From a virus, in the IMG/VR virus record IMGVR_UViG_3300020478_000003, positions 32,001 to 96,000 of that record: a stretch of 64,000 nt of DNA, one strand, 5' to 3'. Below the pieces are notes generated by a model. The model saw only the letters and a program-made list of their open reading frames with translations. It was not told the origin of the DNA and made no database searches. The position numbers and the translations under genes are program-made. Below, piece by piece: positions 1 to 64,000 of this stretch; the first letter of the stretch is position 1; each line of letters begins with the position of its first letter.

Positions 1-2
1 CT

Positions 3-3000
3 ATGATTCCTGGTATTGGTTCAGAACAATTTCTTGTTACAAATCAATATAACGGAAATGCCGTAGTTTATATGAGTACCGATATTGACAAGAGAGCAAA
101 TATTGCCCTAAATAACGTAACTTTCAAAGAAGTTGTTTGGACAGAAACTGGCTCTTGGCAAGTAGGAGGAGGTTCAGCGTGGACATCCACTACAGAAGCA
201 GGATATCTTGAACAACTCATAACTGGAGCACTTACCGAAGGAGTTACATACGAAGTTCAATATGATATAACCGAAGATTTCAAAGATGATTTTGGTGCAC
301 CTAGTGGAACAATTACTGCTTCTATTATAGGAGACACTACGGTTACACTTACACCCAACACATTAGTTGGACATTATACTGAAACAATTACCGCACCTGC
401 GAATACTACTACATTCAGATTAGATAGTACAGGAATGGGTAAGATTGATAATGCTTCAATTCGAGAACGTGTCACTGGTCAAAATGCTTGGTATATGGGT
501 GAAGGATGGAGTTCAACGGCTGGAGCTAAAGCATATATTGATGGTTCAATAGCATCTCCTACAGAAATTAGTCAAACAGTTGCATTTGATGCAGGAAAAT
601 TATACGAAGTTAAGTATAATGTAGCAGATATGGATCCAAATGATGACGGTATGACTGGACGATTGAGAGTTACCCTTGGGCATAATCCTAACAATCTTAT
701 TTCAAACTGGAATTTTGATATTATTGATACTGCGGCAGTAAACTGGGCATTCAGTGGAGTTGATGTATCTATCGTTAATGAGAAAATGGAATTTCTCTCT
801 TCAGTCAACGGTACAGCAACATACACACTTGCAAGTTCCCTTGTTAAGAATGCTCATTACGAAGTTACGCTTGATACAACATTACAGACTCATAACATTT
901 ATATATTTACTGTTGGTCCAGGACCTAGTGGTTCTCACTCACATACTTTCCAGATTACTCAGGAAGATGCTGATTGGTTGATGGAAGATGAAACTAGAAC
1001 ACGAGCATTTCCACAATCGGATGCTTATCACGCAGAAACTTATACTCACGAATTTACTCTTTCTTATGCTACAGTAAATCAAGAATGGATATTAGTGAGT
1101 CAAACTATTCCTGAAGGACACGAAGATTTAGCATTGACCTCTACGGTGACAAATAATCCATCTATAGAAATTATATTAGATTCTGTTGTTCTAGCTACAG
1201 TTACAGAAAGCGGAATTCACCATCTTGATATAATTGGAGAAAATACTGCTGATTTTGTCGTTAGAGTAAACGGTACAGGTTCTATTGATCATATTAAATT
1301 GTTTGAAGAAGAAATTCCAATTTTAGATTACGATTCTACTGGACTTGTTCATCAAGGAGAAGTGGTTCATCACGTAAGAGCGGGATCGCACGATTCTCTA
1401 ATTCACTTTATTGCGGATGTAGATAATAACAGACCAGAAGAAAATAATCCATATTATCTTCAGACTGGTTGGGAAGGAAGTATTGATGAAGTTTCGGTTC
1501 GAGAAATCGAAGAGAAATGGACATTTGCTCCTCAGCAAGGAGCTTCTGCTTATGTAGATCAAATAGCAGGACAAATTTATACTGCTGGAACTGGAACTTC
1601 TGCAAGAGGAATTGCTCATATCAGTTTTGAAATAATTGATCAAATGAGTTATAAGGTAAACTTTAACGTAGATAGACCTACTGATTCTATAATTAAAATT
1701 GGACCATCTCCCGATACCGATACTTATGGTAGTATGGTTATTGCCGCAAACGATACGGATGGAGATAAAGATTTTGTCTTTAAGGCTCCAGTAACTGGAG
1801 TTGCATACTTAACACTCACAACAACTGGTAATGGATTCACATACTGGGATAATATTTCAGTTAAGACTATTCCAAATCTTTCATCCGATGAATATTTGCT
1901 TCTTGCACGTTCATTGAATATATTTGGAGTACCTATTGGTGGAGAAGAGAGATGGAAAGTTCAGCATATGGATATGGAGAATTTAGATTATGCTGGAATG
2001 CCAATTGCAGGATTACGTACACTAGAATCATATGGTGAATCAATAATTGAGGATTACTATGATGTCAATAAGCGACAAACAGATATATTGAATCCACCTA
2101 TCCGAATTGACAGTTTGAGTGTTGAATTTGGATTTAGGGCAATTGCGGCAGTAAATCCGTCTTGTTCTGATTTTAATACTCAAGCTAGTTTACCAGCTTA
2201 TACTTCAGCGGCAGATTGTACTCAACCTAACGGAATATGGTATGCTGAAGTATTTGAATTCTGTTCGGATGCAACTTATACTACTGAAGTCAATTGTATA
2301 GAACCTAACGGTACTTGGTCCCCAGGAACTTGTTCTGGTGGAGGATTTACAGAACAAGGAACTTGTCTAGCCGCAGGAACTTGTACTGATGCCGCCTATA
2401 ACAACAATCAAGCAATGTGTCTCGGTGCAGGAACTTGTGATAATAGCCTGTACAATAATAATGAAACACAATGTATGAATAATGGTGGAGCTTGGACAAG
2501 TGCAGGAAATAGTTTTACTCCGGCTGGTTATACTTGGACCCCAGGAACTTGTTCTGATATTGCATTTGGATCTCAATCTGCTTGTGAAGCACCAAGAGCA
2601 GTATGGACTCCAACAGTTGCGGCTCATTGTAAAGAATCTCTCGGTGGAGCACTTGCTCCGGCATTCACAACTCAGTCGGCTTGTGAACAACAAAGAGGAA
2701 TTTGGGATCCAACGCTTGTTAGTGCAATGAATGGAGATGAAATAGAAGCAACAGGAGAAGGTATTGATATAAATTGGGATATAACAATTGGAGGTGTTTC
2801 ACAGATCACATCCGCAATTCTACTACCTAGCAGAGTTAAATATGAAGTTACGGTAGATACTCCTTTAGGAGGACAAGAATGGAAGATCACTAATACTGCA
2901 GGAGATTATTTTACTTATCCTGATCCATTTGTTGTAAATGATCCTATGAGAATCATTACGATTTATCAGCCTGATCCTCAAATAGCTCCTAACGGAAAAG

Positions 3001-3935
3001 CGTATGGGGAAGATCCATCTTCTCCAAATCACGGCACAGCCGCTGGTGGACAATTTGCGGCAAACGAAGCAGAATTTTACATATATGGAATTGGATTTGA
3101 TCCTGCTTCTACTGTTAAAGTTCAAAAATCTTCCTCTGATGATATGCCTGGAAACTATGCAGTCGGAGGGGATAATACCACTATCTATGAAACTGGATCG
3201 GGAGTAATAGCTACCTATGTTTCTTCTACAGAAATAAAAGTACATCTTACTACAAGTGATATTCCAGCAGGACACGATGCTAGTTTAGGTTCAGCCGGTG
3301 GATGGGGTGTGATGTATTATGATGTAACAGTAACAAATCCTGATGGTCAGACATTCACAGAAAAAGCGAATGCAGTACCAGGAAGTTATGCTGGAGAATG
3401 GATAACAGTCTCAGATGGTAAATATTCCGGAATTACTCCGCCTGTTCATTCAAATCAACCATTCCCAGAATATGCTGTCATTGGATGGGACCCAAATCGA
3501 TATTCTTCTGGTAACGGAGTTAGAGTTTTCGGATATACTTTAGAGCCAGCAGTTAGAATTCAGCAGATTTCAAATAATTTGATGGAGACTATGCCGGATA
3601 TTTTTGATTTGGGAACAAATCCAGAATGGGCACCAGCTGGAGTTGTATCAGCTACAGAATATGAGATGCAAGTAATGGGAGCTTCAGACGATGGAGCTGG
3701 TAATCAATCTTGTGTGGTAACTTTAGTTCCTGCAGAAGGCACAGGCTTAGTATATACACCTGAAATTGCGACTGCCGCAAATGCGACTGCCGTAAGAATT
3801 ATCAACGGTGCGGTAGATGTGAATACTGGGTTATATCCACCACACGGAAGTTATGATATAATATTAACCAATGATGACGGTTCATACGATATAGTGAAAA
3901 AAGGTTTTCATTATGGTCCTGGTCCTTGGTCATAA
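3..3935 (+). CDS. Large virion structural protein (tail/baseplate-associated), probably truncated at the window edge; carbohydrate-binding-like beta repeats, Cys-rich repeats and IPT/TIG-like C-terminal domains
   Basis: 1310-aa Gly/Thr/Asp-rich ORF; repeated W...G..Y.V.Y/F beta modules; C-x-D-x(6-8)-C...G-x-W repeats at about 2155-2712; 'GIGFDPASTV...YVSSTEIKV...YDVTVTNPDG' resembles IPT/TIG; lies among late structural genes. Confidence 0.6.
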   Translation: MIPGIGSEQFLVTNQYNGNAVVYMSTDIDKRANIALNNVTFKEVVWTETGSWQVGGGSAWTSTTEAGYLEQLITGALTEGVTYEVQYDITEDFKDDFGAPSGTITASIIGDTTVTLTPNTLVGHYTETITAPANTTTFRLDSTGMGKIDNASIRERVTGQNAWYMGEGWSSTAGAKAYIDGSIASPTEISQTVAFDAGKLYEVKYNVADMDPNDDGMTGRLRVTLGHNPNNLISNWNFDIIDTAAVNWAFSGVDVSIVNEKMEFLSSVNGTATYTLASSLVKNAHYEVTLDTTLQTHNIYIFTVGPGPSGSHSHTFQITQEDADWLMEDETRTRAFPQSDAYHAETYTHEFTLSYATVNQEWILVSQTIPEGHEDLALTSTVTNNPSIEIILDSVVLATVTESGIHHLDIIGENTADFVVRVNGTGSIDHIKLFEEEIPILDYDSTGLVHQGEVVHHVRAGSHDSLIHFIADVDNNRPEENNPYYLQTGWEGSIDEVSVREIEEKWTFAPQQGASAYVDQIAGQIYTAGTGTSARGIAHISFEIIDQMSYKVNFNVDRPTDSIIKIGPSPDTDTYGSMVIAANDTDGDKDFVFKAPVTGVAYLTLTTTGNGFTYWDNISVKTIPNLSSDEYLLLARSLNIFGVPIGGEERWKVQHMDMENLDYAGMPIAGLRTLESYGESIIEDYYDVNKRQTDILNPPIRIDSLSVEFGFRAIAAVNPSCSDFNTQASLPAYTSAADCTQPNGIWYAEVFEFCSDATYTTEVNCIEPNGTWSPGTCSGGGFTEQGTCLAAGTCTDAAYNNNQAMCLGAGTCDNSLYNNNETQCMNNGGAWTSAGNSFTPAGYTWTPGTCSDIAFGSQSACEAPRAVWTPTVAAHCKESLGGALAPAFTTQSACEQQRGIWDPTLVSAMNGDEIEATGEGIDINWDITIGGVSQITSAILLPSRVKYEVTVDTPLGGQEWKITNTAGDYFTYPDPFVVNDPMRIITIYQPDPQIAPNGKAYGEDPSSPNHGTAAGGQFAANEAEFYIYGIGFDPASTVKVQKSSSDDMPGNYAVGGDNTTIYETGSGVIATYVSSTEIKVHLTTSDIPAGHDASLGSAGGWGVMYYDVTVTNPDGQTFTEKANAVPGSYAGEWITVSDGKYSGITPPVHSNQPFPEYAVIGWDPNRYSSGNGVRVFGYTLEPAVRIQQISNNLMETMPDIFDLGTNPEWAPAGVVSATEYEMQVMGASDDGAGNQSCVVTLVPAEGTGLVYTPEIATAANATAVRIINGAVDVNTGLYPPHGSYDIILTNDDGSYDIVKKGFHYGPGPWS

Positions 3936-3968
3936 TATGGATCATAAGTAAAAAATAACACTGGATGA

Positions 3969-3988
3969 TATAAATAGTATTATAAATA
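3969..3988 (+). promoter_or_regulatory. Two tandem T4-type late promoters (TATAAATA, 12-bp period)
   Basis: TATAAATA at 3969-3976 and 3981-3988, upstream of a GGAG RBS and the ATG at 4023; the genome encodes gp55. Confidence 0.75.
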
Positions 3989-4022
3989 TATCAAGAGAAT
4001 ATAATTTTGGAGATAAATTAAA

Positions 4023-7000
4023 ATGTCAGTAACACTATCAAACATTACTACTGCGGTAGATCCGTTTAACGATATACCCGATATTACATTTGACAGTATC
4101 GATGTATCGGCGTATACCGAAGAAGTAGAGATATATACCAATACGCCAGCGGTAATGATACCGGCTAAATTGAACGCTATGGCGGCTTCAATGAAAAACT
4201 GGTTAAATGATAATGTTTCTGCTCCTTTAGAAAATCAACAAAATACATTTAAAAACGAAGTTGTAGTTAGAACAAATACAGCAATGAATGCTGTGGAAAC
4301 TTATATGAACAATGAAGTTCAAAGTTTCGTAAATACAGTCTTTGTTCCTTGGGCAAACGATGCAGGATTAGTTCTCTCTAATCACGCCAACTTACAAGAA
4401 AGCAATGTAACCACTACATTAAATCAATTACAGGCTGATTATACAGCCCACGTAATATCTCAAGATGCTCTTATTGCTCAAGCCCTTGTAGATATGTTGG
4501 CTAGTCTTTCTCAATATACATCGGGTGCAGCCGATTCTGGTTATACCGTTCATCAAACAAACGAATTACTTGCCGATATTACAATGACTCGGCAGATTGA
4601 TTTTAGCGATTATTTGTATGACCACAATAATGATGTTATATTTGCCCACGAAGGTCCAAACATTACTCATCACATTAATTACAAACCTACTGACGGTACA
4701 GTTTTATCGTTTGGTGAGTCAATGCAAATTTTTGGTGAGCCTCGACCATTCATTCAACATTTAAGATTAGAAATAAGTCCAGAAGATACACCTTCAGTTA
4801 AGCAGATTAAAGCATATGATATTTTTAAGAACACTTCTGCTGGAGGTGTTCATTCATTCAGAGGTACTGGACACGAAGCAGATGGTGAGCCAGCTGTAGA
4901 ATTAACAATCTTGAACAATCTATCCGTTGCTGATACTGATAATCCAGAAATTATCCTGAGACGAGGATCTGAAGCCGCATTAATGTTTGGAGGAATTGAT
5001 AAGGGAGATTATGCCAAATTAGTAGAGATAGATGGTACCACAGTTTACAATAAAGGTGTTGTTGGTAACTATGCTCAAGATTATGACACGATATTATTTA
5101 AACCACATCAATCATACTGCCACGATGGCGCATCCGGAGTAACTGGATGGGGAGTCATAGCCGATGACCACGCAAGTGGTATCGATGGTGACGGAGGAGC
5201 TTATGATACTCCAACTAAATGCGAAGAATATGTAGATAGTTCCGTTGCTCTTTTAGATGATCTTTCCCGTTCTTATGAATATAATATTCCTGGAGAATCT
5301 TATGAATCTGCAATATCTGACGGACTGATTTATAAAGTTTATATCAATGATGATACTGGATTTATTGATTCTTACGCATACTCAATTGATGCTAATGGTA
5401 AAACAGGAACTGGAGCTATACTTACACCTTACTATGATGACGGAGTTTCAGATGTCACAATGACTTCTGGTGGAACTAAATATTCCACTAATACTAAAGC
5501 AAGAATATTTGACTTAGGTGCTGTAGATCAAACCGGTTCAGTCGAAACAAAAGCTACGGCTACTTTTACTCTTAAAGATGGTATGATAAGAGATGTTGGC
5601 TTTACTGATTACGGAGCAGGTTATACTGGATATTGGGAAGTAGATGTTGCCGCTGAAGTTGGTGGTGACGGACACACACATAAAGTTCATTTAACTCAAA
5701 CAGAAGTAAATACAATTATGGGTGGTGGAACTGTTGTTTCAACAACGGTTGATGCTGGTCATACACACGATCAAACTGTTGGTTGGAATGCTTTCAATCA
5801 ATCTTTTGAATTTATTTCTACCACAGGTGCTCACGTTCATCCATTAGAAGTTACCACTCACGTAGTTAATCCCACTTTATCAATTAATGTTGCTACTTCA
5901 ACCGGAGGTCTAGCCGAAGGAACAGTTTATCTTAAAGAAGATGATTCTATAGATTATGTAGTAATGACAAATGGCGGAGCCGATTATGATGCCGCTGATA
6001 CACTTACTATTAGTGGAGGAACTCCTTCAACTCCTGCAGTCTGTACGTTCACACTTGCAAACGGTGGAATTGCAGGCTTTTCAATGGTAGATCAAGGAAC
6101 TGGATATACCGATTCAACCGCAAAAACAGTTGCAGTTAATATTCAAAACGATGCGTTTTCGCCAAGTGTAATTACAGCAAATGTTGGTGATACAGTAACT
6201 TTTACAAATTTAGATATTCAACCACATACAGTTACACATTCGGGTGGAATGTTTGATTCATTAGATATTCCTCAGAATGCTGTATTCTCATACGTTGTTA
6301 CTAAAGCCACAGAATTAACTGACAAGTACGAACTTTACGATACAAATAATACACAAATTACCGCAACTCTTTGGGTTCGTGATAATCCTTGCTACATTGA
6401 TATGGTTACCTCTACTGGAGGTGGACTTTATGGAAAAGCTACGGTTAATGCTAGTGGAAACGTTACGAACATTGCTGTAGAGAGACCCGGAGAAGGTTAT
6501 CAAAATACTGATACAGTTAAAGTAATTGATATATCTGGCGCTGGAGAAGGTGCTTATGCTACTGTGGAGACAGACAGAAGTGTAGGATCAGTTATTATAA
6601 CTAACGGTGGATCTGGCTATGATCAAGAAACAGAAGTTTTTGCATATGATCCTACTGGATTTCCTGATGGTTCTGGTGGTACAATTTATGGTTCAGGAGC
6701 AATTCTGAAACCTACAATTAATACAGAATATCAGGCGGCATATTGTGCAGATCCTCAGTATACAGATCAAGCCGCTTGTGAAGCCGCTTTAAATGTTTGG
6801 TATCCTGCAATTGAACTTGGACAAATTACAGATATAAAAGTACAAGCTGGAGGATCAGGCTATAAAGATATCGAGTTCATAATTAATGATGTGACAGAAT
6901 CTGGATCAGGATGTATTTTAGCTCCAGATCAAAACAATGTAGTTACGGCAGTCAACTTTAGTTCACGAGGCGGACAAGGAACTGCTGGAGGAAACGCATA

Positions 7001-7616
7001 TGTTGAACCTTTCATAATCATTCAAGATGCAGGCGGAACTGTTGGAACTGATGATTGGTCAGTCGGAAATGGATTTGCTGGTACCGTTGTACTAAATAAT
7101 GGTATAGGAGCAGTATCGATTGTTGATGACTGGGCAGATTATGTAGATGGAGAACAAAGGGTTGTTATTGTTGATGCTCACGCCGAACCAACCGGATTCG
7201 GAGCCACGGGTACTGCTACTGTAGGAGTATCTGGAAACGTAGAATCAGTTTCAGTAACTAATGCCGGTTCAGCATACAAGACACCAGTCGTAATGGTTGC
7301 TGGTCCAGTTAGTATGACTGCCCATATGTCTTCTATTAATAATGTTAATACTAATTTAGCATTATATGGACCTGAAGGAAATTCAAATGATTCACCATTC
7401 TCAAATAATAATACTGCTAATACTAACAAGAAGAATGGAATAATGATTCAATTTGAAAATCCAAACGGACATACATTGAACGATAATTGGGTATTCAAAA
7501 CGCAATCTTGGAAATTGGGTACTCCTGCAAGTATACTATATACTTCTAGTAGATACGATGGTAACCTTGAAAATATGCGAGGAATTATAACTCTTAAAGA
7601 TGTTTGGGAAACATAA
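4023..7616 (+). CDS. Virion structural protein (baseplate wedge/tail-fibre-like) with G-x-G-Y repeats, HxH motifs and a cupredoxin-like insert
   Basis: 1197 aa; N-terminal helical/coiled region; many I/V-x3-G-x-G-Y repeats typical of marine T4-like baseplate proteins; GHTH/GAHVH motifs; late promoter upstream. Confidence 0.6.
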   Translation: MSVTLSNITTAVDPFNDIPDITFDSIDVSAYTEEVEIYTNTPAVMIPAKLNAMAASMKNWLNDNVSAPLENQQNTFKNEVVVRTNTAMNAVETYMNNEVQSFVNTVFVPWANDAGLVLSNHANLQESNVTTTLNQLQADYTAHVISQDALIAQALVDMLASLSQYTSGAADSGYTVHQTNELLADITMTRQIDFSDYLYDHNNDVIFAHEGPNITHHINYKPTDGTVLSFGESMQIFGEPRPFIQHLRLEISPEDTPSVKQIKAYDIFKNTSAGGVHSFRGTGHEADGEPAVELTILNNLSVADTDNPEIILRRGSEAALMFGGIDKGDYAKLVEIDGTTVYNKGVVGNYAQDYDTILFKPHQSYCHDGASGVTGWGVIADDHASGIDGDGGAYDTPTKCEEYVDSSVALLDDLSRSYEYNIPGESYESAISDGLIYKVYINDDTGFIDSYAYSIDANGKTGTGAILTPYYDDGVSDVTMTSGGTKYSTNTKARIFDLGAVDQTGSVETKATATFTLKDGMIRDVGFTDYGAGYTGYWEVDVAAEVGGDGHTHKVHLTQTEVNTIMGGGTVVSTTVDAGHTHDQTVGWNAFNQSFEFISTTGAHVHPLEVTTHVVNPTLSINVATSTGGLAEGTVYLKEDDSIDYVVMTNGGADYDAADTLTISGGTPSTPAVCTFTLANGGIAGFSMVDQGTGYTDSTAKTVAVNIQNDAFSPSVITANVGDTVTFTNLDIQPHTVTHSGGMFDSLDIPQNAVFSYVVTKATELTDKYELYDTNNTQITATLWVRDNPCYIDMVTSTGGGLYGKATVNASGNVTNIAVERPGEGYQNTDTVKVIDISGAGEGAYATVETDRSVGSVIITNGGSGYDQETEVFAYDPTGFPDGSGGTIYGSGAILKPTINTEYQAAYCADPQYTDQAACEAALNVWYPAIELGQITDIKVQAGGSGYKDIEFIINDVTESGSGCILAPDQNNVVTAVNFSSRGGQGTAGGNAYVEPFIIIQDAGGTVGTDDWSVGNGFAGTVVLNNGIGAVSIVDDWADYVDGEQRVVIVDAHAEPTGFGATGTATVGVSGNVESVSVTNAGSAYKTPVVMVAGPVSMTAHMSSINNVNTNLALYGPEGNSNDSPFSNNNTANTNKKNGIMIQFENPNGHTLNDNWVFKTQSWKLGTPASILYTSSRYDGNLENMRGIITLKDVWET

Positions 7617-7629
7617 TATTAAGAGTTCA

Positions 7630-7649
7630 TATAAATAGTAATATAAATA
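7630..7649 (+). promoter_or_regulatory. Two tandem T4-type late promoters (TATAAATA, 12-bp period)
   Basis: TATAAATA at 7630-7637 and 7642-7649, upstream of GGAG and the ATG at 7688. Confidence 0.75.
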
Positions 7650-7687
7650 GAAATGAATATTAAAGAACATTTGGAGAAAAAAGTCTA

Positions 7688-8686
7688 ATGGATATTTTAA
7701 CACTAGGAAAAATGAACGCTATGGCGCGGGATGTTGACGTAACGTTGGAATATCTAGCCAATGCAACCTTCCAAGCCCTAAAAGATGTTTGTGATATACA
7801 AGCCGGGATGGAGGCAAATTTAAATACCATCGCTCAAAATAACATTGATGAAGTAAATGCCGCTGGACCAAATCGTGGAATACAGACAAGAGAATATTTC
7901 AACGATTGTGCCCGAGGCTGTCATTGTATGGTAGGATGTTCAGATACCTTTACTGTTCCTCCCGGAACAAAAACTATTATGTTTGAAGCCTGGGGTGGCG
8001 GTGGAGCCGGTGCAGGACATTGTTGTCAAGGTTGCTGGTGTGATGTGGCATCTTGTGGATCAAATGGCGGATTTTATGGAAGAAAGACTATCTGTGCAGA
8101 AGCAGGGCATTTCGACGGTGTTAACGGAGGAGATGTTTATACGATTTGTGTAGGAGATGGAGGTAACGGTGGAAGTCATTGTTGGACTGCTTGTTGCGAT
8201 GCTCCTCGAGGTTGTGCTTCATATGTAACTGGACCAGGACTTACAAACTTTTGTGCTGTAGGTGGACGAGGTGGATATAATCTTTATTGTACTTGTCAAT
8301 GTAATATGAGTCATTGTTGGGCTGAAGCCGCACATTGTAACGGAATGATAATGTGTGCTCCAGTTGGGTGTAATCAAGCAACAAATATGGATTCAACAGG
8401 AACAGGAGCAGTTAACGGTCAAATGTTTGAAAAAGAACAATTGAGTGCTGGACATTGTGATTGTGGCGGAAGATTTACAAGAACAGGTCAATCAGATGGT
8501 TTAACAAATTCAATAATGCAACACATTGGACACTCAATGTCTTATTGTGGATGCGAAACACCTTGCTATAGCTTCCGACACGCAGGTGGTGGAATGAACA
8601 CTATGAAAGCATACTGCGGAAATCCACTAGAAAATTGTCTAGGTTCTCCTGGAAGACCAGGCTTAGTTAGAGTAACATACGCATAA
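7688..8686 (+). CDS. Cys/Gly-rich tail-fibre tip/adhesin-like protein (paralog 1)
   Basis: 332 aa, about 31 Cys; 'FTVPPGTKTIMFEAWGGGGAG...GLVRVTY' glycine-rich fibre domain; N-terminus MDILTLGKMNAMAR identical to 9392..10363. Confidence 0.6.
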   Translation: MDILTLGKMNAMARDVDVTLEYLANATFQALKDVCDIQAGMEANLNTIAQNNIDEVNAAGPNRGIQTREYFNDCARGCHCMVGCSDTFTVPPGTKTIMFEAWGGGGAGAGHCCQGCWCDVASCGSNGGFYGRKTICAEAGHFDGVNGGDVYTICVGDGGNGGSHCWTACCDAPRGCASYVTGPGLTNFCAVGGRGGYNLYCTCQCNMSHCWAEAAHCNGMIMCAPVGCNQATNMDSTGTGAVNGQMFEKEQLSAGHCDCGGRFTRTGQSDGLTNSIMQHIGHSMSYCGCETPCYSFRHAGGGMNTMKAYCGNPLENCLGSPGRPGLVRVTYA

Positions 8687-8699
8687 GGATAATAGTAAA

Positions 8700-9392
8700 A
8701 TGAGCGACACTTGGCAAGAAACTGTAGATGTAGATTATCAATATGATTGTCCCTCGGAGAATTATCTTGATGGTCCGGCGTCTGAAAGTATAACAGAAAA
8801 TTACAACGGACCAGCCAGGTTGGTTGCTCTTGTTGATAAAGAAACTAAATTAGTTGAAGTAACATTACGAGAATGGGAAGCATATGATGGTCGCCCAGAC
8901 AGAATAAATTGCGATAACGTAGTTATTGACTGTTCAGCAAATGCTTTAGTATGCGAAGTTCTTTCTGATTATCATAATAATCATTTAGATACATCCGAAG
9001 TGCATCCCGAAGAACCTAGAGAAATGAAATCGATTCCAACTCCTGACGGTTACGAAGAATTTACTTGGTTCTATCCAATTCATCCAGACGAATTATATGA
9101 TTCAAACAAAACTACATATGAAGATGGTGAATGGAAGTTATATAAGAACACAAATCAAGATATTTTAGGACAGGGAGAACCTGCAAATTGGGACGAAATA
9201 CGACAAATGCGAAATGGAATGTTGTGGATGACAGATGCGACCGCAAATGCAGCCGATGCTCCCGCAGACCTTAAAGCAGGAGTAACTGAACTAAGGCAAA
9301 AATTACGGGACTTGCCTGAGGCATTAAAGGATATAGACGATATCTTTGTTCCTTCATCGTTCCCATCAACTAAAATTTTGGAGCAAAAGTAA
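8700..9392 (+). CDS. Tail fibre assembly chaperone-like protein (paralog 1)
   Basis: C-terminal 'WDEIRQMRNGML..TD......LRQKLRDLP' matches the phage tail-assembly chaperone motif (R..RN.LL..SD...YRQ.LRD.P). Confidence 0.65.
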   Translation: MSDTWQETVDVDYQYDCPSENYLDGPASESITENYNGPARLVALVDKETKLVEVTLREWEAYDGRPDRINCDNVVIDCSANALVCEVLSDYHNNHLDTSEVHPEEPREMKSIPTPDGYEEFTWFYPIHPDELYDSNKTTYEDGEWKLYKNTNQDILGQGEPANWDEIRQMRNGMLWMTDATANAADAPADLKAGVTELRQKLRDLPEALKDIDDIFVPSSFPSTKILEQK

Positions 9393-10363
9393 TGGATATA
9401 TTAACGCTAGGAAAAATGAATGCGATGGCCCGGAACACGGACCAGGCTCTCGAATTAATGTCCAATCATCTATATGAAACTCAACAAGAGATATGTGCTT
9501 TTCAAGCATCTAATGTAGATAATATTAACTCCGCTGTAGCTACAGGATTGGCACAACTAAGCCAAAACGTTGCAGTTACAATGTCTACGGATCAAAAACA
9601 TTTTTACATTTATAATACTTCTCACTGGTCAGCATATAATGGAGGATGTTGTTTACAATGGACAGTTCCTGAAGGAACATCAATTATTACTTTTGAGATT
9701 CTTTCTGGAGGTGGACCAGGTGGTTCAGCTGGATACGATTATGATATCGGACACGGTGGAGCCGGTGGAAACTATAACGAAAAAACTATATGTTTAGCAG
9801 GTGGACATTTTCAATCGTCTGCTGGAAACGAATCAGTTTATACATTATGTGCAGGCGGAACATCAGGATGTTCTTGCTGTACAACTTGTAACCGAGCGTG
9901 TAGACACGGATGTACTTCATTTGTAACAGGAGATGGATTATCCAACTTCTGTGCAATTGGCGGACACGGTGGATCAACATCTTGGGACGTACAATCATCT
10001 TGTTATAACTGTCATATCGGTGGAGTACAATGTGATAGAGGTAACTACAACGCAGGTTGGGTAACACATAACTGTAACGAAGCCGCTTATGGTGGTGATA
10101 TGTGTTTCAGAGGTATTGCCGCTGGTATGCACAAAGGATACAGTTGTTGTAATGAAATTACAAATGGTCAAGGAAGTCCTGCAGGACCGTTCACAGCACC
10201 TTGGTCCGGTGCGGCAAACCATTATTGTGCAGGAGATTATGCTTGTTGTGCTGGTCACTCAGCATTCCCTGGTGGAGGTGGAGTAGGTGACGGAAACGCC
10301 GCTGGTACACCTTGTACAGGATCTTGGGGAGCCGGTGGTCTTGTTAAAGTGACTTATCAATAG
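9392..10363 (+). CDS. Cys/Gly-rich tail-fibre tip/adhesin-like protein (paralog 2)
   Basis: 323 aa, about 23 Cys; 'WTVPEGTSIITFEILSGGGPGG...GAGGLVKVTY'; same first 14 aa as 7688..8686. Confidence 0.6.
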   Translation: MDILTLGKMNAMARNTDQALELMSNHLYETQQEICAFQASNVDNINSAVATGLAQLSQNVAVTMSTDQKHFYIYNTSHWSAYNGGCCLQWTVPEGTSIITFEILSGGGPGGSAGYDYDIGHGGAGGNYNEKTICLAGGHFQSSAGNESVYTLCAGGTSGCSCCTTCNRACRHGCTSFVTGDGLSNFCAIGGHGGSTSWDVQSSCYNCHIGGVQCDRGNYNAGWVTHNCNEAAYGGDMCFRGIAAGMHKGYSCCNEITNGQGSPAGPFTAPWSGAANHYCAGDYACCAGHSAFPGGGGVGDGNAAGTPCTGSWGAGGLVKVTYQ

Positions 10364-10382
10364 AATTAGGAGAAATTAGAAA

Positions 10383-11141
10383 ATGGCTAAAGTACAAAGA
10401 ACCGTAACATACAATATGCCTGATGAGTTTGAGCAGGAAGTGCCTACTACTGCGTTGGGTAAAACCTCTACGCAGGAGTATAACGGGCCGGAAACTCTAA
10501 TTCTCTGGATAGACAAAGAATCAAAAGATATTGAGCAAACTTGGGACAAGGATGATTATACAGAACAACCAGTTCCATTAAATTGCGAAGTACACGAATT
10601 ACACGCAGATTCAGACGAAAATTGTATTAAAATTGGAATACTGTTCGGTGGATTTGCTCAACGCAAACTTTATGAAATTCAAGTTGGTCCAGCCGCAGAT
10701 AAGAACAGAGTTATTCCAGATCCTTCGGATCCTAGACAAATCTTTTCTGAAAATGATATTGTCGATGATTATACTCAGCCTCTAAAATTTAGGACAGATT
10801 GGCGCCGATATGATGATGATTTCATACGTGCAGAACGTAATGGTAGATTAAAAGAATCTGATGGAAGAATTGCAGAAGATATGCCTGCAGACCTTAAAGC
10901 AGAATGGGAAGCATATCGCCAGAAATTACGTGATATTCCTGCTGATTGGGCTGCCGTACCTAATCATTTAATTATGTTTCCTCAAGCTCCAGATGGAGAA
11001 TATGACGATAGGTATATTAAGAATGAAGATCCAGAACACGAAGTAACTTTAATTTCGGCTCGTACGGCTGCGGATAATGATGCAATTGGTCAATTAATCC
11101 CGATTGCTGGAATAGATGAAGATGAAAGTTCTCTTAAATAG
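10383..11141 (+). CDS. Tail fibre assembly chaperone-like protein (paralog 2)
   Basis: 'IRAERNGRLKESD...WEAYRQKLRDIP' chaperone motif; YNGP motif shared with 8700..9392. Confidence 0.7.
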   Translation: MAKVQRTVTYNMPDEFEQEVPTTALGKTSTQEYNGPETLILWIDKESKDIEQTWDKDDYTEQPVPLNCEVHELHADSDENCIKIGILFGGFAQRKLYEIQVGPAADKNRVIPDPSDPRQIFSENDIVDDYTQPLKFRTDWRRYDDDFIRAERNGRLKESDGRIAEDMPADLKAEWEAYRQKLRDIPADWAAVPNHLIMFPQAPDGEYDDRYIKNEDPEHEVTLISARTAADNDAIGQLIPIAGIDEDESSLK

Positions 11142-11167
11142 GACCAAAAGAAAAAATTAATATTTTG

Positions 11168-11193
11168 AAGGCTTCTTTCGGGAAGCCTTTTTT
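11168..11193 (+). terminator. Rho-independent terminator
   Basis: AAGGCTTC-TTTCGG-GAAGCCTT hairpin followed by a T run, at the end of the late tail operon. Confidence 0.85.
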
Positions 11194-11220
11194 ATTTGTA
11201 ATATAAGTATAGAAAAAGAC

Positions 11221-11249
11221 TTGACAAGTCTGATTGGTTATGTTATAAT
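11221..11249 (+). promoter_or_regulatory. Sigma70-type promoter (AAAAGAC-TTGACA-N17-TATAAT)
   Basis: Perfect TTGACA (11221) and TATAAT (11244) with 17-bp spacer; upstream AAAAGAC shared with other promoters in the window. Confidence 0.85.
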
Positions 11250-11281
11250 TGTCGTTAAAATTTAATCTGAATTGAGGTGAT

Positions 11282-12427
11282 GTGATGAAAAAAGGTCGTT
11301 CTAAGGCTTTCTTTATTAATGGTGGCGCTGGAAGAGTAATATGTTCTATACCTGCATTTGAAAAATATGCAAAAGATTCTGGTGATAAAAATTTTGTAAT
11401 TGTCTGTGAAGGCGGAATGGACTTCTACCGAGGTCATCCTGTCTTACAAAAACACTCATACGAAGTATGGCATAAAGGTCTTTTCGACCAACATCTCCGC
11501 GATAAAGATATCGTAACTCCAGAGCCATACAGAATCAACGAATATTTCAATCAAAAATGTTCTCTTGCTCAAGCATTTGATATCGAAATCAATGGTCTTG
11601 ATAAGCCTAGAGAATTACCTCCCCCTTCCATCACTCTCAATAAGATGGAATCAGTTACTGGATATCAAGCGATTCAGCAAATCAAATCTCAATTAAACAA
11701 AGACAAAGCACTTATTGTTCAACCATTTGGTCGATCCGTAACACAAGTAGGAGAATATTTAATTGACGGCACTTCAAGATCCTTTGAAGTACAGAATATA
11801 ATCAATATTATTGATGGTCTCCGTAAGTTTTATGCAGTAATTGTAATGGCGGATCTTGCACTTCCTATTCCAGAAAATAAAGAAGCACCAGTTGCAATGC
11901 CCAGAGAACCCAATTTAAGATTGTGGGCTTCTATGATAAATTCCGCAGATCATTTCTTGGGATGTGATTCTGTTGGACAACATATGGCAAAAGCACTTGG
12001 TAAAACCGCTACTGTAGTTATTGGTTCTACTGTACCAATTAATATTTCTTATCCTAATGATGATAATATTGACATTATAGATATTGGAAAAGAAAATGGA
12101 AGAGATTATGCTCCTATTAGACTCACTATGGATGATGAGAAAGATAGGGCGAATGATGGTTCAATGATGCTAACTGAAGAACAAGAGCAACGGGTTATCG
12201 ATTCGTGTATAGAATATTTAGGCGAAGGAAAGGGATTTCAAGGAAGATTTATTCCTACCGGACATACTCAAAGTTGTTCAATGCACAATCCTACTGAAGA
12301 AGCAATTAAAGAATCTAAATATGATTTCAAAGCGGAAAATCTTTTAGCAGATTCTAACAAAGATAAAAACGCTACTATTGAACCGTTTGGAAAAGTTGAG
12401 CCTTACGAAGTGAAAGTAAATGAGTGA
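11282..12427 (+). CDS. GT-B glycosyltransferase, family 9 (ADP-heptose heptosyltransferase-like)
   Basis: N-terminal 'GGAGRVICSIPA' and C-terminal 'ADHFLGCDSVGQHMAKALGKTATVVIG' match the GT9 D-S-x3-H-x-A-x-A-L motif. Confidence 0.65.
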   Translation: MMKKGRSKAFFINGGAGRVICSIPAFEKYAKDSGDKNFVIVCEGGMDFYRGHPVLQKHSYEVWHKGLFDQHLRDKDIVTPEPYRINEYFNQKCSLAQAFDIEINGLDKPRELPPPSITLNKMESVTGYQAIQQIKSQLNKDKALIVQPFGRSVTQVGEYLIDGTSRSFEVQNIINIIDGLRKFYAVIVMADLALPIPENKEAPVAMPREPNLRLWASMINSADHFLGCDSVGQHMAKALGKTATVVIGSTVPINISYPNDDNIDIIDIGKENGRDYAPIRLTMDDEKDRANDGSMMLTEEQEQRVIDSCIEYLGEGKGFQGRFIPTGHTQSCSMHNPTEEAIKESKYDFKAENLLADSNKDKNATIEPFGKVEPYEVKVNE

Positions 12428-14156
12428 GTGGATAGCTGGTATTGCTCTAGGGCATAATGCTGGCGTTTGTTTATTAAAAGATGGTGAAATTGTTTTCTCT
12501 GTTGAGGAAGAAAGACTATCAAAGTTTAAGCACGACGGTGGTCCTCTTCTCAGTATGATGAAAATCTTAGACTATACAGATAAACTTGATTATCTGGTAA
12601 TCTCTCATTTAATAGCTAATCCAGAAGACATAAAAGAATACACGGTTTTAGAATATACTAGAGAACCTCTTTATCAAGGATTTGCCAGAAGATTAGGATT
12701 AATTGAACAATCAAGACTAGTTAAAGAACAATCACCACAAGTTATCAATATGATTGATAACCATCATCAATGTCACTCCGCAATTGCTTTTTACAATTCT
12801 GGATTTCAGACAGCGGCGAGTGTTATTGTAGATAGCAATGGAAGTTCTAATCGATTAACTGATGACGGAGTAATATATTATGAAACAGAATCTATTTTTG
12901 ATTGTTCTTATACAAAAGGAATAAAAACAATATATAAAAAGGTTCATTGTACTAAGGGAAAAAGTTATTTATTACTAAAAAATTATAATCCCGATTTGAA
13001 CGAAACGTTTGATTTAGAAGCAGATGAAGGTCCGGGAATTGGAAAAGTATGGGATGCGGTCACAGATTATTGTGGATTTCACGTAAACGAATGTGGAAAG
13101 ACAATGGGATTATCTGCATACGGCGCACCAAACCCAAACTTACCAGACTTATTTCAAAATGATACTGCTAATAAAGATTTGATAAAAGCATTTTATCCAT
13201 ACAGATCCGAACTGAATACAAACAAATATAATATTTTAGATGTTTTGGAATCAGCCGATCAGGATATGGCTTTCAAAGTACAAGAGGAAACCCAAGAACA
13301 AGTCTTAAAGTTAATTATCAAAGCATCCGAGATGAGTAACAATAAGAATGTGGTATTAAGTGGAGGCTATGCTCTCAATTGTGTTTCTAATTATTATTAC
13401 TTGGATAAACTGAAAGAACACGATATTAATTTGTATGTAGAACCAAATTCGTCTGATGCTGGAACTGCAACTGGTGCCGCCTTGTTATATCATTATCGAA
13501 AAGGTGATATAAATAAACGAGAAAGAATTGAGAGTTTATATCTAGGGCCGGAACAAGAGTATACCGGTTACGATGTTTTTCAAATTATTGACAGTTACAA
13601 TGGACAAGTGAATGATGCTTCATATAAAGAAATTGCCGAACTAATTAAAGAAGGAAATATAGTTGCTATATTTCAGGGTAGGTCTGAAAATGGACCTAGA
13701 GCATTAGGAAATAGAAGTATTTTGTTCAATCCAACCATAAAAAATGGCAAAGATATCGTAAACAAAGTAAAGAAACGGGAATGGTTTAGACCATTTGCCG
13801 CTTCAGTAATGAAAGAATATGCTCACGATTGGTTTGATATGAAAGGCTTAAAAGAGTCTCCTCATATGATGTATGCGGTTGATGTTAAAGAAGATAAGAA
13901 AAATTTAATACCAGCAGTTTTACACGTAGATGATACTTGCAGAATACAGACCGTTAATAAAAATGTAAATGAACATTATTATAATCTCATTGAGGAGTTT
14001 TATAAATTAACAGGTATACCGTTATTGTTCAATACTTCATTGAATCTAGCAGGAGATCCTTTAGCGGAAACTCTTGATGATGTGATGAAAATTTTAACCG
14101 ATTCGGAAATGGAATATTGTTATATGCCCGAACACGCAACTTTAATTAAATTATAA
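12420..14156 (+). CDS. Carbamoyltransferase, CmcH/NodU family (copy 1)
   Basis: EEERLS, HHQCH, GKTMGLSAYG, SGGYALNC, DAGTATGAA, GPRALGNRS, KKREWFRPFA, NTSLN motifs. Confidence 0.9.
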   Translation: MSEWIAGIALGHNAGVCLLKDGEIVFSVEEERLSKFKHDGGPLLSMMKILDYTDKLDYLVISHLIANPEDIKEYTVLEYTREPLYQGFARRLGLIEQSRLVKEQSPQVINMIDNHHQCHSAIAFYNSGFQTAASVIVDSNGSSNRLTDDGVIYYETESIFDCSYTKGIKTIYKKVHCTKGKSYLLLKNYNPDLNETFDLEADEGPGIGKVWDAVTDYCGFHVNECGKTMGLSAYGAPNPNLPDLFQNDTANKDLIKAFYPYRSELNTNKYNILDVLESADQDMAFKVQEETQEQVLKLIIKASEMSNNKNVVLSGGYALNCVSNYYYLDKLKEHDINLYVEPNSSDAGTATGAALLYHYRKGDINKRERIESLYLGPEQEYTGYDVFQIIDSYNGQVNDASYKEIAELIKEGNIVAIFQGRSENGPRALGNRSILFNPTIKNGKDIVNKVKKREWFRPFAASVMKEYAHDWFDMKGLKESPHMMYAVDVKEDKKNLIPAVLHVDDTCRIQTVNKNVNEHYYNLIEEFYKLTGIPLLFNTSLNLAGDPLAETLDDVMKILTDSEMEYCYMPEHATLIKL

Positions 14157-14165
14157 GGATAAAAA

Positions 14166-15947
14166 ATGAGTCAGTGGATTGCAGGAATGTCTCGTGGACA
14201 TAACGCTACAGTATGTTTATTGAAAGACGGAGAAATCGTGATGCAAATCGAAGAAGAAAGATTATCACGAAGAAAATATGATGGCGGACCATATGCCGGA
14301 ATAGTTAAAATTTTGGACTATACAGATAAACTTGATTATCTAGTGATTGCTCATACCCAGCCAGATGTTAGTAATGTAGATTTTAGGGGTGGAAGCATAT
14401 ACAATGGACTTGCTCAAAAATTGGGTCTAATTAATGATGATTCTCAAGTATTGGATATGCACAAATGGCACCATAAATTACACGCCGCTTGTGCTTTTTA
14501 TAGGTCTGGATTTGATGAAGCAGTGGCAGTTATTGTTGATGGTGCCGGAACATTTATTCCATTGATTTTGAATCAAGAAGAAGTTATGTCTTGGGAATTG
14601 GAAACGATAATGACTTGTAATTATCCAGATGAGTTTAAAACTCTCTATAAACATCAAGGAGGTAGAGGACCTTGGGCATCTTATTATGATGCAGAACAGG
14701 AATCTAGTCGAGAAGGCGAAACAGGAACACACGAATTGATACTTGATGATTCTGGTGGTATCGTAAAAGCATATGAAGCCGTAACACAATATTGTGGATG
14801 GGCGCCTATCGAAGCTGGAAAAACGATGGGTTTATTTCCATATGGCGGACCATCTGATTATTTTCCTCCTATATATTCTGATGGAGGTGGTGGAGAATGG
14901 AAAACTACAGACAGAAATTTAATTATTCCAACATTTCCCAATGGAGCAGTGGTCAATGAAACTCGTTACAAAGGATTGAGAAGTACCGCAGAAGATATGC
15001 GAGGTGATGTAACTTTGCTCCAGAATCGTAGAGATATGGCTTGGGCTATTCAAAAAGAATCTCAACAAATGGTTCTTGATTTGATTCGCAAAGCGGTTGA
15101 GATGAGTGGTAAGAAAAATGTTGTTCTTTCTGGTGGATATGGATTGAATTGTGTCGCTAATTACTGGTATCTTGATCAATTAAAAGACGAAGATATAAAT
15201 TTTTATGTAGAACCTGTCAGTAATGATGCAGGAACTGCTATGGGTGCGGCATTCCTGGCCCATTATTCTCTTACTAAAGACACAAAAGTACGACCATATG
15301 GAGAGAATCTGTGTTTGGGTCCTGAGGTAATGCAATCTACTGAAGATATTATTAAAATTGCAGAAAAATATGGAGCAACTGGTGTATATGAAAAACAATA
15401 TGCAATAGATGCCGTTAAATTAATTTTGAAAGAAAACATTGTTACCTTATTTCAAGATAGGTGTGAGAGCGGTCCAAGGGCTTTGGGCAATCGTTCTATC
15501 CTATATGATCCACGAACGGTTGAGGGAAAAGACTATGTTAACTCCGTAAAAAAGAGGGAATATTTTCGACCGTTCGCAGGATCTATTCTTCACGAACACG
15601 CCCACGATTGGTTTGATATGCGTGGAATGGAAGAATCTCCTCATATGATGTATGCAATGTATTGTAAAACAGAAGAATATGCAAAACAAATTCCGGCTAT
15701 TATTCACATAGACGGAACTTGTAGAATACAAACTGTTAAAGAACATCAAAATCCAATTTACTATGAAATCATTAATGAGTTTTATAAGCAAACTGGAGTT
15801 CCAATTATCTTTAATACATCTTTCAATCTTGCTGGTGAACCCTTGGTGGAAACTATCGATGATGCGATTAGAACATTAGCGGAAAGCGATATCGAATACC
15901 TATATATACCAGAGAAAGAACTTATTATAGAAGTAGCAAACAAGTAG
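14166..15947 (+). CDS. Carbamoyltransferase, CmcH/NodU family (copy 2)
   Basis: EEERLSRRK, HHKLHAA, DGAG, GKTMGL, GPRALGNRS, KKREYFRPFA, HIDGTCRIQTV, NTSFN motifs. Confidence 0.92.
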   Translation: MSQWIAGMSRGHNATVCLLKDGEIVMQIEEERLSRRKYDGGPYAGIVKILDYTDKLDYLVIAHTQPDVSNVDFRGGSIYNGLAQKLGLINDDSQVLDMHKWHHKLHAACAFYRSGFDEAVAVIVDGAGTFIPLILNQEEVMSWELETIMTCNYPDEFKTLYKHQGGRGPWASYYDAEQESSREGETGTHELILDDSGGIVKAYEAVTQYCGWAPIEAGKTMGLFPYGGPSDYFPPIYSDGGGGEWKTTDRNLIIPTFPNGAVVNETRYKGLRSTAEDMRGDVTLLQNRRDMAWAIQKESQQMVLDLIRKAVEMSGKKNVVLSGGYGLNCVANYWYLDQLKDEDINFYVEPVSNDAGTAMGAAFLAHYSLTKDTKVRPYGENLCLGPEVMQSTEDIIKIAEKYGATGVYEKQYAIDAVKLILKENIVTLFQDRCESGPRALGNRSILYDPRTVEGKDYVNSVKKREYFRPFAGSILHEHAHDWFDMRGMEESPHMMYAMYCKTEEYAKQIPAIIHIDGTCRIQTVKEHQNPIYYEIINEFYKQTGVPIIFNTSFNLAGEPLVETIDDAIRTLAESDIEYLYIPEKELIIEVANK

Positions 15948-15954
15948 GAGAAAA

Positions 15955-17382
15955 ATGCAAAATGCTGAGGAAAAATATTTGTCGGAATTAACCGAAGAAG
16001 AATTAGAAGAAGAAAGAAAACTGAGAGTAGTAGATCCAGCTAGGAGCAAAATTTATGAAGAGGAAAGGAAAATGAAGAAAGAAAAAGATCCTACTGGAAT
16101 ACATCGCAATGATTCATTGATTCCTCCACGAGAATTTGAAGGAGCAGATCCGAAAAATTTAGGTAGGGAAGGAGATGTAGATGGTTCTATTCCTGTCGAT
16201 GCTCTTCCTGGTCAATCAGATGGTTTAATTTATAAGAATAAAATTCCTGTGAGTACTGGCGGAGTTCTTGGAGTTGATATGTCTCCGGAGGAACAACGAG
16301 AAAAAAGAAAAGAACTTCCGGACGAACTTAATATTTACGGTCAACCTTCAGAACCTCTTCAGCCTCCACCAAATGCTCCTAAGACAGAAGGATATAGTCT
16401 TGAGGAAGTAAGAGAAATTGTTCAAAAGAAATGGAGAGAAGAACACGGACAACCCGAGACGCCAATATCTGATGAAGAACAAGCAAAACGTACCAAAGCC
16501 GCCCAAAAATTAATTGTCGTTACTGGTGCCGCAGGTTTTATGGGGTCACATTTGGTAAGAGCATTAAATAGTGCAGGACGAGAGGATTTATTGCTTGTTG
16601 ATGATTTGAGCGATCCTGCTAAACTAAAAAATATTTCTAATTGTGTATTTCAGGACTATTCAGATAAAAGTAAGTTTCTAGAACTTTTTGCTTTTATTGC
16701 AGAAAATGGAATGGTTGAACGTATATATCATCTTGGTGCAGAAAGCGACCGTAATTGTCAAGATGGAAAATATTTAATGGAAAACAATTTTCAATATACA
16801 GCCAATCTTATGGACCTATGTCATATGCACAAAATACCTATGGTATATGCTTCTAGTGCCGCAGTATATGGTCAATCAAAAACTTTCGATGATACCACAG
16901 ATAATTATGTTCCAGAAAGTTATTATGCTTTAAGTAAACTCCAAGCAGATAGATATCAAAGAAAATTTACGGCTCACGCGGAAAGTAGAATTATCGGATT
17001 AAGATACTTTAATGTTGTATCAGAAGGAGAATATGAGCAACATAAAGGAGATATGAAATCAGCGGTAGCTTGGATGACAGAACAATTTGACTGGAAGGGA
17101 GAAATAGAATTATTTGAAGGTTCAAAAAACTTCCGTCGTGATTTTGTACACGTTAAAGCCGCTATTTGGATGACAATGAATGCTATGGACAAGGGACGTT
17201 CTGGAATTTATAATATAGGAACAGGAACAGCAAGATCATTTTATGATATGGCTATGGAGATTTGCGAAGATGACCAGAAAATTAAATACATTCCTATGCC
17301 GGAAGAAATAGCAAAAGGATATCAAAAACTAACTAAAGCAAATATGGATAATGCTTGTTTTGGAATAACTACCAGACCTTAA
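15955..17382 (+). CDS. hldD: ADP-L-glycero-D-manno-heptose-6-epimerase with a ~185-aa N-terminal extension
   Basis: 'IVVTGAAGFMGSHLV..LN..G..D.LLVDDL', 'YASSAAVYG', YxxxK (YALSK), 'GLRYFNV...EQHKGDMKS', 'RRDFVHV', 'YNIGTG.ARSF', typical of RfaD/HldD. Confidence 0.85.
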   Translation: MQNAEEKYLSELTEEELEEERKLRVVDPARSKIYEEERKMKKEKDPTGIHRNDSLIPPREFEGADPKNLGREGDVDGSIPVDALPGQSDGLIYKNKIPVSTGGVLGVDMSPEEQREKRKELPDELNIYGQPSEPLQPPPNAPKTEGYSLEEVREIVQKKWREEHGQPETPISDEEQAKRTKAAQKLIVVTGAAGFMGSHLVRALNSAGREDLLLVDDLSDPAKLKNISNCVFQDYSDKSKFLELFAFIAENGMVERIYHLGAESDRNCQDGKYLMENNFQYTANLMDLCHMHKIPMVYASSAAVYGQSKTFDDTTDNYVPESYYALSKLQADRYQRKFTAHAESRIIGLRYFNVVSEGEYEQHKGDMKSAVAWMTEQFDWKGEIELFEGSKNFRRDFVHVKAAIWMTMNAMDKGRSGIYNIGTGTARSFYDMAMEICEDDQKIKYIPMPEEIAKGYQKLTKANMDNACFGITTRP

Positions 17383-17383
17383 T

Positions 17384-17584
17384 ATGATTACAATAATTTG
17401 GTTATTAACATTAACGGTATGCGGAGCAAAGGGAGAATGTGTAAGTCAAGTAATACAAGATTTTGAAGATCAAGATAAATGTTTAACAATTCAACAGGAA
17501 TATGAAGATTTTCCTAAAGATCGAAATCCTAGATGGAAGACGGTAAAATACGAATGTAAGATCAAGGACGGTGAGCAAGTTTGA
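17384..17584 (+). CDS. Small Cys-containing exported/membrane protein (DUF1482/YebW-like)
   Basis: Hydrophobic N-terminus, then C-x5-C ... F-x5-C ... C pattern; abuts both neighbouring genes. Confidence 0.45.
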   Translation: MITIIWLLTLTVCGAKGECVSQVIQDFEDQDKCLTIQQEYEDFPKDRNPRWKTVKYECKIKDGEQV

Positions 17585-18072
17585 GGGAAATTCTAGTAAA
17601 GGATAATTATCTAGATATCGAAGATTTTGAGGTTATCCGAGATACAATGTCCACAGATATGTTTCCTTGGTTTTTCAATGAGGAGAAGATTTATAATGTA
17701 ACCGAAAATACTCTTTTCAATTATCAATTTACCCATACCTTTTACCACGAAGACGAAAGAAAATCCCACCATTTTAATATTCTTCATCCTTTACTGGAAA
17801 AACTGGAACCGAAGAAGTTGATAAGAATTAAAGCTAATCTGAATCCAATCTCTCATAAGCTGATAGAATTTGAATCCCATACAGATCAAGAATACGAGTG
17901 TAATGGAGCGATATACTATATAAATGGGAACAATGGATACACGAGATTCGGAGATGAGAAAATACAATCAAAAGAAAATCGAATAGTATTTTTTGGAGCG
18001 GAGATGATTCATACAGGAACCAATTCTACCGATTGTAAGAATAGGATGGTTATTAATTTTAACTATTTTTAG
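17581..18072 (+). CDS. 2OG-Fe(II) oxygenase-like protein
   Basis: HTD...IYYIN..NGYT.F...ENRIVFF....HTG.......RMVINFNY; H-x-D...H...R facial triad; TTG start. Confidence 0.75.
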   Translation: MREILVKDNYLDIEDFEVIRDTMSTDMFPWFFNEEKIYNVTENTLFNYQFTHTFYHEDERKSHHFNILHPLLEKLEPKKLIRIKANLNPISHKLIEFESHTDQEYECNGAIYYINGNNGYTRFGDEKIQSKENRIVFFGAEMIHTGTNSTDCKNRMVINFNYF

Positions 18073-18084
18073 TTAAATCCATAT

Positions 18085-18282
18085 TTATCCTGGATCTTTC
18101 TTTTTAAGTTCTTTTTTGAAATTGTCAATCATTCCTAAGATTGTTTCATATTCCTCTAATTCTCGGCTTAATTCGTTATTACATCCGATAAGATAGTCAA
18201 TACGTTTTCCGTACTTTTCTTCCATCTTTCTCTCAATTTCAATCTCAAGACCTTTCTTCCACACAAGTTCGGCTAGATTCAT
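18085..18282 (-). CDS. Hypothetical protein
   Basis: 65 aa; overlaps the stop of the upstream minus-strand ORF by 4 nt; fills an otherwise empty gap. Confidence 0.6.
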   Translation of the reverse strand: MNLAELVWKKGLEIEIERKMEEKYGKRIDYLIGCNNELSRELEEYETILGMIDNFKKELKKKDPG

Positions 18283-18509
18283 AGCATTTCTTCATTTTCC
18301 AATAATTTTGTGAGAATAAGATGCTTCATTTCCTCATAATCCTTATCAAATTCTGCCGTTGCTGGATCACCGTGCATTACAAAGGTGTGAGACTCTATAG
18401 GAAATCTCTCCCGTTTGATTACATAGAAATCTGACAGTATTTTATCTAAAACTTCAGAATATCGCTTGTAACGGCGTTGATGAAAAGGGACATAGTCTTT
18501 TTCTTCCAT
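18279..18509 (-). CDS. Hypothetical protein
   Basis: 76 aa; AGGTGA RBS-like sequence just upstream on the minus strand; minus-strand late promoter at 18559-18566. Confidence 0.65.
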   Translation of the reverse strand: MEEKDYVPFHQRRYKRYSEVLDKILSDFYVIKRERFPIESHTFVMHGDPATAEFDKDYEEMKHLILTKLLENEEML

Positions 18510-18522
18510 ATCACCTTTATTA

Positions 18523-18530
18523 TATAAATA
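18523..18530 (+). promoter_or_regulatory. T4-type late promoter
   Basis: TATAAATA upstream of the membrane protein gene and gp13. Confidence 0.7.
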
Positions 18531-18558
18531 GTTAAAACACGTTTTCGTTTCTGTTTAT

Positions 18559-18566
18559 TATTTATA
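18559..18566 (-). promoter_or_regulatory. T4-type late promoter, minus strand
   Basis: TATTTATA on + equals TATAAATA on -, about 50 nt upstream of the only minus-strand gene pair. Confidence 0.55.
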
Positions 18567-18630
18567 CGCTTAAAGTGAACTGATTCCAGAAACGGAAAAT
18601 CACATAAATAACTATAGGAATAAGGGTACA

Positions 18631-18954
18631 ATGGAAACTTTACTGGCAGTATTTGGAGCAAAATGGTGTTGTGTATTTGCATCCACAGCTGGTGGAATAA
18701 CTAATGGATTGGTTCACACTTGGATTGGATGGAAAGGCGAATTAAAAAATGTCGCATTGGCGGCTGCGGCAGGTTGGATAGCCGCAGAATTTTTTATACC
18801 AGCTTTAATGGAACAATTTGAATTTGGTCCATACACGGCATTAGCAATAGCATTTATGATAGGATATATGGGAATCCGAATACTTCCCCATTTGGAGAAG
18901 AAAATTGTCAAAAAGGTCGATAATGCTATAGACAAAATTGGCGAAGACAAATAA
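18631..18954 (+). CDS. Membrane protein, putative holin
   Basis: 107 aa, two to three hydrophobic segments and a charged C-terminal tail; late promoter upstream. Confidence 0.45.
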   Translation: METLLAVFGAKWCCVFASTAGGITNGLVHTWIGWKGELKNVALAAAAGWIAAEFFIPALMEQFEFGPYTALAIAFMIGYMGIRILPHLEKKIVKKVDNAIDKIGEDK

Positions 18955-18968
18955 AGGAAAAGGTTGTA

Positions 18969-19712
18969 ATGGCTAAATTACAAACAATAGATGAATTGAG
19001 GGATTATGCGTATCGAAAACTTGGAGCTCCGAAGATTGAGATCCAAGTGGACGATTCTCAAGCATATGACAGAATAGATGATGCTCTCCAATTATTTGTG
19101 GAGCGACATTTTGATGGAGCTGAAGAGAAATTCATAACAATTGAATTTACCGCGGCTGACGAAACAAACGAATATTTAACCTTGTCGGATGATATCGTGG
19201 CAGTAACACGAATCTACGAACCGGGGAGATATAGTTCTGAAGCAATGTCTGATGTTCGCTACAGAATTATGTTTGATGAAATGTTCGATATGACCAAAGT
19301 CAATATGCAGTTTTTTGAGATAACGATGGAACATCTTGAAATGATCCAAAGTTATTTCAGACTAGACAGAACCTTCACATTTAATAAGGCTAGTCATAGG
19401 CTTTATTCACATTCAGGAAAGATCATAGAAGGAAATAAAATTCTTATCCGAGCCTGGCAAGCAGTTAGACCTGATGAATCAAACGGCTATGCTGTGGATA
19501 TATTTAATGACGAATGGATTAAAAAGTACGCCACTGCTCAAATTAAACAGCAATGGGGTGCTAATATGAAACAATTTGACGGAATGCCTCTTCCTGGTGG
19601 AATCACCATTAATGGGCAACAAGTTTGGGATGAAGCTAAAGAAGAGATAGATAAACTCGAAGAAGAATTTTCCCTTAACTACGAACTTCCAGTAAACTTT
19701 ATAGTGGGGTAA
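18969..19712 (+). CDS. gp13: Neck protein gp13
   Basis: 'LGAPKIEIQVDDSQ..DRIDDALQ.F.ERHFDG', 'WIKKYATA.IKQQWG.N...FDG..LPGGITING'. Confidence 0.93.
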   Translation: MAKLQTIDELRDYAYRKLGAPKIEIQVDDSQAYDRIDDALQLFVERHFDGAEEKFITIEFTAADETNEYLTLSDDIVAVTRIYEPGRYSSEAMSDVRYRIMFDEMFDMTKVNMQFFEITMEHLEMIQSYFRLDRTFTFNKASHRLYSHSGKIIEGNKILIRAWQAVRPDESNGYAVDIFNDEWIKKYATAQIKQQWGANMKQFDGMPLPGGITINGQQVWDEAKEEIDKLEEEFSLNYELPVNFIVG

Positions 19713-19716
19713 TCTT

Positions 19717-20328
19717 GTGGGAATGTTTGACAATATGTCTAAGTCACCTATCATCCAAGATATGGTGGAAGAGGTTGTCGAAGTTATAGGTTTTCAAGCT
19801 AAATACCTTCCTCGCAAATACAGTACGGCTCTTGATCCTATCTTCGGAGAGGACCCATCGAGCAAATTTGATACTGTATGGACATTGCAGATTCTTATTG
19901 ATGAATATCAAGAATACGGAGATGTAGGAGATTTCTACGGTAAATTTGGTATAAGTGTAACCGATGAAATGAAGGTTACTTTCACTAAGAAATCTTTTGC
20001 CGAACAGACAGCCGCCACGGATGATGATACACCGATTGCTGGTGATTTGTTATACTTCACGGATGCGGAAGCATTATTTGAAGTTACTTTTGTAGGAAAT
20101 GATAGCACGTTTTATCCATCACCAGAAGGTCCTGCACACGTTTGGACATTAACTCTTAAACCTTGGGAATACGGTGGAGAAGATATTGATGTGGCTGATG
20201 CAGAAATAACCGCATTAGAAACAGAAATTGAAACGGCTGTAACTAATGAATTAGCAACTCCTGATTGGGATAGTATGGATGATGATATTCTTGATCTATC
20301 AGAAATGAATCCGTTTGGAAGTACATAA
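19717..20328 (+). CDS. gp14: Neck protein gp14
   Basis: 'YLPR.....DPIFGED..SKF', 'GDFYGKFG..V.DE', 'GDLLYF....LFEV.FV', ends NPFG; follows gp13. Confidence 0.9.
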   Translation: MGMFDNMSKSPIIQDMVEEVVEVIGFQAKYLPRKYSTALDPIFGEDPSSKFDTVWTLQILIDEYQEYGDVGDFYGKFGISVTDEMKVTFTKKSFAEQTAATDDDTPIAGDLLYFTDAEALFEVTFVGNDSTFYPSPEGPAHVWTLTLKPWEYGGEDIDVADAEITALETEIETAVTNELATPDWDSMDDDILDLSEMNPFGST

Positions 20329-20338
20329 GGAATAAATT

Positions 20339-21031
20339 ATGTTAGGTACAACTTTTTATCACGGAACAACAAAAAAATTAATCATCGCCTTTGGATCAGT
20401 ATTTAATAATATTCACGTTCAACGGAAGGAGTCTGACGGTACACTTATAAAAGATATTCAAGTACCGCTTGCTTATGAATCCAGAAAGAAATATCTTGCA
20501 CGATTGATTCAAGACGCCAAAAAGAACAAACAAGTTCCTCGTATGGGTTTTATCTTAACGGGATTACAGGCTGACTATTCACGGGCTGGGAATCAAATGA
20601 ATCAGTATAAATTTACTTCGGCAGTACCCAATATGGGAACTGTTATGTATGCTCCCATTCCGTACAATTACACTTTTGCTCTTGATATTTACGTGGATTA
20701 TATGGATGATGGACTTCAAATCATTGAACAGATTTTACCTTATTTTCAGCCCGATTTTAATATAGTAATCGAAGAGGTTCCTGAATTAGAGTTAAAAAGA
20801 GATATTCCCATTGAGTTGACTGGAATAAATATGGTAGATGAATTTGAGGGAGATTTTGCAGAACAAAGAATTGTCAACTGGCAACTAGACTTTGAAATTA
20901 AAGGCTGGCTTTATCCACCAATACGAGAACAAGGAGTGGTCAAAACTGTTACCACAAAATATTCTACTCCTGATATTATAGGAGATGACAAACAGCCAGA
21001 AGAAAAAGACTGGTTTGTGTTAAACGAGTAG
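20339..21031 (+). CDS. gp15: Tail sheath stabiliser/completion protein gp15
   Basis: 'FYH...KKLIIAFGSVFNNI', 'VPLAY', 'DDGLQIIEQILPYFQP'. Confidence 0.93.
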   Translation: MLGTTFYHGTTKKLIIAFGSVFNNIHVQRKESDGTLIKDIQVPLAYESRKKYLARLIQDAKKNKQVPRMGFILTGLQADYSRAGNQMNQYKFTSAVPNMGTVMYAPIPYNYTFALDIYVDYMDDGLQIIEQILPYFQPDFNIVIEEVPELELKRDIPIELTGINMVDEFEGDFAEQRIVNWQLDFEIKGWLYPPIREQGVVKTVTTKYSTPDIIGDDKQPEEKDWFVLNE

Positions 21032-21037
21032 AGTTAA

Positions 21038-21271
21038 ATGATTGATGTTAACAGATTTATCCTGTTACTGAAACAGACAAAGATTGTACCGGCTCCAGAG
21101 ATAAACAAGGTAAAGACTGTACTTAAAAAACTTGAAAGAGGACAAAAATTGAATATTAAACAGATGGAAATTTTTCAAGATATAGCAACAAAAGCATCGG
21201 TAGATCCGATGACAAATAATCTGGCGATATTGTCTTTAACTAAGCAGGTCTTGAAAAGACAAATGAAATGA
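21038..21271 (+). CDS. Hypothetical basic protein
   Basis: 77-aa ORF packed between gp15 and gp16. Confidence 0.55.
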   Translation: MIDVNRFILLLKQTKIVPAPEINKVKTVLKKLERGQKLNIKQMEIFQDIATKASVDPMTNNLAILSLTKQVLKRQMK

Positions 21272-21489
21272 TTACTTTTAAAAAATACAATGAAATTGTT
21301 AATGGTATTGCGAAAAAGCTAAAAACCTCAAAAGATAGTGCGGTTAATGCTCTTGTAAAAGCACAGGAAAAAGGAATGAATCCTTTGAAATGGCAGAAGC
21401 ATTTGGCTATGTTGCAAACGTTTGTTCAAATAGTAGCACATTATGATGGAGATTATGAAAAAACCAAGAACAACGCAAAAAAGCATTAA
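21268..21489 (+). CDS. Hypothetical protein, possible internal head protein
   Basis: 73 aa, ATGA overlap with the previous ORF; N-terminus MITFKKYNE resembles a T4 capsid-targeting sequence. Confidence 0.5.
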   Translation: MITFKKYNEIVNGIAKKLKTSKDSAVNALVKAQEKGMNPLKWQKHLAMLQTFVQIVAHYDGDYEKTKNNAKKH

Positions 21490-21973
21490 AGATAAGCTAG
21501 ACGCGGAATTAGCGGTAGCCGAAGACATTATTGGAGATTTTGAAAATGGTGAAATTTTCCCTCCAGTTGAAGAAAAACGAATTGTAAACACACGCCGAGA
21601 ACGTGGGTTAGCACCACGTACGGCAATACAATCAAATCCGGATTCGGGAGACCTTAACAATGATTATCAATATGCTAGAGAGAATCTATATAATCTTATA
21701 GAAAGAGGAAATGATGCTCTTGAAGGTATTCTTGAACTTGCAAAAGAAATGGAACATCCTAGAGCATATGAGGTAGCTAGCGGATTAATCAAAAATGTAT
21801 CTGAAACAACAATGGAATTGTTGAAGATGCAGAAAGAATTAAAATCACTAAAAGAGGGTGAAGCCCCAAAAACAAACGTTAATAACCTTTATGTAGGCAG
21901 TACCGCCGAACTGCAAGAAATGCTAAAAGGAAAAACATTAGGTAATGGTGGACGTGATGATAAAGAAAGCTAA
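21443..21973 (+). CDS. gp16: Terminase small subunit gp16
   Basis: 'DYQYARENLYNLIERG..ALEGILELA.E.EHPRAYEVA..LIK', 'NNLYVGSTAELQ'. Confidence 0.9.
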   Translation: MMEIMKKPRTTQKSIKDKLDAELAVAEDIIGDFENGEIFPPVEEKRIVNTRRERGLAPRTAIQSNPDSGDLNNDYQYARENLYNLIERGNDALEGILELAKEMEHPRAYEVASGLIKNVSETTMELLKMQKELKSLKEGEAPKTNVNNLYVGSTAELQEMLKGKTLGNGGRDDKES

Positions 21974-22124
21974 AGAATGGGCACTCGACAAAATGTTCAA
22001 TGTCTTTGGAAAAGACAAGTCAGGAGATAAACTATACGAAACTCGATGGGTATGGTATCATACAGTCCTCGTAGTAGAACTTTTCATAATAATCATCCTT
22101 TTATTATACATAGCAATTCGATAG
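21945..22124 (+). CDS. Small membrane protein (not in the ORF track)
   Basis: Translated by hand: MVDVMIKKAKEWALDKMFNVFGKDKSGDKLYETRWVWYHTVLVVELFIIIILLLYIAIR; C-terminal TM helix; fills the gap. Confidence 0.55.
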   Translation: MVDVMIKKAKEWALDKMFNVFGKDKSGDKLYETRWVWYHTVLVVELFIIIILLLYIAIR

Positions 22125-22141
22125 TCTTGCTATAAGAAATT

Positions 22142-22390
22142 ATGGCAAATATCGTAATTAAGAAATGGACAGTTGCTTCCGTACAGGTAGTATATCATAT
22201 TCCAGATTATATACATATTATTAATGAATTTGTATGGCAGACTGAAGATCAAATACCAGAGTTTCCAAGAATTACCCAGTTTCTTGACTATTGGGATAAG
22301 AACATTGATGGACCAATAAAAGAAGCATATATCTATGACCACGGTTCATCTCAAGTTAGACACGTGGACAGAAGATTTAAAATCAACTAG
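22142..22390 (+). CDS. Usg-family protein
   Basis: 'VVYHIPDY.HII.EFVWQTEDQIPEFPRI.QFLDYW..NIDGPI' matches the Usg pattern Y..PD....L..FVWQ.YD.AP.FP.L..FL.FW...I.GP. Confidence 0.65.
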   Translation: MANIVIKKWTVASVQVVYHIPDYIHIINEFVWQTEDQIPEFPRITQFLDYWDKNIDGPIKEAYIYDHGSSQVRHVDRRFKIN

Positions 22391-22398
22391 TTTATATT

Positions 22399-23973
22399 AT
22401 GACAAAAATTGCCTACCTAGGAAATCCCCTACTAAAAAGAATCAATGTTCCTCAGAATTATACTCAAGAAGAAATAGCCGAGTATATAAAATGCAGGGAC
22501 GATCCAATTTATTTCATTAAAGAATATATCTACATTGTCAACGTAGATAAAGGATTAATGAAATTTGATTTATATCCGTTTCAGGAAGAATTAATCAATG
22601 GTCTAGTTGATAACAGATTTAGTATAGTCAAATGTCCAAGACAGTCTGGAAAATCTCAGACAAGTCTTGCGTTTATGCTACATTATGTTTTATTTAACGA
22701 CCAGAGAAACGTAGCAATTTTAGCTAATAAAGGGATGACTGCAAGAGAATTGTTGGGTCGTCTTCAAATGGCTTATGAAAAACTTCCTATGTTCTTGCAA
22801 CAAGGTGTATTGGAATGGAACAAAGGTTCTATTCATTTAGAAAACGGATCTAGAATTCTTGCATCTTCTACATCGGCAAGTACCATTCGAGGTTATGCTT
22901 TTAATCTGATTTTTCTAGATGAGTTTGCATTTATTCCACAAAATCTAGCAGAAGATTTTTTCAATTCTGTTTATCCTACCATATCATCTGGAGAAACTTC
23001 CCAAGTTATTATTGTTTCTACACCGAATGGTATGAATCATTTTTATAAGATGTGGCAGAATGCAATAGATGAAAGATCGGAATATAAAGCATTTGAAATC
23101 AATTGGTGGGATGTTCCTGGACGAGATGAAGCGTGGAAGAAACAAACAATTGCAAATACGAGTGAGGAGCAATTCAAACAGGAATTTGAAACTGAATTCC
23201 TAGGTAGTGCTGGTACTCTAATTGCTCCTGCAAAAATTTCTTCACTAGCGGTTAAAAATCCTCTTTCACGAAAAGATGGTCTGGACGTTTATGAAGAAAC
23301 AATACTAAATAACAGATATTTTATAGCCGTAGATGTAGCAGAAGGACGTGGACAAGATTACTCAGCCTTTAGTGTAATTGATATTACAGAAATGCCGTGG
23401 AAACAGGTAGCAAAATATCATTCAAATACAATATCTCCTCTGCTCCTTCCCACTATCATCCACCAAGTCGCATCCGCATATAATAATGCTACAGTTTTAA
23501 TTGAATCGAATGGTCCCGGAGCAGAAGTTTGTAATATTCTTCATTACGACCTGGAATATGAACACTCTATTAATGAATCCGGGGTTCAATCAAAATTAGG
23601 AATCAAAATGACTAAGCGAGTTAAAGCGGTTGGTTGTTCTAATTTTAAAGACCTTATAGAAAATGATAAATTAATTATTAATGATTTGGAGACAATATCA
23701 GAAATATCTCAATTTGTTGAACGTGGTAAAAGCTGGAAAGCAGAAGATGGTGGAAATGATGATTTGGTTATGGCTCTTGTATTATTCTCGTGGTTTTCAT
23801 CTCAAGATTTGTTTAAGGAATTGAATAACGTAGACTTGAGGACTAAATTATATGATGAACAAATGCAACAATACGAAGATGAATTGACTCCATTCGGATT
23901 TATCGATGATGGTCAAATGGAAGAAGATAAGTATACGGTTGAAGGTGGAGAAGTCTGGCAGATTTATAATTAG
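22399..23973 (+). CDS. gp17: Terminase large subunit gp17
   Basis: Walker A PRQSGKS, Walker B IFLDEFAF, STPNG, nuclease motifs DVAEGRGQDYS and DDLVMAL. Confidence 0.97.
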   Translation: MTKIAYLGNPLLKRINVPQNYTQEEIAEYIKCRDDPIYFIKEYIYIVNVDKGLMKFDLYPFQEELINGLVDNRFSIVKCPRQSGKSQTSLAFMLHYVLFNDQRNVAILANKGMTARELLGRLQMAYEKLPMFLQQGVLEWNKGSIHLENGSRILASSTSASTIRGYAFNLIFLDEFAFIPQNLAEDFFNSVYPTISSGETSQVIIVSTPNGMNHFYKMWQNAIDERSEYKAFEINWWDVPGRDEAWKKQTIANTSEEQFKQEFETEFLGSAGTLIAPAKISSLAVKNPLSRKDGLDVYEETILNNRYFIAVDVAEGRGQDYSAFSVIDITEMPWKQVAKYHSNTISPLLLPTIIHQVASAYNNATVLIESNGPGAEVCNILHYDLEYEHSINESGVQSKLGIKMTKRVKAVGCSNFKDLIENDKLIINDLETISEISQFVERGKSWKAEDGGNDDLVMALVLFSWFSSQDLFKELNNVDLRTKLYDEQMQQYEDELTPFGFIDDGQMEEDKYTVEGGEVWQIYN

Positions 23974-23992
23974 GTGATGAAATTTATAAAAT

Positions 23993-24000
23993 TATAAATA
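23993..24000 (+). promoter_or_regulatory. T4-type late promoter
   Basis: TATAAATA 130 nt upstream of gp18. Confidence 0.75.
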
Positions 24001-24130
24001 GTTACAATGGTAGAAGGAGATAGTCTTTTCCCTCGGACCTCATCGGAATTATCGCATAATAACTCAATAACGGTAGAACGATAGGGGTAAACCATAATTT
24101 GAACATCTATTTTAATATAGGAGAAAAACG

Positions 24131-25843
24131 ATGGGATTTCAATTAAGCCCAGGCGTACAAACGAAAGAAATTGATCTTAGTACGTCTATTCCCGCGGTTG
24201 CTACTTCCTTAGGAGGTACAGTCGGTCGTTTTACTTGGGGACCTGCATTTGAGCCTTATCTATGCACCTCAGAAGCCGACCTGCTTGCTGTCTTCGGAAA
24301 ACCAACCAACGACACATTTCCAGCGTTTCTTTCTTCTGCCGCGTTCTTGAAGTACACAAACAGTCTTCAAGTAGTAAGAGTTGTTGATTCGGGAGCGATG
24401 AATGCCGCGCCTTCTGGAAACGTAACTCAAATAACCGGTGAAGAAGATTTTGAAACACAACTGGACTCCGGTACTTTGACTGAAGGCTTTTATGCTCGAT
24501 ATCCTGGTACATACGGAAATGGCATTAGTGTACATACACACGATGGTTCCGCATCTTGGAGCTCCTGGCAGTATGCCGGTGCATTTGATGTGCAACCAGA
24601 TACTGGAAACAACGAAATGGCAGTTGTCGTTGTCGTTGATTCAGAAGTTGTAGAAAGTTATCTTGTAGGTTTAGCACAGGGCGACAAAAATAGCGATGGT
24701 GGAAACATCTGGGGTATGGATGTTATTAATCCTCAGTCCAAATTGATTTGGATTGTAACCGCAAACGTTACAAATTCAGGAGCCGGAAGTCACACTTTTA
24801 GTGGTGGATTAGCAGTATCGGCTCAAGTCGATGCACATTGCGATGACGGATCAAACGATGATCAATCAACTTGCGAAGGTAACGGCAATACTTGGGTCCC
24901 ACAAGTGGATGCAGGTACTGTTGGAGCAAATGAGTATATGCAAGGTTGGGATAAACTAGCAAATGCTGATGAAGTTAATATTTCACTAGCAATTGCAGGT
25001 GGACTTTCTAACGAGAATTCTGCTCAAGTTGCAACCGTTTCTAAGTACATCATTGAGACAGTAGCAGAAGGTCGTAAAGACTGTATGGCTATTGTATCAC
25101 CTCCAAAAGAAGAAGTTGTTAATGTTGGTGGAGCCACTAACGCAGTTAACAATGTAATTGCTTGGAGAACGGATGTTGCATTTAATAGTGCTTCATCTTA
25201 CGGTACTCTTGATGGAAACTACAAATACGTTTATGATGTCTACAATGACACATACCGCTGGATTGGATTCAGTGGAGATGTTGCAGGATTAATGGCTCAT
25301 ACTGATTCGGTAAGAGATGCTTGGTGGAGTCCAGGTGGTCTTAATCGTGGTCAGATTAAAGGAGTTGTAAAACTTGCTTATCAACCGACTCTAGCACATA
25401 GAGATCAATTGTATATGCTTCCTAACGGAATCAATCCGATTGTAACTTTCCCAGGTCAAGGCACAGTCCTCTGGGGAGATAGAACTCTGCTAGTTAAACC
25501 TAGTGCTTTCGATAGAATCAATGTTCGCAGATTGTTCATAATTCTAGAAAAAGCAATAGCAATATCCGCAAAATACTTCTTGTTTGAATTCAATAACGAA
25601 TTCACTCGTAAGAATTTCTTGAATATGGTTAACCCATATCTCGCAGGAATTAAAGCGAGACAAGGAATGTATGATTTTTATGTTCAATGCGACGGAGATA
25701 ATAACACACCTGAAGTCATTGATGCAAATCAGTTCGTTGCGAGTATTTTTCTTAAACCTTCCAAATCAATCAACTTTATCACGCTTAACTTTGTTGCGAC
25801 AAAGACTGGCGTTGATTTTGCTGAAGTGATTGGACAAGTATAG
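24131..25843 (+). CDS. gp18: Tail sheath protein gp18
   Basis: 'SPGVQTKEIDL', 'ARYPG..GN', 'WWSPGG.NRGQI', 'SAFDRINVRRLF', 'SINFITLNFVA'. Confidence 0.97.
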   Translation: MGFQLSPGVQTKEIDLSTSIPAVATSLGGTVGRFTWGPAFEPYLCTSEADLLAVFGKPTNDTFPAFLSSAAFLKYTNSLQVVRVVDSGAMNAAPSGNVTQITGEEDFETQLDSGTLTEGFYARYPGTYGNGISVHTHDGSASWSSWQYAGAFDVQPDTGNNEMAVVVVVDSEVVESYLVGLAQGDKNSDGGNIWGMDVINPQSKLIWIVTANVTNSGAGSHTFSGGLAVSAQVDAHCDDGSNDDQSTCEGNGNTWVPQVDAGTVGANEYMQGWDKLANADEVNISLAIAGGLSNENSAQVATVSKYIIETVAEGRKDCMAIVSPPKEEVVNVGGATNAVNNVIAWRTDVAFNSASSYGTLDGNYKYVYDVYNDTYRWIGFSGDVAGLMAHTDSVRDAWWSPGGLNRGQIKGVVKLAYQPTLAHRDQLYMLPNGINPIVTFPGQGTVLWGDRTLLVKPSAFDRINVRRLFIILEKAIAISAKYFLFEFNNEFTRKNFLNMVNPYLAGIKARQGMYDFYVQCDGDNNTPEVIDANQFVASIFLKPSKSINFITLNFVATKTGVDFAEVIGQV

Positions 25844-25851
25844 GAGGAAAA

Positions 25852-26370
25852 ATGAACGTTGCAGATTTTGGAAAACAATATTCGGGTGACTACGCACGTC
25901 CTAATTTATTTAAGGTAAATATTGCCCAAATAGATTCAGAAATGTGGATTAAAACTGCTTCACTTCCAGCAACTACTGTTGGAGTAGTAGAAGTTCCTTA
26001 CCAGAACCGCAAATTAAAGGTTCCTGGTGACAGAACATTCGCAGATTGGACAGCCACAGTAATTAACGATGAATCATATGTCGTTAGGAGTGCATTGTTA
26101 TCTTGGCAAGAAGCCATAACCGGATTCACCAGTATGGCATCTACAATGGGAGTTTCGACTGCCCATAGAAAGATAGAAATTCAACCTCTCAAACGAGATG
26201 GTTCCAATGATACACATATAGTAAATGTGTATGGCTGGCCGTCTGAGATAGGTGCGATTGATCTTTCTTGGGAGACTGTTGATGCTGTCCAGGAATATAC
26301 TGTTACATTTACAGTATCTTGGGATGACGGTGGTGTTGACTCGGAAAAAGTAGACGTTTTAGCGGCATAA
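25852..26370 (+). CDS. gp19: Tail tube protein gp19
   Basis: 'ARPNLF.V', 'LP..T.G..EVPY.NR..K.PGDRTF.DWT.TV.ND', 'WPSEIG.IDLSW'. Confidence 0.95.
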   Translation: MNVADFGKQYSGDYARPNLFKVNIAQIDSEMWIKTASLPATTVGVVEVPYQNRKLKVPGDRTFADWTATVINDESYVVRSALLSWQEAITGFTSMASTMGVSTAHRKIEIQPLKRDGSNDTHIVNVYGWPSEIGAIDLSWETVDAVQEYTVTFTVSWDDGGVDSEKVDVLAA

Positions 26371-26431
26371 TACGCTTAAAACAATTTTCCGAACATACGG
26401 TCTTGGTAATAAAAATTTGTTATTTGAGTCG

Positions 26432-26439
26432 TATAAATA
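26432..26439 (+). promoter_or_regulatory. T4-type late promoter
   Basis: TATAAATA upstream of gp20. Confidence 0.75.
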
Positions 26440-26475
26440 TAGTAATACTTACTTAAATTAACAAACAATGGTGAT

Positions 26476-27999
26476 ATGGAACTATTTGGTTATAAGATAG
26501 AGAAGAAAATCGGCTCATCTGTGGTAGATAAAGGATCAAAATCTTTTGTCGCACCAAACCTAGACGATGGTTCCACAGTTATTGACGGAGGAGGAGTACA
26601 CGCCTTCTCCGTTAATTTCGATACCGCATTTAAAACACAGCAAGAATTAATTGCTAAATATCGGGCTTGTGCGAGAAATCCAGAAGCTGAATCGGCAATT
26701 GATGACATAGTTAATGAAGCTGTGGTTCTGGATCCTTATAAGGACCCAGTTACAATCTATCTTGATAAACTGGACACAGTTGATGTGCCTAAGAATATCA
26801 AAGATATGATTGCAACCGAATTTGATGTTATTTCCAAGAAATTGGAGTTTAATAAGTCTGGACCAGAAATATTCAGACGGTGGTATGAAGATGGAGCAAT
26901 CCATTATCATATAATCTTTGATAACGATAATGTCAAAAAAGGTATTAAGGAGTTAAGATACATTGATTCCACTAATATCAAAAAGATCAAAGAAGTTATC
27001 AAAGAAAAAGACAAAGATGGAATTGAGGTAGTTAAAGGAGTTGATGAGTATTGGATCTACACTAAAGAAAGTAGAGGAATAACTCAGACACTAAAAGTTG
27101 CCCTAGAAGCGGTCGCCTATTGCGACTCTGGTCTTTATGACAAAGATAAGGAAGTTACTCTTTCTTACCTTCACAAGGCAATGAAGCCGATTAACCAATT
27201 GAGAATGTTAGAAGACTCAATGGTTATTTATCGGATTACTAGAGCACCAGAAAGAAGGGTGTTCTACATTGATGTTGGTAATTTACCAAAAACAAAAGCG
27301 GAACAGTACCTCCGTAACATTATGAACAAGTTTAAGAATAAGATGGTTTATGATGCGAGTAGTGGTACTGTAGCTGATGGTAAAGATACAATGTCAATGA
27401 TGGAAGATTTTTGGCTACCTAGAAAAGAGGGTGGTCGAGGAACTGAAGTCGAAACATTACCAGGAGGACAAAATCTTGGTGATATGGATGATGTAGCTTA
27501 TTTTCAGAAAAAGGTATATCAATCACTTCACGTTCCGTCAAGTCGGATGGAAACTGAACAATCTTGGAGTTTCTCTAGAACAGGTGAAATAACAAGAGAT
27601 GAAATAAAGTTTCAGAAATATGTAACAAAGTTACGTAAACGTTTCTCCGATTTACTGTATTCATTATTAAGGACTCAGCTTTTAGCGAAAGGTATTATCG
27701 ATAAAGGCGAGTGGAATGTCTATCAAGAGAATATTAATTTCATATTTCAAGATGATGGATATTTCTCAGAATTGAAAAAATTAGAGATAATGACCTCGAG
27801 GATTGAAATGCTTGATACTATATCAAGTGGAGAAATGATAGGTCGTTATTATTCAATTGAATGGGTTCGAAAAAATATTTTAATGCAATCTGAAGAAGAT
27901 ATGGATGTATTAGATAAACAAATGGAAGCAGAGAAAAAAGAAAAACAAGCTAAAAACACCGGCGGCGACGGCGATGACAAAGCACCCGATCTATATTAG
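26476..27999 (+). CDS. gp20: Portal protein gp20
   Basis: 'SYLHKA.KP.NQLRMLED..VIYRITRAPERRVFYIDVGNLPK.KAEQYL', 'EDFWLPR.EGGRGTE'. Confidence 0.97.
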   Translation: MELFGYKIEKKIGSSVVDKGSKSFVAPNLDDGSTVIDGGGVHAFSVNFDTAFKTQQELIAKYRACARNPEAESAIDDIVNEAVVLDPYKDPVTIYLDKLDTVDVPKNIKDMIATEFDVISKKLEFNKSGPEIFRRWYEDGAIHYHIIFDNDNVKKGIKELRYIDSTNIKKIKEVIKEKDKDGIEVVKGVDEYWIYTKESRGITQTLKVALEAVAYCDSGLYDKDKEVTLSYLHKAMKPINQLRMLEDSMVIYRITRAPERRVFYIDVGNLPKTKAEQYLRNIMNKFKNKMVYDASSGTVADGKDTMSMMEDFWLPRKEGGRGTEVETLPGGQNLGDMDDVAYFQKKVYQSLHVPSSRMETEQSWSFSRTGEITRDEIKFQKYVTKLRKRFSDLLYSLLRTQLLAKGIIDKGEWNVYQENINFIFQDDGYFSELKKLEIMTSRIEMLDTISSGEMIGRYYSIEWVRKNILMQSEEDMDVLDKQMEAEKKEKQAKNTGGDGDDKAPDLY

Positions 28000-28011
28000 G
28001 AGATAAATATT

Positions 28012-28614
28012 ATGCCTACTGAGAATTTAGAAAAACTTGTGCAAGCCGCACGAGATAAAAAACCCACCGCATTTAAACAACATTTACACGCTGAAATTGG
28101 AACTAGAGCAGAAAAAGGTATCGCAGAAATAAGAGCCGATCTTGCTAAAAATATGTTCGTAAGCAAACCAGAAGAAATTCAGGAACATCATTGTAATGAA
28201 GAAGGCGAAGAAGGAGTAGAACATACACACGATGATGGAACTACTCACACTCACGAAGGTGGTGATAAACCTCATACTCACGATGAAGAAGTAGAAGAAG
28301 GTAAACTACCACCCGCACTCCAAAAAGCTATAGATGCAAAGAAGAAAAATAACTCAAAATCTGATGATGTTGACAAAACTCCTGCTAAAGAATCATACGA
28401 TGATGAAGAAGATGAGGACGAAGATCCTGTAGGAGAAGACACGGATAAGAGTGAGCCTGGGACACAAGGTGATGATAAAGAATATGCAAAGAAACGTGAT
28501 GCTGTTCTAAAGAAGTTTGGTGTAACCAGTTGTGCTATGATTAAAGATGAAGCGGAAAAGAAAGCCTGTTTTAAAGCACTAGATGATGCTCACGTTGCAG
28601 ATCACGAGGAGTAA
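28012..28614 (+). CDS. Prohead core protein (gp67-like position), acidic with a His-rich insert
   Basis: Between the portal and gp21; highly acidic; HTH repeats; several x-E-E-G/A motifs resembling gp21 cleavage sites. Confidence 0.55.
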   Translation: MPTENLEKLVQAARDKKPTAFKQHLHAEIGTRAEKGIAEIRADLAKNMFVSKPEEIQEHHCNEEGEEGVEHTHDDGTTHTHEGGDKPHTHDEEVEEGKLPPALQKAIDAKKKNNSKSDDVDKTPAKESYDDEEDEDEDPVGEDTDKSEPGTQGDDKEYAKKRDAVLKKFGVTSCAMIKDEAEKKACFKALDDAHVADHEE

Positions 28615-28616
28615 AA

Positions 28617-29192
28617 ATGAGTCTGATTAAATTCGGAGATTATCTAGACGAACTATTAAATGCTCCTATTATTGAAACATTAGGAGAAGATGAAGTAATT
28701 GTCGAGTGGGCAGAAGAAGATTGGAATAAATTTACTGTTGCCGAAAAACTTGAACTGGAGACTGAAGCTAATGGTTGGTCAATGTGGCAAATTGGATCTA
28801 TTGAAGATCCAGGCAAATCGGGGATGTACATTGTTGCAGAAGATGAGCATATCTGGGAATATATTCATCAATTAGAAGAAGCAACCTGTGATGCGTGTGG
28901 AGAAGATCCGTGTATATGTAATAAAACTGAAGCAGATATAAATGCGGAAGAATGGCTTAAGGAATACAAAGCTAGAACTACTCAACAACGCAGACAAACG
29001 CAGAAAAATAAAGATCGGTTAAAATTTCAAAATCGTAGTCAGAAATTAAAAGATAAAATTGAGCGTAAAAAAGGCGGCAATAAAGTCAAACGTATGAAAT
29101 TAAGAAAAAAGTGGTTGAAAGTTAACCGTGCTAAAATCGCTAATGCTCAAAAAGTATATGGCGGGAAAGTCAAATCGAAATATACAAAATAG
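28617..29192 (+). CDS. Prohead core protein (gp68-like position)
   Basis: Acidic N-half and very basic C-half, directly upstream of gp21; CDACGEDPCIC insert. Confidence 0.55.
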   Translation: MSLIKFGDYLDELLNAPIIETLGEDEVIVEWAEEDWNKFTVAEKLELETEANGWSMWQIGSIEDPGKSGMYIVAEDEHIWEYIHQLEEATCDACGEDPCICNKTEADINAEEWLKEYKARTTQQRRQTQKNKDRLKFQNRSQKLKDKIERKKGGNKVKRMKLRKKWLKVNRAKIANAQKVYGGKVKSKYTK

Positions 29193-29199
29193 GAGTTAA

Positions 29200-29841
29200 A
29201 TGAGATTAATATCGGAAATTACCGAAAATGTAGAGTATATTCAAGAAGCTAACGGAAAGGATCTCTATATAGAGGGTGTTTTCTTGCAGGCGGACGTAAA
29301 AAATCGCAATGGCAGAATGTATCCTAGCAAAGTTATGGAGAAAGAAGTCAAGCGATATACAAAAGAATATATTGATAAGAAACGAGCGTTTGGTGAACTA
29401 GGACATCCTGAGGGACCAACTGTCAATTTAGATAGAGTTTCGCATATGATTACTGAATTGACTCAAGATGGAACAAATTGGAGAGGAAAAGCTAAAGTAA
29501 CTGATACTCCACACGGAAATATCGTTAAAAGCCTTATCAAAGAGGGAGCCCAACTTGGAGTCTCTTCTCGTGGTATGGGTTCGCTTAAAGCGAATAAAAA
29601 AGGATATCAAGAAGTGCAAGATGATTTCTATCTTGCTACAGCCGCGGATATTGTCGCGGACCCATCTGCTCCTGATGCTTTCGTAAATGGTGTTATGGAA
29701 GGAAAAGAGTGGGTATGGGATAATGGAGCAATCAAAGAAAAAGAGATTGCAAAGTATAATAAAATAATCAAAAAGACGCCGAAAAATCGATTAACATCGA
29801 TTGAAGCAACAATTTTTGAAGATTTTATGAATAAGTTGTAG
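29200..29841 (+). CDS. gp21: Prohead protease gp21
   Basis: 'IEGVFLQA..KNRNGR.YP', 'GELGHP.GPTVNL.RVSH', 'GVSSRGMGS', 'DIVADPSAPDAFV'. Confidence 0.97.
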   Translation: MRLISEITENVEYIQEANGKDLYIEGVFLQADVKNRNGRMYPSKVMEKEVKRYTKEYIDKKRAFGELGHPEGPTVNLDRVSHMITELTQDGTNWRGKAKVTDTPHGNIVKSLIKEGAQLGVSSRGMGSLKANKKGYQEVQDDFYLATAADIVADPSAPDAFVNGVMEGKEWVWDNGAIKEKEIAKYNKIIKKTPKNRLTSIEATIFEDFMNKL

Positions 29842-29881
29842 TAAAATGGAGACATATTGCTACGGTTAAACTAATTAGTTT

Positions 29882-29889
29882 TATAAATA
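29882..29889 (+). promoter_or_regulatory. T4-type late promoter
   Basis: TATAAATA upstream of gp22/gp23. Confidence 0.75.
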
Positions 29890-29949
29890 TAGTTACATAA
29901 TCGATTAGAACTAATTTATAGATTAATCAATAGGATTAGGAGAACCCTG

Positions 29950-31077
29950 ATGAAGTTAAAAACAGAAACTGGCGAAATGTTGGTTTTGGACGAAGAAACC
30001 CAAGTCTGGAAAGGCGAGGAAGAAGAGTCCACAACTTCTATTACGGTGTCAGAGGCTGATGAACTTTTAGAGAAGGGTGACCTGGAAATGGTTGCTGACT
30101 CATCTGAAATTGAAACTGCCGAAGAATCTCTTGAAGAAGCCGGAGAACCCAAAGGTAAACCGCTAAAGAAGAAAAAAATAGCGGTAGCTGGTTCAGGCGA
30201 AGTCGAAGTCCACGAAGATGATGACGAGGACGAAGATGACGAAGCTGATGGGGACGAGGCGGACGAAGATGACGATGACGAAGTAGAAGAAACCAAAGCA
30301 AAATCTGCCAAAAAAGAAGAAGTGGAATTGGAAGTTGATGTTGATGTTGAAGACGATGTTAAGGCATTGTTTGATGGTCAAGATTTGACAGAAGATTTTA
30401 AGGCACGAACAAAACTCGTTTTTGAGACTGCGGTTAAAGCTAAGGTTAAGGAGAATATTGCATCTCTTGAAGAAAAGATGCAAGAACAACTTGCCGAACA
30501 GACAGCCGCACAACTTGCCGATATTACAGAGAAATTAGATGGTTATCTAGACTATATGATTTCCGAGTGGATCGAAGATAATAGCAAGGCTATCGAACAC
30601 GAGCAGAAAAACGAAATTCTAGAAGGTTTCGTTAGTGGAATGCAGAAGTTGTTTGCTGACCATTACATTGAAGTTCCAGATGAACGATACAATGTAGTTG
30701 ATGAGCAAGCTAAAGAGATTGAAACTCTTAAAGAACAACTGGACGCTGAAATGAATAAAAACGTTGAAGCAAAAGGTAAACTTGCTGAAGCATCCGCTGA
30801 AAAGATTTTCAGAGAAGTAACAGAAGATTTGACTGAAACACAAAAAGCTAAGATGAAAAGTCTCGCAGATGGTGTGGAATTTGAAGATGCTGAGACCTTT
30901 GCTGAAAAACTCAACACTCTGAAGAAAACTTATTTTCCTTCAGAGGCAGAGAAAGAAGAAGTTGTTGCAGAAGAGGGTGCTAATGGTACTTCCTCGGAGG
31001 TAGTGATGTCTGATGCAATGAAAAAGGTTATGGCTTCACTTTCACAAACACGGGAAACAAGCATCTTAGGTGCTTAA
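29950..31077 (+). CDS. gp22: Prohead scaffold protein gp22
   Basis: 'DVKALF.G.DL.E.FK....VFE.AV', 'LDGYLDY...EW...N', 'F..HYIEVP'; between gp21 and gp23. Confidence 0.92.
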   Translation: MKLKTETGEMLVLDEETQVWKGEEEESTTSITVSEADELLEKGDLEMVADSSEIETAEESLEEAGEPKGKPLKKKKIAVAGSGEVEVHEDDDEDEDDEADGDEADEDDDDEVEETKAKSAKKEEVELEVDVDVEDDVKALFDGQDLTEDFKARTKLVFETAVKAKVKENIASLEEKMQEQLAEQTAAQLADITEKLDGYLDYMISEWIEDNSKAIEHEQKNEILEGFVSGMQKLFADHYIEVPDERYNVVDEQAKEIETLKEQLDAEMNKNVEAKGKLAEASAEKIFREVTEDLTETQKAKMKSLADGVEFEDAETFAEKLNTLKKTYFPSEAEKEEVVAEEGANGTSSEVVMSDAMKKVMASLSQTRETSILGA

Positions 31078-31110
31078 CATCATTTATCAAACTACTAGGA
31101 GAAACTGAAA

Positions 31111-32313
31111 ATGTTTTTATCAGAAGAAATTAAAGATAAGTGGCAGCCAGTTATGGAGCACGAAGATCTCCCAAAGATCGATGATGCTACCAAACGTGCG
31201 ATAACACTTCGTCTTTTAGAAAATCAAGAAAAGGCTTTGCAAGAAGCCAACGTTACAGGTGCTAACGTAGACAATTGGGATCCAATTCTCATTTCGTTGG
31301 TACGTAGAACTATGCCTCAGTTAATGGCGTATGATACTATTGGAGTCCAGCCTATGTCCGGACCTACTGGTCTCATTTTCGCTATGAAATCACACTATAC
31401 TGGCGAAGCCAGCACAGGTGCTGAAGCATTAACAACTGCCGCTGGTCAACCCGATGTCGATTTCTCAGGGAATGACGGTGCAACTCCAGCCACTACTACT
31501 TACACTACGTCCGACGGCGAAGCGTTAGGTGGATTTGTTTCAGGTGGAGGAGACTTCAAAGAAATGTCTTTCTCAATCGAGAAGTCGAGCGTTACAGCCG
31601 CTACTCGTGCGTTGAAAGCTAAGTATTCTTTGGAACTTGCTCAAGACCTTAAGGCTATCCATGGATTGGATGCTGAGTCAGAATTAAGCAACATTTTGTC
31701 TGCTGAAATTCTTGCTGAGATCAATCGTGAAGTTATCGAGAAAATTCTTTCTCAAGCGACTGCAGGAGCAGCCGCTGGAACAACTACTGCCGGAACATTT
31801 GACGTTGCAGATTCCACTGATAACAGAGGAGCACGTTGGGGTGGTGAGCGTTACAAGTCACTATTGATTCAAATCAACCGTGAAGCTAACTTAATTGCTA
31901 AGAATACCGGCCGTGGTGCTGGTAACTGGTTGCTTGTAAGTCCAGATGTTGCATCTGCACTTGATATGGTTGCCGGATTAGCAGTTCCTAATATGGATGT
32001 TGGATCAGGAAATCCAATAGACCAGTCGAAAAGCGTTTTCGCTGGTACTCTCGGTGGAAAATACAAAGTTTTCATTGACCAATTTGCTTCCAGCGATAGT
32101 GTAACTGTCGGATATAAGGGATCAAATATGTACGATGCAGGGCTTTTCTACTGTCCATACGTACCGCTTCAATTGATGAAATCAATTGGTGAGGAAGACT
32201 TTCAGCCACGTTTGGGATTCAAGACTCGTTACGGTCTTACTCATAACCCATTCGCTTCTGGAAGTGATGCGGCTAATCCGTACTTCCGAAAGTTTACTGT
32301 TGCAAATCTGTAA
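31111..32313 (+). CDS. gp23: Major capsid protein gp23
   Basis: 'LISLVRR.MP.L.AYD..GVQPM.GPTGLIFAM', 'RALKA.YSLELAQDLKAIHGLDAE.EL', 'DAGLFYCPYVPL', 'FQP..GFKTRYG'. Confidence 0.98.
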   Translation: MFLSEEIKDKWQPVMEHEDLPKIDDATKRAITLRLLENQEKALQEANVTGANVDNWDPILISLVRRTMPQLMAYDTIGVQPMSGPTGLIFAMKSHYTGEASTGAEALTTAAGQPDVDFSGNDGATPATTTYTTSDGEALGGFVSGGGDFKEMSFSIEKSSVTAATRALKAKYSLELAQDLKAIHGLDAESELSNILSAEILAEINREVIEKILSQATAGAAAGTTTAGTFDVADSTDNRGARWGGERYKSLLIQINREANLIAKNTGRGAGNWLLVSPDVASALDMVAGLAVPNMDVGSGNPIDQSKSVFAGTLGGKYKVFIDQFASSDSVTVGYKGSNMYDAGLFYCPYVPLQLMKSIGEEDFQPRLGFKTRYGLTHNPFASGSDAANPYFRKFTVANL

Positions 32314-32373
32314 TAGTAAATAGTTGTAAACAACAACCGTTTACCCATTCCTGTATGGTGGGTAACTTATTCT

Positions 32374-32408
32374 AAGCCCCGTTATCTTAATAAGATGCGG
32401 GGCTTTTT
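32374..32408 (+). terminator. Rho-independent terminator after gp23
   Basis: AAGCCCCG...ATCTT-AAT-AAGAT...CGGGGCTT followed by a T run; a further hairpin TTACCCA...TGGGTAA at 32341-32365. Confidence 0.85.
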
Positions 32409-32425
32409 ATATTGTAGTGAAGTGA

Positions 32426-32433
32426 TATAAATA
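32426..32433 (+). promoter_or_regulatory. T4-type late promoter
   Basis: TATAAATA ending 5 nt before the gp3 ATG. Confidence 0.7.
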
Positions 32434-32438
32434 ATAGT

Positions 32439-32948
32439 ATGGCACAACAAGAACGACTATCCCCAGGGAAAATTAATTTAGCCAAGTCAACGAACTATAG
32501 GCTAAACATACATATGTTACCAAACGTACAGTTTTGGTTAACTACGTGTAATCTTCCTACCTTTTCCGTAAATGAGGTTCCGATTCCTGATCCTGTTCAC
32601 GGATATAGATATAAACCAACGAATACTTCAACAATAGCTCCAATGACAGTCACATTCCTTGTGGATGAAGACTATCGAAATTATATGGAAATTTTAGATT
32701 TAATGTACAAGGCGGCTGGACCAGATATGTCTAAAAGATATAAAGAAGGAGATGTCACGGCTTCAGACGGAAGTATACACGTTCTGTCTAATAACAAAAA
32801 TATTTCTGATGTAGTATTCACATTTCACAATCTTTTTCCTACTATTCTAGGAGAACTCCAGATGACCAACGAATCAGCAGAACCGTTGCTCACGGATTTA
32901 ACAATGCAATATGATTATATGACATATCAGAGCGGAACTCCTCTCTAA
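32439..32948 (+). CDS. gp3: Tail tube terminator/completion protein gp3
   Basis: 'NLP..S......P', 'VTFLVDED..NY.EI', 'SDG....L.NN......F.F.NLFP..L'; position after gp23 as in marine T4-like phages. Confidence 0.8.
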   Translation: MAQQERLSPGKINLAKSTNYRLNIHMLPNVQFWLTTCNLPTFSVNEVPIPDPVHGYRYKPTNTSTIAPMTVTFLVDEDYRNYMEILDLMYKAAGPDMSKRYKEGDVTASDGSIHVLSNNKNISDVVFTFHNLFPTILGELQMTNESAEPLLTDLTMQYDYMTYQSGTPL

Positions 32949-32955
32949 AAAAGAC

Positions 32956-32984
32956 TTGACATTTGAATTGAAGTAGTTTATAAT
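32956..32984 (+). promoter_or_regulatory. Sigma70-type promoter
   Basis: AAAAAGAC-TTGACA-N17-TATAAT, 8 nt before the uvsY ATG. Confidence 0.85.
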
Positions 32985-32992
32985 GGTTCACT

Positions 32993-33400
32993 ATGAAAAT
33001 TGAAGAACTAGAAAAATTAGTAGAAAAAGACCTCTATATTGACGAAACAATCCTCGCCAAAGAGTCTCTTTTAACTCCTACCAAGCACAATAAGTATCTA
33101 AAGATGCTATTGAGGGAACGATTGAAGTTAAAGCAACTTCAAAATGAACTCAATAAAGTATCTCTAGGTAGGACTTGTTATTATAATGGTTCAGATCCTG
33201 ATCCTTATGAATATGTCCTCAAAGATCGAGAGGTCAAAGACTATGTTAAGGTAGATCCAGTTGTGATGGAAGCAGAAGCAAAGGTGGCTTTGCAAGACGA
33301 AACAGTTAAATATCTTGAAGAAGTCTGTAAAATGTTTGACAAACGTGGATTTGCTATAAAGAATGCAATCGACTTTATGAAATTTACCGAAGGCGGATGA
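32993..33400 (+). CDS. uvsY: Recombination mediator UvsY
   Basis: 'KDLYIDET.L..ESL..P..HNKYL', 'YYNG', 'RGFAIKNAIDF.KF..G'. Confidence 0.88.
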   Translation: MKIEELEKLVEKDLYIDETILAKESLLTPTKHNKYLKMLLRERLKLKQLQNELNKVSLGRTCYYNGSDPDPYEYVLKDREVKDYVKVDPVVMEAEAKVALQDETVKYLEEVCKMFDKRGFAIKNAIDFMKFTEGG

Positions 33401-33786
33401 GAGAATACTTAAAGAATTATTATGATGCTCCTTGGTCTGATAATAATATAGTCCACGAAACCGAAGATATAGTAGTATACAAAGATGGATTTCCTGTCAC
33501 AGAAGGTCATCTTTTATTTGTACCTAAAAAAGTTGAGCAAAGAAAAGACATTACACGTTGTTTTGAAATGGCTTATGAATGGGGTGTAAAAGGTATAATG
33601 GATTATAAATGGACAGCATTTAACTTGGGTATTAATAATGGAGAAGATGCTGGACAGACAGTAATGTGGACACACGTACATTTGATTCCACGAAGGAAAG
33701 GTGATCTAGGATCTTTTGAAAATGGTACTCCTTATGATCCCGCTGGCGGAATTAGAAATATAATTCCAGGAAAGGGAAAATATTGA
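33397..33786 (+). CDS. HIT-family nucleotide hydrolase
   Basis: 'D.FPVTEGHLLFVPK', 'FNLGINNG.DAGQTV.WTHVHLIPRR.GD'. Confidence 0.85.
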   Translation: MREYLKNYYDAPWSDNNIVHETEDIVVYKDGFPVTEGHLLFVPKKVEQRKDITRCFEMAYEWGVKGIMDYKWTAFNLGINNGEDAGQTVMWTHVHLIPRRKGDLGSFENGTPYDPAGGIRNIIPGKGKY

Positions 33787-35261
33787 AAGATATCATTGTA
33801 CATAAAAAGGATGATGTATATTTGAATATTGAATGTGAGGCTGGAATAGCCCACGATTTATCAGATTTCTTCACCTTTAGAGTCCCGGGCTATAGATTTA
33901 TGCCAGCATATCGAAATCGAGCGTGGGATGGAAAAATAAGACTGTTTAATGCGTTTGGTGGTGAATTATATGTAGGATTATTGCCATACGTGGTCGAATT
34001 CGCGGAGAGAAGATCATTAATACTTGAATATCCCACCTTGGTGCCTACTATCACGGATGAGGAAAATGTCAAGTTTTTTCGTGATTTAGACCCATATGTG
34101 GATGGTAAGAGCATAACTCCCTATGATTATCAGATGGATACCGTATTTTATGGTATCAATCATAAAAGGGCTTTAATGCTCTCGCCCACCAGTTCGGGTA
34201 AGTCATTAATGATCTATGCTTTAGTGGTTTGGTTACTGAAAACTATCGATAGAAAAATATTAATAATCGTGCCGACCACTTCGCTGGTTGAACAGTTATA
34301 TAAGGACTTTGAAGATTATACTACGGGATCATCTTGTGGCTATAACGCTGACCAGACTCACAGGATATACGCTGGAAAAGATAAAGATACGGATTGTCCT
34401 ATTGTAATTACTACGTGGCAATCTATATACAAACTGAAAAAGGATTGGTTTAAACAATTCGGTGCTGTAATCGGAGACGAAGCACATAATTTTAAAGCCA
34501 AATCACTTACTTCCATTCTGACCAAAATGACAGATTGTGAGTATAAATTTGGGTTTACGGGTACTCTAGACGGTACCCAAACACACAAGTTGGTCCTTGA
34601 AGGACTCTTTGGTCCTGTACATAATGTTACGACAAGTAAAGAGTTGATGGATGCTGATTTGATTGCTCAATTGCATATTGAAGCAATCACTTTGGGATAT
34701 ACAGACGAAGAAAAGAAACTTGTGAAAGGGATGTTATATGCGGATGAAATCGACTGGCTAGTAAAGTGTCAGAAAAGAAACGAATTTATCTGTACTCTAG
34801 CATTAACCAGGGATTCAAATACCCTAATTCTCTATCAATTTGTACAAAAGCACGGTGAAAAACTGTTTAAATATTTGAAAGAGAAAAGTCCAGACAGACC
34901 GGTGTTCTTTGTATCAGGTGAAATCAAGACGGAAGTCAGAGAGGAGATACGTGCAATTACGGAAAAATCTGAAAATGCTATCATCGTGGCTAGTTACGGC
35001 ACTTTTTCGACTGGTATTAATATTAGAAATCTTCATAATATTATTTTTAGCCACCCTGTCAAGTCTCGCATTAGAAACTTGCAGAGTGTTGGGCGAGGTC
35101 TACGAAAATGCGACAACAAAAGCAAAGCAACTCTTTTCGACATAAGCGATGATTTGAGTTGGAAAAAGCATAAAAATTATTCTCTCCGCCATTTTTTGGA
35201 GCGAGTGAAAATATACAATAGTGAAAAATTTGATTACAAACTAAGGAAAATACGATTATGA
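33783..35261 (+). CDS. uvsW: DNA helicase UvsW
   Basis: 'WDGKIRLF', SPTSSGKS, DEAH, GFTGTL, 'SYGTFSTGINI.NLHN', QSVGRGLR. Confidence 0.96.
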   Translation: MKDIIVHKKDDVYLNIECEAGIAHDLSDFFTFRVPGYRFMPAYRNRAWDGKIRLFNAFGGELYVGLLPYVVEFAERRSLILEYPTLVPTITDEENVKFFRDLDPYVDGKSITPYDYQMDTVFYGINHKRALMLSPTSSGKSLMIYALVVWLLKTIDRKILIIVPTTSLVEQLYKDFEDYTTGSSCGYNADQTHRIYAGKDKDTDCPIVITTWQSIYKLKKDWFKQFGAVIGDEAHNFKAKSLTSILTKMTDCEYKFGFTGTLDGTQTHKLVLEGLFGPVHNVTTSKELMDADLIAQLHIEAITLGYTDEEKKLVKGMLYADEIDWLVKCQKRNEFICTLALTRDSNTLILYQFVQKHGEKLFKYLKEKSPDRPVFFVSGEIKTEVREEIRAITEKSENAIIVASYGTFSTGINIRNLHNIIFSHPVKSRIRNLQSVGRGLRKCDNKSKATLFDISDDLSWKKHKNYSLRHFLERVKIYNSEKFDYKLRKIRL

Positions 35262-35575
35262 GCCAAGAATATCCATATAAAGGATCTGTTCATCTTAAAC
35301 ATACGGGACACGAATTGATCTGCGATGTTATCAAGGAAACTTCTGCGGGAGTATTACACATCAAAAATCCCTGCACTCTCCAGACAGTAGTTACAGGAGA
35401 TGGATCTAGTCAGATGGCTATGGTTCCATATCTGGTAACAGCCAAAGTGGATGAAGTAGGTATAAAATTGACGGATGTCCTTTTTGTTACTGAATGTAGA
35501 ACGGATGTAGCTGAACAACATACCCAAATGTTCAGTTCTGTCATTCTTCCAAAAGCTGGAGGATTTGAAATTTAA
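35258..35575 (+). CDS. Conserved small protein downstream of uvsW (possibly Sm-like fold)
   Basis: 'HLKHTGHELICDV......LHIKNP....' pattern; ATGA overlap with uvsW. Confidence 0.55.
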   Translation: MSQEYPYKGSVHLKHTGHELICDVIKETSAGVLHIKNPCTLQTVVTGDGSSQMAMVPYLVTAKVDEVGIKLTDVLFVTECRTDVAEQHTQMFSSVILPKAGGFEI

Positions 35576-35753
35576 CTTAATTAATGAAAGGAATACCATG
35601 GATGCGTGTATGACATTAGCAAATGAATTAATATCTATATCCTCCACCCATATGATCATCGGAGGAATTATCTTTTCGGGAATGTCATTTTGTTTAGGAG
35701 TTATTTTTGAAAAATCCTTTCAGGAAGAACTTGACAATAAAGCAAAAGTTTAG
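35565..35753 (+). CDS. Small membrane protein
   Basis: Likely start at ATG 35598 after AAGGA; hydrophobic segment MIIGGIIFSGMSFCLGVIF. Confidence 0.45.
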   Translation: MKFNLINERNTMDACMTLANELISISSTHMIIGGIIFSGMSFCLGVIFEKSFQEELDNKAKV

Positions 35754-35759
35754 TATAAT
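35731..35759 (+). promoter_or_regulatory. Sigma70-type promoter firing into a gene-free region
   Basis: Perfect TTGACA(35731)-N17-TATAAT(35754); no ORF follows for 530 nt. Confidence 0.85.
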
Positions 35760-35765
35760 ATAAAA

Positions 35766-36045
35766 ATTTGCATCAATGTTCGCCGTGGGACGAGACACGG
35801 ATTCCACCTAGATCAGAACCTAGGTAAGTAGCCTTTGGTGAAGTGAGCAGACTATAATACTCGACAAACGGAGTTGAGGTCTGTGTATTGATGTGCCGAT
35901 GCAAGCACTAAATATACGTAAAAATCGGGTCGGGACTCACCACATAATGGTATTGTCCACTAGAGACTTGTGAATCGACACAAGCGAGGCTATCAGGAAC
36001 CGTAACCTGGCTCTATAAGCTAGGATGTATCTTTTTACCGACTGT
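35766..36045 (+). ncRNA. Candidate structured non-coding RNA (~280 nt)
   Basis: GC-enriched, ORF-free, own promoter; helices CCGTG/CACGG, ACCTAG/CTAGGT, TAGCCT/AGGCTA, TGGTGA/TCACCA, GCAGAC/GTCTGT, CTTGTG/CACAAG, CAGG/CCTG, GTCGG/CCGAC. Confidence 0.55.
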
Positions 36046-36077
36046 ATAAATTCTCTTTAAATAAAGACTTTAAAAAA

Positions 36078-36194
36078 TGAAATTGCGAAAGGGCGAAGCC
36101 CTTGAGCATCCTGTTTCGAGCAAAGCGAGAAACAGGACTTAGATGTAACTTTTGACTCTCGGACCTACGGTCCTCGAGAGGCTTCGCCATTTCA
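36078..36194. other. Multi-hairpin (cloverleaf) element with GNA-type triloops; candidate replication origin or ssDNA signal
   Basis: Closing stem TGAAATTGCGAA/TTCGCCATTTCA enclosing AAGGGC-GAA-GCCCTT, TCCTGTTTC...GC-AAA-GC...GAAACAGGA and CTCTCG...GACC-TAC-GGTC...CGAGAG. Confidence 0.6.
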
Positions 36195-36221
36195 GGTTAT
36201 ATAGATATTTACATAAAAGAC

Positions 36222-36250
36222 TTGACTTATTGAATTTAAAAGAGTATAAT
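36222..36250 (+). promoter_or_regulatory. Sigma70-type promoter for the gp55 operon
   Basis: AAAAGAC-TTGACT-N17-TATAAT. Confidence 0.8.
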
Positions 36251-36292
36251 TAGAAGATATATTGTACTTAATATAATTTTGAAAAATATACT

Positions 36293-36913
36293 ATGGCTAA
36301 GAATGATCAAAAAGAACCAGTTGATTTAGATAACCCAACTCACTACATCAATAATAAGGATTTTTTACAGGCTCTTATAGATTATCAAAAAGAGATCAAA
36401 GAAGCCAAGAAAGCTGGTAAATCAAAACCTTATGTTAGTGATTACATTGCTATGTGTTTCCTACAGATAGCACAAAGACTTTCCTATAGACCAAACTTTA
36501 TAAACTACACGTATAAAGATGATATGATATCAGACGGTCTAGAAAATTGTCTGGCTTATATGCACAATTTCAATCCTTCGAAGAGCAAAAATCCTTTTGC
36601 TTATTTTACACAAATAATATACTACGCATTTTTACGAAGAATCCAGAAGGAGAAGAAACAACAATATATTAAGTATAAAGTATATTCCGAACATCAACAG
36701 GAGATTGAAGATGAACACGAAAAACTTTCTCCCGATTTCATCAATGAAAAGGGATCTGCCGATTTTCATATTCATATAAAAGAGTTTATAGACGAAATGG
36801 AACGAAAAGAGAAAGAGAAGAAACAGAAACGAGAACAGAAGAAAGCCGAGAGGGAAAGAAAAATACAAATAGAATCTACTCCTGAAAACAATCTTGAATT
36901 CTGGATGCAATGA
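36293..36913 (+). CDS. gp55: Late-transcription sigma factor gp55
   Basis: 'HYINNKDFL.AL', 'IA.RLSYRPNF.NYTY.DDMISDG.ENCL.Y.HNF.P.KS.NPFAYFTQI.YYAFLRRI.KEKKQ'. Confidence 0.96.
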   Translation: MAKNDQKEPVDLDNPTHYINNKDFLQALIDYQKEIKEAKKAGKSKPYVSDYIAMCFLQIAQRLSYRPNFINYTYKDDMISDGLENCLAYMHNFNPSKSKNPFAYFTQIIYYAFLRRIQKEKKQQYIKYKVYSEHQQEIEDEHEKLSPDFINEKGSADFHIHIKEFIDEMERKEKEKKQKREQKKAERERKIQIESTPENNLEFWMQ

Positions 36914-37962
36914 AAGTAGCAGTTATTACAGATACACATTTCGGTGCAAGATCAGATAGTCAAGCATTCTCTGATTATTTCTATAGGTTTTGGACGAATA
37001 CTTTTTTCCCGTATTTGAAAGAACACGACATAAAAACGATTATCCATTCGGGAGATTTGATGGATAGACGAAAATATGTCAATTATGATACCCTAGATCG
37101 GATGAGAAAAGAGTTTATTGGACCGATGATTGAAGACAAAATTGTGATGCACACAATTGTCGGAAATCACGATACGTATTTTAAGAATCACGCTCGGCTG
37201 AATTCAGTCGAACAGTTATTTGATATAGACGGAATTCCTGATAATGACACATTTCATACACCAGTTATCGGTTATTCTGAACCCACAGAACTAACATTAC
37301 CAGACGGATATAAAGTAGATTTGATACCTTGGATTGCTTCAGAAAATGAAGAGCAAATTCTTGATTTCATCAAAAAATCTAAGAATCAAATATGTTTTGG
37401 ACATTTTGATCTATCGGGATTTGAAATGATGAAAGGGGTAAAATCTATGTATCATTCAAGAAGTCCAGAATTCCTTAATAAATATGATACTGTATACTCT
37501 GGACATTTCCACACAAAATCAGACAATGGACACATTTATTATCTCGGTAATACGTATGAGATTACTTGGGCTGATTATAACGACCAAAGAGGGTTTCATA
37601 TTTTCGATACTGAAACTCTAGAATGTGATTTTATACCAAATCCGTATAAAATGCACAGTAAGATTATCTATGAGGATAAGCCAATCGATGTCGAGCCATA
37701 TGCTGACCAGATTGTCAAGATCATCGTGGATAAGAAAGAAGATATTGAACTATTCACTAATACTGTGGACGCATTGGAAAAACGGTGTGAAATGATCAAT
37801 ATCATTGAAGACCACGGTCTATTATCTTCTGGTCAAATTGAATTTGAATCAGAAGATACCATCACCACGTTGGAAAAATACGTGGATAATTTGAGTATAG
37901 ATAATACTAAACAAGTGAAAAAGATACTCCACGAAGTGTATGTGGAAGCATTATCAATATAG
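36910..37962 (+). CDS. gp47: Recombination endonuclease gp47 (Mre11/SbcD-like)
   Basis: DTHFG, GDLMDRR, GNHD, GHF, SGHFH phosphoesterase motifs. Confidence 0.95.
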   Translation: MKVAVITDTHFGARSDSQAFSDYFYRFWTNTFFPYLKEHDIKTIIHSGDLMDRRKYVNYDTLDRMRKEFIGPMIEDKIVMHTIVGNHDTYFKNHARLNSVEQLFDIDGIPDNDTFHTPVIGYSEPTELTLPDGYKVDLIPWIASENEEQILDFIKKSKNQICFGHFDLSGFEMMKGVKSMYHSRSPEFLNKYDTVYSGHFHTKSDNGHIYYLGNTYEITWADYNDQRGFHIFDTETLECDFIPNPYKMHSKIIYEDKPIDVEPYADQIVKIIVDKKEDIELFTNTVDALEKRCEMINIIEDHGLLSSGQIEFESEDTITTLEKYVDNLSIDNTKQVKKILHEVYVEALSI

Positions 37963-37970
37963 GAGATATT

Positions 37971-38141
37971 ATGACTAAAGAAAAACTCAATTTACCTAAA
38001 ACCACTCCAATGGAGAATCCCAATCCATTCGCCGAAGAAGAAGTAACTATTGAAGTCGAATTGGAAGATTCTCCTCTCACATCCGCTGTTAGAACTATAT
38101 TAGAAAAGACTAAGGAAAAGTCTGACTACAGATCCTTCTAA
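37971..38141 (+). CDS. Small hypothetical protein (not in the ORF track)
   Basis: 56 aa MTKEKLNLPKTTPMENPNPFAEEEV...DYRSF; strong AGGAG RBS; fills the gp47-gp46 gap. Confidence 0.65.
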   Translation: MTKEKLNLPKTTPMENPNPFAEEEVTIEVELEDSPLTSAVRTILEKTKEKSDYRSF

Positions 38142-38146
38142 AAATA

Positions 38147-39808
38147 ATGATAAAATTTAAAACTGTTCGTTATAAGAACTTTCTGTCCACTGGTAATAAA
38201 GTGTCGGAAGTTCGTATAGATGACACACGTACATCTTTAATTATTGGTCAAAATGGTGCTGGTAAATCTACATTTATGGATGCCATATCCTTTGGGCTGT
38301 TCGGTAAACCTTTCCGCAAAGTCAAACTAGACCAACTAGTCAATTCTATCAATAAGAAGAATTGTATGGTTGAACTAGAATTTGAGAATGGCGGAAAGGA
38401 ATATCTGATTAAACGTGGTCTTCGCCCAGCAAAATTTGAAATATATGTTGATGGAGAAATGAATGACCAAATGGCTTCTGCACGAGACAGTCAGGATTTC
38501 TTGGAACGATATGTTCTGCGAATGAATGAAAAAGCATTTCGACAGATAGTTGTTTTGGGATCAGGATCGTTTATTCCATTTATGAGACTTGGAGCAGGAG
38601 ATCGGAGGGCTATTATTGAGGATCTTCTTGATATCCAAATTTTCTCTCTTATGAATGATATTGTTAAGCAACGAATATCGGATAATAGTACCAGATTAAC
38701 TGGAGTAGAACATCAAATAGAACTATTGGATCAGAGTATCAGACTCCAAGAGGAACATCTTAAAGAGATTCAAGATAATAATGCAGAAGCCGTAAAAGAG
38801 AAGAAAGCGGAGCTGAAAAAAGCTAAGAAACAAATCGAAGGAATTAAAAACGAAATTGAGGAACTTCAAGATCAGGTACAAGATTATACTCCTCATAAGA
38901 AAAAGCACCGAAAACTTGAAGAATATAAAGCTAAAATTACATCAAAGCAAACTCATATAGTGGGTCAGATACAACTGGTCAATGAAAATTCTGAATGTCC
39001 TGAATGTACACAGGAAATAACGGAAGAACATAAGACCAAGGTGACCGAAAAGTTAGGAGGAAAAGCAGATGAATTGAAAGTGGCTATTTCCGATATTGAT
39101 ACAGAGATAACAGACCTTGCGGACCGAATAGATAAGATAGAGGATATCTTGACCAGAATATCGGAAAAGAATAACTCTATAATGGGTATTAATGAATACA
39201 TAACACAAATAGAAACCGGTCTTGTTGAATCAGCTAAAAAGCCCAAAAATGATCAAGCAGAACTAACAAAAAGTAAAGAGGATTTGGATAAAGCCAGATC
39301 CAATAAATATGACATACAGGATCAAAAACATCATTTGAATACGGTGCAAGAACTCCTAAAGGATAGTGGAATAAAAACGCTTATTATAAGAAATTATCTT
39401 CCACTTATCAATCAGCTAATCAACAAGTATCTTTCGGCATTAAATTTTTACATCAATTTTCAGCTAGATGAGGCGTTCATTGAAACGATTAAGAGCCGAG
39501 GTCGAGATGCTTTTCAATACGGATCATTTTCAGAAGGAGAGAAACTCCGAATTGATTTAGCCCTATTATTTACGTGGAGAGAAGTGGCGAAATTGAAATC
39601 TTCAGTAGCTACAAATCTTTTAGTCCTGGACGAAATATTTGACAGTAGTTTAGATTCCACTGGTGTTGAGGATTTCTTGGGAATTCTGAATTCTCTTGGA
39701 GATGATACTCACGCTTTTGTGATATCCCACAAAGGAGATCAGATATTAGACAAATTCGGTAGAGTAATTTCGATTGAAAAAGAAGGAAATTTTTCTAGGA
39801 TCAGTTGA
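38147..39808 (+). CDS. gp46: Recombination ATPase gp46 (Rad50/SbcC-like)
   Basis: GQNGAGKST, CPEC zinc hook, FSEGEK signature, LDEIFD, ISH. Confidence 0.96.
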   Translation: MIKFKTVRYKNFLSTGNKVSEVRIDDTRTSLIIGQNGAGKSTFMDAISFGLFGKPFRKVKLDQLVNSINKKNCMVELEFENGGKEYLIKRGLRPAKFEIYVDGEMNDQMASARDSQDFLERYVLRMNEKAFRQIVVLGSGSFIPFMRLGAGDRRAIIEDLLDIQIFSLMNDIVKQRISDNSTRLTGVEHQIELLDQSIRLQEEHLKEIQDNNAEAVKEKKAELKKAKKQIEGIKNEIEELQDQVQDYTPHKKKHRKLEEYKAKITSKQTHIVGQIQLVNENSECPECTQEITEEHKTKVTEKLGGKADELKVAISDIDTEITDLADRIDKIEDILTRISEKNNSIMGINEYITQIETGLVESAKKPKNDQAELTKSKEDLDKARSNKYDIQDQKHHLNTVQELLKDSGIKTLIIRNYLPLINQLINKYLSALNFYINFQLDEAFIETIKSRGRDAFQYGSFSEGEKLRIDLALLFTWREVAKLKSSVATNLLVLDEIFDSSLDSTGVEDFLGILNSLGDDTHAFVISHKGDQILDKFGRVISIEKEGNFSRIS

Positions 39809-39936
39809 TGAAAAATTGGTTCGAGGAGATAATCATATTTTGTTTCACTTACGGATGGTTTTTCGGTTTAATCCCCATTATTTTAGGAATAATCGGAGCA
39901 ATATTTTATAGTTATAACCCAAACACAGGATATTGA
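39808..39936 (+). CDS. Small membrane peptide (not in the ORF track)
   Basis: 42 aa MKNWFEEIIIFCFTYGWFFGLIPIILGIIGAIFYSYNPNTGY; TGATG coupling to the gp46 stop. Confidence 0.5.
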   Translation: MKNWFEEIIIFCFTYGWFFGLIPIILGIIGAIFYSYNPNTGY

Positions 39937-40003
39937 TTATGGGGGCCCGGTGTGTCGTACCGGCGGCACGCCCTCATAAAAATGAAAAAAGATCAAAAAA
40001 GAC

Positions 40004-40032
40004 TTGACAATTTGTTCCCACCTCTGTAAAAT
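40004..40032 (+). promoter_or_regulatory. Sigma70-type (early-like) promoter
   Basis: A-rich UP tract + GAC-TTGACA-N17-TAAAAT. Confidence 0.8.
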
Positions 40033-40068
40033 GGTATATGAAAATGAGAGATTAACAGAAAGGGGAAA

Positions 40069-42405
40069 ATGGGAAAACATAATCGAGTCGTTAATATCGA
40101 ATCCAAGAATGTCTTAGCCAAGCTGATGGCTACCGAGAACATTCACGTAGAACACAAAAAAGTCTCAACCGCATCTTTTGATGTCAAGAATCGTAGACTT
40201 ATTCTACCCATCTGGAAAGATATGGACCACACGATGTATGAGGGTCTGATTGGTCACGAAGTTGGTCACGCCTTATACACCCCTTACGAAGAATGGGCAG
40301 AATTCGCAAAGAAAAATTCCCATCTCAAAGCCTACGCTAATATCCTCGAAGATGCTCGTATCGAGCGTAAAATGAAAATCAAATATCCAGGGATGAAAAA
40401 GACATTTTTTGAAATGTATGATGCCCTTGCAAGACAAGATTTTTTCGGTACCCACGGTCGTGATCTTGGAGAATACGGATTTGCTGACCGACTTAATTTG
40501 AGTTTTAAAATCGGTGCTTTAGCGGAAGTTCCTTTCTCGGAAGAAGAGGAGGAGTTCCGTGGTCGTGTATTGAAAGCCGAGACATTTGAAGATATCCTTG
40601 AATTATCAAGAGAACTCGGAAAGATGGCGAAAGAAGAAGCCGAAACAAATATGGAAGATATGGAGATGAGTGATTCCGGCGATGAAACCGAGTCTAATGA
40701 AGATGAAGACGTGGAGCCAAGTGGCTCAGCTCCATTCCCTATGCCTACCCCTCCTGAATCAGAAGAAAACGAAGAAGAGGAAGATTCTGGTGCAAGAGCC
40801 GATTCTGATGAAGAAAAAGAAGAGGGAAATAATGAAGGAAATTGCAAAAGTGATGAATCGGACGGAGAAGGGGAAAAGAAAGAAAGTGAAACCGGAGACG
40901 AAGGGGATGAAAAGTCTGATGAACCTAATCACTCGGCAAGTGGAAATTGTGATGCTGAAATGACGGATCCTGAAGAAAATGATGATCTCCCAGAAGCAGA
41001 AACACAAAAAGCCTGGGAAGAGGCGATGGAAGAAATGAATGATGCGGAAGCAAAAGAGCCAATCTACTTGGATCTCCCAAAAATTAATCCTTACAAATCA
41101 GTTGTTCCTTGGAAAGATATTTTTGAACAGTTAAACGAACATTGGAGCAAAAATGAAAATTTCTCCACATATCGATTCCATTGGGAAGAAGCTGGTGCAG
41201 ATAAGTGGAAAAAGGAAGAGGAAAATGCTTTCAGAACTTGGAAAAAGGACACCACTCAAATTGTCAACTATATGGTCAAAGAATTTGAAATGAAGCAAGC
41301 GGCTACTGAATATCGCCGAACTTCAATTAGCAAAACCGGTGTTCTGGATATGAATAAACTGCATAAATACAGAACAGATGAAGATATTTTCAGGCGTGTT
41401 GCTTCGGTCAAAGATGGACGAAATCACGCTTTATTGATGTTTATTGATTGGTCAGGGTCGATGCACGGCAAGATGGAAGCCACAGTAAAGCAGACCCTAA
41501 CACTTGTTATGTTTGCTAGAAAAGTTGGAATTCCTTTCAGAGTTTATTCTTTCAGTAACTCCGGTGGAATTCTTGATAAAATCGGAAAGGACACTTACTA
41601 CAGCCGAGCGGAAAACTCCGCTGTAGATCATTTAGTTCCTGGAAAACTTGGAATGCACGAATATTTTAGTGAGAAAATGTCCTCTAGGGAATTCAATATT
41701 CAACTTAAAAATATGGCGTTTCTTGGAAAATCAGTAGATTACTCTGGATTATCTCATCCTGCAGGACACGGAACTTGTTCGACTCCTTTAAATGAGTCAA
41801 TTTTAGCCGCCACAGAAATGGTGGGAGACTTCAAAAAAGAGACCGGAGCCGAAAAAGTTAATGCGATTTTTCTGACTGATGGCGGAGCCGATTACTGCTC
41901 TGACTATTGGGATTCTGAGAAACAGGAGAAAAAAGATGTTTACAGTTACCGTCAGTACGGTTCAGACCACAGAAAGTACCTGGTAATCCGTGATAATGTT
42001 ACCAAAAGACTTGTTCATACTGACGGAACCCGTGCAAAATTGACTGGAAGTCTCCTGAGAAATCTTGCGAACCGACATAACATTAATGTGATTGGATTTC
42101 ATATCACCGATAGTTCAAAGATTAATCGCCAGATTCAATATGAAGCAAGTTATTCAGAACACGCCGAACTCCGATCTTTTGCGAAAAAGCACGGATATGT
42201 CCCAATGAAAGAAAGTGGATATGCTACATATTTTCTCGTAAATGACAAGCAATTAGATAAAGAAGCAAATTTCAATACAGACGGAGTTTCTAATGATGCG
42301 GGAGTTGTAGCAAAAGGAAAACTACGTACCCAGTTTCGCAAATTTACTTCAGCCCGTAAAGTTAACAAAATGATGCTGAACGAATTTGTTGCCCTGGTAG
42401 CTTAA
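40069..42405 (+). CDS. Metallopeptidase-like (HExxH) plus vWA domain protein (CobT-like partner of the MoxR AAA)
   Basis: HEVGH, 'NILEDARIE', long acidic linker, MIDAS motif DWSGS, TPL, FLTDG. Confidence 0.8.
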   Translation: MGKHNRVVNIESKNVLAKLMATENIHVEHKKVSTASFDVKNRRLILPIWKDMDHTMYEGLIGHEVGHALYTPYEEWAEFAKKNSHLKAYANILEDARIERKMKIKYPGMKKTFFEMYDALARQDFFGTHGRDLGEYGFADRLNLSFKIGALAEVPFSEEEEEFRGRVLKAETFEDILELSRELGKMAKEEAETNMEDMEMSDSGDETESNEDEDVEPSGSAPFPMPTPPESEENEEEEDSGARADSDEEKEEGNNEGNCKSDESDGEGEKKESETGDEGDEKSDEPNHSASGNCDAEMTDPEENDDLPEAETQKAWEEAMEEMNDAEAKEPIYLDLPKINPYKSVVPWKDIFEQLNEHWSKNENFSTYRFHWEEAGADKWKKEEENAFRTWKKDTTQIVNYMVKEFEMKQAATEYRRTSISKTGVLDMNKLHKYRTDEDIFRRVASVKDGRNHALLMFIDWSGSMHGKMEATVKQTLTLVMFARKVGIPFRVYSFSNSGGILDKIGKDTYYSRAENSAVDHLVPGKLGMHEYFSEKMSSREFNIQLKNMAFLGKSVDYSGLSHPAGHGTCSTPLNESILAATEMVGDFKKETGAEKVNAIFLTDGGADYCSDYWDSEKQEKKDVYSYRQYGSDHRKYLVIRDNVTKRLVHTDGTRAKLTGSLLRNLANRHNINVIGFHITDSSKINRQIQYEASYSEHAELRSFAKKHGYVPMKESGYATYFLVNDKQLDKEANFNTDGVSNDAGVVAKGKLRTQFRKFTSARKVNKMMLNEFVALVA

Positions 42406-42414
42406 AGGAGAAAA

Positions 42415-42696
42415 ATGATACCCAACACAAAATTTATCAAAAACGAACCCGTTCGTACATTGGATGATGATGAGGGAGTCGTTAGTGAAGTTTTTATATC
42501 ATATCCTACTATATCCGGATTAGCAGATTGGACCGCTCCTCAAGTCCACTATTTAGTTACCGTGGATAGAAATCGGGCCGATCTGTATATGGAAGGTGAA
42601 TTGTCAGATATTCGCCAGCAAATGCTTGATCTGGATTTGGATCCAATTGATGATAATGATGCCGATTATTGGTACTCTGAAGTTTATGAAAAATAA
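42415..42696 (+). CDS. Hypothetical protein
   Basis: 93 aa; AAGGAG RBS. Confidence 0.65.
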   Translation: MIPNTKFIKNEPVRTLDDDEGVVSEVFISYPTISGLADWTAPQVHYLVTVDRNRADLYMEGELSDIRQQMLDLDLDPIDDNDADYWYSEVYEK

Positions 42697-42709
42697 TGTA
42701 AAAAAAGAC

Positions 42710-42738
42710 TTGACATATACCATTGGATTCTGTATAAT
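42710..42738 (+). promoter_or_regulatory. Sigma70-type (early-like) promoter
   Basis: AAAAAAGAC-TTGACA-N17-TATAAT; downstream sequence nearly identical to that of the 40004 promoter. Confidence 0.85.
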
Positions 42739-42804
42739 GGTTTATGAAAGATGAGAGATTGAAGGAATCTCTTTGCTGAATGTCACCTATATGATGGAGT
42801 TGAT

Positions 42805-44046
42805 ATGACAAATAAACGAGTTGATGTGAATGAGTTTGGTGCTTGTGCTAAAAAAATGTTTGGCACTCTTGATGTCACCAAAGCAAATATGGAAGCGATT
42901 TCCGCTACTTACAATATTTGCATCCCATCCAAAGTTAAATACGCCGAAGTCGTGTCGAGTGACCCGATTGTTCGCCGTATCCCAGTTACCGAAGAAGTTG
43001 AAGCACCGGAAAGGATTTCAGCTACTACAGCCATTGAGCCGTTGACTGATACCGAACTTGCTGAACACCAAAAAGCAGTATCGGTTACTTCAATTGTTGC
43101 TGAAGCCGAAAGAACTTCAGCCGCTTCACTTGATACTTCCATTTCATTTATTCCTAGAGTAGACAAATCTTTTGTTGCCTGGGGAAACTGTGGAGATATT
43201 AAACGTATTTTAAAAAGCCGACTTTTCTTCCCAGTCTATTTGACCGGGATGTCCGGAAACGGAAAAACTTTTGGGATTGAGCAGACTTGTGCCAGTCTTA
43301 GTCGGGAAATGATCCGAGTTAACTTTACCGCCGAAACGGATGAAGATGATCTGTTCGGTGGTTTTCGTCTTGTAAATGGCGAAACAGTTTTTCAATACGG
43401 GCCGGTTGTCGAAGCGATGAAACGCGGAGCAGTTTTGCTTTTAGACGAAATCGACCTTGGATCTCACAAAATTATGGCGCTTCAGTCTGTCCTTGAGGGA
43501 AAGGGATACTTCATTAAAAAGCGTGCCGAGTGGGTTGAGCCCGCTGACGGATTTACAATCATCGCAACCGCCAACACCAAGGGTAAGGGAAGTGATGACG
43601 GACGTTTTATCGGAACCAATGTTCTGAATGAAGCCTTCCTCGACCGATTCTCAATTACAATGTATCAGCCCTATCCTTCGGAAGCCGTAGAGAGAAAAAT
43701 TCTCTTCAAAGCCGCCGCTGGATTCGGAATTGAATCTGAAGCCGTTGAAAAATTTATTCCCAATCTTACAATGTGGGGAGACATTATCAGGAAAACTTTT
43801 GAAGAGGGCGGAGTGGACGAAATCGTTTCAACCCGTCGTCTTGTTGATATCCTGAAATCCTTTTCGATTTTCGGTGATCGCGGAAAATCAATCAGAATGG
43901 CGATTGAACGTTTCGATGATGAAACCCGAGAATCCTTTATGTCTCTTTATGAGAAAATTGATGCCGGTGTCGGACTCGAAAATGTTGAGGGAGGATCCGA
44001 AATCGGAACAGATGGCGGAACTGAAGATGACTCCGCAAACGAATAA
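42805..44046 (+). CDS. MoxR/CobS-like AAA+ ATPase
   Basis: GMSGNGKT, 'ETDEDDL.GGFRL', LLLDEID, 'ATANTKGKGSDDGRFIGTNVLNEAFLDRF', STRRL; the 'cobS'-like gene of marine T4-like phages. Confidence 0.9.
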   Translation: MTNKRVDVNEFGACAKKMFGTLDVTKANMEAISATYNICIPSKVKYAEVVSSDPIVRRIPVTEEVEAPERISATTAIEPLTDTELAEHQKAVSVTSIVAEAERTSAASLDTSISFIPRVDKSFVAWGNCGDIKRILKSRLFFPVYLTGMSGNGKTFGIEQTCASLSREMIRVNFTAETDEDDLFGGFRLVNGETVFQYGPVVEAMKRGAVLLLDEIDLGSHKIMALQSVLEGKGYFIKKRAEWVEPADGFTIIATANTKGKGSDDGRFIGTNVLNEAFLDRFSITMYQPYPSEAVERKILFKAAAGFGIESEAVEKFIPNLTMWGDIIRKTFEEGGVDEIVSTRRLVDILKSFSIFGDRGKSIRMAIERFDDETRESFMSLYEKIDAGVGLENVEGGSEIGTDGGTEDDSANE

Positions 44047-44146
44047 CTCCGTGGGGTAGTTTGAACCCCTCATTCAGCACCCCGGTCGTTTCCTTCCTCC
44101 TTTCGCGGCCGGGGATTCTACTTAACAGAAGGGAGACACTAGAAAA

Positions 44147-44299
44147 ATGGAATACATTATAGAAATGATGGATGAAGACGGAGAATCAGAAATGTACGGA
44201 TTTCCAGATACCGAAAATATGTACAAGTTTTTAGATATGCTCTCGGAAGACGGAATTTGTATTGAAGATGTTATAATACCACAGGAGGGATACGTATGA
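44147..44299 (+). CDS. Small acidic protein (not in the ORF track)
   Basis: 50 aa MEYIIEMMDEDGESEMYGFPDTENMYKFLDMLSEDGICIEDVIIPQEGYV; GGGAG RBS; ATGA overlap with the next gene. Confidence 0.6.
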   Translation: MEYIIEMMDEDGESEMYGFPDTENMYKFLDMLSEDGICIEDVIIPQEGYV

Positions 44300-44679
44300 T
44301 GGAAACTTATGCTGAACGACTTGAAAGAGAAAAACGACCTCGGCCTACTATCACGGCTAGCCCAGAGGACGTGGATGAACACCATCCAATAATGGAACCA
44401 CAAAAAACTCCCTGGCGTTATGGAGAGGGAGAAGTTTTAAAAGACCTGGAGAATCATATTAAGGCAACTTATACGAGCCATTATACCACGGCCGATTCTT
44501 CAAATGATTTACAGACAATAGATGTATTTGCATATAGAGGAACTCTTGGCTCCACCGCAATTGATAATGCAATCAAATACTTAATGCGATATGGAAAGAA
44601 AGAGGGAAAGAATGAACGGGATCTTATGAAAGCAATGCACTATTTAATTTTAGCAACCGCATATGAAAGGGGAAAATAA
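44296..44679 (+). CDS. DUF3310-like protein (putative nucleotide-kinase-like domain)
   Basis: 'TY.SHY......QTID.........NAIKYLMRYGKK.G....DLMKAMHY'. Confidence 0.7.
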   Translation: MMETYAERLEREKRPRPTITASPEDVDEHHPIMEPQKTPWRYGEGEVLKDLENHIKATYTSHYTTADSSNDLQTIDVFAYRGTLGSTAIDNAIKYLMRYGKKEGKNERDLMKAMHYLILATAYERGK

Positions 44680-45026
44680 TGGAAATAATCGGTGCAATAT
44701 TAGGACTGTTTTTTGTAGTAGTGACTCCTCCAGCCCAAGCTGAGAGTAGTCCTTACGTATATGTTAAAGAATATCGAACCTACCTGGAATGCAAAGCGGA
44801 GATGAATCCGATATCAGACATTTGTATTGCGGAACCAGAACGATATCTTGGAACCAGAAAATACACAAAAATAGGGATATCCCAAACCAGTGTGGAATAC
44901 ACCAATACTTGTACCCGTGTTGAGGGATGTGAAGTAGATACAAATGCAGATTCAATGGAAGATTATTGTCCTACTTGTGATTCTATTAAGTGGTACGAAA
45001 AACTTGACATTGACCCCAAGTCCTAG
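44679..45026 (+). CDS. Hypothetical exported/membrane-anchored Cys-containing protein
   Basis: Signal-peptide-like N-terminus (...PPAQA|ES); six Cys. Confidence 0.55.
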   Translation: MEIIGAILGLFFVVVTPPAQAESSPYVYVKEYRTYLECKAEMNPISDICIAEPERYLGTRKYTKIGISQTSVEYTNTCTRVEGCEVDTNADSMEDYCPTCDSIKWYEKLDIDPKS

Positions 45027-45032
45027 TATAAT
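45004..45032 (+). promoter_or_regulatory. Sigma70-type promoter for the gp45 operon
   Basis: TTGACA-TTGACCCCAAGTCCTAG-TATAAT. Confidence 0.85.
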
Positions 45033-45062
45033 AGGCGTAATTAAATAAAAAAGGAGTATATT

Positions 45063-45749
45063 ATGAAATTGAGTGAGAACACCCTGGAGGTCTTGAAAAA
45101 TTTTGCCTCCATTAATCAATCGATTCTCTTTACAGAGGGAAACAGTATAGATACTGTATCTGTACAGAAAAACGTACTGGGATCAGCAAAAGTTGCCGAG
45201 ACTTTCAAATCTTCCAACGGAGAAGATTTTGCAATTTATGATCTTAATGAATTCCTTTCCACAATATCATTATTCGATGATCCAGATGTGGAGTTTGGTG
45301 AGCAATATGCCACTATCCAAGATAAAAATTCAGTAACTCATTATTGGTATGCAGATAAAGAAATTATCGTATATCCAACTTCTAAAATTTCGATGCCGTC
45401 AAGTGAAGTTGAATTCAAATTGACAGCCGAAACTTATGATAAACTTCAACGTGCAACTGGTACATTAGCAGTTCCCGATTTGGTTATCCGAAGAGAAGAG
45501 GACAAAGTTGTTGCTGAAGTTCTTGACAAACGGAACGACACTTCAAATACATTCAGAGTGGAAGTGGGTTCTTATATCGGTGGAGAATCTAGTACCGACT
45601 TCAAATTCTATTTTTTGACTGAACGGTTGAAGATGCTACCGGGTGATTATGATGTTGAAATTTCATCCAAGAAGATTTCAAAGTTGACTTCTTCGGATGG
45701 TAAATTAACTTATTGGATAGCTTTAGAACAGGATTCGACTTATGAATAA
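45063..45749 (+). CDS. gp45: Sliding clamp gp45
   Basis: 'MKLS..TL.VLKNFASINQSI', 'FAIYDLNEFL', 'LKMLPGDY.V.IS', 'YWIALE'. Confidence 0.95.
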   Translation: MKLSENTLEVLKNFASINQSILFTEGNSIDTVSVQKNVLGSAKVAETFKSSNGEDFAIYDLNEFLSTISLFDDPDVEFGEQYATIQDKNSVTHYWYADKEIIVYPTSKISMPSSEVEFKLTAETYDKLQRATGTLAVPDLVIRREEDKVVAEVLDKRNDTSNTFRVEVGSYIGGESSTDFKFYFLTERLKMLPGDYDVEISSKKISKLTSSDGKLTYWIALEQDSTYE

Positions 45750-46692
45750 AGATTTTCTCTGGGTAGAAAAATATCGCCCTAAGAAAATTGACGAATGTAT
45801 CCTTCCAGATACTTTGAAAGATACATTTCAGGAGTTTGTGTCAAATGGCGATATGCCGAATCTATTGTTAAGTGGTTCTGCAGGAACTGGTAAGACTACT
45901 GTAGCAAAAGCCCTTTGTGAACAATTGGGTTATACCACTTTAGTAATCAATGGATCGCTTGATAGAAATATAGACACGTTACGGAACGATATAGCTACTT
46001 TTGCTTCTACTGTTTCCTTTGATGGTGGGAAGAAGTGTATCATCCTGGACGAAGCAGATTATTTAAACCCACAATCGTTCCAGCCTGCTCTTCGTGGATT
46101 CATAGAACACTTTTCCAAGAATGTACGATTCATTTTAACGTGTAATTTCAAAGATAAGATCATTGAACCGATTCATTCTCGGACTACATATATAGATTTT
46201 AGAATAGAAAAAAGAGACCTTCCATCCTTGATGGGAGAGTTTATGGATCGGACCATAAATATTCTTGAAACAGAAGATATTAAAATTGAAAGCAAGCCGG
46301 CTTTAGCTGAATTGATTAAACGGCACTTTCCAGATATGCGAAGAACCCTAAATGAACTCCAGCGATATTCAGCTGGTGGAGTCATCGATAAAGGCGTTCT
46401 AGCAAGGGTAGGTGAAGCTAATATCGGTAGTTTGATGTCGATGTTAAAGGACAAAAACTTTACTGGTATGCGACAATGGGTAGTCGACCACATAGATACA
46501 GATCCCATTGCTATTTATCGCCAGATTTACGACCAGATGCACCGGTTTTTACAACCGCAGAGCATCCCACAGGTAGTTCTTATGATTGCGGACTACCAAT
46601 ATAAACAGGCTTTCGTGCAGGATGCAGAAATTAACTTAGTCGCCTTTTTAACTGAGGTGATGGCAGAAGCGGAGTGGAAAAATGACGGATGA
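45742..46692 (+). CDS. gp44: Clamp loader large subunit gp44
   Basis: 'LWVEKYRP..I.ECILP', GSAGTGKT, DEAD, 'IIEPIHSR', 'FPDMRR.LNELQRY'. Confidence 0.96.
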   Translation: MNKDFLWVEKYRPKKIDECILPDTLKDTFQEFVSNGDMPNLLLSGSAGTGKTTVAKALCEQLGYTTLVINGSLDRNIDTLRNDIATFASTVSFDGGKKCIILDEADYLNPQSFQPALRGFIEHFSKNVRFILTCNFKDKIIEPIHSRTTYIDFRIEKRDLPSLMGEFMDRTINILETEDIKIESKPALAELIKRHFPDMRRTLNELQRYSAGGVIDKGVLARVGEANIGSLMSMLKDKNFTGMRQWVVDHIDTDPIAIYRQIYDQMHRFLQPQSIPQVVLMIADYQYKQAFVQDAEINLVAFLTEVMAEAEWKNDG

Positions 46693-47002
46693 TGTTTTTA
46701 ATAAAATAGTTTATGATCATAAAATTGATCAGTGGATGATTGATAGGGGAATTAGTGCTAATGGAACTGCAATGGGCCAGGCGATTAAAACTCTAGAAGA
46801 AACCACCGAACTTTTAGATGCAATAAATCATAATGATGAGAAACTAATAACCGATGCTATTGGAGATATATACGTTACTTTGCGAGGAGTATGTCAGGTT
46901 TTGGATATCAAATTTGATAAATGTGTAGAAGCCGCATATAACGAAATTAAGGATCGCAAAGGACATTTATCAGCCGGTGGCGTGTTTATAAAAGAGGAAT
47001 AA
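46682..47002 (+). CDS. MazG-like nucleotide pyrophosphohydrolase
   Basis: 'Q..KTLEE..EL.DAI........DAIGD..VTL', 'AYNEIKDRKG....GVF.KE'. Confidence 0.8.
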   Translation: MTDDVFNKIVYDHKIDQWMIDRGISANGTAMGQAIKTLEETTELLDAINHNDEKLITDAIGDIYVTLRGVCQVLDIKFDKCVEAAYNEIKDRKGHLSAGGVFIKEE

Positions 47003-47003
47003 T

Positions 47004-47384
47004 ATGGCAAATCATTTTCCGGTAGTAACCGAAAAGAAAGCAAGAAAAATCATTGATAAAGGTGGCAATGTTGTGTTTATACACACCAGAGATAAATGTC
47101 CTGTGTGCGATTCTTTCTTACCAAACGTATTGAAACCCGTCTTTGCTGAAGAAAGATTTAAGGATATTACAGTTTATGAAATTTCGGAAACTATGACATT
47201 TCCAGTAGGTCAACATCCTGTAACATATTTCTTTAAAGATGGTCGATGTATTCAGCATCCAGCTGGTCAGACCACCAGAGAAGTTGTGGAGAATTTATTG
47301 GATACGTTTTATCTTGGTAAACCACAAGCACCTCCACCAGTAACTACAGTTAACACTAATATCGAGCCCCCTAAACTTGGCTGA
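47004..47384 (+). CDS. Thioredoxin-fold protein
   Basis: CPVC motif and cis-Pro region 'HPVTYFFKDG'. Confidence 0.65.
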   Translation: MANHFPVVTEKKARKIIDKGGNVVFIHTRDKCPVCDSFLPNVLKPVFAEERFKDITVYEISETMTFPVGQHPVTYFFKDGRCIQHPAGQTTREVVENLLDTFYLGKPQAPPPVTTVNTNIEPPKLG

Positions 47385-47796
47385 TTTATTTAAAGAAATT
47401 TTACCAGATATCAACTACGGACATAAAAATTTGATCCGTACGGGAGATATGGATGAATCAGAGTATGGAAAGAACTGTTTCATCATTAACCGTGCTTTAA
47501 GTATGAATGTTGACACGGTTTTGTACGTAAATGAGATGAATGTAAGATACCAGCTAGACCCTGTACTTCAGTATGACTATTTTATAAATAGTTTACGACA
47601 AAAGAAAAGGTGGTCTAAATGGGCTAAAGCAACTGGTCCATCACCTGCTCTTGAACTTGTTAAAAGCTATTATAATTATAATGAACAAAGGGCTAGAGAA
47701 GTTTTAGACCTTCTCACCGAATCAGAAATTGAGGAAATACGCCTCAGATTATCGAAAGGCGGTGCTGATGACACAACCAAAAGGAAAACAGAATGA
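47377..47796 (+). CDS. gp62: Clamp loader small subunit gp62
   Basis: 'FIINRALS...DTVLYVNEMN', 'QYDYFINS.R.KKR.SKWAK', 'VK.YYNYN...A...L..L'; TTG start. Confidence 0.92.
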   Translation: MADLFKEILPDINYGHKNLIRTGDMDESEYGKNCFIINRALSMNVDTVLYVNEMNVRYQLDPVLQYDYFINSLRQKKRWSKWAKATGPSPALELVKSYYNYNEQRAREVLDLLTESEIEEIRLRLSKGGADDTTKRKTE

Positions 47797-56153: not shown

Positions 56154-56600
56154 ATGCCGTATCTAGCAATAAGTGAATACAAAATGTTTGGTTATGAATG
56201 TGACCATTGTGGTAAAGAGTGGACAATGAGTCTTCCAGGCAGAGATTCAAGAAGATTAGAAAATGATGGATATTTTTGTCCATATTGTGGTACGAAACAC
56301 ACACCTAAAGCTGAACCAGGAGCTCCGACCGACAAAGTAGTAATCCCACCAATCGCAGGATTTGCGACTGATTTAGAAACTGGATATGTTGATCCAGAAG
56401 ATGATCGGAATGCTTTTGCTGTGGCTAAACCCTCATTTACGATTAAGTCTGGAGAAAAAACAGCCGAACAACTCAAAAAGGAAGATCAAATAACCTCCCA
56501 TAATTGTCCTGATGGAGGATGGTGGAACCCAATCACAAAGAAATGTCAGGGTGAGGGGGTTGGTCATAATTTAGAACTTGACATTGAAGAGCAGTCCTAG
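56154..56600 (+). CDS. Zinc-ribbon protein
   Basis: CDHC...CPYC near the N-terminus; C-terminal C-P-D-G-G-W-W-x5-K-C; AAGGAG RBS. Confidence 0.6.
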   Translation: MPYLAISEYKMFGYECDHCGKEWTMSLPGRDSRRLENDGYFCPYCGTKHTPKAEPGAPTDKVVIPPIAGFATDLETGYVDPEDDRNAFAVAKPSFTIKSGEKTAEQLKKEDQITSHNCPDGGWWNPITKKCQGEGVGHNLELDIEEQS

Positions 56601-56606
56601 TATAAT
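56578..56606 (+). promoter_or_regulatory. Sigma70-type promoter for gp43
   Basis: TTGACA-TTGAAGAGCAGTCCTAG-TATAAT, 9 nt before the ATG. Confidence 0.85.
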
Positions 56607-56615
56607 GATTACATT

Positions 56616-59105
56616 ATGAGATTTTATACTTATGTTGGTACACTTGGAAATAAGGTTCTTGTTCGTGGAGTCAATACTGAAACAGGTAACGACTTCATAA
56701 GAAGAGAAGACTTTCATCCCACCATTTTTGTTGAGGGTAAGAAGGGTGACACTCCCTATCGTACCTTGGATGATAAAAAAGTCTATAGGATGTCCCCTGG
56801 GAACATCAAAGAAACTAGAGATTTCATCAAGCAATATGAGAATGTAGATGGTTTTGGTATTCACGGGAACGATAATTTCGCCCTGCAATATACCTGTGAT
56901 GAATGGAAAGGAGATGTTGATTATGATATCTCTAAGATTCGCATCTGGAATCTCGATATTGAAGTTGATTCTGAAAAGGGGTTTCCTCAACCCGATAAAG
57001 CTACTTCAGCTATTAATGCAATAACCATATATGATTCAATAGAAAATGTTTATTTTACCTGGGGTCTTGGTTCTTGGGAAAATAATAGAGAAGATATTCG
57101 TTGTGAGTATTTTCAAATGGATACTGAAGAGGAATTGCTTTTGCATTTCCTCGACTTATATCAAAAATCACCACCACATATTTTGACAGGATGGAATATT
57201 GAACATTTCGATATTCCGTACTTGATCAATCGATTAACTAGACTTTTCGGTAATAAAGAAGTTAAACGACTTTCTCCGTTTAGCTGGATTAAAGAACGTA
57301 AAATTAAACAATTGTATGGTAAAGATTCCATAGTATACGATATATATGGAGTTGCTACTATGGATTATCTGCGACTCTATAAGAAATTTGCAGTCGGAGG
57401 AATAGCAGAATCCTATCGATTAGATCATATAGCCTTTATTGAATTGGGTGAACGTAAGATTTCATATAAAGAAGCTGGTTCCCTATTCAAACTTGCCAGA
57501 ACAGATCATCAAAAATTTATAGATTATAACATCAAAGATGTGGAACTGGTTCAAAGAATCGATGATAAACTAAAGATCATTGATTTGGGTATTACAATGG
57601 CTTATGATGCTAAAGTCAATTTTGTTGATGTATTCGGTACTGTTAATATCTGGGATGCGATTATTTACGACCATTTGAGAAAGAAGAATATTGTATGTCC
57701 CACTAAAACTTCCCACTCGAAAGAACGAACTTTTACTGGTGCTTATGTTAAAGAACCAATAGCTGGATTTCACGATTGGGTAGTTTCGTTTGATTTGAAT
57801 TCTCTATATCCACATTTGATTATGCAATACAATATCAGTCCTGAGACAATTGTTGGTCATAAGTCCGATATAGATGTGGAGAATCTTTTGACTCAAGAAG
57901 CAGATTTATCGGATGTTCACGAAAAGGGTTATGCGGTTGCTCCCAATGGAACAATGTATCGAAAAGATAAGAGAGGGTTTCTTCCAACTCTAATGGAAGA
58001 GATTTATTCTGACCGAGTACTCTATAAGAAAAAGATGCTAGATGCCCAACAAAGAAAAGAAGAGGGAGATGATGTCGGTAACGAAATTAGTAAAAATCTG
58101 AACATTCAGATGGCTAAGAAAATTCAATTAAATTCTGCTTATGGTGCTATTGGTAATCAATGGTTTAGATATTATGACTTACGTAATGCTGAAGCCGTGA
58201 CTACCGGTGGACAGTTAGCAATTCGCTGGATTGAGAAAGCCTTGAATGATTTTCTGAACAAGTATTTAGAGACTGATAATTACGATTATGTGGTAGCTAT
58301 TGATACTGATTCGGTCTATCTCCGTCTTGGAAAGTTTGTCAATAAATTCATCAAATCTGATAATAAGAATAAAATAATAGACACTCTTGACAAAGCAATC
58401 AAAGAAGCATTTGAACCTATGATTGCCAAGTCTTATGCAGACCTAGCAGATTACGTAAATGCTTATGAACAGAAGATGTTTATGGGTCGTGAAGTTATTG
58501 CTGATAAGGGTGTTTGGACGGCTAAGAAACGTTATGCTCTTAATGTACACGATTCCGAAGGAGTTCGTTATAAAAAACCAAAGATGAAAGTTATGGGTAT
58601 GGAGATTGTTAAATCTTCTACTCCTTCTAATGTTCGTGGTAAGCTGAAAGAAGCAGTAAATATTATGTTAACTGGCTCAGAACGTGAATTACAAGAGTTG
58701 GTGCATAAATATAAGAAAGAATTCCGTACTTTAGATATTCCCGATATTGCATTTCCGAGGGGATTGAGTGATTATACGAAGTATGAACACGCCGATAAGT
58801 CTGTGCCGATCCACGCACGAGCGGCTAAAGTATATAATGCTTTACTGAAAAAACACGATATTAAGAATGCAGAGAAGATTGGAGATGGTTCTAAGTTAAA
58901 ATTCATTTATTTGAAAACGCCGAATCCTTTTAACTCAAATGCGATTGCATTTCTAGATGGGCTCCCACCAGAGTTTGAAGTAGAACGATGGGTCGATTAT
59001 GATACGCAGTTTGAAAAAGCGTTTATTTCTCCTCTTGAAGGAGTTCTCCAGCCAGTCGGTTGGGATTGGGAAGAGAAAAGTTCGCTTGAATCATTTTTTG
59101 GATAA
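56616..59105 (+). CDS. gp43: Family B DNA polymerase gp43
   Basis: Exo DIE, GWN...FDIPY, YNIKDV; Pol SFDLNSLYP, KIQLNSAYG, DTDS, KKRY; uninterrupted. Confidence 0.98.
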   Translation: MRFYTYVGTLGNKVLVRGVNTETGNDFIRREDFHPTIFVEGKKGDTPYRTLDDKKVYRMSPGNIKETRDFIKQYENVDGFGIHGNDNFALQYTCDEWKGDVDYDISKIRIWNLDIEVDSEKGFPQPDKATSAINAITIYDSIENVYFTWGLGSWENNREDIRCEYFQMDTEEELLLHFLDLYQKSPPHILTGWNIEHFDIPYLINRLTRLFGNKEVKRLSPFSWIKERKIKQLYGKDSIVYDIYGVATMDYLRLYKKFAVGGIAESYRLDHIAFIELGERKISYKEAGSLFKLARTDHQKFIDYNIKDVELVQRIDDKLKIIDLGITMAYDAKVNFVDVFGTVNIWDAIIYDHLRKKNIVCPTKTSHSKERTFTGAYVKEPIAGFHDWVVSFDLNSLYPHLIMQYNISPETIVGHKSDIDVENLLTQEADLSDVHEKGYAVAPNGTMYRKDKRGFLPTLMEEIYSDRVLYKKKMLDAQQRKEEGDDVGNEISKNLNIQMAKKIQLNSAYGAIGNQWFRYYDLRNAEAVTTGGQLAIRWIEKALNDFLNKYLETDNYDYVVAIDTDSVYLRLGKFVNKFIKSDNKNKIIDTLDKAIKEAFEPMIAKSYADLADYVNAYEQKMFMGREVIADKGVWTAKKRYALNVHDSEGVRYKKPKMKVMGMEIVKSSTPSNVRGKLKEAVNIMLTGSERELQELVHKYKKEFRTLDIPDIAFPRGLSDYTKYEHADKSVPIHARAAKVYNALLKKHDIKNAEKIGDGSKLKFIYLKTPNPFNSNAIAFLDGLPPEFEVERWVDYDTQFEKAFISPLEGVLQPVGWDWEEKSSLESFFG

Positions 59106-59110
59106 AAAAT

Positions 59111-59557
59111 ATGGCTAAAATAGATTTAGATGGAGTAGCTAGTGCTTCGGCTGCCAAAAGTTGGGAAGGTTTTACCAAAAATTTTCAGGAAAATATTGCT
59201 AATCTCAGAAACAGAGCAAAGTTTGGTCAGATAGAATCCGATCAAGAATTCTCTTTAGATGAAGATGGATATATTATCGGAAGTATTTGGTCAGAAGCAA
59301 TTGCGGCTCAATTAATGGATTTAAATGGATTTCAGGCTACAACCGCCCGCATAGACACTTTAGTTGAAGCACGAGAAATTTATGGAGAAGCATCCGTTCC
59401 TACTGACCACACCTTAGTTGCTACAGTTATGGGAGTAGAAACAAAGCAATTTTTGAAAATGTTCCCGAAATATCCTATCATTTATTTCACCAGATGGGGT
59501 AACCTACGAAAGCCTTTCGATTTACAGAAACTAAGAGATAATCCAGTCACGGCATAA
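59111..59557 (+). CDS. DsrC/TusE-like protein lacking all cysteines
   Basis: 'LDEDGYI...WSEAIA..L....G..........AREIY......', 'FLKMFPKYP....TRWGNLRKP' align with TusE/DsrC (TD.EGYL...WSE.LA...R.FY...LFPKGP.....IAGLPKP..C); no Cys in 148 aa. Confidence 0.7.
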   Translation: MAKIDLDGVASASAAKSWEGFTKNFQENIANLRNRAKFGQIESDQEFSLDEDGYIIGSIWSEAIAAQLMDLNGFQATTARIDTLVEAREIYGEASVPTDHTLVATVMGVETKQFLKMFPKYPIIYFTRWGNLRKPFDLQKLRDNPVTA

Positions 59558-59562
59558 AAGAC

Positions 59563-59591
59563 TTGACATTACACCTTAGTTAAAGTATAAT
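59563..59591 (+). promoter_or_regulatory. Sigma70-type promoter for uvsX
   Basis: AAAAGAC-TTGACA-N17-TATAAT. Confidence 0.85.
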
Positions 59592-59624
59592 AGTGACAAT
59601 TTAAATTATAGTATGGAGAATTAA

Positions 59625-60731
59625 ATGAGTGATAATATTGTTGCACAAAAGCGTTTGATGGAACGCCTGCATAAAGCAGGTACCATTAAATCGACACAAT
59701 TAACAAAGTCCTCTCTATTCAAAGAGAAAGACGAAATCCCCACAGCCGTACCAATGGTCAATGTTGCATTAAGCGGCAGACTTGATGGTGGTTTAACAAG
59801 TGGTCTGACAGTCCTTGCCGGCCCATCAAAACATTTCAAAACAGCATTTGGTTTATTGATGATGAAGGCTTATATGGATAAATATCCAGAAGCCATTTGT
59901 CTGTTCTATGATTCTGAATTCGGAACTCCAGAACATTACTTCACTTCGTTGAATATTGAAACAGACAGAGTTATACACATTCCAATTAAGAATGTGGAAG
60001 AATTGAAATTTGATCTTGTCAAGCAGTTGGAAGAGATTGAGCCCGAGGACAAAGTATATGTTTTAGTTGATTCTATTGGAAATCTAGCCTCTAAAAAAGA
60101 GGTTGATGATGCTAGGGATGAAAAATCTGTTGCAGATATGACACGGGCTAAACAATTAAAATCTCTGTTTAGAATGGTAACTCCGTATTTAGCAATGAAA
60201 GATGTTCCATTAGTTGCAGTCAATCACACATATCAAACTCAGGAAATGTTCTCGAAAGCGGTTGTATCCGGTGGTACTGGAGTCTATTATTCCGCAGATA
60301 ATATTTGGATTATCGGTCGACAACAAGACAAGAAGGGAACAGAAATTCAAGGATATCATTTTATTATCAATGTTGAAAAATCTCGATTTGTCAAAGAGAA
60401 ATCTAAAGTACCTATTTCCGTAACGTGGGAAGGAGGTATTAAAAAGTGGTCTGGATTATTAGATGTAGCACTTGAGGGTGGATTTGTTGTTAAACCAACA
60501 ATGGGATGGTATTCAAAAGTTAATATGGAGACAATGGAACCCGAAGCAGAGAAGGTTCGTGCGTCCGATACAGATACTAAAGATTTTTGGTGTGGACTTA
60601 TAGATCATCCGAAATTTACGAAGTATGTCGAAGATACTTATGCTATGGGAGGAGAAGGATTACTTCAAGCAGAAGATCCAGAACCAATGCCGGTTGAGGC
60701 TCTAATTCAAAAGAAAGTGGAAGATGAGTAA
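59625..60731 (+). CDS. uvsX: RecA-like recombinase UvsX
   Basis: 'NVALSG..DGGL.SGLTVLAGPSKHFKT', YDSEFG, DSIGNLAS, 'ADMTRAK.LKSLFR'. Confidence 0.96.
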   Translation: MSDNIVAQKRLMERLHKAGTIKSTQLTKSSLFKEKDEIPTAVPMVNVALSGRLDGGLTSGLTVLAGPSKHFKTAFGLLMMKAYMDKYPEAICLFYDSEFGTPEHYFTSLNIETDRVIHIPIKNVEELKFDLVKQLEEIEPEDKVYVLVDSIGNLASKKEVDDARDEKSVADMTRAKQLKSLFRMVTPYLAMKDVPLVAVNHTYQTQEMFSKAVVSGGTGVYYSADNIWIIGRQQDKKGTEIQGYHFIINVEKSRFVKEKSKVPISVTWEGGIKKWSGLLDVALEGGFVVKPTMGWYSKVNMETMEPEAEKVRASDTDTKDFWCGLIDHPKFTKYVEDTYAMGGEGLLQAEDPEPMPVEALIQKKVEDE

Positions 60732-61002
60732 ACAAACGGTATCCGATGTCTTTTATATAAGAACTTCGGACAAAACAACTTTTGCAATATATGATTTGAC
60801 TTTAAATGATGATTGTGATATAATGTCCTTTGGATATAATTTTATAGAACCAAAGGATATTCCTAAAGAACAATATGAGGAAGAAGTATCGAACATAGTA
60901 GAAAAAACCGTGACTGAAGCTATTAGAGAAGAAATTGACAAAGCAGAAGGATCATTAAAAAGTTTAGATACTGTATCTGTACAGAAAAACGTAGAATGGT
61001 AA
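60724..61002 (+). CDS. Hypothetical protein at the gp40 position
   Basis: 92 aa between uvsX and gp41, where T4 has gp40; no recognisable motif. Confidence 0.5.
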   Translation: MSKQTVSDVFYIRTSDKTTFAIYDLTLNDDCDIMSFGYNFIEPKDIPKEQYEEEVSNIVEKTVTEAIREEIDKAEGSLKSLDTVSVQKNVEW

Positions 61003-62399
61003 ATATTGAAGAAACGATAATATCAAATCTTTTATATAATGAAGAGTACGCCAGAAAAGTTATTGTATTTTTAAAGGATGAGTATTTTATGGATGCTACT
61101 GATAAAGCGGCATTCTCAGAAATACAAAAATTTTGGACAAAATATAATAACGTTCCGACAAAAGAGGCGCTCCTAATTGCAATAGATGAAAGAGGAGATT
61201 TAAGTTCCACAATATATGAAGAAGTACAAGCATTAATCAAGGGACTTGGAAAAACAGAAAGCAATTATGATTGGCTCCTGGACGAAACTGAAAAGTTTTG
61301 TAAAGACAAAGCCGTCTATAATGCTATTATGGAGTCAATAGAGATTATTGATGGAAAACATAAGAAGAAAAAGAACGATGGTATTCCCGACTTATTGTCC
61401 GATGCTCTAGCCGTATCATTTGATACACATATAGGACACGATTTTCTAGAGGATTCTGATGAAAGATTTGAATTCTATCATACACGGGAAGAGAAGATTC
61501 CATTTGACATTGAATATTTGAATAAAATTACACAGGGAGGAGTTACCCGTAAATCATTGAGTGTTCTTATGGCTGGAACTGGTGTCGGTAAGACAATTGG
61601 TATGTGTCATATGGCGGCATCGAATCTGACTATTGGAAAGAATGTTTTATACGTTACGATGGAGATGGCTGAGGAGAGAATTGCGGAAAGAATCGATGCA
61701 AATCTACTCGATATCGAATTGAATCGATTGAAAGATTTGACCAAAGTGATGTATGATCGGAAGATGGAGCAACTCAAAAAGAAAGTCAAAGGAAAGATAA
61801 TTATTAAAGAATTTCCTACTTCACAAGCACATACAGGTCATTTCAGACACTTGTTAAATGAATTGGCGTTAAAGAAAGATTTCAGACCAGATATTATTTA
61901 CATTGATTATCTTAATATTTGTGCTTCCCAGAGATTAGCTGGTTCCAATTCTGTTAATTCATACACATATGTCAAAGCAATAGCAGAAGAACTCAGAGGT
62001 CTGGCAGTCGAATTTAACGTGCCCATTTGGTCTGCTACTCAGACCACACGTTCAGGTTTCGGTAGTTCAGATGTAGGACTAGAAGATACATCCGAATCAT
62101 TTGGATTACCTGCAACTGCCGATCTATTTCTTGCTATTATTCAGACTGAAGAATTGGAAGATTTGAATCAAATAATGATAAAACAGTTGAAAAATAGACA
62201 CGGAGATATCGCTATTAATAGACGGTTTGTTGTTGGAATTGATAAAGCTAAAATGAAATGGTACGATGCCGAGCAATCTGCTCAAGAGGACATTATCGGA
62301 ACTACTTCTGTTACCTCTGGTCCTCGCTCATATTCCTCTGAGGAATCACAATTTTCTGGAGCTAATAAGAAACAAGCCTTTAAGGACTTCAAAATGTAG
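60996..62399 (+). CDS. gp41: Replicative helicase gp41
   Basis: AGTGVGKT, EMAEERIAERIDAN, IKEFPT, IDYLNIC, IAEELRG, SATQTTR, SESFGLPATAD, KQLKNR. Confidence 0.97.
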   Translation: MVNIEETIISNLLYNEEYARKVIVFLKDEYFMDATDKAAFSEIQKFWTKYNNVPTKEALLIAIDERGDLSSTIYEEVQALIKGLGKTESNYDWLLDETEKFCKDKAVYNAIMESIEIIDGKHKKKKNDGIPDLLSDALAVSFDTHIGHDFLEDSDERFEFYHTREEKIPFDIEYLNKITQGGVTRKSLSVLMAGTGVGKTIGMCHMAASNLTIGKNVLYVTMEMAEERIAERIDANLLDIELNRLKDLTKVMYDRKMEQLKKKVKGKIIIKEFPTSQAHTGHFRHLLNELALKKDFRPDIIYIDYLNICASQRLAGSNSVNSYTYVKAIAEELRGLAVEFNVPIWSATQTTRSGFGSSDVGLEDTSESFGLPATADLFLAIIQTEELEDLNQIMIKQLKNRHGDIAINRRFVVGIDKAKMKWYDAEQSAQEDIIGTTSVTSGPRSYSSEESQFSGANKKQAFKDFKM

Positions 62400-62410
62400 T
62401 ATACGATTCT

Positions 62411-62418
62411 TATAAATA
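62411..62418 (+). promoter_or_regulatory. T4-type late promoter
   Basis: TATAAATA upstream of the ATG at 62454. Confidence 0.7.
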
Positions 62419-62453
62419 TGTAGGTAAAGGTTTCATATTTTAGAAAGAATATT

Positions 62454-63767
62454 ATGCTGAAATTTAGGTCGTTTATCCCAGAAGGGAAAGCAAGTCCAGA
62501 ACAAAAAGAAGTTAAAGATTATATCAGTACGTTATTGACTCCACTTGGTATAAAGGTGACTGGTGGAGCAAAAGCTGGAACGACTTGGCATATTAGAGCC
62601 GCAGTTGGGACAGACCCCAAAGCCTTTTTCGATCAATTTTCTGAAGTTACAATAAAAGATAGCGCCGAAAGCGTATCTGGTACGTATGATACGTATGAAA
62701 TCACCGTTAAAGGTGTAGGTACCGCATTGTTTGTTAATCAAACACGATCGGCTGGTGCTGGTGCAGAAGCCTCCCTTACTACTAAGCAATTAACTCCAGA
62801 TGCTTTTATGCTTGGAGGACAAGAGGTTACTCCCGCTGAAATTAAAGCCCAAGTATTAACTTCTATTAAAACGATGGCGAAGTTGGGTGATAACACAAAA
62901 GCATTTTTAATAGACCTTTTAGACAAAGCAAACGAAAGAGGAAACAGTATTGACATATCAGATATTCTCCCTAATCCTGCAATGTCAAAAAGAGATTTAG
63001 CGACTATATCAAAAGATTATGGAGAAATTCTTGCTGGAATATGGGCTTGTAGAAACATAGGATTCAGAAAAGTATATTTTCCCTCAGCAATAAATGAACC
63101 TCTTGCAGATTTCTTTGGAATTAAAGGTAGATTAAGATATCCTATTTCAGTAAAATCTGGTGGGGGAAGTTCTACTACAGTTAAAAATTTGACAGATGTT
63201 CTGGAACAGCATATGCAAGATCCAGAATATATAAAGGGATTTTCTACAACCGAAAAAGCATTATTAGATGTATTATTCGTTCTTAAAGATTCTTCCGTAA
63301 TGGAAGGTATTGTTGAAGCAAATAAGATATTGGTAACGCCAGGAATTAAAGCCCTTTCAAAAGCAATGGGAGTAAGATCAGCTTCCCTAAATCTCAATAC
63401 TATTAGCAATTGGTTAGACTCATTTAAAGCTAATTCCCAAATCAAAAATGCTCTGGATGGTTTTTATGATGCTATGGGTAAATATGTTGATAAAAATAGC
63501 TGGAAGAGATTAAAAGGAAAGGGTATCATTGGATTTGTAATTGGTCCAATGGGACATCATCTTACAGAAGTGTTGACAAAAGAATATAATACCGAATTGA
63601 CTACTATGGTTCGTCAAATCACATTGGTTCAATTGAATATTGATGTTAAGAAAACCGCATTGGTTGCTAAAAGAGAGAAATTCAAAAATCTGAAATTCAA
63701 ATTCAGTTGGGGAGGTGGAGCTCCTAATCCGAATAGAAATAAGATAGGATTCAAAGTAGGAAAATGA
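62454..63767 (+). CDS. Late protein with a capsid-targeting-like N-terminus and a PD-(D/E)xK-like nuclease motif
   Basis: Starts MLKFRSFIPE|G; internal 'KDYGEI...FP...NEPLADF.......ISVKSGGG'. Confidence 0.5.
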   Translation: MLKFRSFIPEGKASPEQKEVKDYISTLLTPLGIKVTGGAKAGTTWHIRAAVGTDPKAFFDQFSEVTIKDSAESVSGTYDTYEITVKGVGTALFVNQTRSAGAGAEASLTTKQLTPDAFMLGGQEVTPAEIKAQVLTSIKTMAKLGDNTKAFLIDLLDKANERGNSIDISDILPNPAMSKRDLATISKDYGEILAGIWACRNIGFRKVYFPSAINEPLADFFGIKGRLRYPISVKSGGGSSTTVKNLTDVLEQHMQDPEYIKGFSTTEKALLDVLFVLKDSSVMEGIVEANKILVTPGIKALSKAMGVRSASLNLNTISNWLDSFKANSQIKNALDGFYDAMGKYVDKNSWKRLKGKGIIGFVIGPMGHHLTEVLTKEYNTELTTMVRQITLVQLNIDVKKTALVAKREKFKNLKFKFSWGGGAPNPNRNKIGFKVGK

Positions 63768-63976
63768 AAAAATTTTCAAAGTATCTAGAAGAAGCATCTA
63801 AGTATATTGTTTCCAAAAATCCACACGACAAGAAGTGGTATGTTATGGGTCACGTTGGGAACAACAAATGGATGCCAGTTTCTAATGGATTTAAAAACAA
63901 AACTCAAGCACAGAAGTGGGCGAAGAGCCAAGATAATGTGGACGCCGCCGCCCGTGGAGAAGTAGGTGCTGTATGA
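63764..63976 (+). CDS. Small putative internal head protein
   Basis: Starts MKKFSKYLEE|A (capsid-targeting-like); ATGA overlaps on both sides. Confidence 0.6.
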   Translation: MKKFSKYLEEASKYIVSKNPHDKKWYVMGHVGNNKWMPVSNGFKNKTQAQKWAKSQDNVDAAARGEVGAV

Positions 63977-64000
63977 AAAAATTTAGCACATACTTGAAAG
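63973..64000 (+). CDS. Start of another putative internal head protein (runs off the window)
   Basis: ATGA overlap; translates MKKFSTYLK..., nearly the same as the previous gene's N-terminus. Confidence 0.5.

What the first reader, a model, noticed from the sequence alone, without database searches (positions are those of the whole stretch)
35731..36045. Promoter-driven ~280-nt structured non-coding RNA between uvsW and gp55
Seen: a perfect sigma70 promoter fires into the largest gene-free stretch in the window, while gp55 has its own promoter at 36222. The region is GC-enriched with local hairpins (CCGTG/CACGG 35783-35800, ACCTAG/CTAGGT 35806-35825, CTTGTG/CACAAG 35967-35984) and long-range pairs (TAGCCT 35829/AGGCTA 35987, TGGTGA 35836/TCACCA 35937, GTCGG 35929/CCGAC 36038). 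The 5' TTGCATCAAT has two alternative partners (TATTGATGT 35886, GATGCAA 35898). It does not look like tRNA, tmRNA or RNase P to me. Inference: an undescribed phage RNA, possibly a folded replication primer (see next finding).
Basis: partly seen in the sequence, partly recalled or inferred. Interest (0 to 1): 0.8.

Follow-up and report, generated by a model that had tools for sequence, protein, structure and literature searches.

The report
New pseudoknotted RNA gene in marine phages
Just upstream of the late sigma factor gene, a group of uncultured marine T4-like phages carries a strongly promoted gene for an intricately folded RNA of about 270 bases that matches no known RNA family and whose function is unknown.

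Summary
A perfect sigma70 promoter (35731-35759) fires into a non-coding stretch that is conserved at 68-100% identity in related viral and metagenomic contigs (57 distinct versions). On 38 distinct sequences, a hand-built structure of 54 pairs forms standard pairs in 96.9% of cells, against 30-40% in slid controls. Of the 54 pairs, 32 show compensatory changes. G-U pairs outnumber A-C 245 to 33, so the + strand is the RNA. The first bases of the transcript pair with a hairpin loop 130 nt downstream, and this pseudoknot co-varies through about 20 sequence types. The promoter scores at least 10 of 12 in 53 of 56 members. There is no conserved reading frame, no tRNA or tmRNA, and no Rfam match in the window or in 10 diverged members. 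The literature searches found no description of it. Cultured relatives (Pelagibacter phage Mosig, cyanophage syn9) lack it. The replication-primer idea gains no support: GC skew does not shift here, and the downstream hairpin and repeat module also occurs without the RNA. My best reading is a new class of stable, early-expressed, trans-acting folded RNA. Its partner and its 3' end are unknown.

The parts
35731..35759 (+). P1: consensus sigma70-type early promoter (TTGACA, 17 nt, TATAAT). The start is predicted near 35766 (inferred).
   Evidence: 12/12. At the same place in relatives it scores 12/12 in 32, 11/12 in 8, 10/12 in 13 and below 10 in 3 of the 56 members examined.
35766..35782 (+). 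5' leader. Bases 35768-35774 (TTGCATC) form the 5' strand of pseudoknot PK1.
   Evidence: A perfect Watson-Crick complement of at least 6 bp to the member's own H5a loop occurs in 39 of 46 distinct leader/loop combinations, against 59 of 1340 for loops of other types. About 20 pair types are seen.
35783..35800 (+). H1 hairpin (CCGTG...CACGG). It is an insertion present only in the nearer clade.
   Evidence: Relatives show co-varying arms such as GCTTG/CAAGC, TCTAG/CTAGA, CCTTG/CAAGG and CTGTG/CACAG. Distant members lack it.
35807..35824 (+). H2 hairpin (CCTAG / CTAGG).
   Evidence: Helix 1: 95.3% of cells paired, and 2 of 5 pairs have changes on both sides (15 and 16 sequences).
35827..35845 (+). 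Conserved AGUAGC - small hairpin H3 (35831-35839) - GUGAAGUG. It may be a bulged-G (loop E) type module; the motif name is recalled, not tested.
   Evidence: The flanking bases are nearly invariant in alignment A1. For H3, 1 of 3 pairs has changes on both sides, and one G-U pair is present in 36 of 38 sequences.
35847..35884 (+). H4 (GCAGAC / GUCUGU) enclosing H4a (35859-35862 with 35871-35874).
   Evidence: Helices 3-5: 7 of 10 pairs have changes on both sides, and 94-100% of cells are paired.
35885..35917 (+). H5 with a conserved internal loop (AUUGA / UAAAUA) and apical hairpin H5a (35893-35908). The H5a loop 35898-35904 is the 3' strand of PK1.
   Evidence: Helices 6-7: 8 of 8 pairs have changes on both sides. 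This arm is missing in the most reduced members such as L034, L035 and L200.
35928..35991 (+). 3' domain. Px (35928-35931 with 35988-35991) encloses P9 (35933-35958, with inner P9a 35939-35951), the invariant UAGAGA (35961-35966) and P10 (35967-35984).
   Evidence: Helices 8, 9 and 13 are 100% paired. Px column 172:243 reads GC 17, UA 17, GU 4. In P10, 5 of 6 pairs have changes on both sides.
35993..36015 (+). P11 hairpin (35993-35997 with 36006-36010; the loop holds a near-invariant CGUAAC), then CUCUA (36011-36015). CUCUA is the proposed 3' strand of pseudoknot PK2, pairing with UAGAG at 35961-35965.
   Evidence: P11 is 100% paired, with 3 of 5 pairs changed on both sides. PK2 is complementary in 95.7% of cells but never co-varies (3 invariant pairs, 0 compensatory), so it is inferred only.
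36016..36084 (+). 3' tail and A+T-rich linker. It is poorly conserved and variable in length.
   Evidence: 23% G+C. The terminator-like hairpin at 36006-36024 flagged is not kept in relatives (read).
36085..36136 (+). Hairpins A (36085-36107) and B (36110-36136). Each is a stem with a tandem G-A step and a C-GAA-G tip.
   Evidence: A2, 46 sequences: all 13 predicted pairs have compensatory changes. The 164-nt 3' region folds at z = -4.27. Hairpins of the same type occur in L059 without the core, so they may not belong to the RNA gene.
36156..36193 (+). Hairpin C (36156-36180), GGCUUCGCC (36180-36188; the reverse complement of the tip of hairpin A), and a short AUUU run. This is a possible 3' boundary or processing stem.
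   Evidence: Arms co-vary in the near clade: GGACC/GGUCC, GGCCC/GGGCC, GCCAC/GUGGC. A canonical intrinsic terminator between core and gp55 is found in only 2 of 41 members.
36222..36250 (+). P2: a second sigma70-type promoter directly before gp55 (gp55 ATG at 36293).
   Evidence: 11/12. It scores at least 10/12 in 38 of 41 members. gp55 matches phrog_234, late sigma factor, at E 1.7e-59.

Best explanation
This is a gene for a previously undescribed class of structured non-coding RNA, carried by a clade of uncultured marine T4-like (Kyanoviridae-like) myoviruses.

Shown:
- A consensus-strength promoter of the host sigma70 type stands before it and is conserved.
- The + strand folds into a two-domain structure of about 11 helices.
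- The first bases after the predicted start are locked into a pseudoknot with a hairpin loop 130 nt downstream.
- It does not code for protein.
- It is present once per genome.
- It matches no Rfam family.

Inferred:
- Host RNA polymerase makes it in large amounts at the very start of infection.
- The tied-down 5' end and compact fold make it stable.
- It acts in trans as a folded RNA, binding a host or phage protein or a small ligand as a scaffold or decoy, rather than as a base-pairing regulator or a message.

Its partner, its 3' end and its biological role are unknown. I put about 0.95 on 'a genuine conserved structured RNA' and about 0.4 on the trans-acting scaffold or decoy mechanism.
For: - Conservation: blastn of 35700-36300 against the gp55 loci gives 68-100% identity over up to 600 nt of non-coding DNA. 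nhmmer hits reach 58, and 160 loci hit after pattern scans, giving 57 distinct core rows.
- Structure: RNAalifold finds 27 of 41 pairs with compensatory changes.
- Structure, hand-built model: 96.9% of cells are paired against 30.0-39.5% when partners are slid. 32 of 54 pairs have double changes, against 9-13 slid. The covariation score is 0.399 against 0.033-0.063. 0 of 500 shuffles reach the observed value on four of five measures; on the fifth, further pair types, 79 of 500 do.
- Strand: 245 G-U against 33 A-C in the helices of 57 sequences, with G-U or U-G as the commonest pair at three positions (36, 34 and 38 of 38 sequences).
- PK1: 39 of 46 against 59 of 1340.
- Promoter: at least 10/12 in 53 of 56 members, always ending about 10-13 nt before the PK1 strand.
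- Non-coding: 6.0-7.5 stops per + frame, and 0-1 of 38 sequences open in any anchored - frame.
- Copy number: single copy in three long records.
- No known family.
Against: - There is no direct evidence of a transcript, because no RNA run could be listed. Expression, ends and abundance are therefore inferred from the promoter alone.
- A canonical terminator between the core and gp55 is present in only 2 of 41 members. The RNA may instead be the 5' part of a longer transcript that reads into gp55, which fits a cis role.
- The single-sequence folding energy is unremarkable (z = -1.43).
- PK2 has no covariation.
- Nothing identifies a partner.
- The H5/PK1 arm is absent in the most reduced members, so the 5' lock is not universal.
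Confidence: 0.45

Rival explanations
1. Origin-priming transcript. P1 fires through the folded core into the A+T-rich linker and the hairpin and repeat module. There the RNA forms a persistent hybrid that primes DNA synthesis, and the fold governs hybrid formation as in ColE1 RNA II (recalled) or at T4 oriE/oriF.
For: - A strong early promoter is followed by a 77% A+T linker.
- No canonical terminator precedes the downstream module (2 of 41).
- The module has hairpins in both orientations around an A+T-rich spacer, with direct repeats in some relatives: L017 43 nt x2, L015 32 nt x2.1, L059 59 nt x2.
- T4 oriE depends on an early promoter and has iterons, and oriF/oriG are a promoter plus an A+T-rich unwinding element (PMC3016281, passages read).
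- UvsW, which unwinds R-loops in T4, is encoded about 500 nt upstream.
Against: - Cumulative GC skew rises evenly through the locus. The only strand and skew switch in the 124 kb record is at about 4 kb.
- L059/L060 keep the module but lack the core and P1.
- The window itself has no repeats in the spacer.
- T4 R-loops need no specific sequence, which does not explain two pseudoknots and invariant junction bases.
- No strong antisense promoter is present; the best on the - strand is 9/12.
Confidence: 0.15
2. Cis-acting leader. The P1 transcript reads through into gp55, and the folded domain controls how much late sigma factor message is made or kept, by sensing a protein, a ligand or temperature, or by guiding processing at the downstream long stem.
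For: - In the family members whose flank to gp55 could be examined (41 of 57), the element lies upstream of gp55 on the same strand.
- A canonical terminator is absent in 39 of 41 members.
- The forward and inverted hairpins can form a long stem of the kind cut by double-strand RNases, in the folds (inference).
- In the window lineage only, the P11 and PK2 3' strands can refold into a terminator-like hairpin with a U run.
Against: - A conserved strong promoter, P2, sits between the element and gp55 (at least 10/12 in 38 of 41), so gp55 does not depend on P1.
- The core ends about 280 nt before the gp55 start.
- The alternative terminator hairpin is not conserved.
- Cultured relatives express gp55 without any such leader; their gap is only 35-95 nt.
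Confidence: 0.15
3. A new ribozyme or ligand-sensing RNA. The invariant unpaired bases (GUGAAGUGAGC, UAGAGA, CGUAAC, AAUCG) and the two pseudoknots form an active site or binding pocket.
For: - The density of invariant junction bases next to freely co-varying helices, and the pseudoknotted topology, are the pattern seen in ribozymes and riboswitches. This is established knowledge, not tested here.
Against: - No chemistry was tested.
- No match to any self-cleaving or other ribozyme model in Rfam.
- The topology does not fit group I: there are no bases between P11 and the PK2 3' strand where J8/7 would be, there is no three-helix P4-P6 domain, and there are no exons.
Confidence: 0.15
4. Not an RNA gene: a conserved small protein gene, or a DNA-level site such as a protein-binding array or cruciform.
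For: - Some relatives have - strand open frames of up to 81 codons in the core.
- GCGAAGC-type tips can also form hairpins in DNA (recalled).
Against: - No frame is open across the family.
- Gap runs are mostly not multiples of three: 452 of 546.
- Compensatory changes keep pairing.
- G-U exceeds A-C 245 to 33, which a double-stranded DNA site or a - strand structure would not give.
Confidence: 0.02

Closest known systems
GOLLD and ROOL (large ornate RNAs often carried by phages and prophages), and OLE, raiA and HEARO (large structured bacterial RNAs)
   Same: It is a large, highly conserved, multi-helix non-coding RNA with invariant junctions. It was found by comparative analysis, it is phage-borne, and its function is unknown. 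The listing and abstract of PMC12286853 (seen) describe these as large ornate RNAs; the rest is recalled.
   Different: No sequence or structure match to any of their Rfam models. It is much smaller (core 239 model positions; about 270 nt with the leader). Its host group is different (marine T4-like myoviruses). It has its own consensus promoter and a 5'-end pseudoknot.
Origin transcripts: T4 oriF/oriG/oriE RNAs and ColE1 RNA II
   Same: A promoter fires into an A+T-rich region next to repeats. ColE1 RNA II (recalled) is a folded primer about 550 nt long.
   Different: There is no compositional or strand switch at the locus. The fold is far more constrained than T4 R-loop RNAs require. No antisense partner promoter is present. 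The downstream module exists without the RNA in L059/L060.
Known RNA elements of T4-like cyanophages (wcaG, manA, glnA, PhotoRC-II motifs; CfrI antisense RNA)
   Same: They come from the same broad virus group, and some were found by covariation in marine sequences. They are listed in PMC9964418 (passages read).
   Different: Those are short cis-regulatory motifs before protein genes, or an antisense RNA. None matches here. This element has its own promoter and is 2-3 times larger.
6S RNA (a decoy for sigma70 RNA polymerase)
   Same: As a working analogy only: an abundant RNA that could titrate a host factor at the switch from host-sigma to phage-sigma transcription. The gene sits next to gp55, and cyanomyoviruses lack MotA/AsiA (PMC2984593, passages read).
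   Different: 6S is a long hairpin with a central bubble (recalled), whereas this is a branched, pseudoknotted fold. There is no Rfam 6S match.

Membership tests
Any Rfam 15 family (4227 models) | Score at or above the family's gathering threshold | tested here: not met
   0 matches in the whole window. At E up to 10 on 35500-36400 there are only 4 hits of 17-18.5 bits, against thresholds of 51-72. Ten diverged members at E up to 5 give 3 unrelated hits, none shared between members.
tRNA / tmRNA | Cloverleaf or tRNA-like domain with a tag reading frame | tested here: not met
   ARAGORN finds 0 genes in the window.
Group I intron | P3-P7 pseudoknot with a J8/7 strand and a P4-P6 domain | tested here: not met
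   The order Px / hairpin / PK2 5' / hairpin / Px' / hairpin / PK2 3' resembles it loosely. However, there are 0 nt between P11 and the PK2 3' strand, and only one hairpin stands where P4-P6 would be (structure). There is no Intron_gpI hit.
Group I intron | Flanking exons that join into a gene | tested here: not met
   The element lies between complete genes. gp55 is intact from its start, and cultured relatives have the same two genes 35-95 nt apart with nothing missing.
T4-type R-loop origin (oriF/oriG) | Promoter followed by an A+T-rich unwinding element | tested here: inconclusive
   The promoter is present. The linker at 23% G+C lies about 250 nt downstream, not directly after the promoter. 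The features are taken from PMC3016281.
T4-type R-loop origin (oriF/oriG) | Location at a switch of transcription strand and nucleotide skew (noted for oriE, oriF and oriG) | tested here: not met
   Cumulative GC skew rises steadily through G000 position 67.7 kb. The only switch is at about 4 kb.
T4-type R-loop origin (oriF/oriG) | Persistent R-loop and autonomous replication of the cloned region | not testable with these tools
   This needs an infected host or a plasmid assay.
ColE1 RNA II-type primer | Antisense regulator RNA from an opposing promoter within the 5' region | tested here: not met
   The best - strand promoter-like site inside the element scores 9/12 (35974-35947).
Independent RNA gene (promoter + structured product + terminator) | Conserved promoter placed at the 5' edge of the conserved structure | tested here: met
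   At least 10/12 in 53 of 56 members. The PK1 strand starts about 10-13 nt after the -10 box.
Independent RNA gene (promoter + structured product + terminator) | Conserved intrinsic terminator at the 3' edge | tested here: not met
   A canonical stem plus U run is found in 2 of 41 members. Only a weak AUUU follows hairpin C in the window.
Independent RNA gene (promoter + structured product + terminator) | A detectable transcript with defined ends | not testable with these tools
   No RNA run was listed for the stretch, so no reads could be laid.

The most novel reading that the evidence does not exclude
The core is a new catalytic or ligand-sensing RNA: a ribozyme or riboswitch-like sensor with two pseudoknots. 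Marine T4-like phages would deploy it in the first minutes of infection to take over a host function, for instance to disable a host protein or defence system, or to time the switch to gp55-dependent late transcription in phages that lack MotA/AsiA.
Probability: 0.2. Interest if true: 0.9.

Novelty: categorically new. Interest (0 to 1): 0.72.

Why it matters
Large RNAs with many conserved helices, pseudoknots and invariant junction bases are rare. In the past they have turned out to be ribozymes, riboswitches or cores of ribonucleoprotein machines. This one is carried by abundant, uncultured ocean phages related to cyanophages and pelagiphages. It has one of the strongest possible host-type promoters, so it is probably among the first and most abundant products of infection. 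It sits beside the gene for the late sigma factor, in a phage group whose early-to-late switch is not understood. Because the promoter is of the E. coli consensus type and the RNA is only about 270 nt, it can be made and tested directly without culturing the host, by structure probing, cryo-EM, self-cleavage assays and pull-downs. The covariance model built here (R1) gives a way to track the family.

Tried and rejected
- RNA evidence: the look-up of sequencing runs (kind rna) on window:34800-37200 listed no RNA holder. No reads could be laid, and this says nothing either way about expression.
- blastn of the region against 50,697 phage records found no match.
- Bacterial genomes: one pattern scan gave 22 matches. 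None is a family member by nhmmer or by model R1. This was a single 18-base pattern, so it does not show absence from bacteria.
- A blind all-against-all search for extra co-varying column pairs was swamped by clade-level correlations. I dropped it in favour of testing named helices.
- With G-U pairs allowed, the PK1 control did not discriminate (100% own against 34% other). I therefore also report the Watson-Crick-only count.
- tRNA-gene intron, tmRNA, RNase P, SRP RNA, HDV-like and glmS-like folds were considered from recalled consensus features. I rejected them for lack of their conserved motifs and of any Rfam hit.
- The riboswitch-style terminator/antiterminator reading of 36006-36035 was rejected because the alternative hairpin and the U run are not conserved.
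- Literature: five answered full-text searches and passages of three further papers gave no description of this RNA.

Full report
**What is at the coordinates**

The window is part of a 124 kb viral record (G000:C1:32001-96000) from a T4-like marine myovirus. The local gene order is as follows:

| Feature | Coordinates |
|---|---|
| UvsY | 32993-33400 |
| HIT-domain protein | 33397-33786 |
| UvsW helicase | 33783-35261 |
| 105-aa protein of unknown function (phrog_527) | 35258-35575 |
| lineage-specific 62-aa hydrophobic frame | 35565-35753 |
| non-coding gap | about 540 nt |
| gp55 late sigma factor | 36293-36913 |
| gp47 | from 36910 |
| gp46 | from 38147 |

The gp55 protein is 60-68% identical to those of cyanophages and of Pelagibacter phage Mosig.

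A second promoter at 36222-36250 scores 11 of 12. The core is 45% G+C, against 37% for the window.

**Single-sequence evidence is weak**

The minimum free energy of 35766-36050 is no better than that of shuffles on either strand: z is -1.43 and -1.39. Nothing in Rfam matches. There were 0 hits at gathering thresholds over the whole window. At E up to 10 there were four unrelated hits of 17-18.5 bits. ARAGORN finds no tRNA or tmRNA.

**Relatives settle the question**

- A scan for gp55 relatives returned 80 loci.
- The non-coding gap is conserved at 68-100% identity in most loci whose gp55 is at least about 69% identical. Two rounds of nhmmer gave 55 and then 58 hits.
- Two motif patterns scanned over the viral, metagenome and bacterial-genome collections added members.
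- By my count, 43 of 76 metagenome matches and 18 of 19 new viral matches are family members. None of the 22 bacterial-genome matches is.
- In all, 160 loci carry the element, giving 57 distinct core rows including the window.

**Covariation**

RNAalifold on 38 distinct sequences (window 35801-36036) predicted 41 pairs, 27 of them with compensatory double changes. I corrected one mis-pairing: H4 is GCAGAC with GUCUGU, supported by compensations in L052 and L061. I also added helices by eye and counted a 54-pair, 14-helix structure.

| Measure | Observed | Partners slid by 1-3 columns |
|---|---|---|
| cells forming standard pairs | 96.9% | 30.0-39.5% |
| pairs with changes on both sides | 32 of 54 | 9-13 |
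| covariation score | 0.399 | 0.033-0.063 |

No shuffle out of 500 reached the observed value on four of five measures. On the fifth, the number of further pair types, 79 of 500 did.

**The RNA strand is the + strand**

Across 57 sequences the helices hold 2541 Watson-Crick, 245 G-U and only 33 A-C cells. At three positions G-U or U-G is the commonest pair, in 36, 34 and 38 of 38 sequences.

**It does not code for protein**

Each + frame has 6.0-7.5 stops. No anchored - frame is open in more than 1 of 38 sequences. Of the 546 gap runs, 452 are not multiples of three.

**Anatomy, in window coordinates (checked)**

- The transcript should start near 35766 (inferred from the -10 box).
- Bases 35768-35774 (UUGCAUC) pair with the loop of hairpin H5a (GAUGCAA, 35898-35904).
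- Relatives carry UUGUAC/GUACAA, UUGUUC/GAACAA, UUGGAC/GUCCAA, ACUGAC/GUCAGU, UUACUC/GAGUAA, UUACGCA/UGCGUAA, ACUAUAA/UUAUAGU, AACUGA/UCAGUU and others, about 20 types in all.
- A perfect complement of at least 6 bp to the member's own loop is found in the leader in 39 of 46 distinct combinations, against 59 of 1340 for loops of other types. With G-U allowed, the control is not discriminating: 100% against 34%.
- The 5' domain then holds H1 (35783-35800, near clade only), H2 (35807-35824), and a conserved AGUAGC - small hairpin - GUGAAGUG element (35827-35845). That arrangement recalls a bulged-G/loop E module; this is recalled, not tested.
- It continues with H4/H4a (35847-35884) and H5/H5a (35885-35917), which has a conserved internal loop.
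- The 3' domain (35928-36015) has helix Px enclosing hairpin P9/P9a, an invariant UAGAGA and hairpin P10. Hairpin P11 follows, with a near-invariant CGUAAC loop, and then CUCUA.
- UAGAG and CUCUA are complementary in 95.7% of cells but never vary. This second pseudoknot is therefore only inferred.
- The most reduced members (L034, L035, L200 and kin) lack the H5 arm and hence PK1.

**Promoter and ends**

- A sigma70-type promoter stands at the same place in relatives: 12/12 in 32, 11/12 in 8, 10/12 in 13, and lower in 3 of the 56 members examined. It ends about 10-13 nt before the PK1 strand. This ties the 5' edge of the conserved structure to a transcription start.
- The 3' end is open. A canonical stem plus U run between the core and gp55 is found in only 2 of 41 members. 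The terminator-like hairpin at 36006-36024 is specific to the window's lineage (read).
- After an A+T-rich linker (23% G+C) come two hairpins, A at 36085-36107 and B at 36110-36136. Each has a tandem G-A step and a C-GAA-G tip, and all 13 predicted pairs show compensation in 46 sequences.
- Then follow hairpin C (36156-36180), GGCUUCGCC (36180-36188) and AUUU.
- The second promoter, P2, is itself conserved: at least 10/12 in 38 of 41 members.

**Distribution**

Model R1 (239 positions, 49 pairs) finds one copy in each of three long records (G000, G001, G002). It finds none in the complete genome of Pelagibacter phage Mosig, and in cyanophage syn9 only a chance-level match (E 0.35, 12.8 bits) at an unrelated place. 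In both phages the MauE-like gene and gp55 are only 35-95 nt apart. R1 finds nothing in 19 more distant gp55 loci or in the 22 bacterial loci. No psbA was found in the 69%-complete record, so the host is unknown.

The three long-range pairs (35829/35987, 35836/35937, 35929/36038) are not kept in relatives, and their bases sit in other helices that co-vary. The second partner for the 5' end (35886) exists only in the window's lineage. By frames of at least 90 aa, the gap is the second largest in the window, not the largest.

**Replication-primer idea**

For:
- An early promoter, an A+T-rich linker and no terminator before a module with forward and inverted hairpins around an A+T-rich spacer.
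- Of the 27 members in which gp55 could be placed, 24 have forward C-GAA-G motifs, 19 have reverse ones, and 16 have all forward motifs before all reverse ones.
- Some relatives have direct repeats in the spacer.
- T4 oriE uses an early promoter and has iterons, and UvsW removes origin R-loops (PMC3016281, passages read).

Against:
- Cumulative GC skew rises evenly through the locus, and the only strand or skew switch is at about 4 kb of the record.
- L059/L060 keep the hairpin, repeat and inverted-hairpin module and P2, but have neither the core nor P1. The module therefore stands on its own.
- The window has no spacer repeats.
- T4 R-loops need no specific sequence.

I put this reading at 0.15.

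**Most likely working**

A consensus promoter, a 5' end tied into a pseudoknot, a compact branched fold with invariant junction bases, one copy per genome and no coding capacity all point one way. This is most likely a stable, abundant, early RNA that works as a folded molecule in trans: a protein or ligand binder, scaffold or decoy, possibly a catalyst.

What is shown is the promoter, the structure, the strand, the conservation and the absence of any known family. What is inferred is the expression level, the stability and the trans action. The cis-leader reading (0.15) stays open because no terminator is conserved. It is weakened by the conserved P2 and by relatives that need no such leader.

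**Comparison with the known**

The element resembles the phage-borne large ornate RNAs (GOLLD, ROOL) in kind, but not in sequence, size or host group. It fails membership of every Rfam family, of tRNA/tmRNA, of group I introns (no J8/7, no P4-P6, no exons), and of the T4-origin and ColE1-primer patterns on the features I could test.

Five answered full-text searches and passages of three further papers gave no prior description. Supplements and subscription journals were not visible, so priority cannot be guaranteed.

**Verdict**

This is a genuine and, as far as these tools can see, undescribed class of structured phage RNA. Its function is unknown and it is readily testable.

Noticed in passing
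window 36085-36193; L017, L015, L044, L035, L059 (spacer between the core or upstream region and gp55): Downstream of the RNA core lies a separate conserved module. Two hairpins with G-A steps and C-GAA-G tips are followed by an A+T-rich spacer with ATGTAA/TTACAT words. After that come hairpins carrying the reverse complement of the same tip motif, and then the gp55 promoter. Several relatives have perfect or near-perfect direct repeats in the spacer (43 nt x2, 32 nt x2.1, 59 nt x2); the window has none. It could be a processing stem, a terminator, a protein-binding array or an origin-like site.
   Followed up: partly
L059 216-1170 (and the identical L060): A phage whose gp55 is 79% identical has the hairpin, repeat and inverted-hairpin module and P2. 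It has no R1 core and no strong upstream promoter. Instead a different G+C-rich non-coding stretch of about 380 nt follows a methyltransferase-like gene fragment. That stretch has no Rfam match and no relatives among the loci held.
   Followed up: partly
leaders of L044, L042, L017, L049, L015, L236, L050, L033 (and CATAAATA in L053, L051): In these distant members the leader carries TATAAATA, the T4-type late-promoter word (recalled), about 20 nt after the early -10 box and just before helix H2. A late transcript from it would lack the PK1 5' strand. The window and the near clade have hairpin H1 there instead.
   Followed up: no
window 35565-35753: A 62-aa hydrophobic open frame overlaps promoter P1 at its 3' end. 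It is present only in the window's closest relatives (L003, L004) and has no Pfam or PHROG match.
   Followed up: partly
window 33397-33786: A HIT-domain gene (Pfam HIT, E 3.6e-12) sits between uvsY and uvsW. Pelagibacter phage Mosig and cyanophage syn9 have a 2OG-Fe(II) oxygenase gene at that place.
   Followed up: no
window 51401-52198 and 18073-18630: Two other long stretches have no open frame of 90 aa or more (798 and 558 nt). The first is longer than the gap studied here. Neither has an Rfam match at gathering thresholds.
   Followed up: no
G000:C1:123665-123694 (outside the window) and window 36202-36233: The stretch just before and into the gp55 promoter P2 has an 88% identical 30-nt copy elsewhere in the genome. 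This suggests a repeated early-promoter cassette.
   Followed up: no
G000:C1 about 1-9600 (outside the window): The only cluster of - strand genes and the minimum of cumulative GC skew in the 124 kb record lie at about 4 kb. By composition this is the most origin-like place in the record.
   Followed up: no

Follow-up and report, generated by a model that had tools for sequence, protein, structure and literature searches.

The window analysed here is a 64,000-nt stretch (positions 32,001 to 96,000) of the 124-kb IMG/VR record IMGVR_UViG_3300020478_000003. In it, gene 55, which encodes the late sigma factor (36293–36913), is preceded by four hairpins of a common design at 36084–36188, which have uvsY, uvsW, gp47 and gp46 as neighbours, with uvsW just upstream. 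A sigma70-type promoter, a structured non-coding RNA domain and an AT-rich linker lead up to this cluster from the left, and the promoter of gene 55 bounds it on the right (Table 1). The cluster directly precedes the gene 55 promoter also in the related locus L057, despite a different upstream neighbour there; the exceptions are L012, L022 and L025, in which an extra gene has been inserted between cluster and gene 55 and the cluster stays beside the RNA.

Table 1. Features of the intergenic stretch ahead of gene 55 (coordinates are those of the window)
Feature	Position	Strand	Description
Sigma70-type promoter	35731–35759	+	TTGACA-17-TATAAT, 12/12; drives the structured RNA and reads on into the hairpin cluster
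Structured non-coding RNA domain	35766–36031	+	Neighbouring, separable module, outside the cluster proper
AT-rich linker	36032–36083		Length and sequence vary among relatives
Left arm L1	36084–36108	+	TGC / GA / AAGGGC / GAA / GCCCTT / GA / GCA; GAA triloop
Left arm L2	36109–36137	+	9-bp stem / GA / GC / AAA / GC / GA; contains the 11-nt core GAGCAAAGCGA
Spacer between arms	36138–36155		18 nt in the window
Right arm R2	36156–36178	−	On the − strand: CTC / GA / GGACC / GTA / GGTCC / GA / GAG
Right arm R1	36180–36188	−	On the − strand: GGC / GAA / GCC
Outer inverted repeat, right half	36189–36194		ATTTCA; complements TGAAAT at 36078–36083; conservation only partial
Gene 55 promoter	36222–36250	+	Right-hand limit of the hairpin element

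The shared design consists of an outer stem, a tandem sheared-type G.A/A.G mismatch, an inner stem and a GNA (or AAA) triloop, and appears on the + strand in L1 and L2 and on the − strand only in R2 and R1. In the left arms the symmetric 2x2 internal loop is a + strand GA/GA; in R2 it is TC/TC (GA/GA on the − strand), so that R2 read as + strand has a TC/TC internal loop and a TAC loop. Each DNA strand, followed 5' to 3', hence carries first a well-formed purine version, then a variable AT-rich spacer, and beyond it a poorly folding pyrimidine complement. The sequence features from which the original prediction had been built are all where it had placed them: the AT tract within the linker (36044–36078; 5 G/C in 35 nt, 14% G+C), GCGAAGC inside L1 (starting at 36093), C-AAA-G in L2 (36121–36125), C-TAC-G in R2 (36165–36169), C-TTC-G in R1 (36182–36186), and the closing complementarity between TGAAATTGCGAA (36078–36089) and TTCGCCATTTCA (36183–36194), which extends to 11 of 12 positions. 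The hairpins are likewise real, with GNA loops on the + strand on the left and on the − strand on the right, in a stretch that folds far better than its shuffles. The four-way junction said to be closed by the last two sequences is not supported: its inner five pairs never covary and compete with the outer stem of L1, the complementarity of its flanks is weak or absent in several relatives, and L011, the one informative relative, has changed both sides of the L1 outer stem; as the closing stem is invariant, covariation is silent on it. A small open reading frame through the left arms (ATG at 36077) was rejected owing to frame shifts and stops in relatives.

The mirror-image hairpin cluster is conserved in an uncultured group of marine T4-like phages, once per genome. 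Across 41 non-redundant related viral loci, the 450 nt adjoining the RNA domain in each (18,450 bases altogether) hold 47 '+' and 41 '−' hairpins, compared to 23 and 9, respectively, in 322,206 other bases, and '+' precedes '−' in each of the 25 loci having both kinds. These hairpins represent 23 distinct '+' and 23 distinct '−' sequences of the same architecture, with GNA loops in 16 of the former (AAA in five more) and 19 of the latter. When the relatives were searched for conserved triloops with compensatory stems, a check proposed along with the original prediction, both design and polarity proved to be conserved: the four-hairpin structure pairs in 95.1% of cells over 17 relatives, with changes on both sides in 8 of its 27 pairs, values reached by none of 500 shuffles, and slid controls pair in only 29.5–44.9%. 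Substitutions in L1 turn GGGC/GCCC into GGAC/GTCC and, in L011, an outer-stem C-G into U-A. L2 has compensatory changes at three pairs, and a second tandem G.A replaces two U-A pairs in 9 of the 17 relatives; the inner stem of R2 also has three compensatory pairs, around a TC/TC that is invariant in 17 relatives, and R1 is expanded to GGC-GA-AC-G(A/G/T)A-GT-GA-GCC in the L017–L027 group. The strand-symmetric pattern is conserved well outside the close relatives of the window.

What persists through these changes is an 11-nt core, GA-RC-GAA-GY-GA, with its exact complement, while the stems differ among loci and among arms, which identifies the local hairpins as the conserved thing. Core positions 3 and 9 covary inside an arm, and the left and right core variants are mismatched in L014, L019, L049/51 and half of L042; pairing with the left core is therefore not the sole reason for keeping the right one. 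A long-range core duplex between left and right arms was accordingly rejected as the selected feature, given stems that are not shared between arms and, in several lineages, core variants that do not match. Descent from a single ancestral inverted duplication could account for part of the conserved polarity. The first '+' hairpin lies 21–104 nt past the RNA domain across relatives, and the spacer between the arms is AT-rich and 100–370 nt long in relatives, frequently with tandem direct repeats, giving the cluster origin-like surroundings there. A head-to-tail repeat is found between the arms in 5 of 10 loci examined, and L057 has one of 59 nt x 2.0; such iteron-like repeats are absent from the window and its nearest relatives, where the spacer is only 18 nt.

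The core motif has one site in the 124-kb record, and it occurs at this locus only in four of five related records of 50–99 kb, the fifth having no exact core. It is absent from five records lacking the element, two of them complete 141-kb genomes. This single occurrence, in the record and in the four related ones, sets the cluster apart from dispersed repeats of the PeSL and REP-BIME kinds. Another C-GNA-G pair in the record (104365/104398) was dismissed as coding-like sequence. Cumulative GC skew climbs steadily along the 124-kb record with gene direction, turning only at ~4 kb, where the genes switch strand, and in the final 2-kb window of the record, so that 68 kb shows no signal; the skew itself stays positive and level over the locus, and the GC-skew analysis suggested as a check reveals no switch here. 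Searches of this record, which is 69% complete, brought up no dedicated primase or initiator: Toprim_2 has no match (with the control positive in 14 of 14 genomes), and RepB' (PF16793) and T7-type RNA polymerase families have none either, but for these two families the controls were silent as well, which makes their negatives uninformative.

Upstream of the RNA domain, a + strand promoter matching 10–12 of 12 positions is present in 35 of 36 related loci, and between the promoter-driven RNA domain and the hairpin cluster no terminator is predicted. The RNA domain has a G+C content of 43% and a mean column identity of 78%, with compensatory changes in 21 of 60 predicted pairs and invariant G-U pairs on the + strand. 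The promoter and structured RNA of the original prediction are thus borne out, the former as a perfect and conserved sigma70-type promoter. The domain is detected by nhmmer in 59 of 81 loci, and a 22-nt pattern taken from it matched 49 viral stretches and no species genome. Nevertheless, promoter, RNA and hairpins do not form the one unit that had been proposed: L119 has the RNA domain without hairpins, and the hairpins of L057 and L058 come with neither a recognisable RNA nor a strong promoter. RNA domain and cluster are therefore two modules that can occur apart. Nor can the AT tract be upheld as a conserved unwinding element, given a linker so variable in length and sequence. Contigs from four RNA-library runs (four studies) contain low-depth relatives of the RNA domain (35776–35998), some extending upstream of the predicted start, and leave 36079–36196 uncovered, which bears neither for nor against transcription of that part. 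Rfam 15 gave no match at E<=1 in 35000–37000, none at gathering score in the whole window and none in positions 150–1200 of L057; ARAGORN found no tRNA or tmRNA, and the intergenic stretch had zero blastn matches among 50,697 phage records. A second structured stretch of the window (51405–51618) has no homology to the RNA domain detectable by nhmmer (E<=10). Pairing of the invariant GAAGTGAG of the RNA domain with the right-arm core was also considered, and the few informative variants give it no support.

Folding energies were compared on both strands. Relative to shuffles, the hairpin stretch folded as RNA with z scores of −4.87 (+ strand) and −5.32 (− strand), none of 200 shuffles being as stable, and with DNA parameters at −4.80 and −4.71, respectively; the nearest-neighbour DNA energies of the two strands are almost equal in the window, so DNA folding does not distinguish them. 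As RNA, too, the right arms of the window are about equal on either strand (−13.6 vs −14.2 kcal/mol). In L014, by contrast, the right arms reach, with RNA parameters, −17.1 kcal/mol on the − strand (z −3.44, equalled by 0 of 200 shuffles) against −9.6 kcal/mol on the + strand (z −0.49, equalled by 52 of 200), and those of L054 have a + strand z of +0.14. In far relatives the right arms are hence no better than shuffles as + strand RNA and fold well on the − strand, a preference that is reversed in the left arms. Wobble counts (G.T vs A.C in arm stems) lean to the + strand in the left arms and are about equal for both kinds in the right arms of relatives. Among 36 loci we found no conserved − strand promoter, sigma70-like hits of at least 10/12 occurring in only five and being weak and differently positioned, and the same scan found no late-type box on the − strand. 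The − strand hairpins are consequently more likely to be DNA than RNA. Transcription from the upstream promoter almost certainly runs through the left arms, so that an RNA role for them is inseparable from a DNA role.

Among known systems, the cluster is closest to ssiA and ssiB in oriV of the IncQ plasmid RSF1010. According to the accessible parts of two reports, these are inverted repeats on complementary strands (PMC8567376), are used only once the duplex has been opened, and adjoin an AT-rich stretch and iterons (PMC8567376; PMC13037366). Both systems have hairpin signals inverted on the two strands, once per replicon ('+' before '−' in 25/25 loci and single-copy in the phages), and, as far as the available text describes ssiA, a C-GAA-G type mini-hairpin at the tip. 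The phage cluster differs in having two hairpins per strand and tandem G.A internal loops, and the likeness is one of architecture, with no sequence similarity claimed. The host replicon differs as well, being a T4-like phage in which the RepC initiator and RepA helicase were not found and RepB' had no match (control silent). C-GAA-G/GNA mini-hairpins are also described for the G4 complementary-strand origin and N4 hairpin promoters, alongside ssiA, in the portion of PMC13037366 at hand, where the complementary-strand origins of G4, St-1 and alpha3 and the N4 virion RNA polymerase promoters use very stable GNA or GNNA mini-hairpins of single-stranded DNA as start signals for primase or polymerase. 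Unlike the phage cluster, those signals are on one strand only, and that portion of the source describes no tandem G.A internal loops for them; unlike N4, the record has no match to a T7-like single-subunit RNA polymerase (control silent).

The resemblance to the origins of T4 itself is in the setting, a promoter firing towards an AT-rich stretch in the uvsY/uvsW neighbourhood. In the sections of PMC3016281 available, the R-loop origins oriF (uvsY) and oriG (34) are each ~100 bp long and comprise a MotA-dependent middle promoter with an unwinding element directly downstream, sharing no motif or hairpins; oriE contains direct repeats and requires an early promoter; origin R-loops are dissolved by UvsW; and no motif is common to the T4 origins. 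At our locus, unlike oriF and oriG, a structured RNA of ~270 nt separates the promoter from the AT-rich linker, well beyond a ~100 bp layout, and the conserved part is the mirror-image hairpin cluster, present in L057 without a strong upstream promoter. A promoter-driven folded RNA upstream of a candidate start site does recall ColE1 RNA II/RNA I, the model invoked in the original prediction. That design falters on the antisense RNA, for which no conserved − strand promoter was found (weak, differently placed hits in 5/36 loci), and on the RNA module being separable from the cluster.

We tentatively favour the possibility that the cluster acts as a strand-specific single-stranded-DNA signal, with ssiA/ssiB of RSF1010 as its nearest counterpart, and that it may serve as a bidirectional origin or primosome-loading site. 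A mirror arrangement that is conserved and single-copy agrees with a signal being read from both DNA strands in single-stranded form. In the mechanism we envisage, transcription starting at the upstream early promoter, or breathing of the AT-rich spacer, would open the duplex, whereupon the + strand would fold L1/L2 and the − strand R1/R2. The hairpin pairs would resist coating by single-strand binding protein and would mark a start for the T4-type primosome of the phage, with its helicase loader, helicase and primase, or for a different initiator, and synthesis or helicase movement could then depart in both directions. The analysis shows the anatomy, strand polarity, conservation, single copy and upstream promoter; a DNA-level action of the hairpins, a replication protein as the factor reading them and initiation at this locus are what we infer.

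The main rival, in our estimate rather unlikely, is that the cluster belongs to the neighbouring non-coding RNA as its 3' module, structured 3' end or insulator, transcribed from the same promoter. L1 and L2 would then be RNA hairpins with the tandem G.A as a protein-binding or stabilising motif, and the right arms a long-range pairing partner, a terminator or a 3' protective structure before the gene 55 promoter. The conserved promoter with no predicted terminator before the cluster speaks for this, as do the core lying just downstream of the RNA domain in every scanned locus with that domain except L119 (L057 and L058 having the core without the domain) and the cluster accompanying the RNA despite the extra gene before gene 55 in L012, L022 and L025. 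So do the minimum-free-energy fold of the window, which pairs GGCGAAGCCCUUGAG with CUCGAGAGGCUUCGCC, the complementarity over 19–25 nt of one left and one right segment in L054 and L040, T-rich runs after the last right arm in several relatives, and the G-U pairs of left arms and outer helix, which fall on the + strand. An RNA made from one strand gives no reason, however, for an exact reverse-complement core and nested GA periodicity in right arms that in far relatives fold no better than shuffles as + strand RNA. It is further weakened by unmatched core variants of the two sides in several lineages, by RNA without cluster in L119, by cluster without recognisable RNA or strong promoter in L057 and by zero Rfam family matches.

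We consider it still less probable that the element works as DNA outside replication, whether as a multi-cruciform or protein-bound site insulating or regulating the gene 55 promoter, as a recombination hot spot, or as a site for a topoisomerase or architectural protein, as in BIMEs. Inverted pairs of hairpin-forming repeats (REP pairs, BIMEs) are known protein-binding sites in bacteria, the cluster adjoins the gene 55 promoter even where the upstream neighbour differs (L057), and the genes around it (uvsY, uvsW, gp47, gp46) are a recombination setting. A cruciform, though, extrudes both strands alike and so leaves the polarity of the purine version (+ on the left, − on the right) unexplained; in addition, the extra gene in L012, L022 and L025 parts the cluster from gene 55, and the motif is single-copy, in contrast to the REP and PeSL cassettes. 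An ancient inverted duplication of a segment rich in hairpins, surviving as a neutral relic whose right half now lacks function, would account for arms that look related in this way, for an L040 right arm that is the reverse complement of the left and for the L014 left and right stems differing by transitions. This we regard as very improbable, since the cores and internal-loop dinucleotides of the right arms have been kept while stems and spacers were replaced many times, and compensatory changes have occurred inside these arms.

Within the single-stranded-DNA signal reading, a further and more speculative proposal is that the cluster represents a previously undescribed kind of start site, in which mirror-image single-stranded-DNA signals, one set per strand, flank an AT-rich and often iteron-bearing spacer, to be opened by early-promoter transcription and read by a T4-type primosome or an unknown initiator. 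Our search of the literature (supplementary files aside) found no description of the hairpin element and no reported origin for marine T4-like phages. If the proposal is true, this would be the first conserved origin defined by sequence in any member of the T4 superfamily other than T4, and would bring large double-stranded DNA phages under the mini-hairpin start-signal principle of G4, RSF1010 and N4. Whether or not it is an origin, a hairpin design kept on opposite strands over such deep divergence should have a factor reading it, and the cluster is a concrete, clonable object for studying how replication starts in abundant ocean phages.

The motifs of the original prediction, which proposed an AT tract followed by a DNA cloverleaf with strand-symmetric GNA triloops, were all found in place. 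It recognised the design shared by the four arms only in part, seeing the triloops but missing the 2x2 internal loops common to them. From the four arm sequences, the purine-type (G.A, GNA) triloops and the internal loops lie on the + strand in the left arms (L1, L2) and on the - strand in the right arms (R2, R1). All arms here have the pyrimidine-GA-purine context, which favours tandem G.A pairs. Across the 64-kb window, a script for the exact design (stem, tandem G.A, stem, triloop) returned just three tandem-G.A hairpins of notable size, all in the cluster, its other matches being minimal 2+2-bp chance matches. Folded as RNA, 36070-36205 gave z scores of -4.87 (+) and -5.32 (-), and with DNA parameters -4.80 and -4.71 on the two strands, none of 200 dinucleotide shuffles being equally stable in either case.

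Features of the hairpin locus (window coordinates) and tandem direct repeats in the spacers of related viral loci (own coordinates)
Feature	Position	Strand	Description
uvsY	32993-33400
HIT protein	between uvsY and uvsW
uvsW	33783-35261
phrog_527 protein	35258-35575
RNA promoter	35731-35759	+	12/12 match
RNA domain	35766-36031	+	~270 nt
L1	36084-36108	+	TGC / GA / AAGGGC / GAA / GCCCTT / GA / GCA
L2	36109-36137	+	9-bp stem / GA / GC / AAA / GC / GA
R2	36156-36178	-	+ strand CTC / TC / GGACC / TAC / GGTCC / TC / GAG; - strand CTC / GA / GGACC / GTA / GGTCC / GA / GAG
R1	36180-36188	-	+ strand GGC-TTC-GCC; - strand GGC-GAA-GCC
gene 55	36293-36913		late sigma factor
gp47, gp46	after gene 55
L014 repeat	2724-2809		period 43 nt
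L013 repeat	2489-2542		period 32 nt
L036 repeat	2743-2808		period 22 nt
L040 repeat	2783-2822		period 20 nt
L057 repeat	664-779		period 59 nt

The parent record (124 kb, 69% complete) is from a marine T4-like phage whose nearest cultured relatives by UvsW are Methylophilales phage Melnitz and Pelagibacter phage Mosig (~52-55% amino-acid identity). The cluster is within the neighbourhood's largest gene-free stretch, ~700 nt without a credible gene between the phrog_527 protein and gene 55. A 62-aa open reading frame at 35565-35753 (+), overlapping the -35 region of the RNA promoter, may be a gene and has no Pfam or PHROG match. The record's sole switch of gene direction, a 70-nt gap outside the window (record ~4260-4300) with back-to-back late-type boxes (TATTTATATAAATA), lacks the hairpin cluster.

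In most of 80 viral loci collected via gene 55 the non-coding stretch, both promoters included, is conserved at the DNA level. The compensatory stems expected in relatives were borne out in 17 of them: 95.1% of cells are paired in the four-hairpin structure and 8 of 27 pairs changed on both sides, compared with 29.5-44.9% paired in slid controls and no match in 500 shuffles. L1 changes from GGGC/GCCC to GGAC/GTCC, and R2 from GGACC/GGTCC to GGCCC/GGGCC, GCCAC/GTGGC or ACCC/GGGT, its TC/TC internal loop being invariant in the 17 sequences.

Far relatives supply the decisive pattern. Beside the RNA domain they keep the 11-nt core GA-RC-GAA-GY-GA despite replacement of stems and spacer, and 80-210 nt beyond it the exact reverse complement TC-RC-TTC-GY-TC, each within its own local stem; this retention on both sides in changed surroundings carries the argument. 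In the 450 nt that follow the RNA domain, 41 non-redundant loci (18,450 bases) hold 47 hairpins of + strand and 41 of - strand design, against only 23 and 9 in their remaining 322,206 bases, these loci being related by descent and the counts thus not independent events. All + hairpins precede all - hairpins in 25 of 25 loci with perfect-stemmed examples of both. L031 and L034 have none under the strict rule, looser variants being visible. There are 23 distinct sequences of each kind, with GNA loops in 16 (+) and 19 (-), and many arms nest the motif as GA-NN-GA-NN-GAA-NN-GA-NN-GA, the right arms nesting the pyrimidine form on the + strand.

We do not think that the right half is kept only for RNA pairing with the left, because stems differ between arms (in L014, CTGGTC/GACCAG left and CCAATC/GATTGG right), core variants are unmatched (L014, L019, L049/51; half-matched in L042), and right arms fold on the - strand. 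Core positions 3 and 9 covary inside each arm. RNA parameters reward tandem G.A; under them L014 right arms score z -0.49 (+ strand; 52 of 200 shuffles equally good) and -3.44 (- strand), and L054 right arms +0.14 (+ strand), whereas left arms show the opposite preference. In one L057 right arm, a mismatch that reads A.C on the + strand becomes a G.T wobble when the - strand is read. The window's own right arms, with longer inner stems, fold about as well on one strand as on the other (-13.6 vs -14.2 kcal/mol), so the case for - strand right arms rests on relatives. Across 36 loci we found no conserved promoter for - strand transcription (10/12 matches in five, at differing places) and no - strand TATAAATA box; the - strand hairpins therefore more plausibly act as DNA. 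The origin was originally predicted to be ColE1-like; antisense control of that kind is unsupported.

The RNA domain is strongly conserved (mean column identity 78%), more so than the flanking proteins, with compensatory changes in 21 of 60 predicted pairs and invariant + strand G-U pairs. No Rfam family matches it, and a 22-nt pattern from it hit 49 viral stretches and no species genome. Its invariant single-stranded segment GTGAAGTGAGCAG (~35843-35855) has the 8-mer GAAGTGAG in common with the AU-type hairpin core GAACGAAGTGAG; coincidence and a common recognition element are both conceivable. A second structured-looking non-coding stretch noted originally, 51405-51618, showed no similarity to the RNA-domain profile (nhmmer, E<=10), and a family relation is not supported. 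A T4-late-type TATAAATA box just 5' of the domain in L013, L014, L028, L031, L040, L042, L047 and L048, and also at L119 ~5990 and L091 ~7380, adds to or replaces the sigma70-type promoter in far relatives, so transcription of the RNA may be both early and late.

RNA domain and cluster usually co-occur and stay joined despite a gene inserted before gene 55 in L012, L022 and L025 (~2550-2900 in each; ORF of ~100 aa, right arms looking degenerate). Judging from sequence, they are nonetheless separable modules, since L119 has the RNA without the cluster, its gene 55 promoter directly following, and L057/L058 have the cluster without recognisable RNA. In the latter pair another gene is found upstream of the cluster, whose ~370-nt spacer holds a 59-nt x 2.0 tandem repeat, and searches for the RNA domain (nhmmer), an Rfam family or a strong upstream promoter gave no match. 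A different non-coding stretch of ~330 nt and higher G+C (L057 230-560) separates the cluster from a DNA-methylase-like gene; it has no Rfam match either.

The 124-kb record has a single copy of the core, which is also confined to the cluster locus in four of five related records (50-99 kb); the fifth lacks an exact core. Five records that lack the element, among them the complete genomes of Melnitz and Mosig, do not contain the core, nor do 75 of 80 T4-like loci sampled more widely; the other five loci are contigs already in the first gp55 scan (L134, L135 and L137 with core and RNA domain; L132/L133, the L057/L058 contigs).

By analogy, the closest documented precedent would be oriV of RSF1010, for which excerpts of PMC8567376 and PMC13037366 describe inverted repeats on complementary strands, ssiA and ssiB, both of them hairpins with a mini-hairpin of the C-GAA-G type at the tip, and primase RepB' starting just 3' of the hairpin. 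T4 origins, in the excerpted PMC3016281, have no common motif: oriF and oriG combine a middle promoter with an adjacent unwinding element in an R-loop mode, oriE has an early promoter and direct repeats, and UvsW dissolves the origin R-loops. In the present element, unlike in oriF, ~270 nt of structured RNA intervene between promoter and AT-rich linker.

Several observations count against an origin: GC skew, proposed as a check, is flat at the locus; DNA-parameter energies are symmetric between strands; wobble counts (G.T vs A.C) favour neither strand clearly; the window's spacer is short and without repeats; and no cognate replication protein was identified among the families searched in the 69%-complete record. 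The read data for the locus comprised low-depth contigs of the RNA domain only. That the cluster is a 3' module of the RNA it usually accompanies is the strongest competitor, yet we consider it less likely, given - strand right arms and the L057/L058 clusters; some other role at the DNA level seems less likely still, and a neutral relic, with the core so retained, highly improbable.

We tentatively favour a strand-specific signal in single-stranded DNA, its likeliest role being replication initiation. A kept core with drifting stems suggests a structure read in single-stranded form, and its presence on opposite strands, with an unvarying polarity and at one site per genome, suggests that both DNA strands are read as single strands. 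Several relatives also have tandem repeats in an AT-rich spacer, an origin-like trait, although slippage in unconstrained AT-rich DNA would also yield it; head-to-tail repeats separate the arms in five of ten loci examined, and in L057, their sequences differing from lineage to lineage. By analogy, the spacer or its edge would be where primers or helicases start on each strand, to depart from it in opposite directions.
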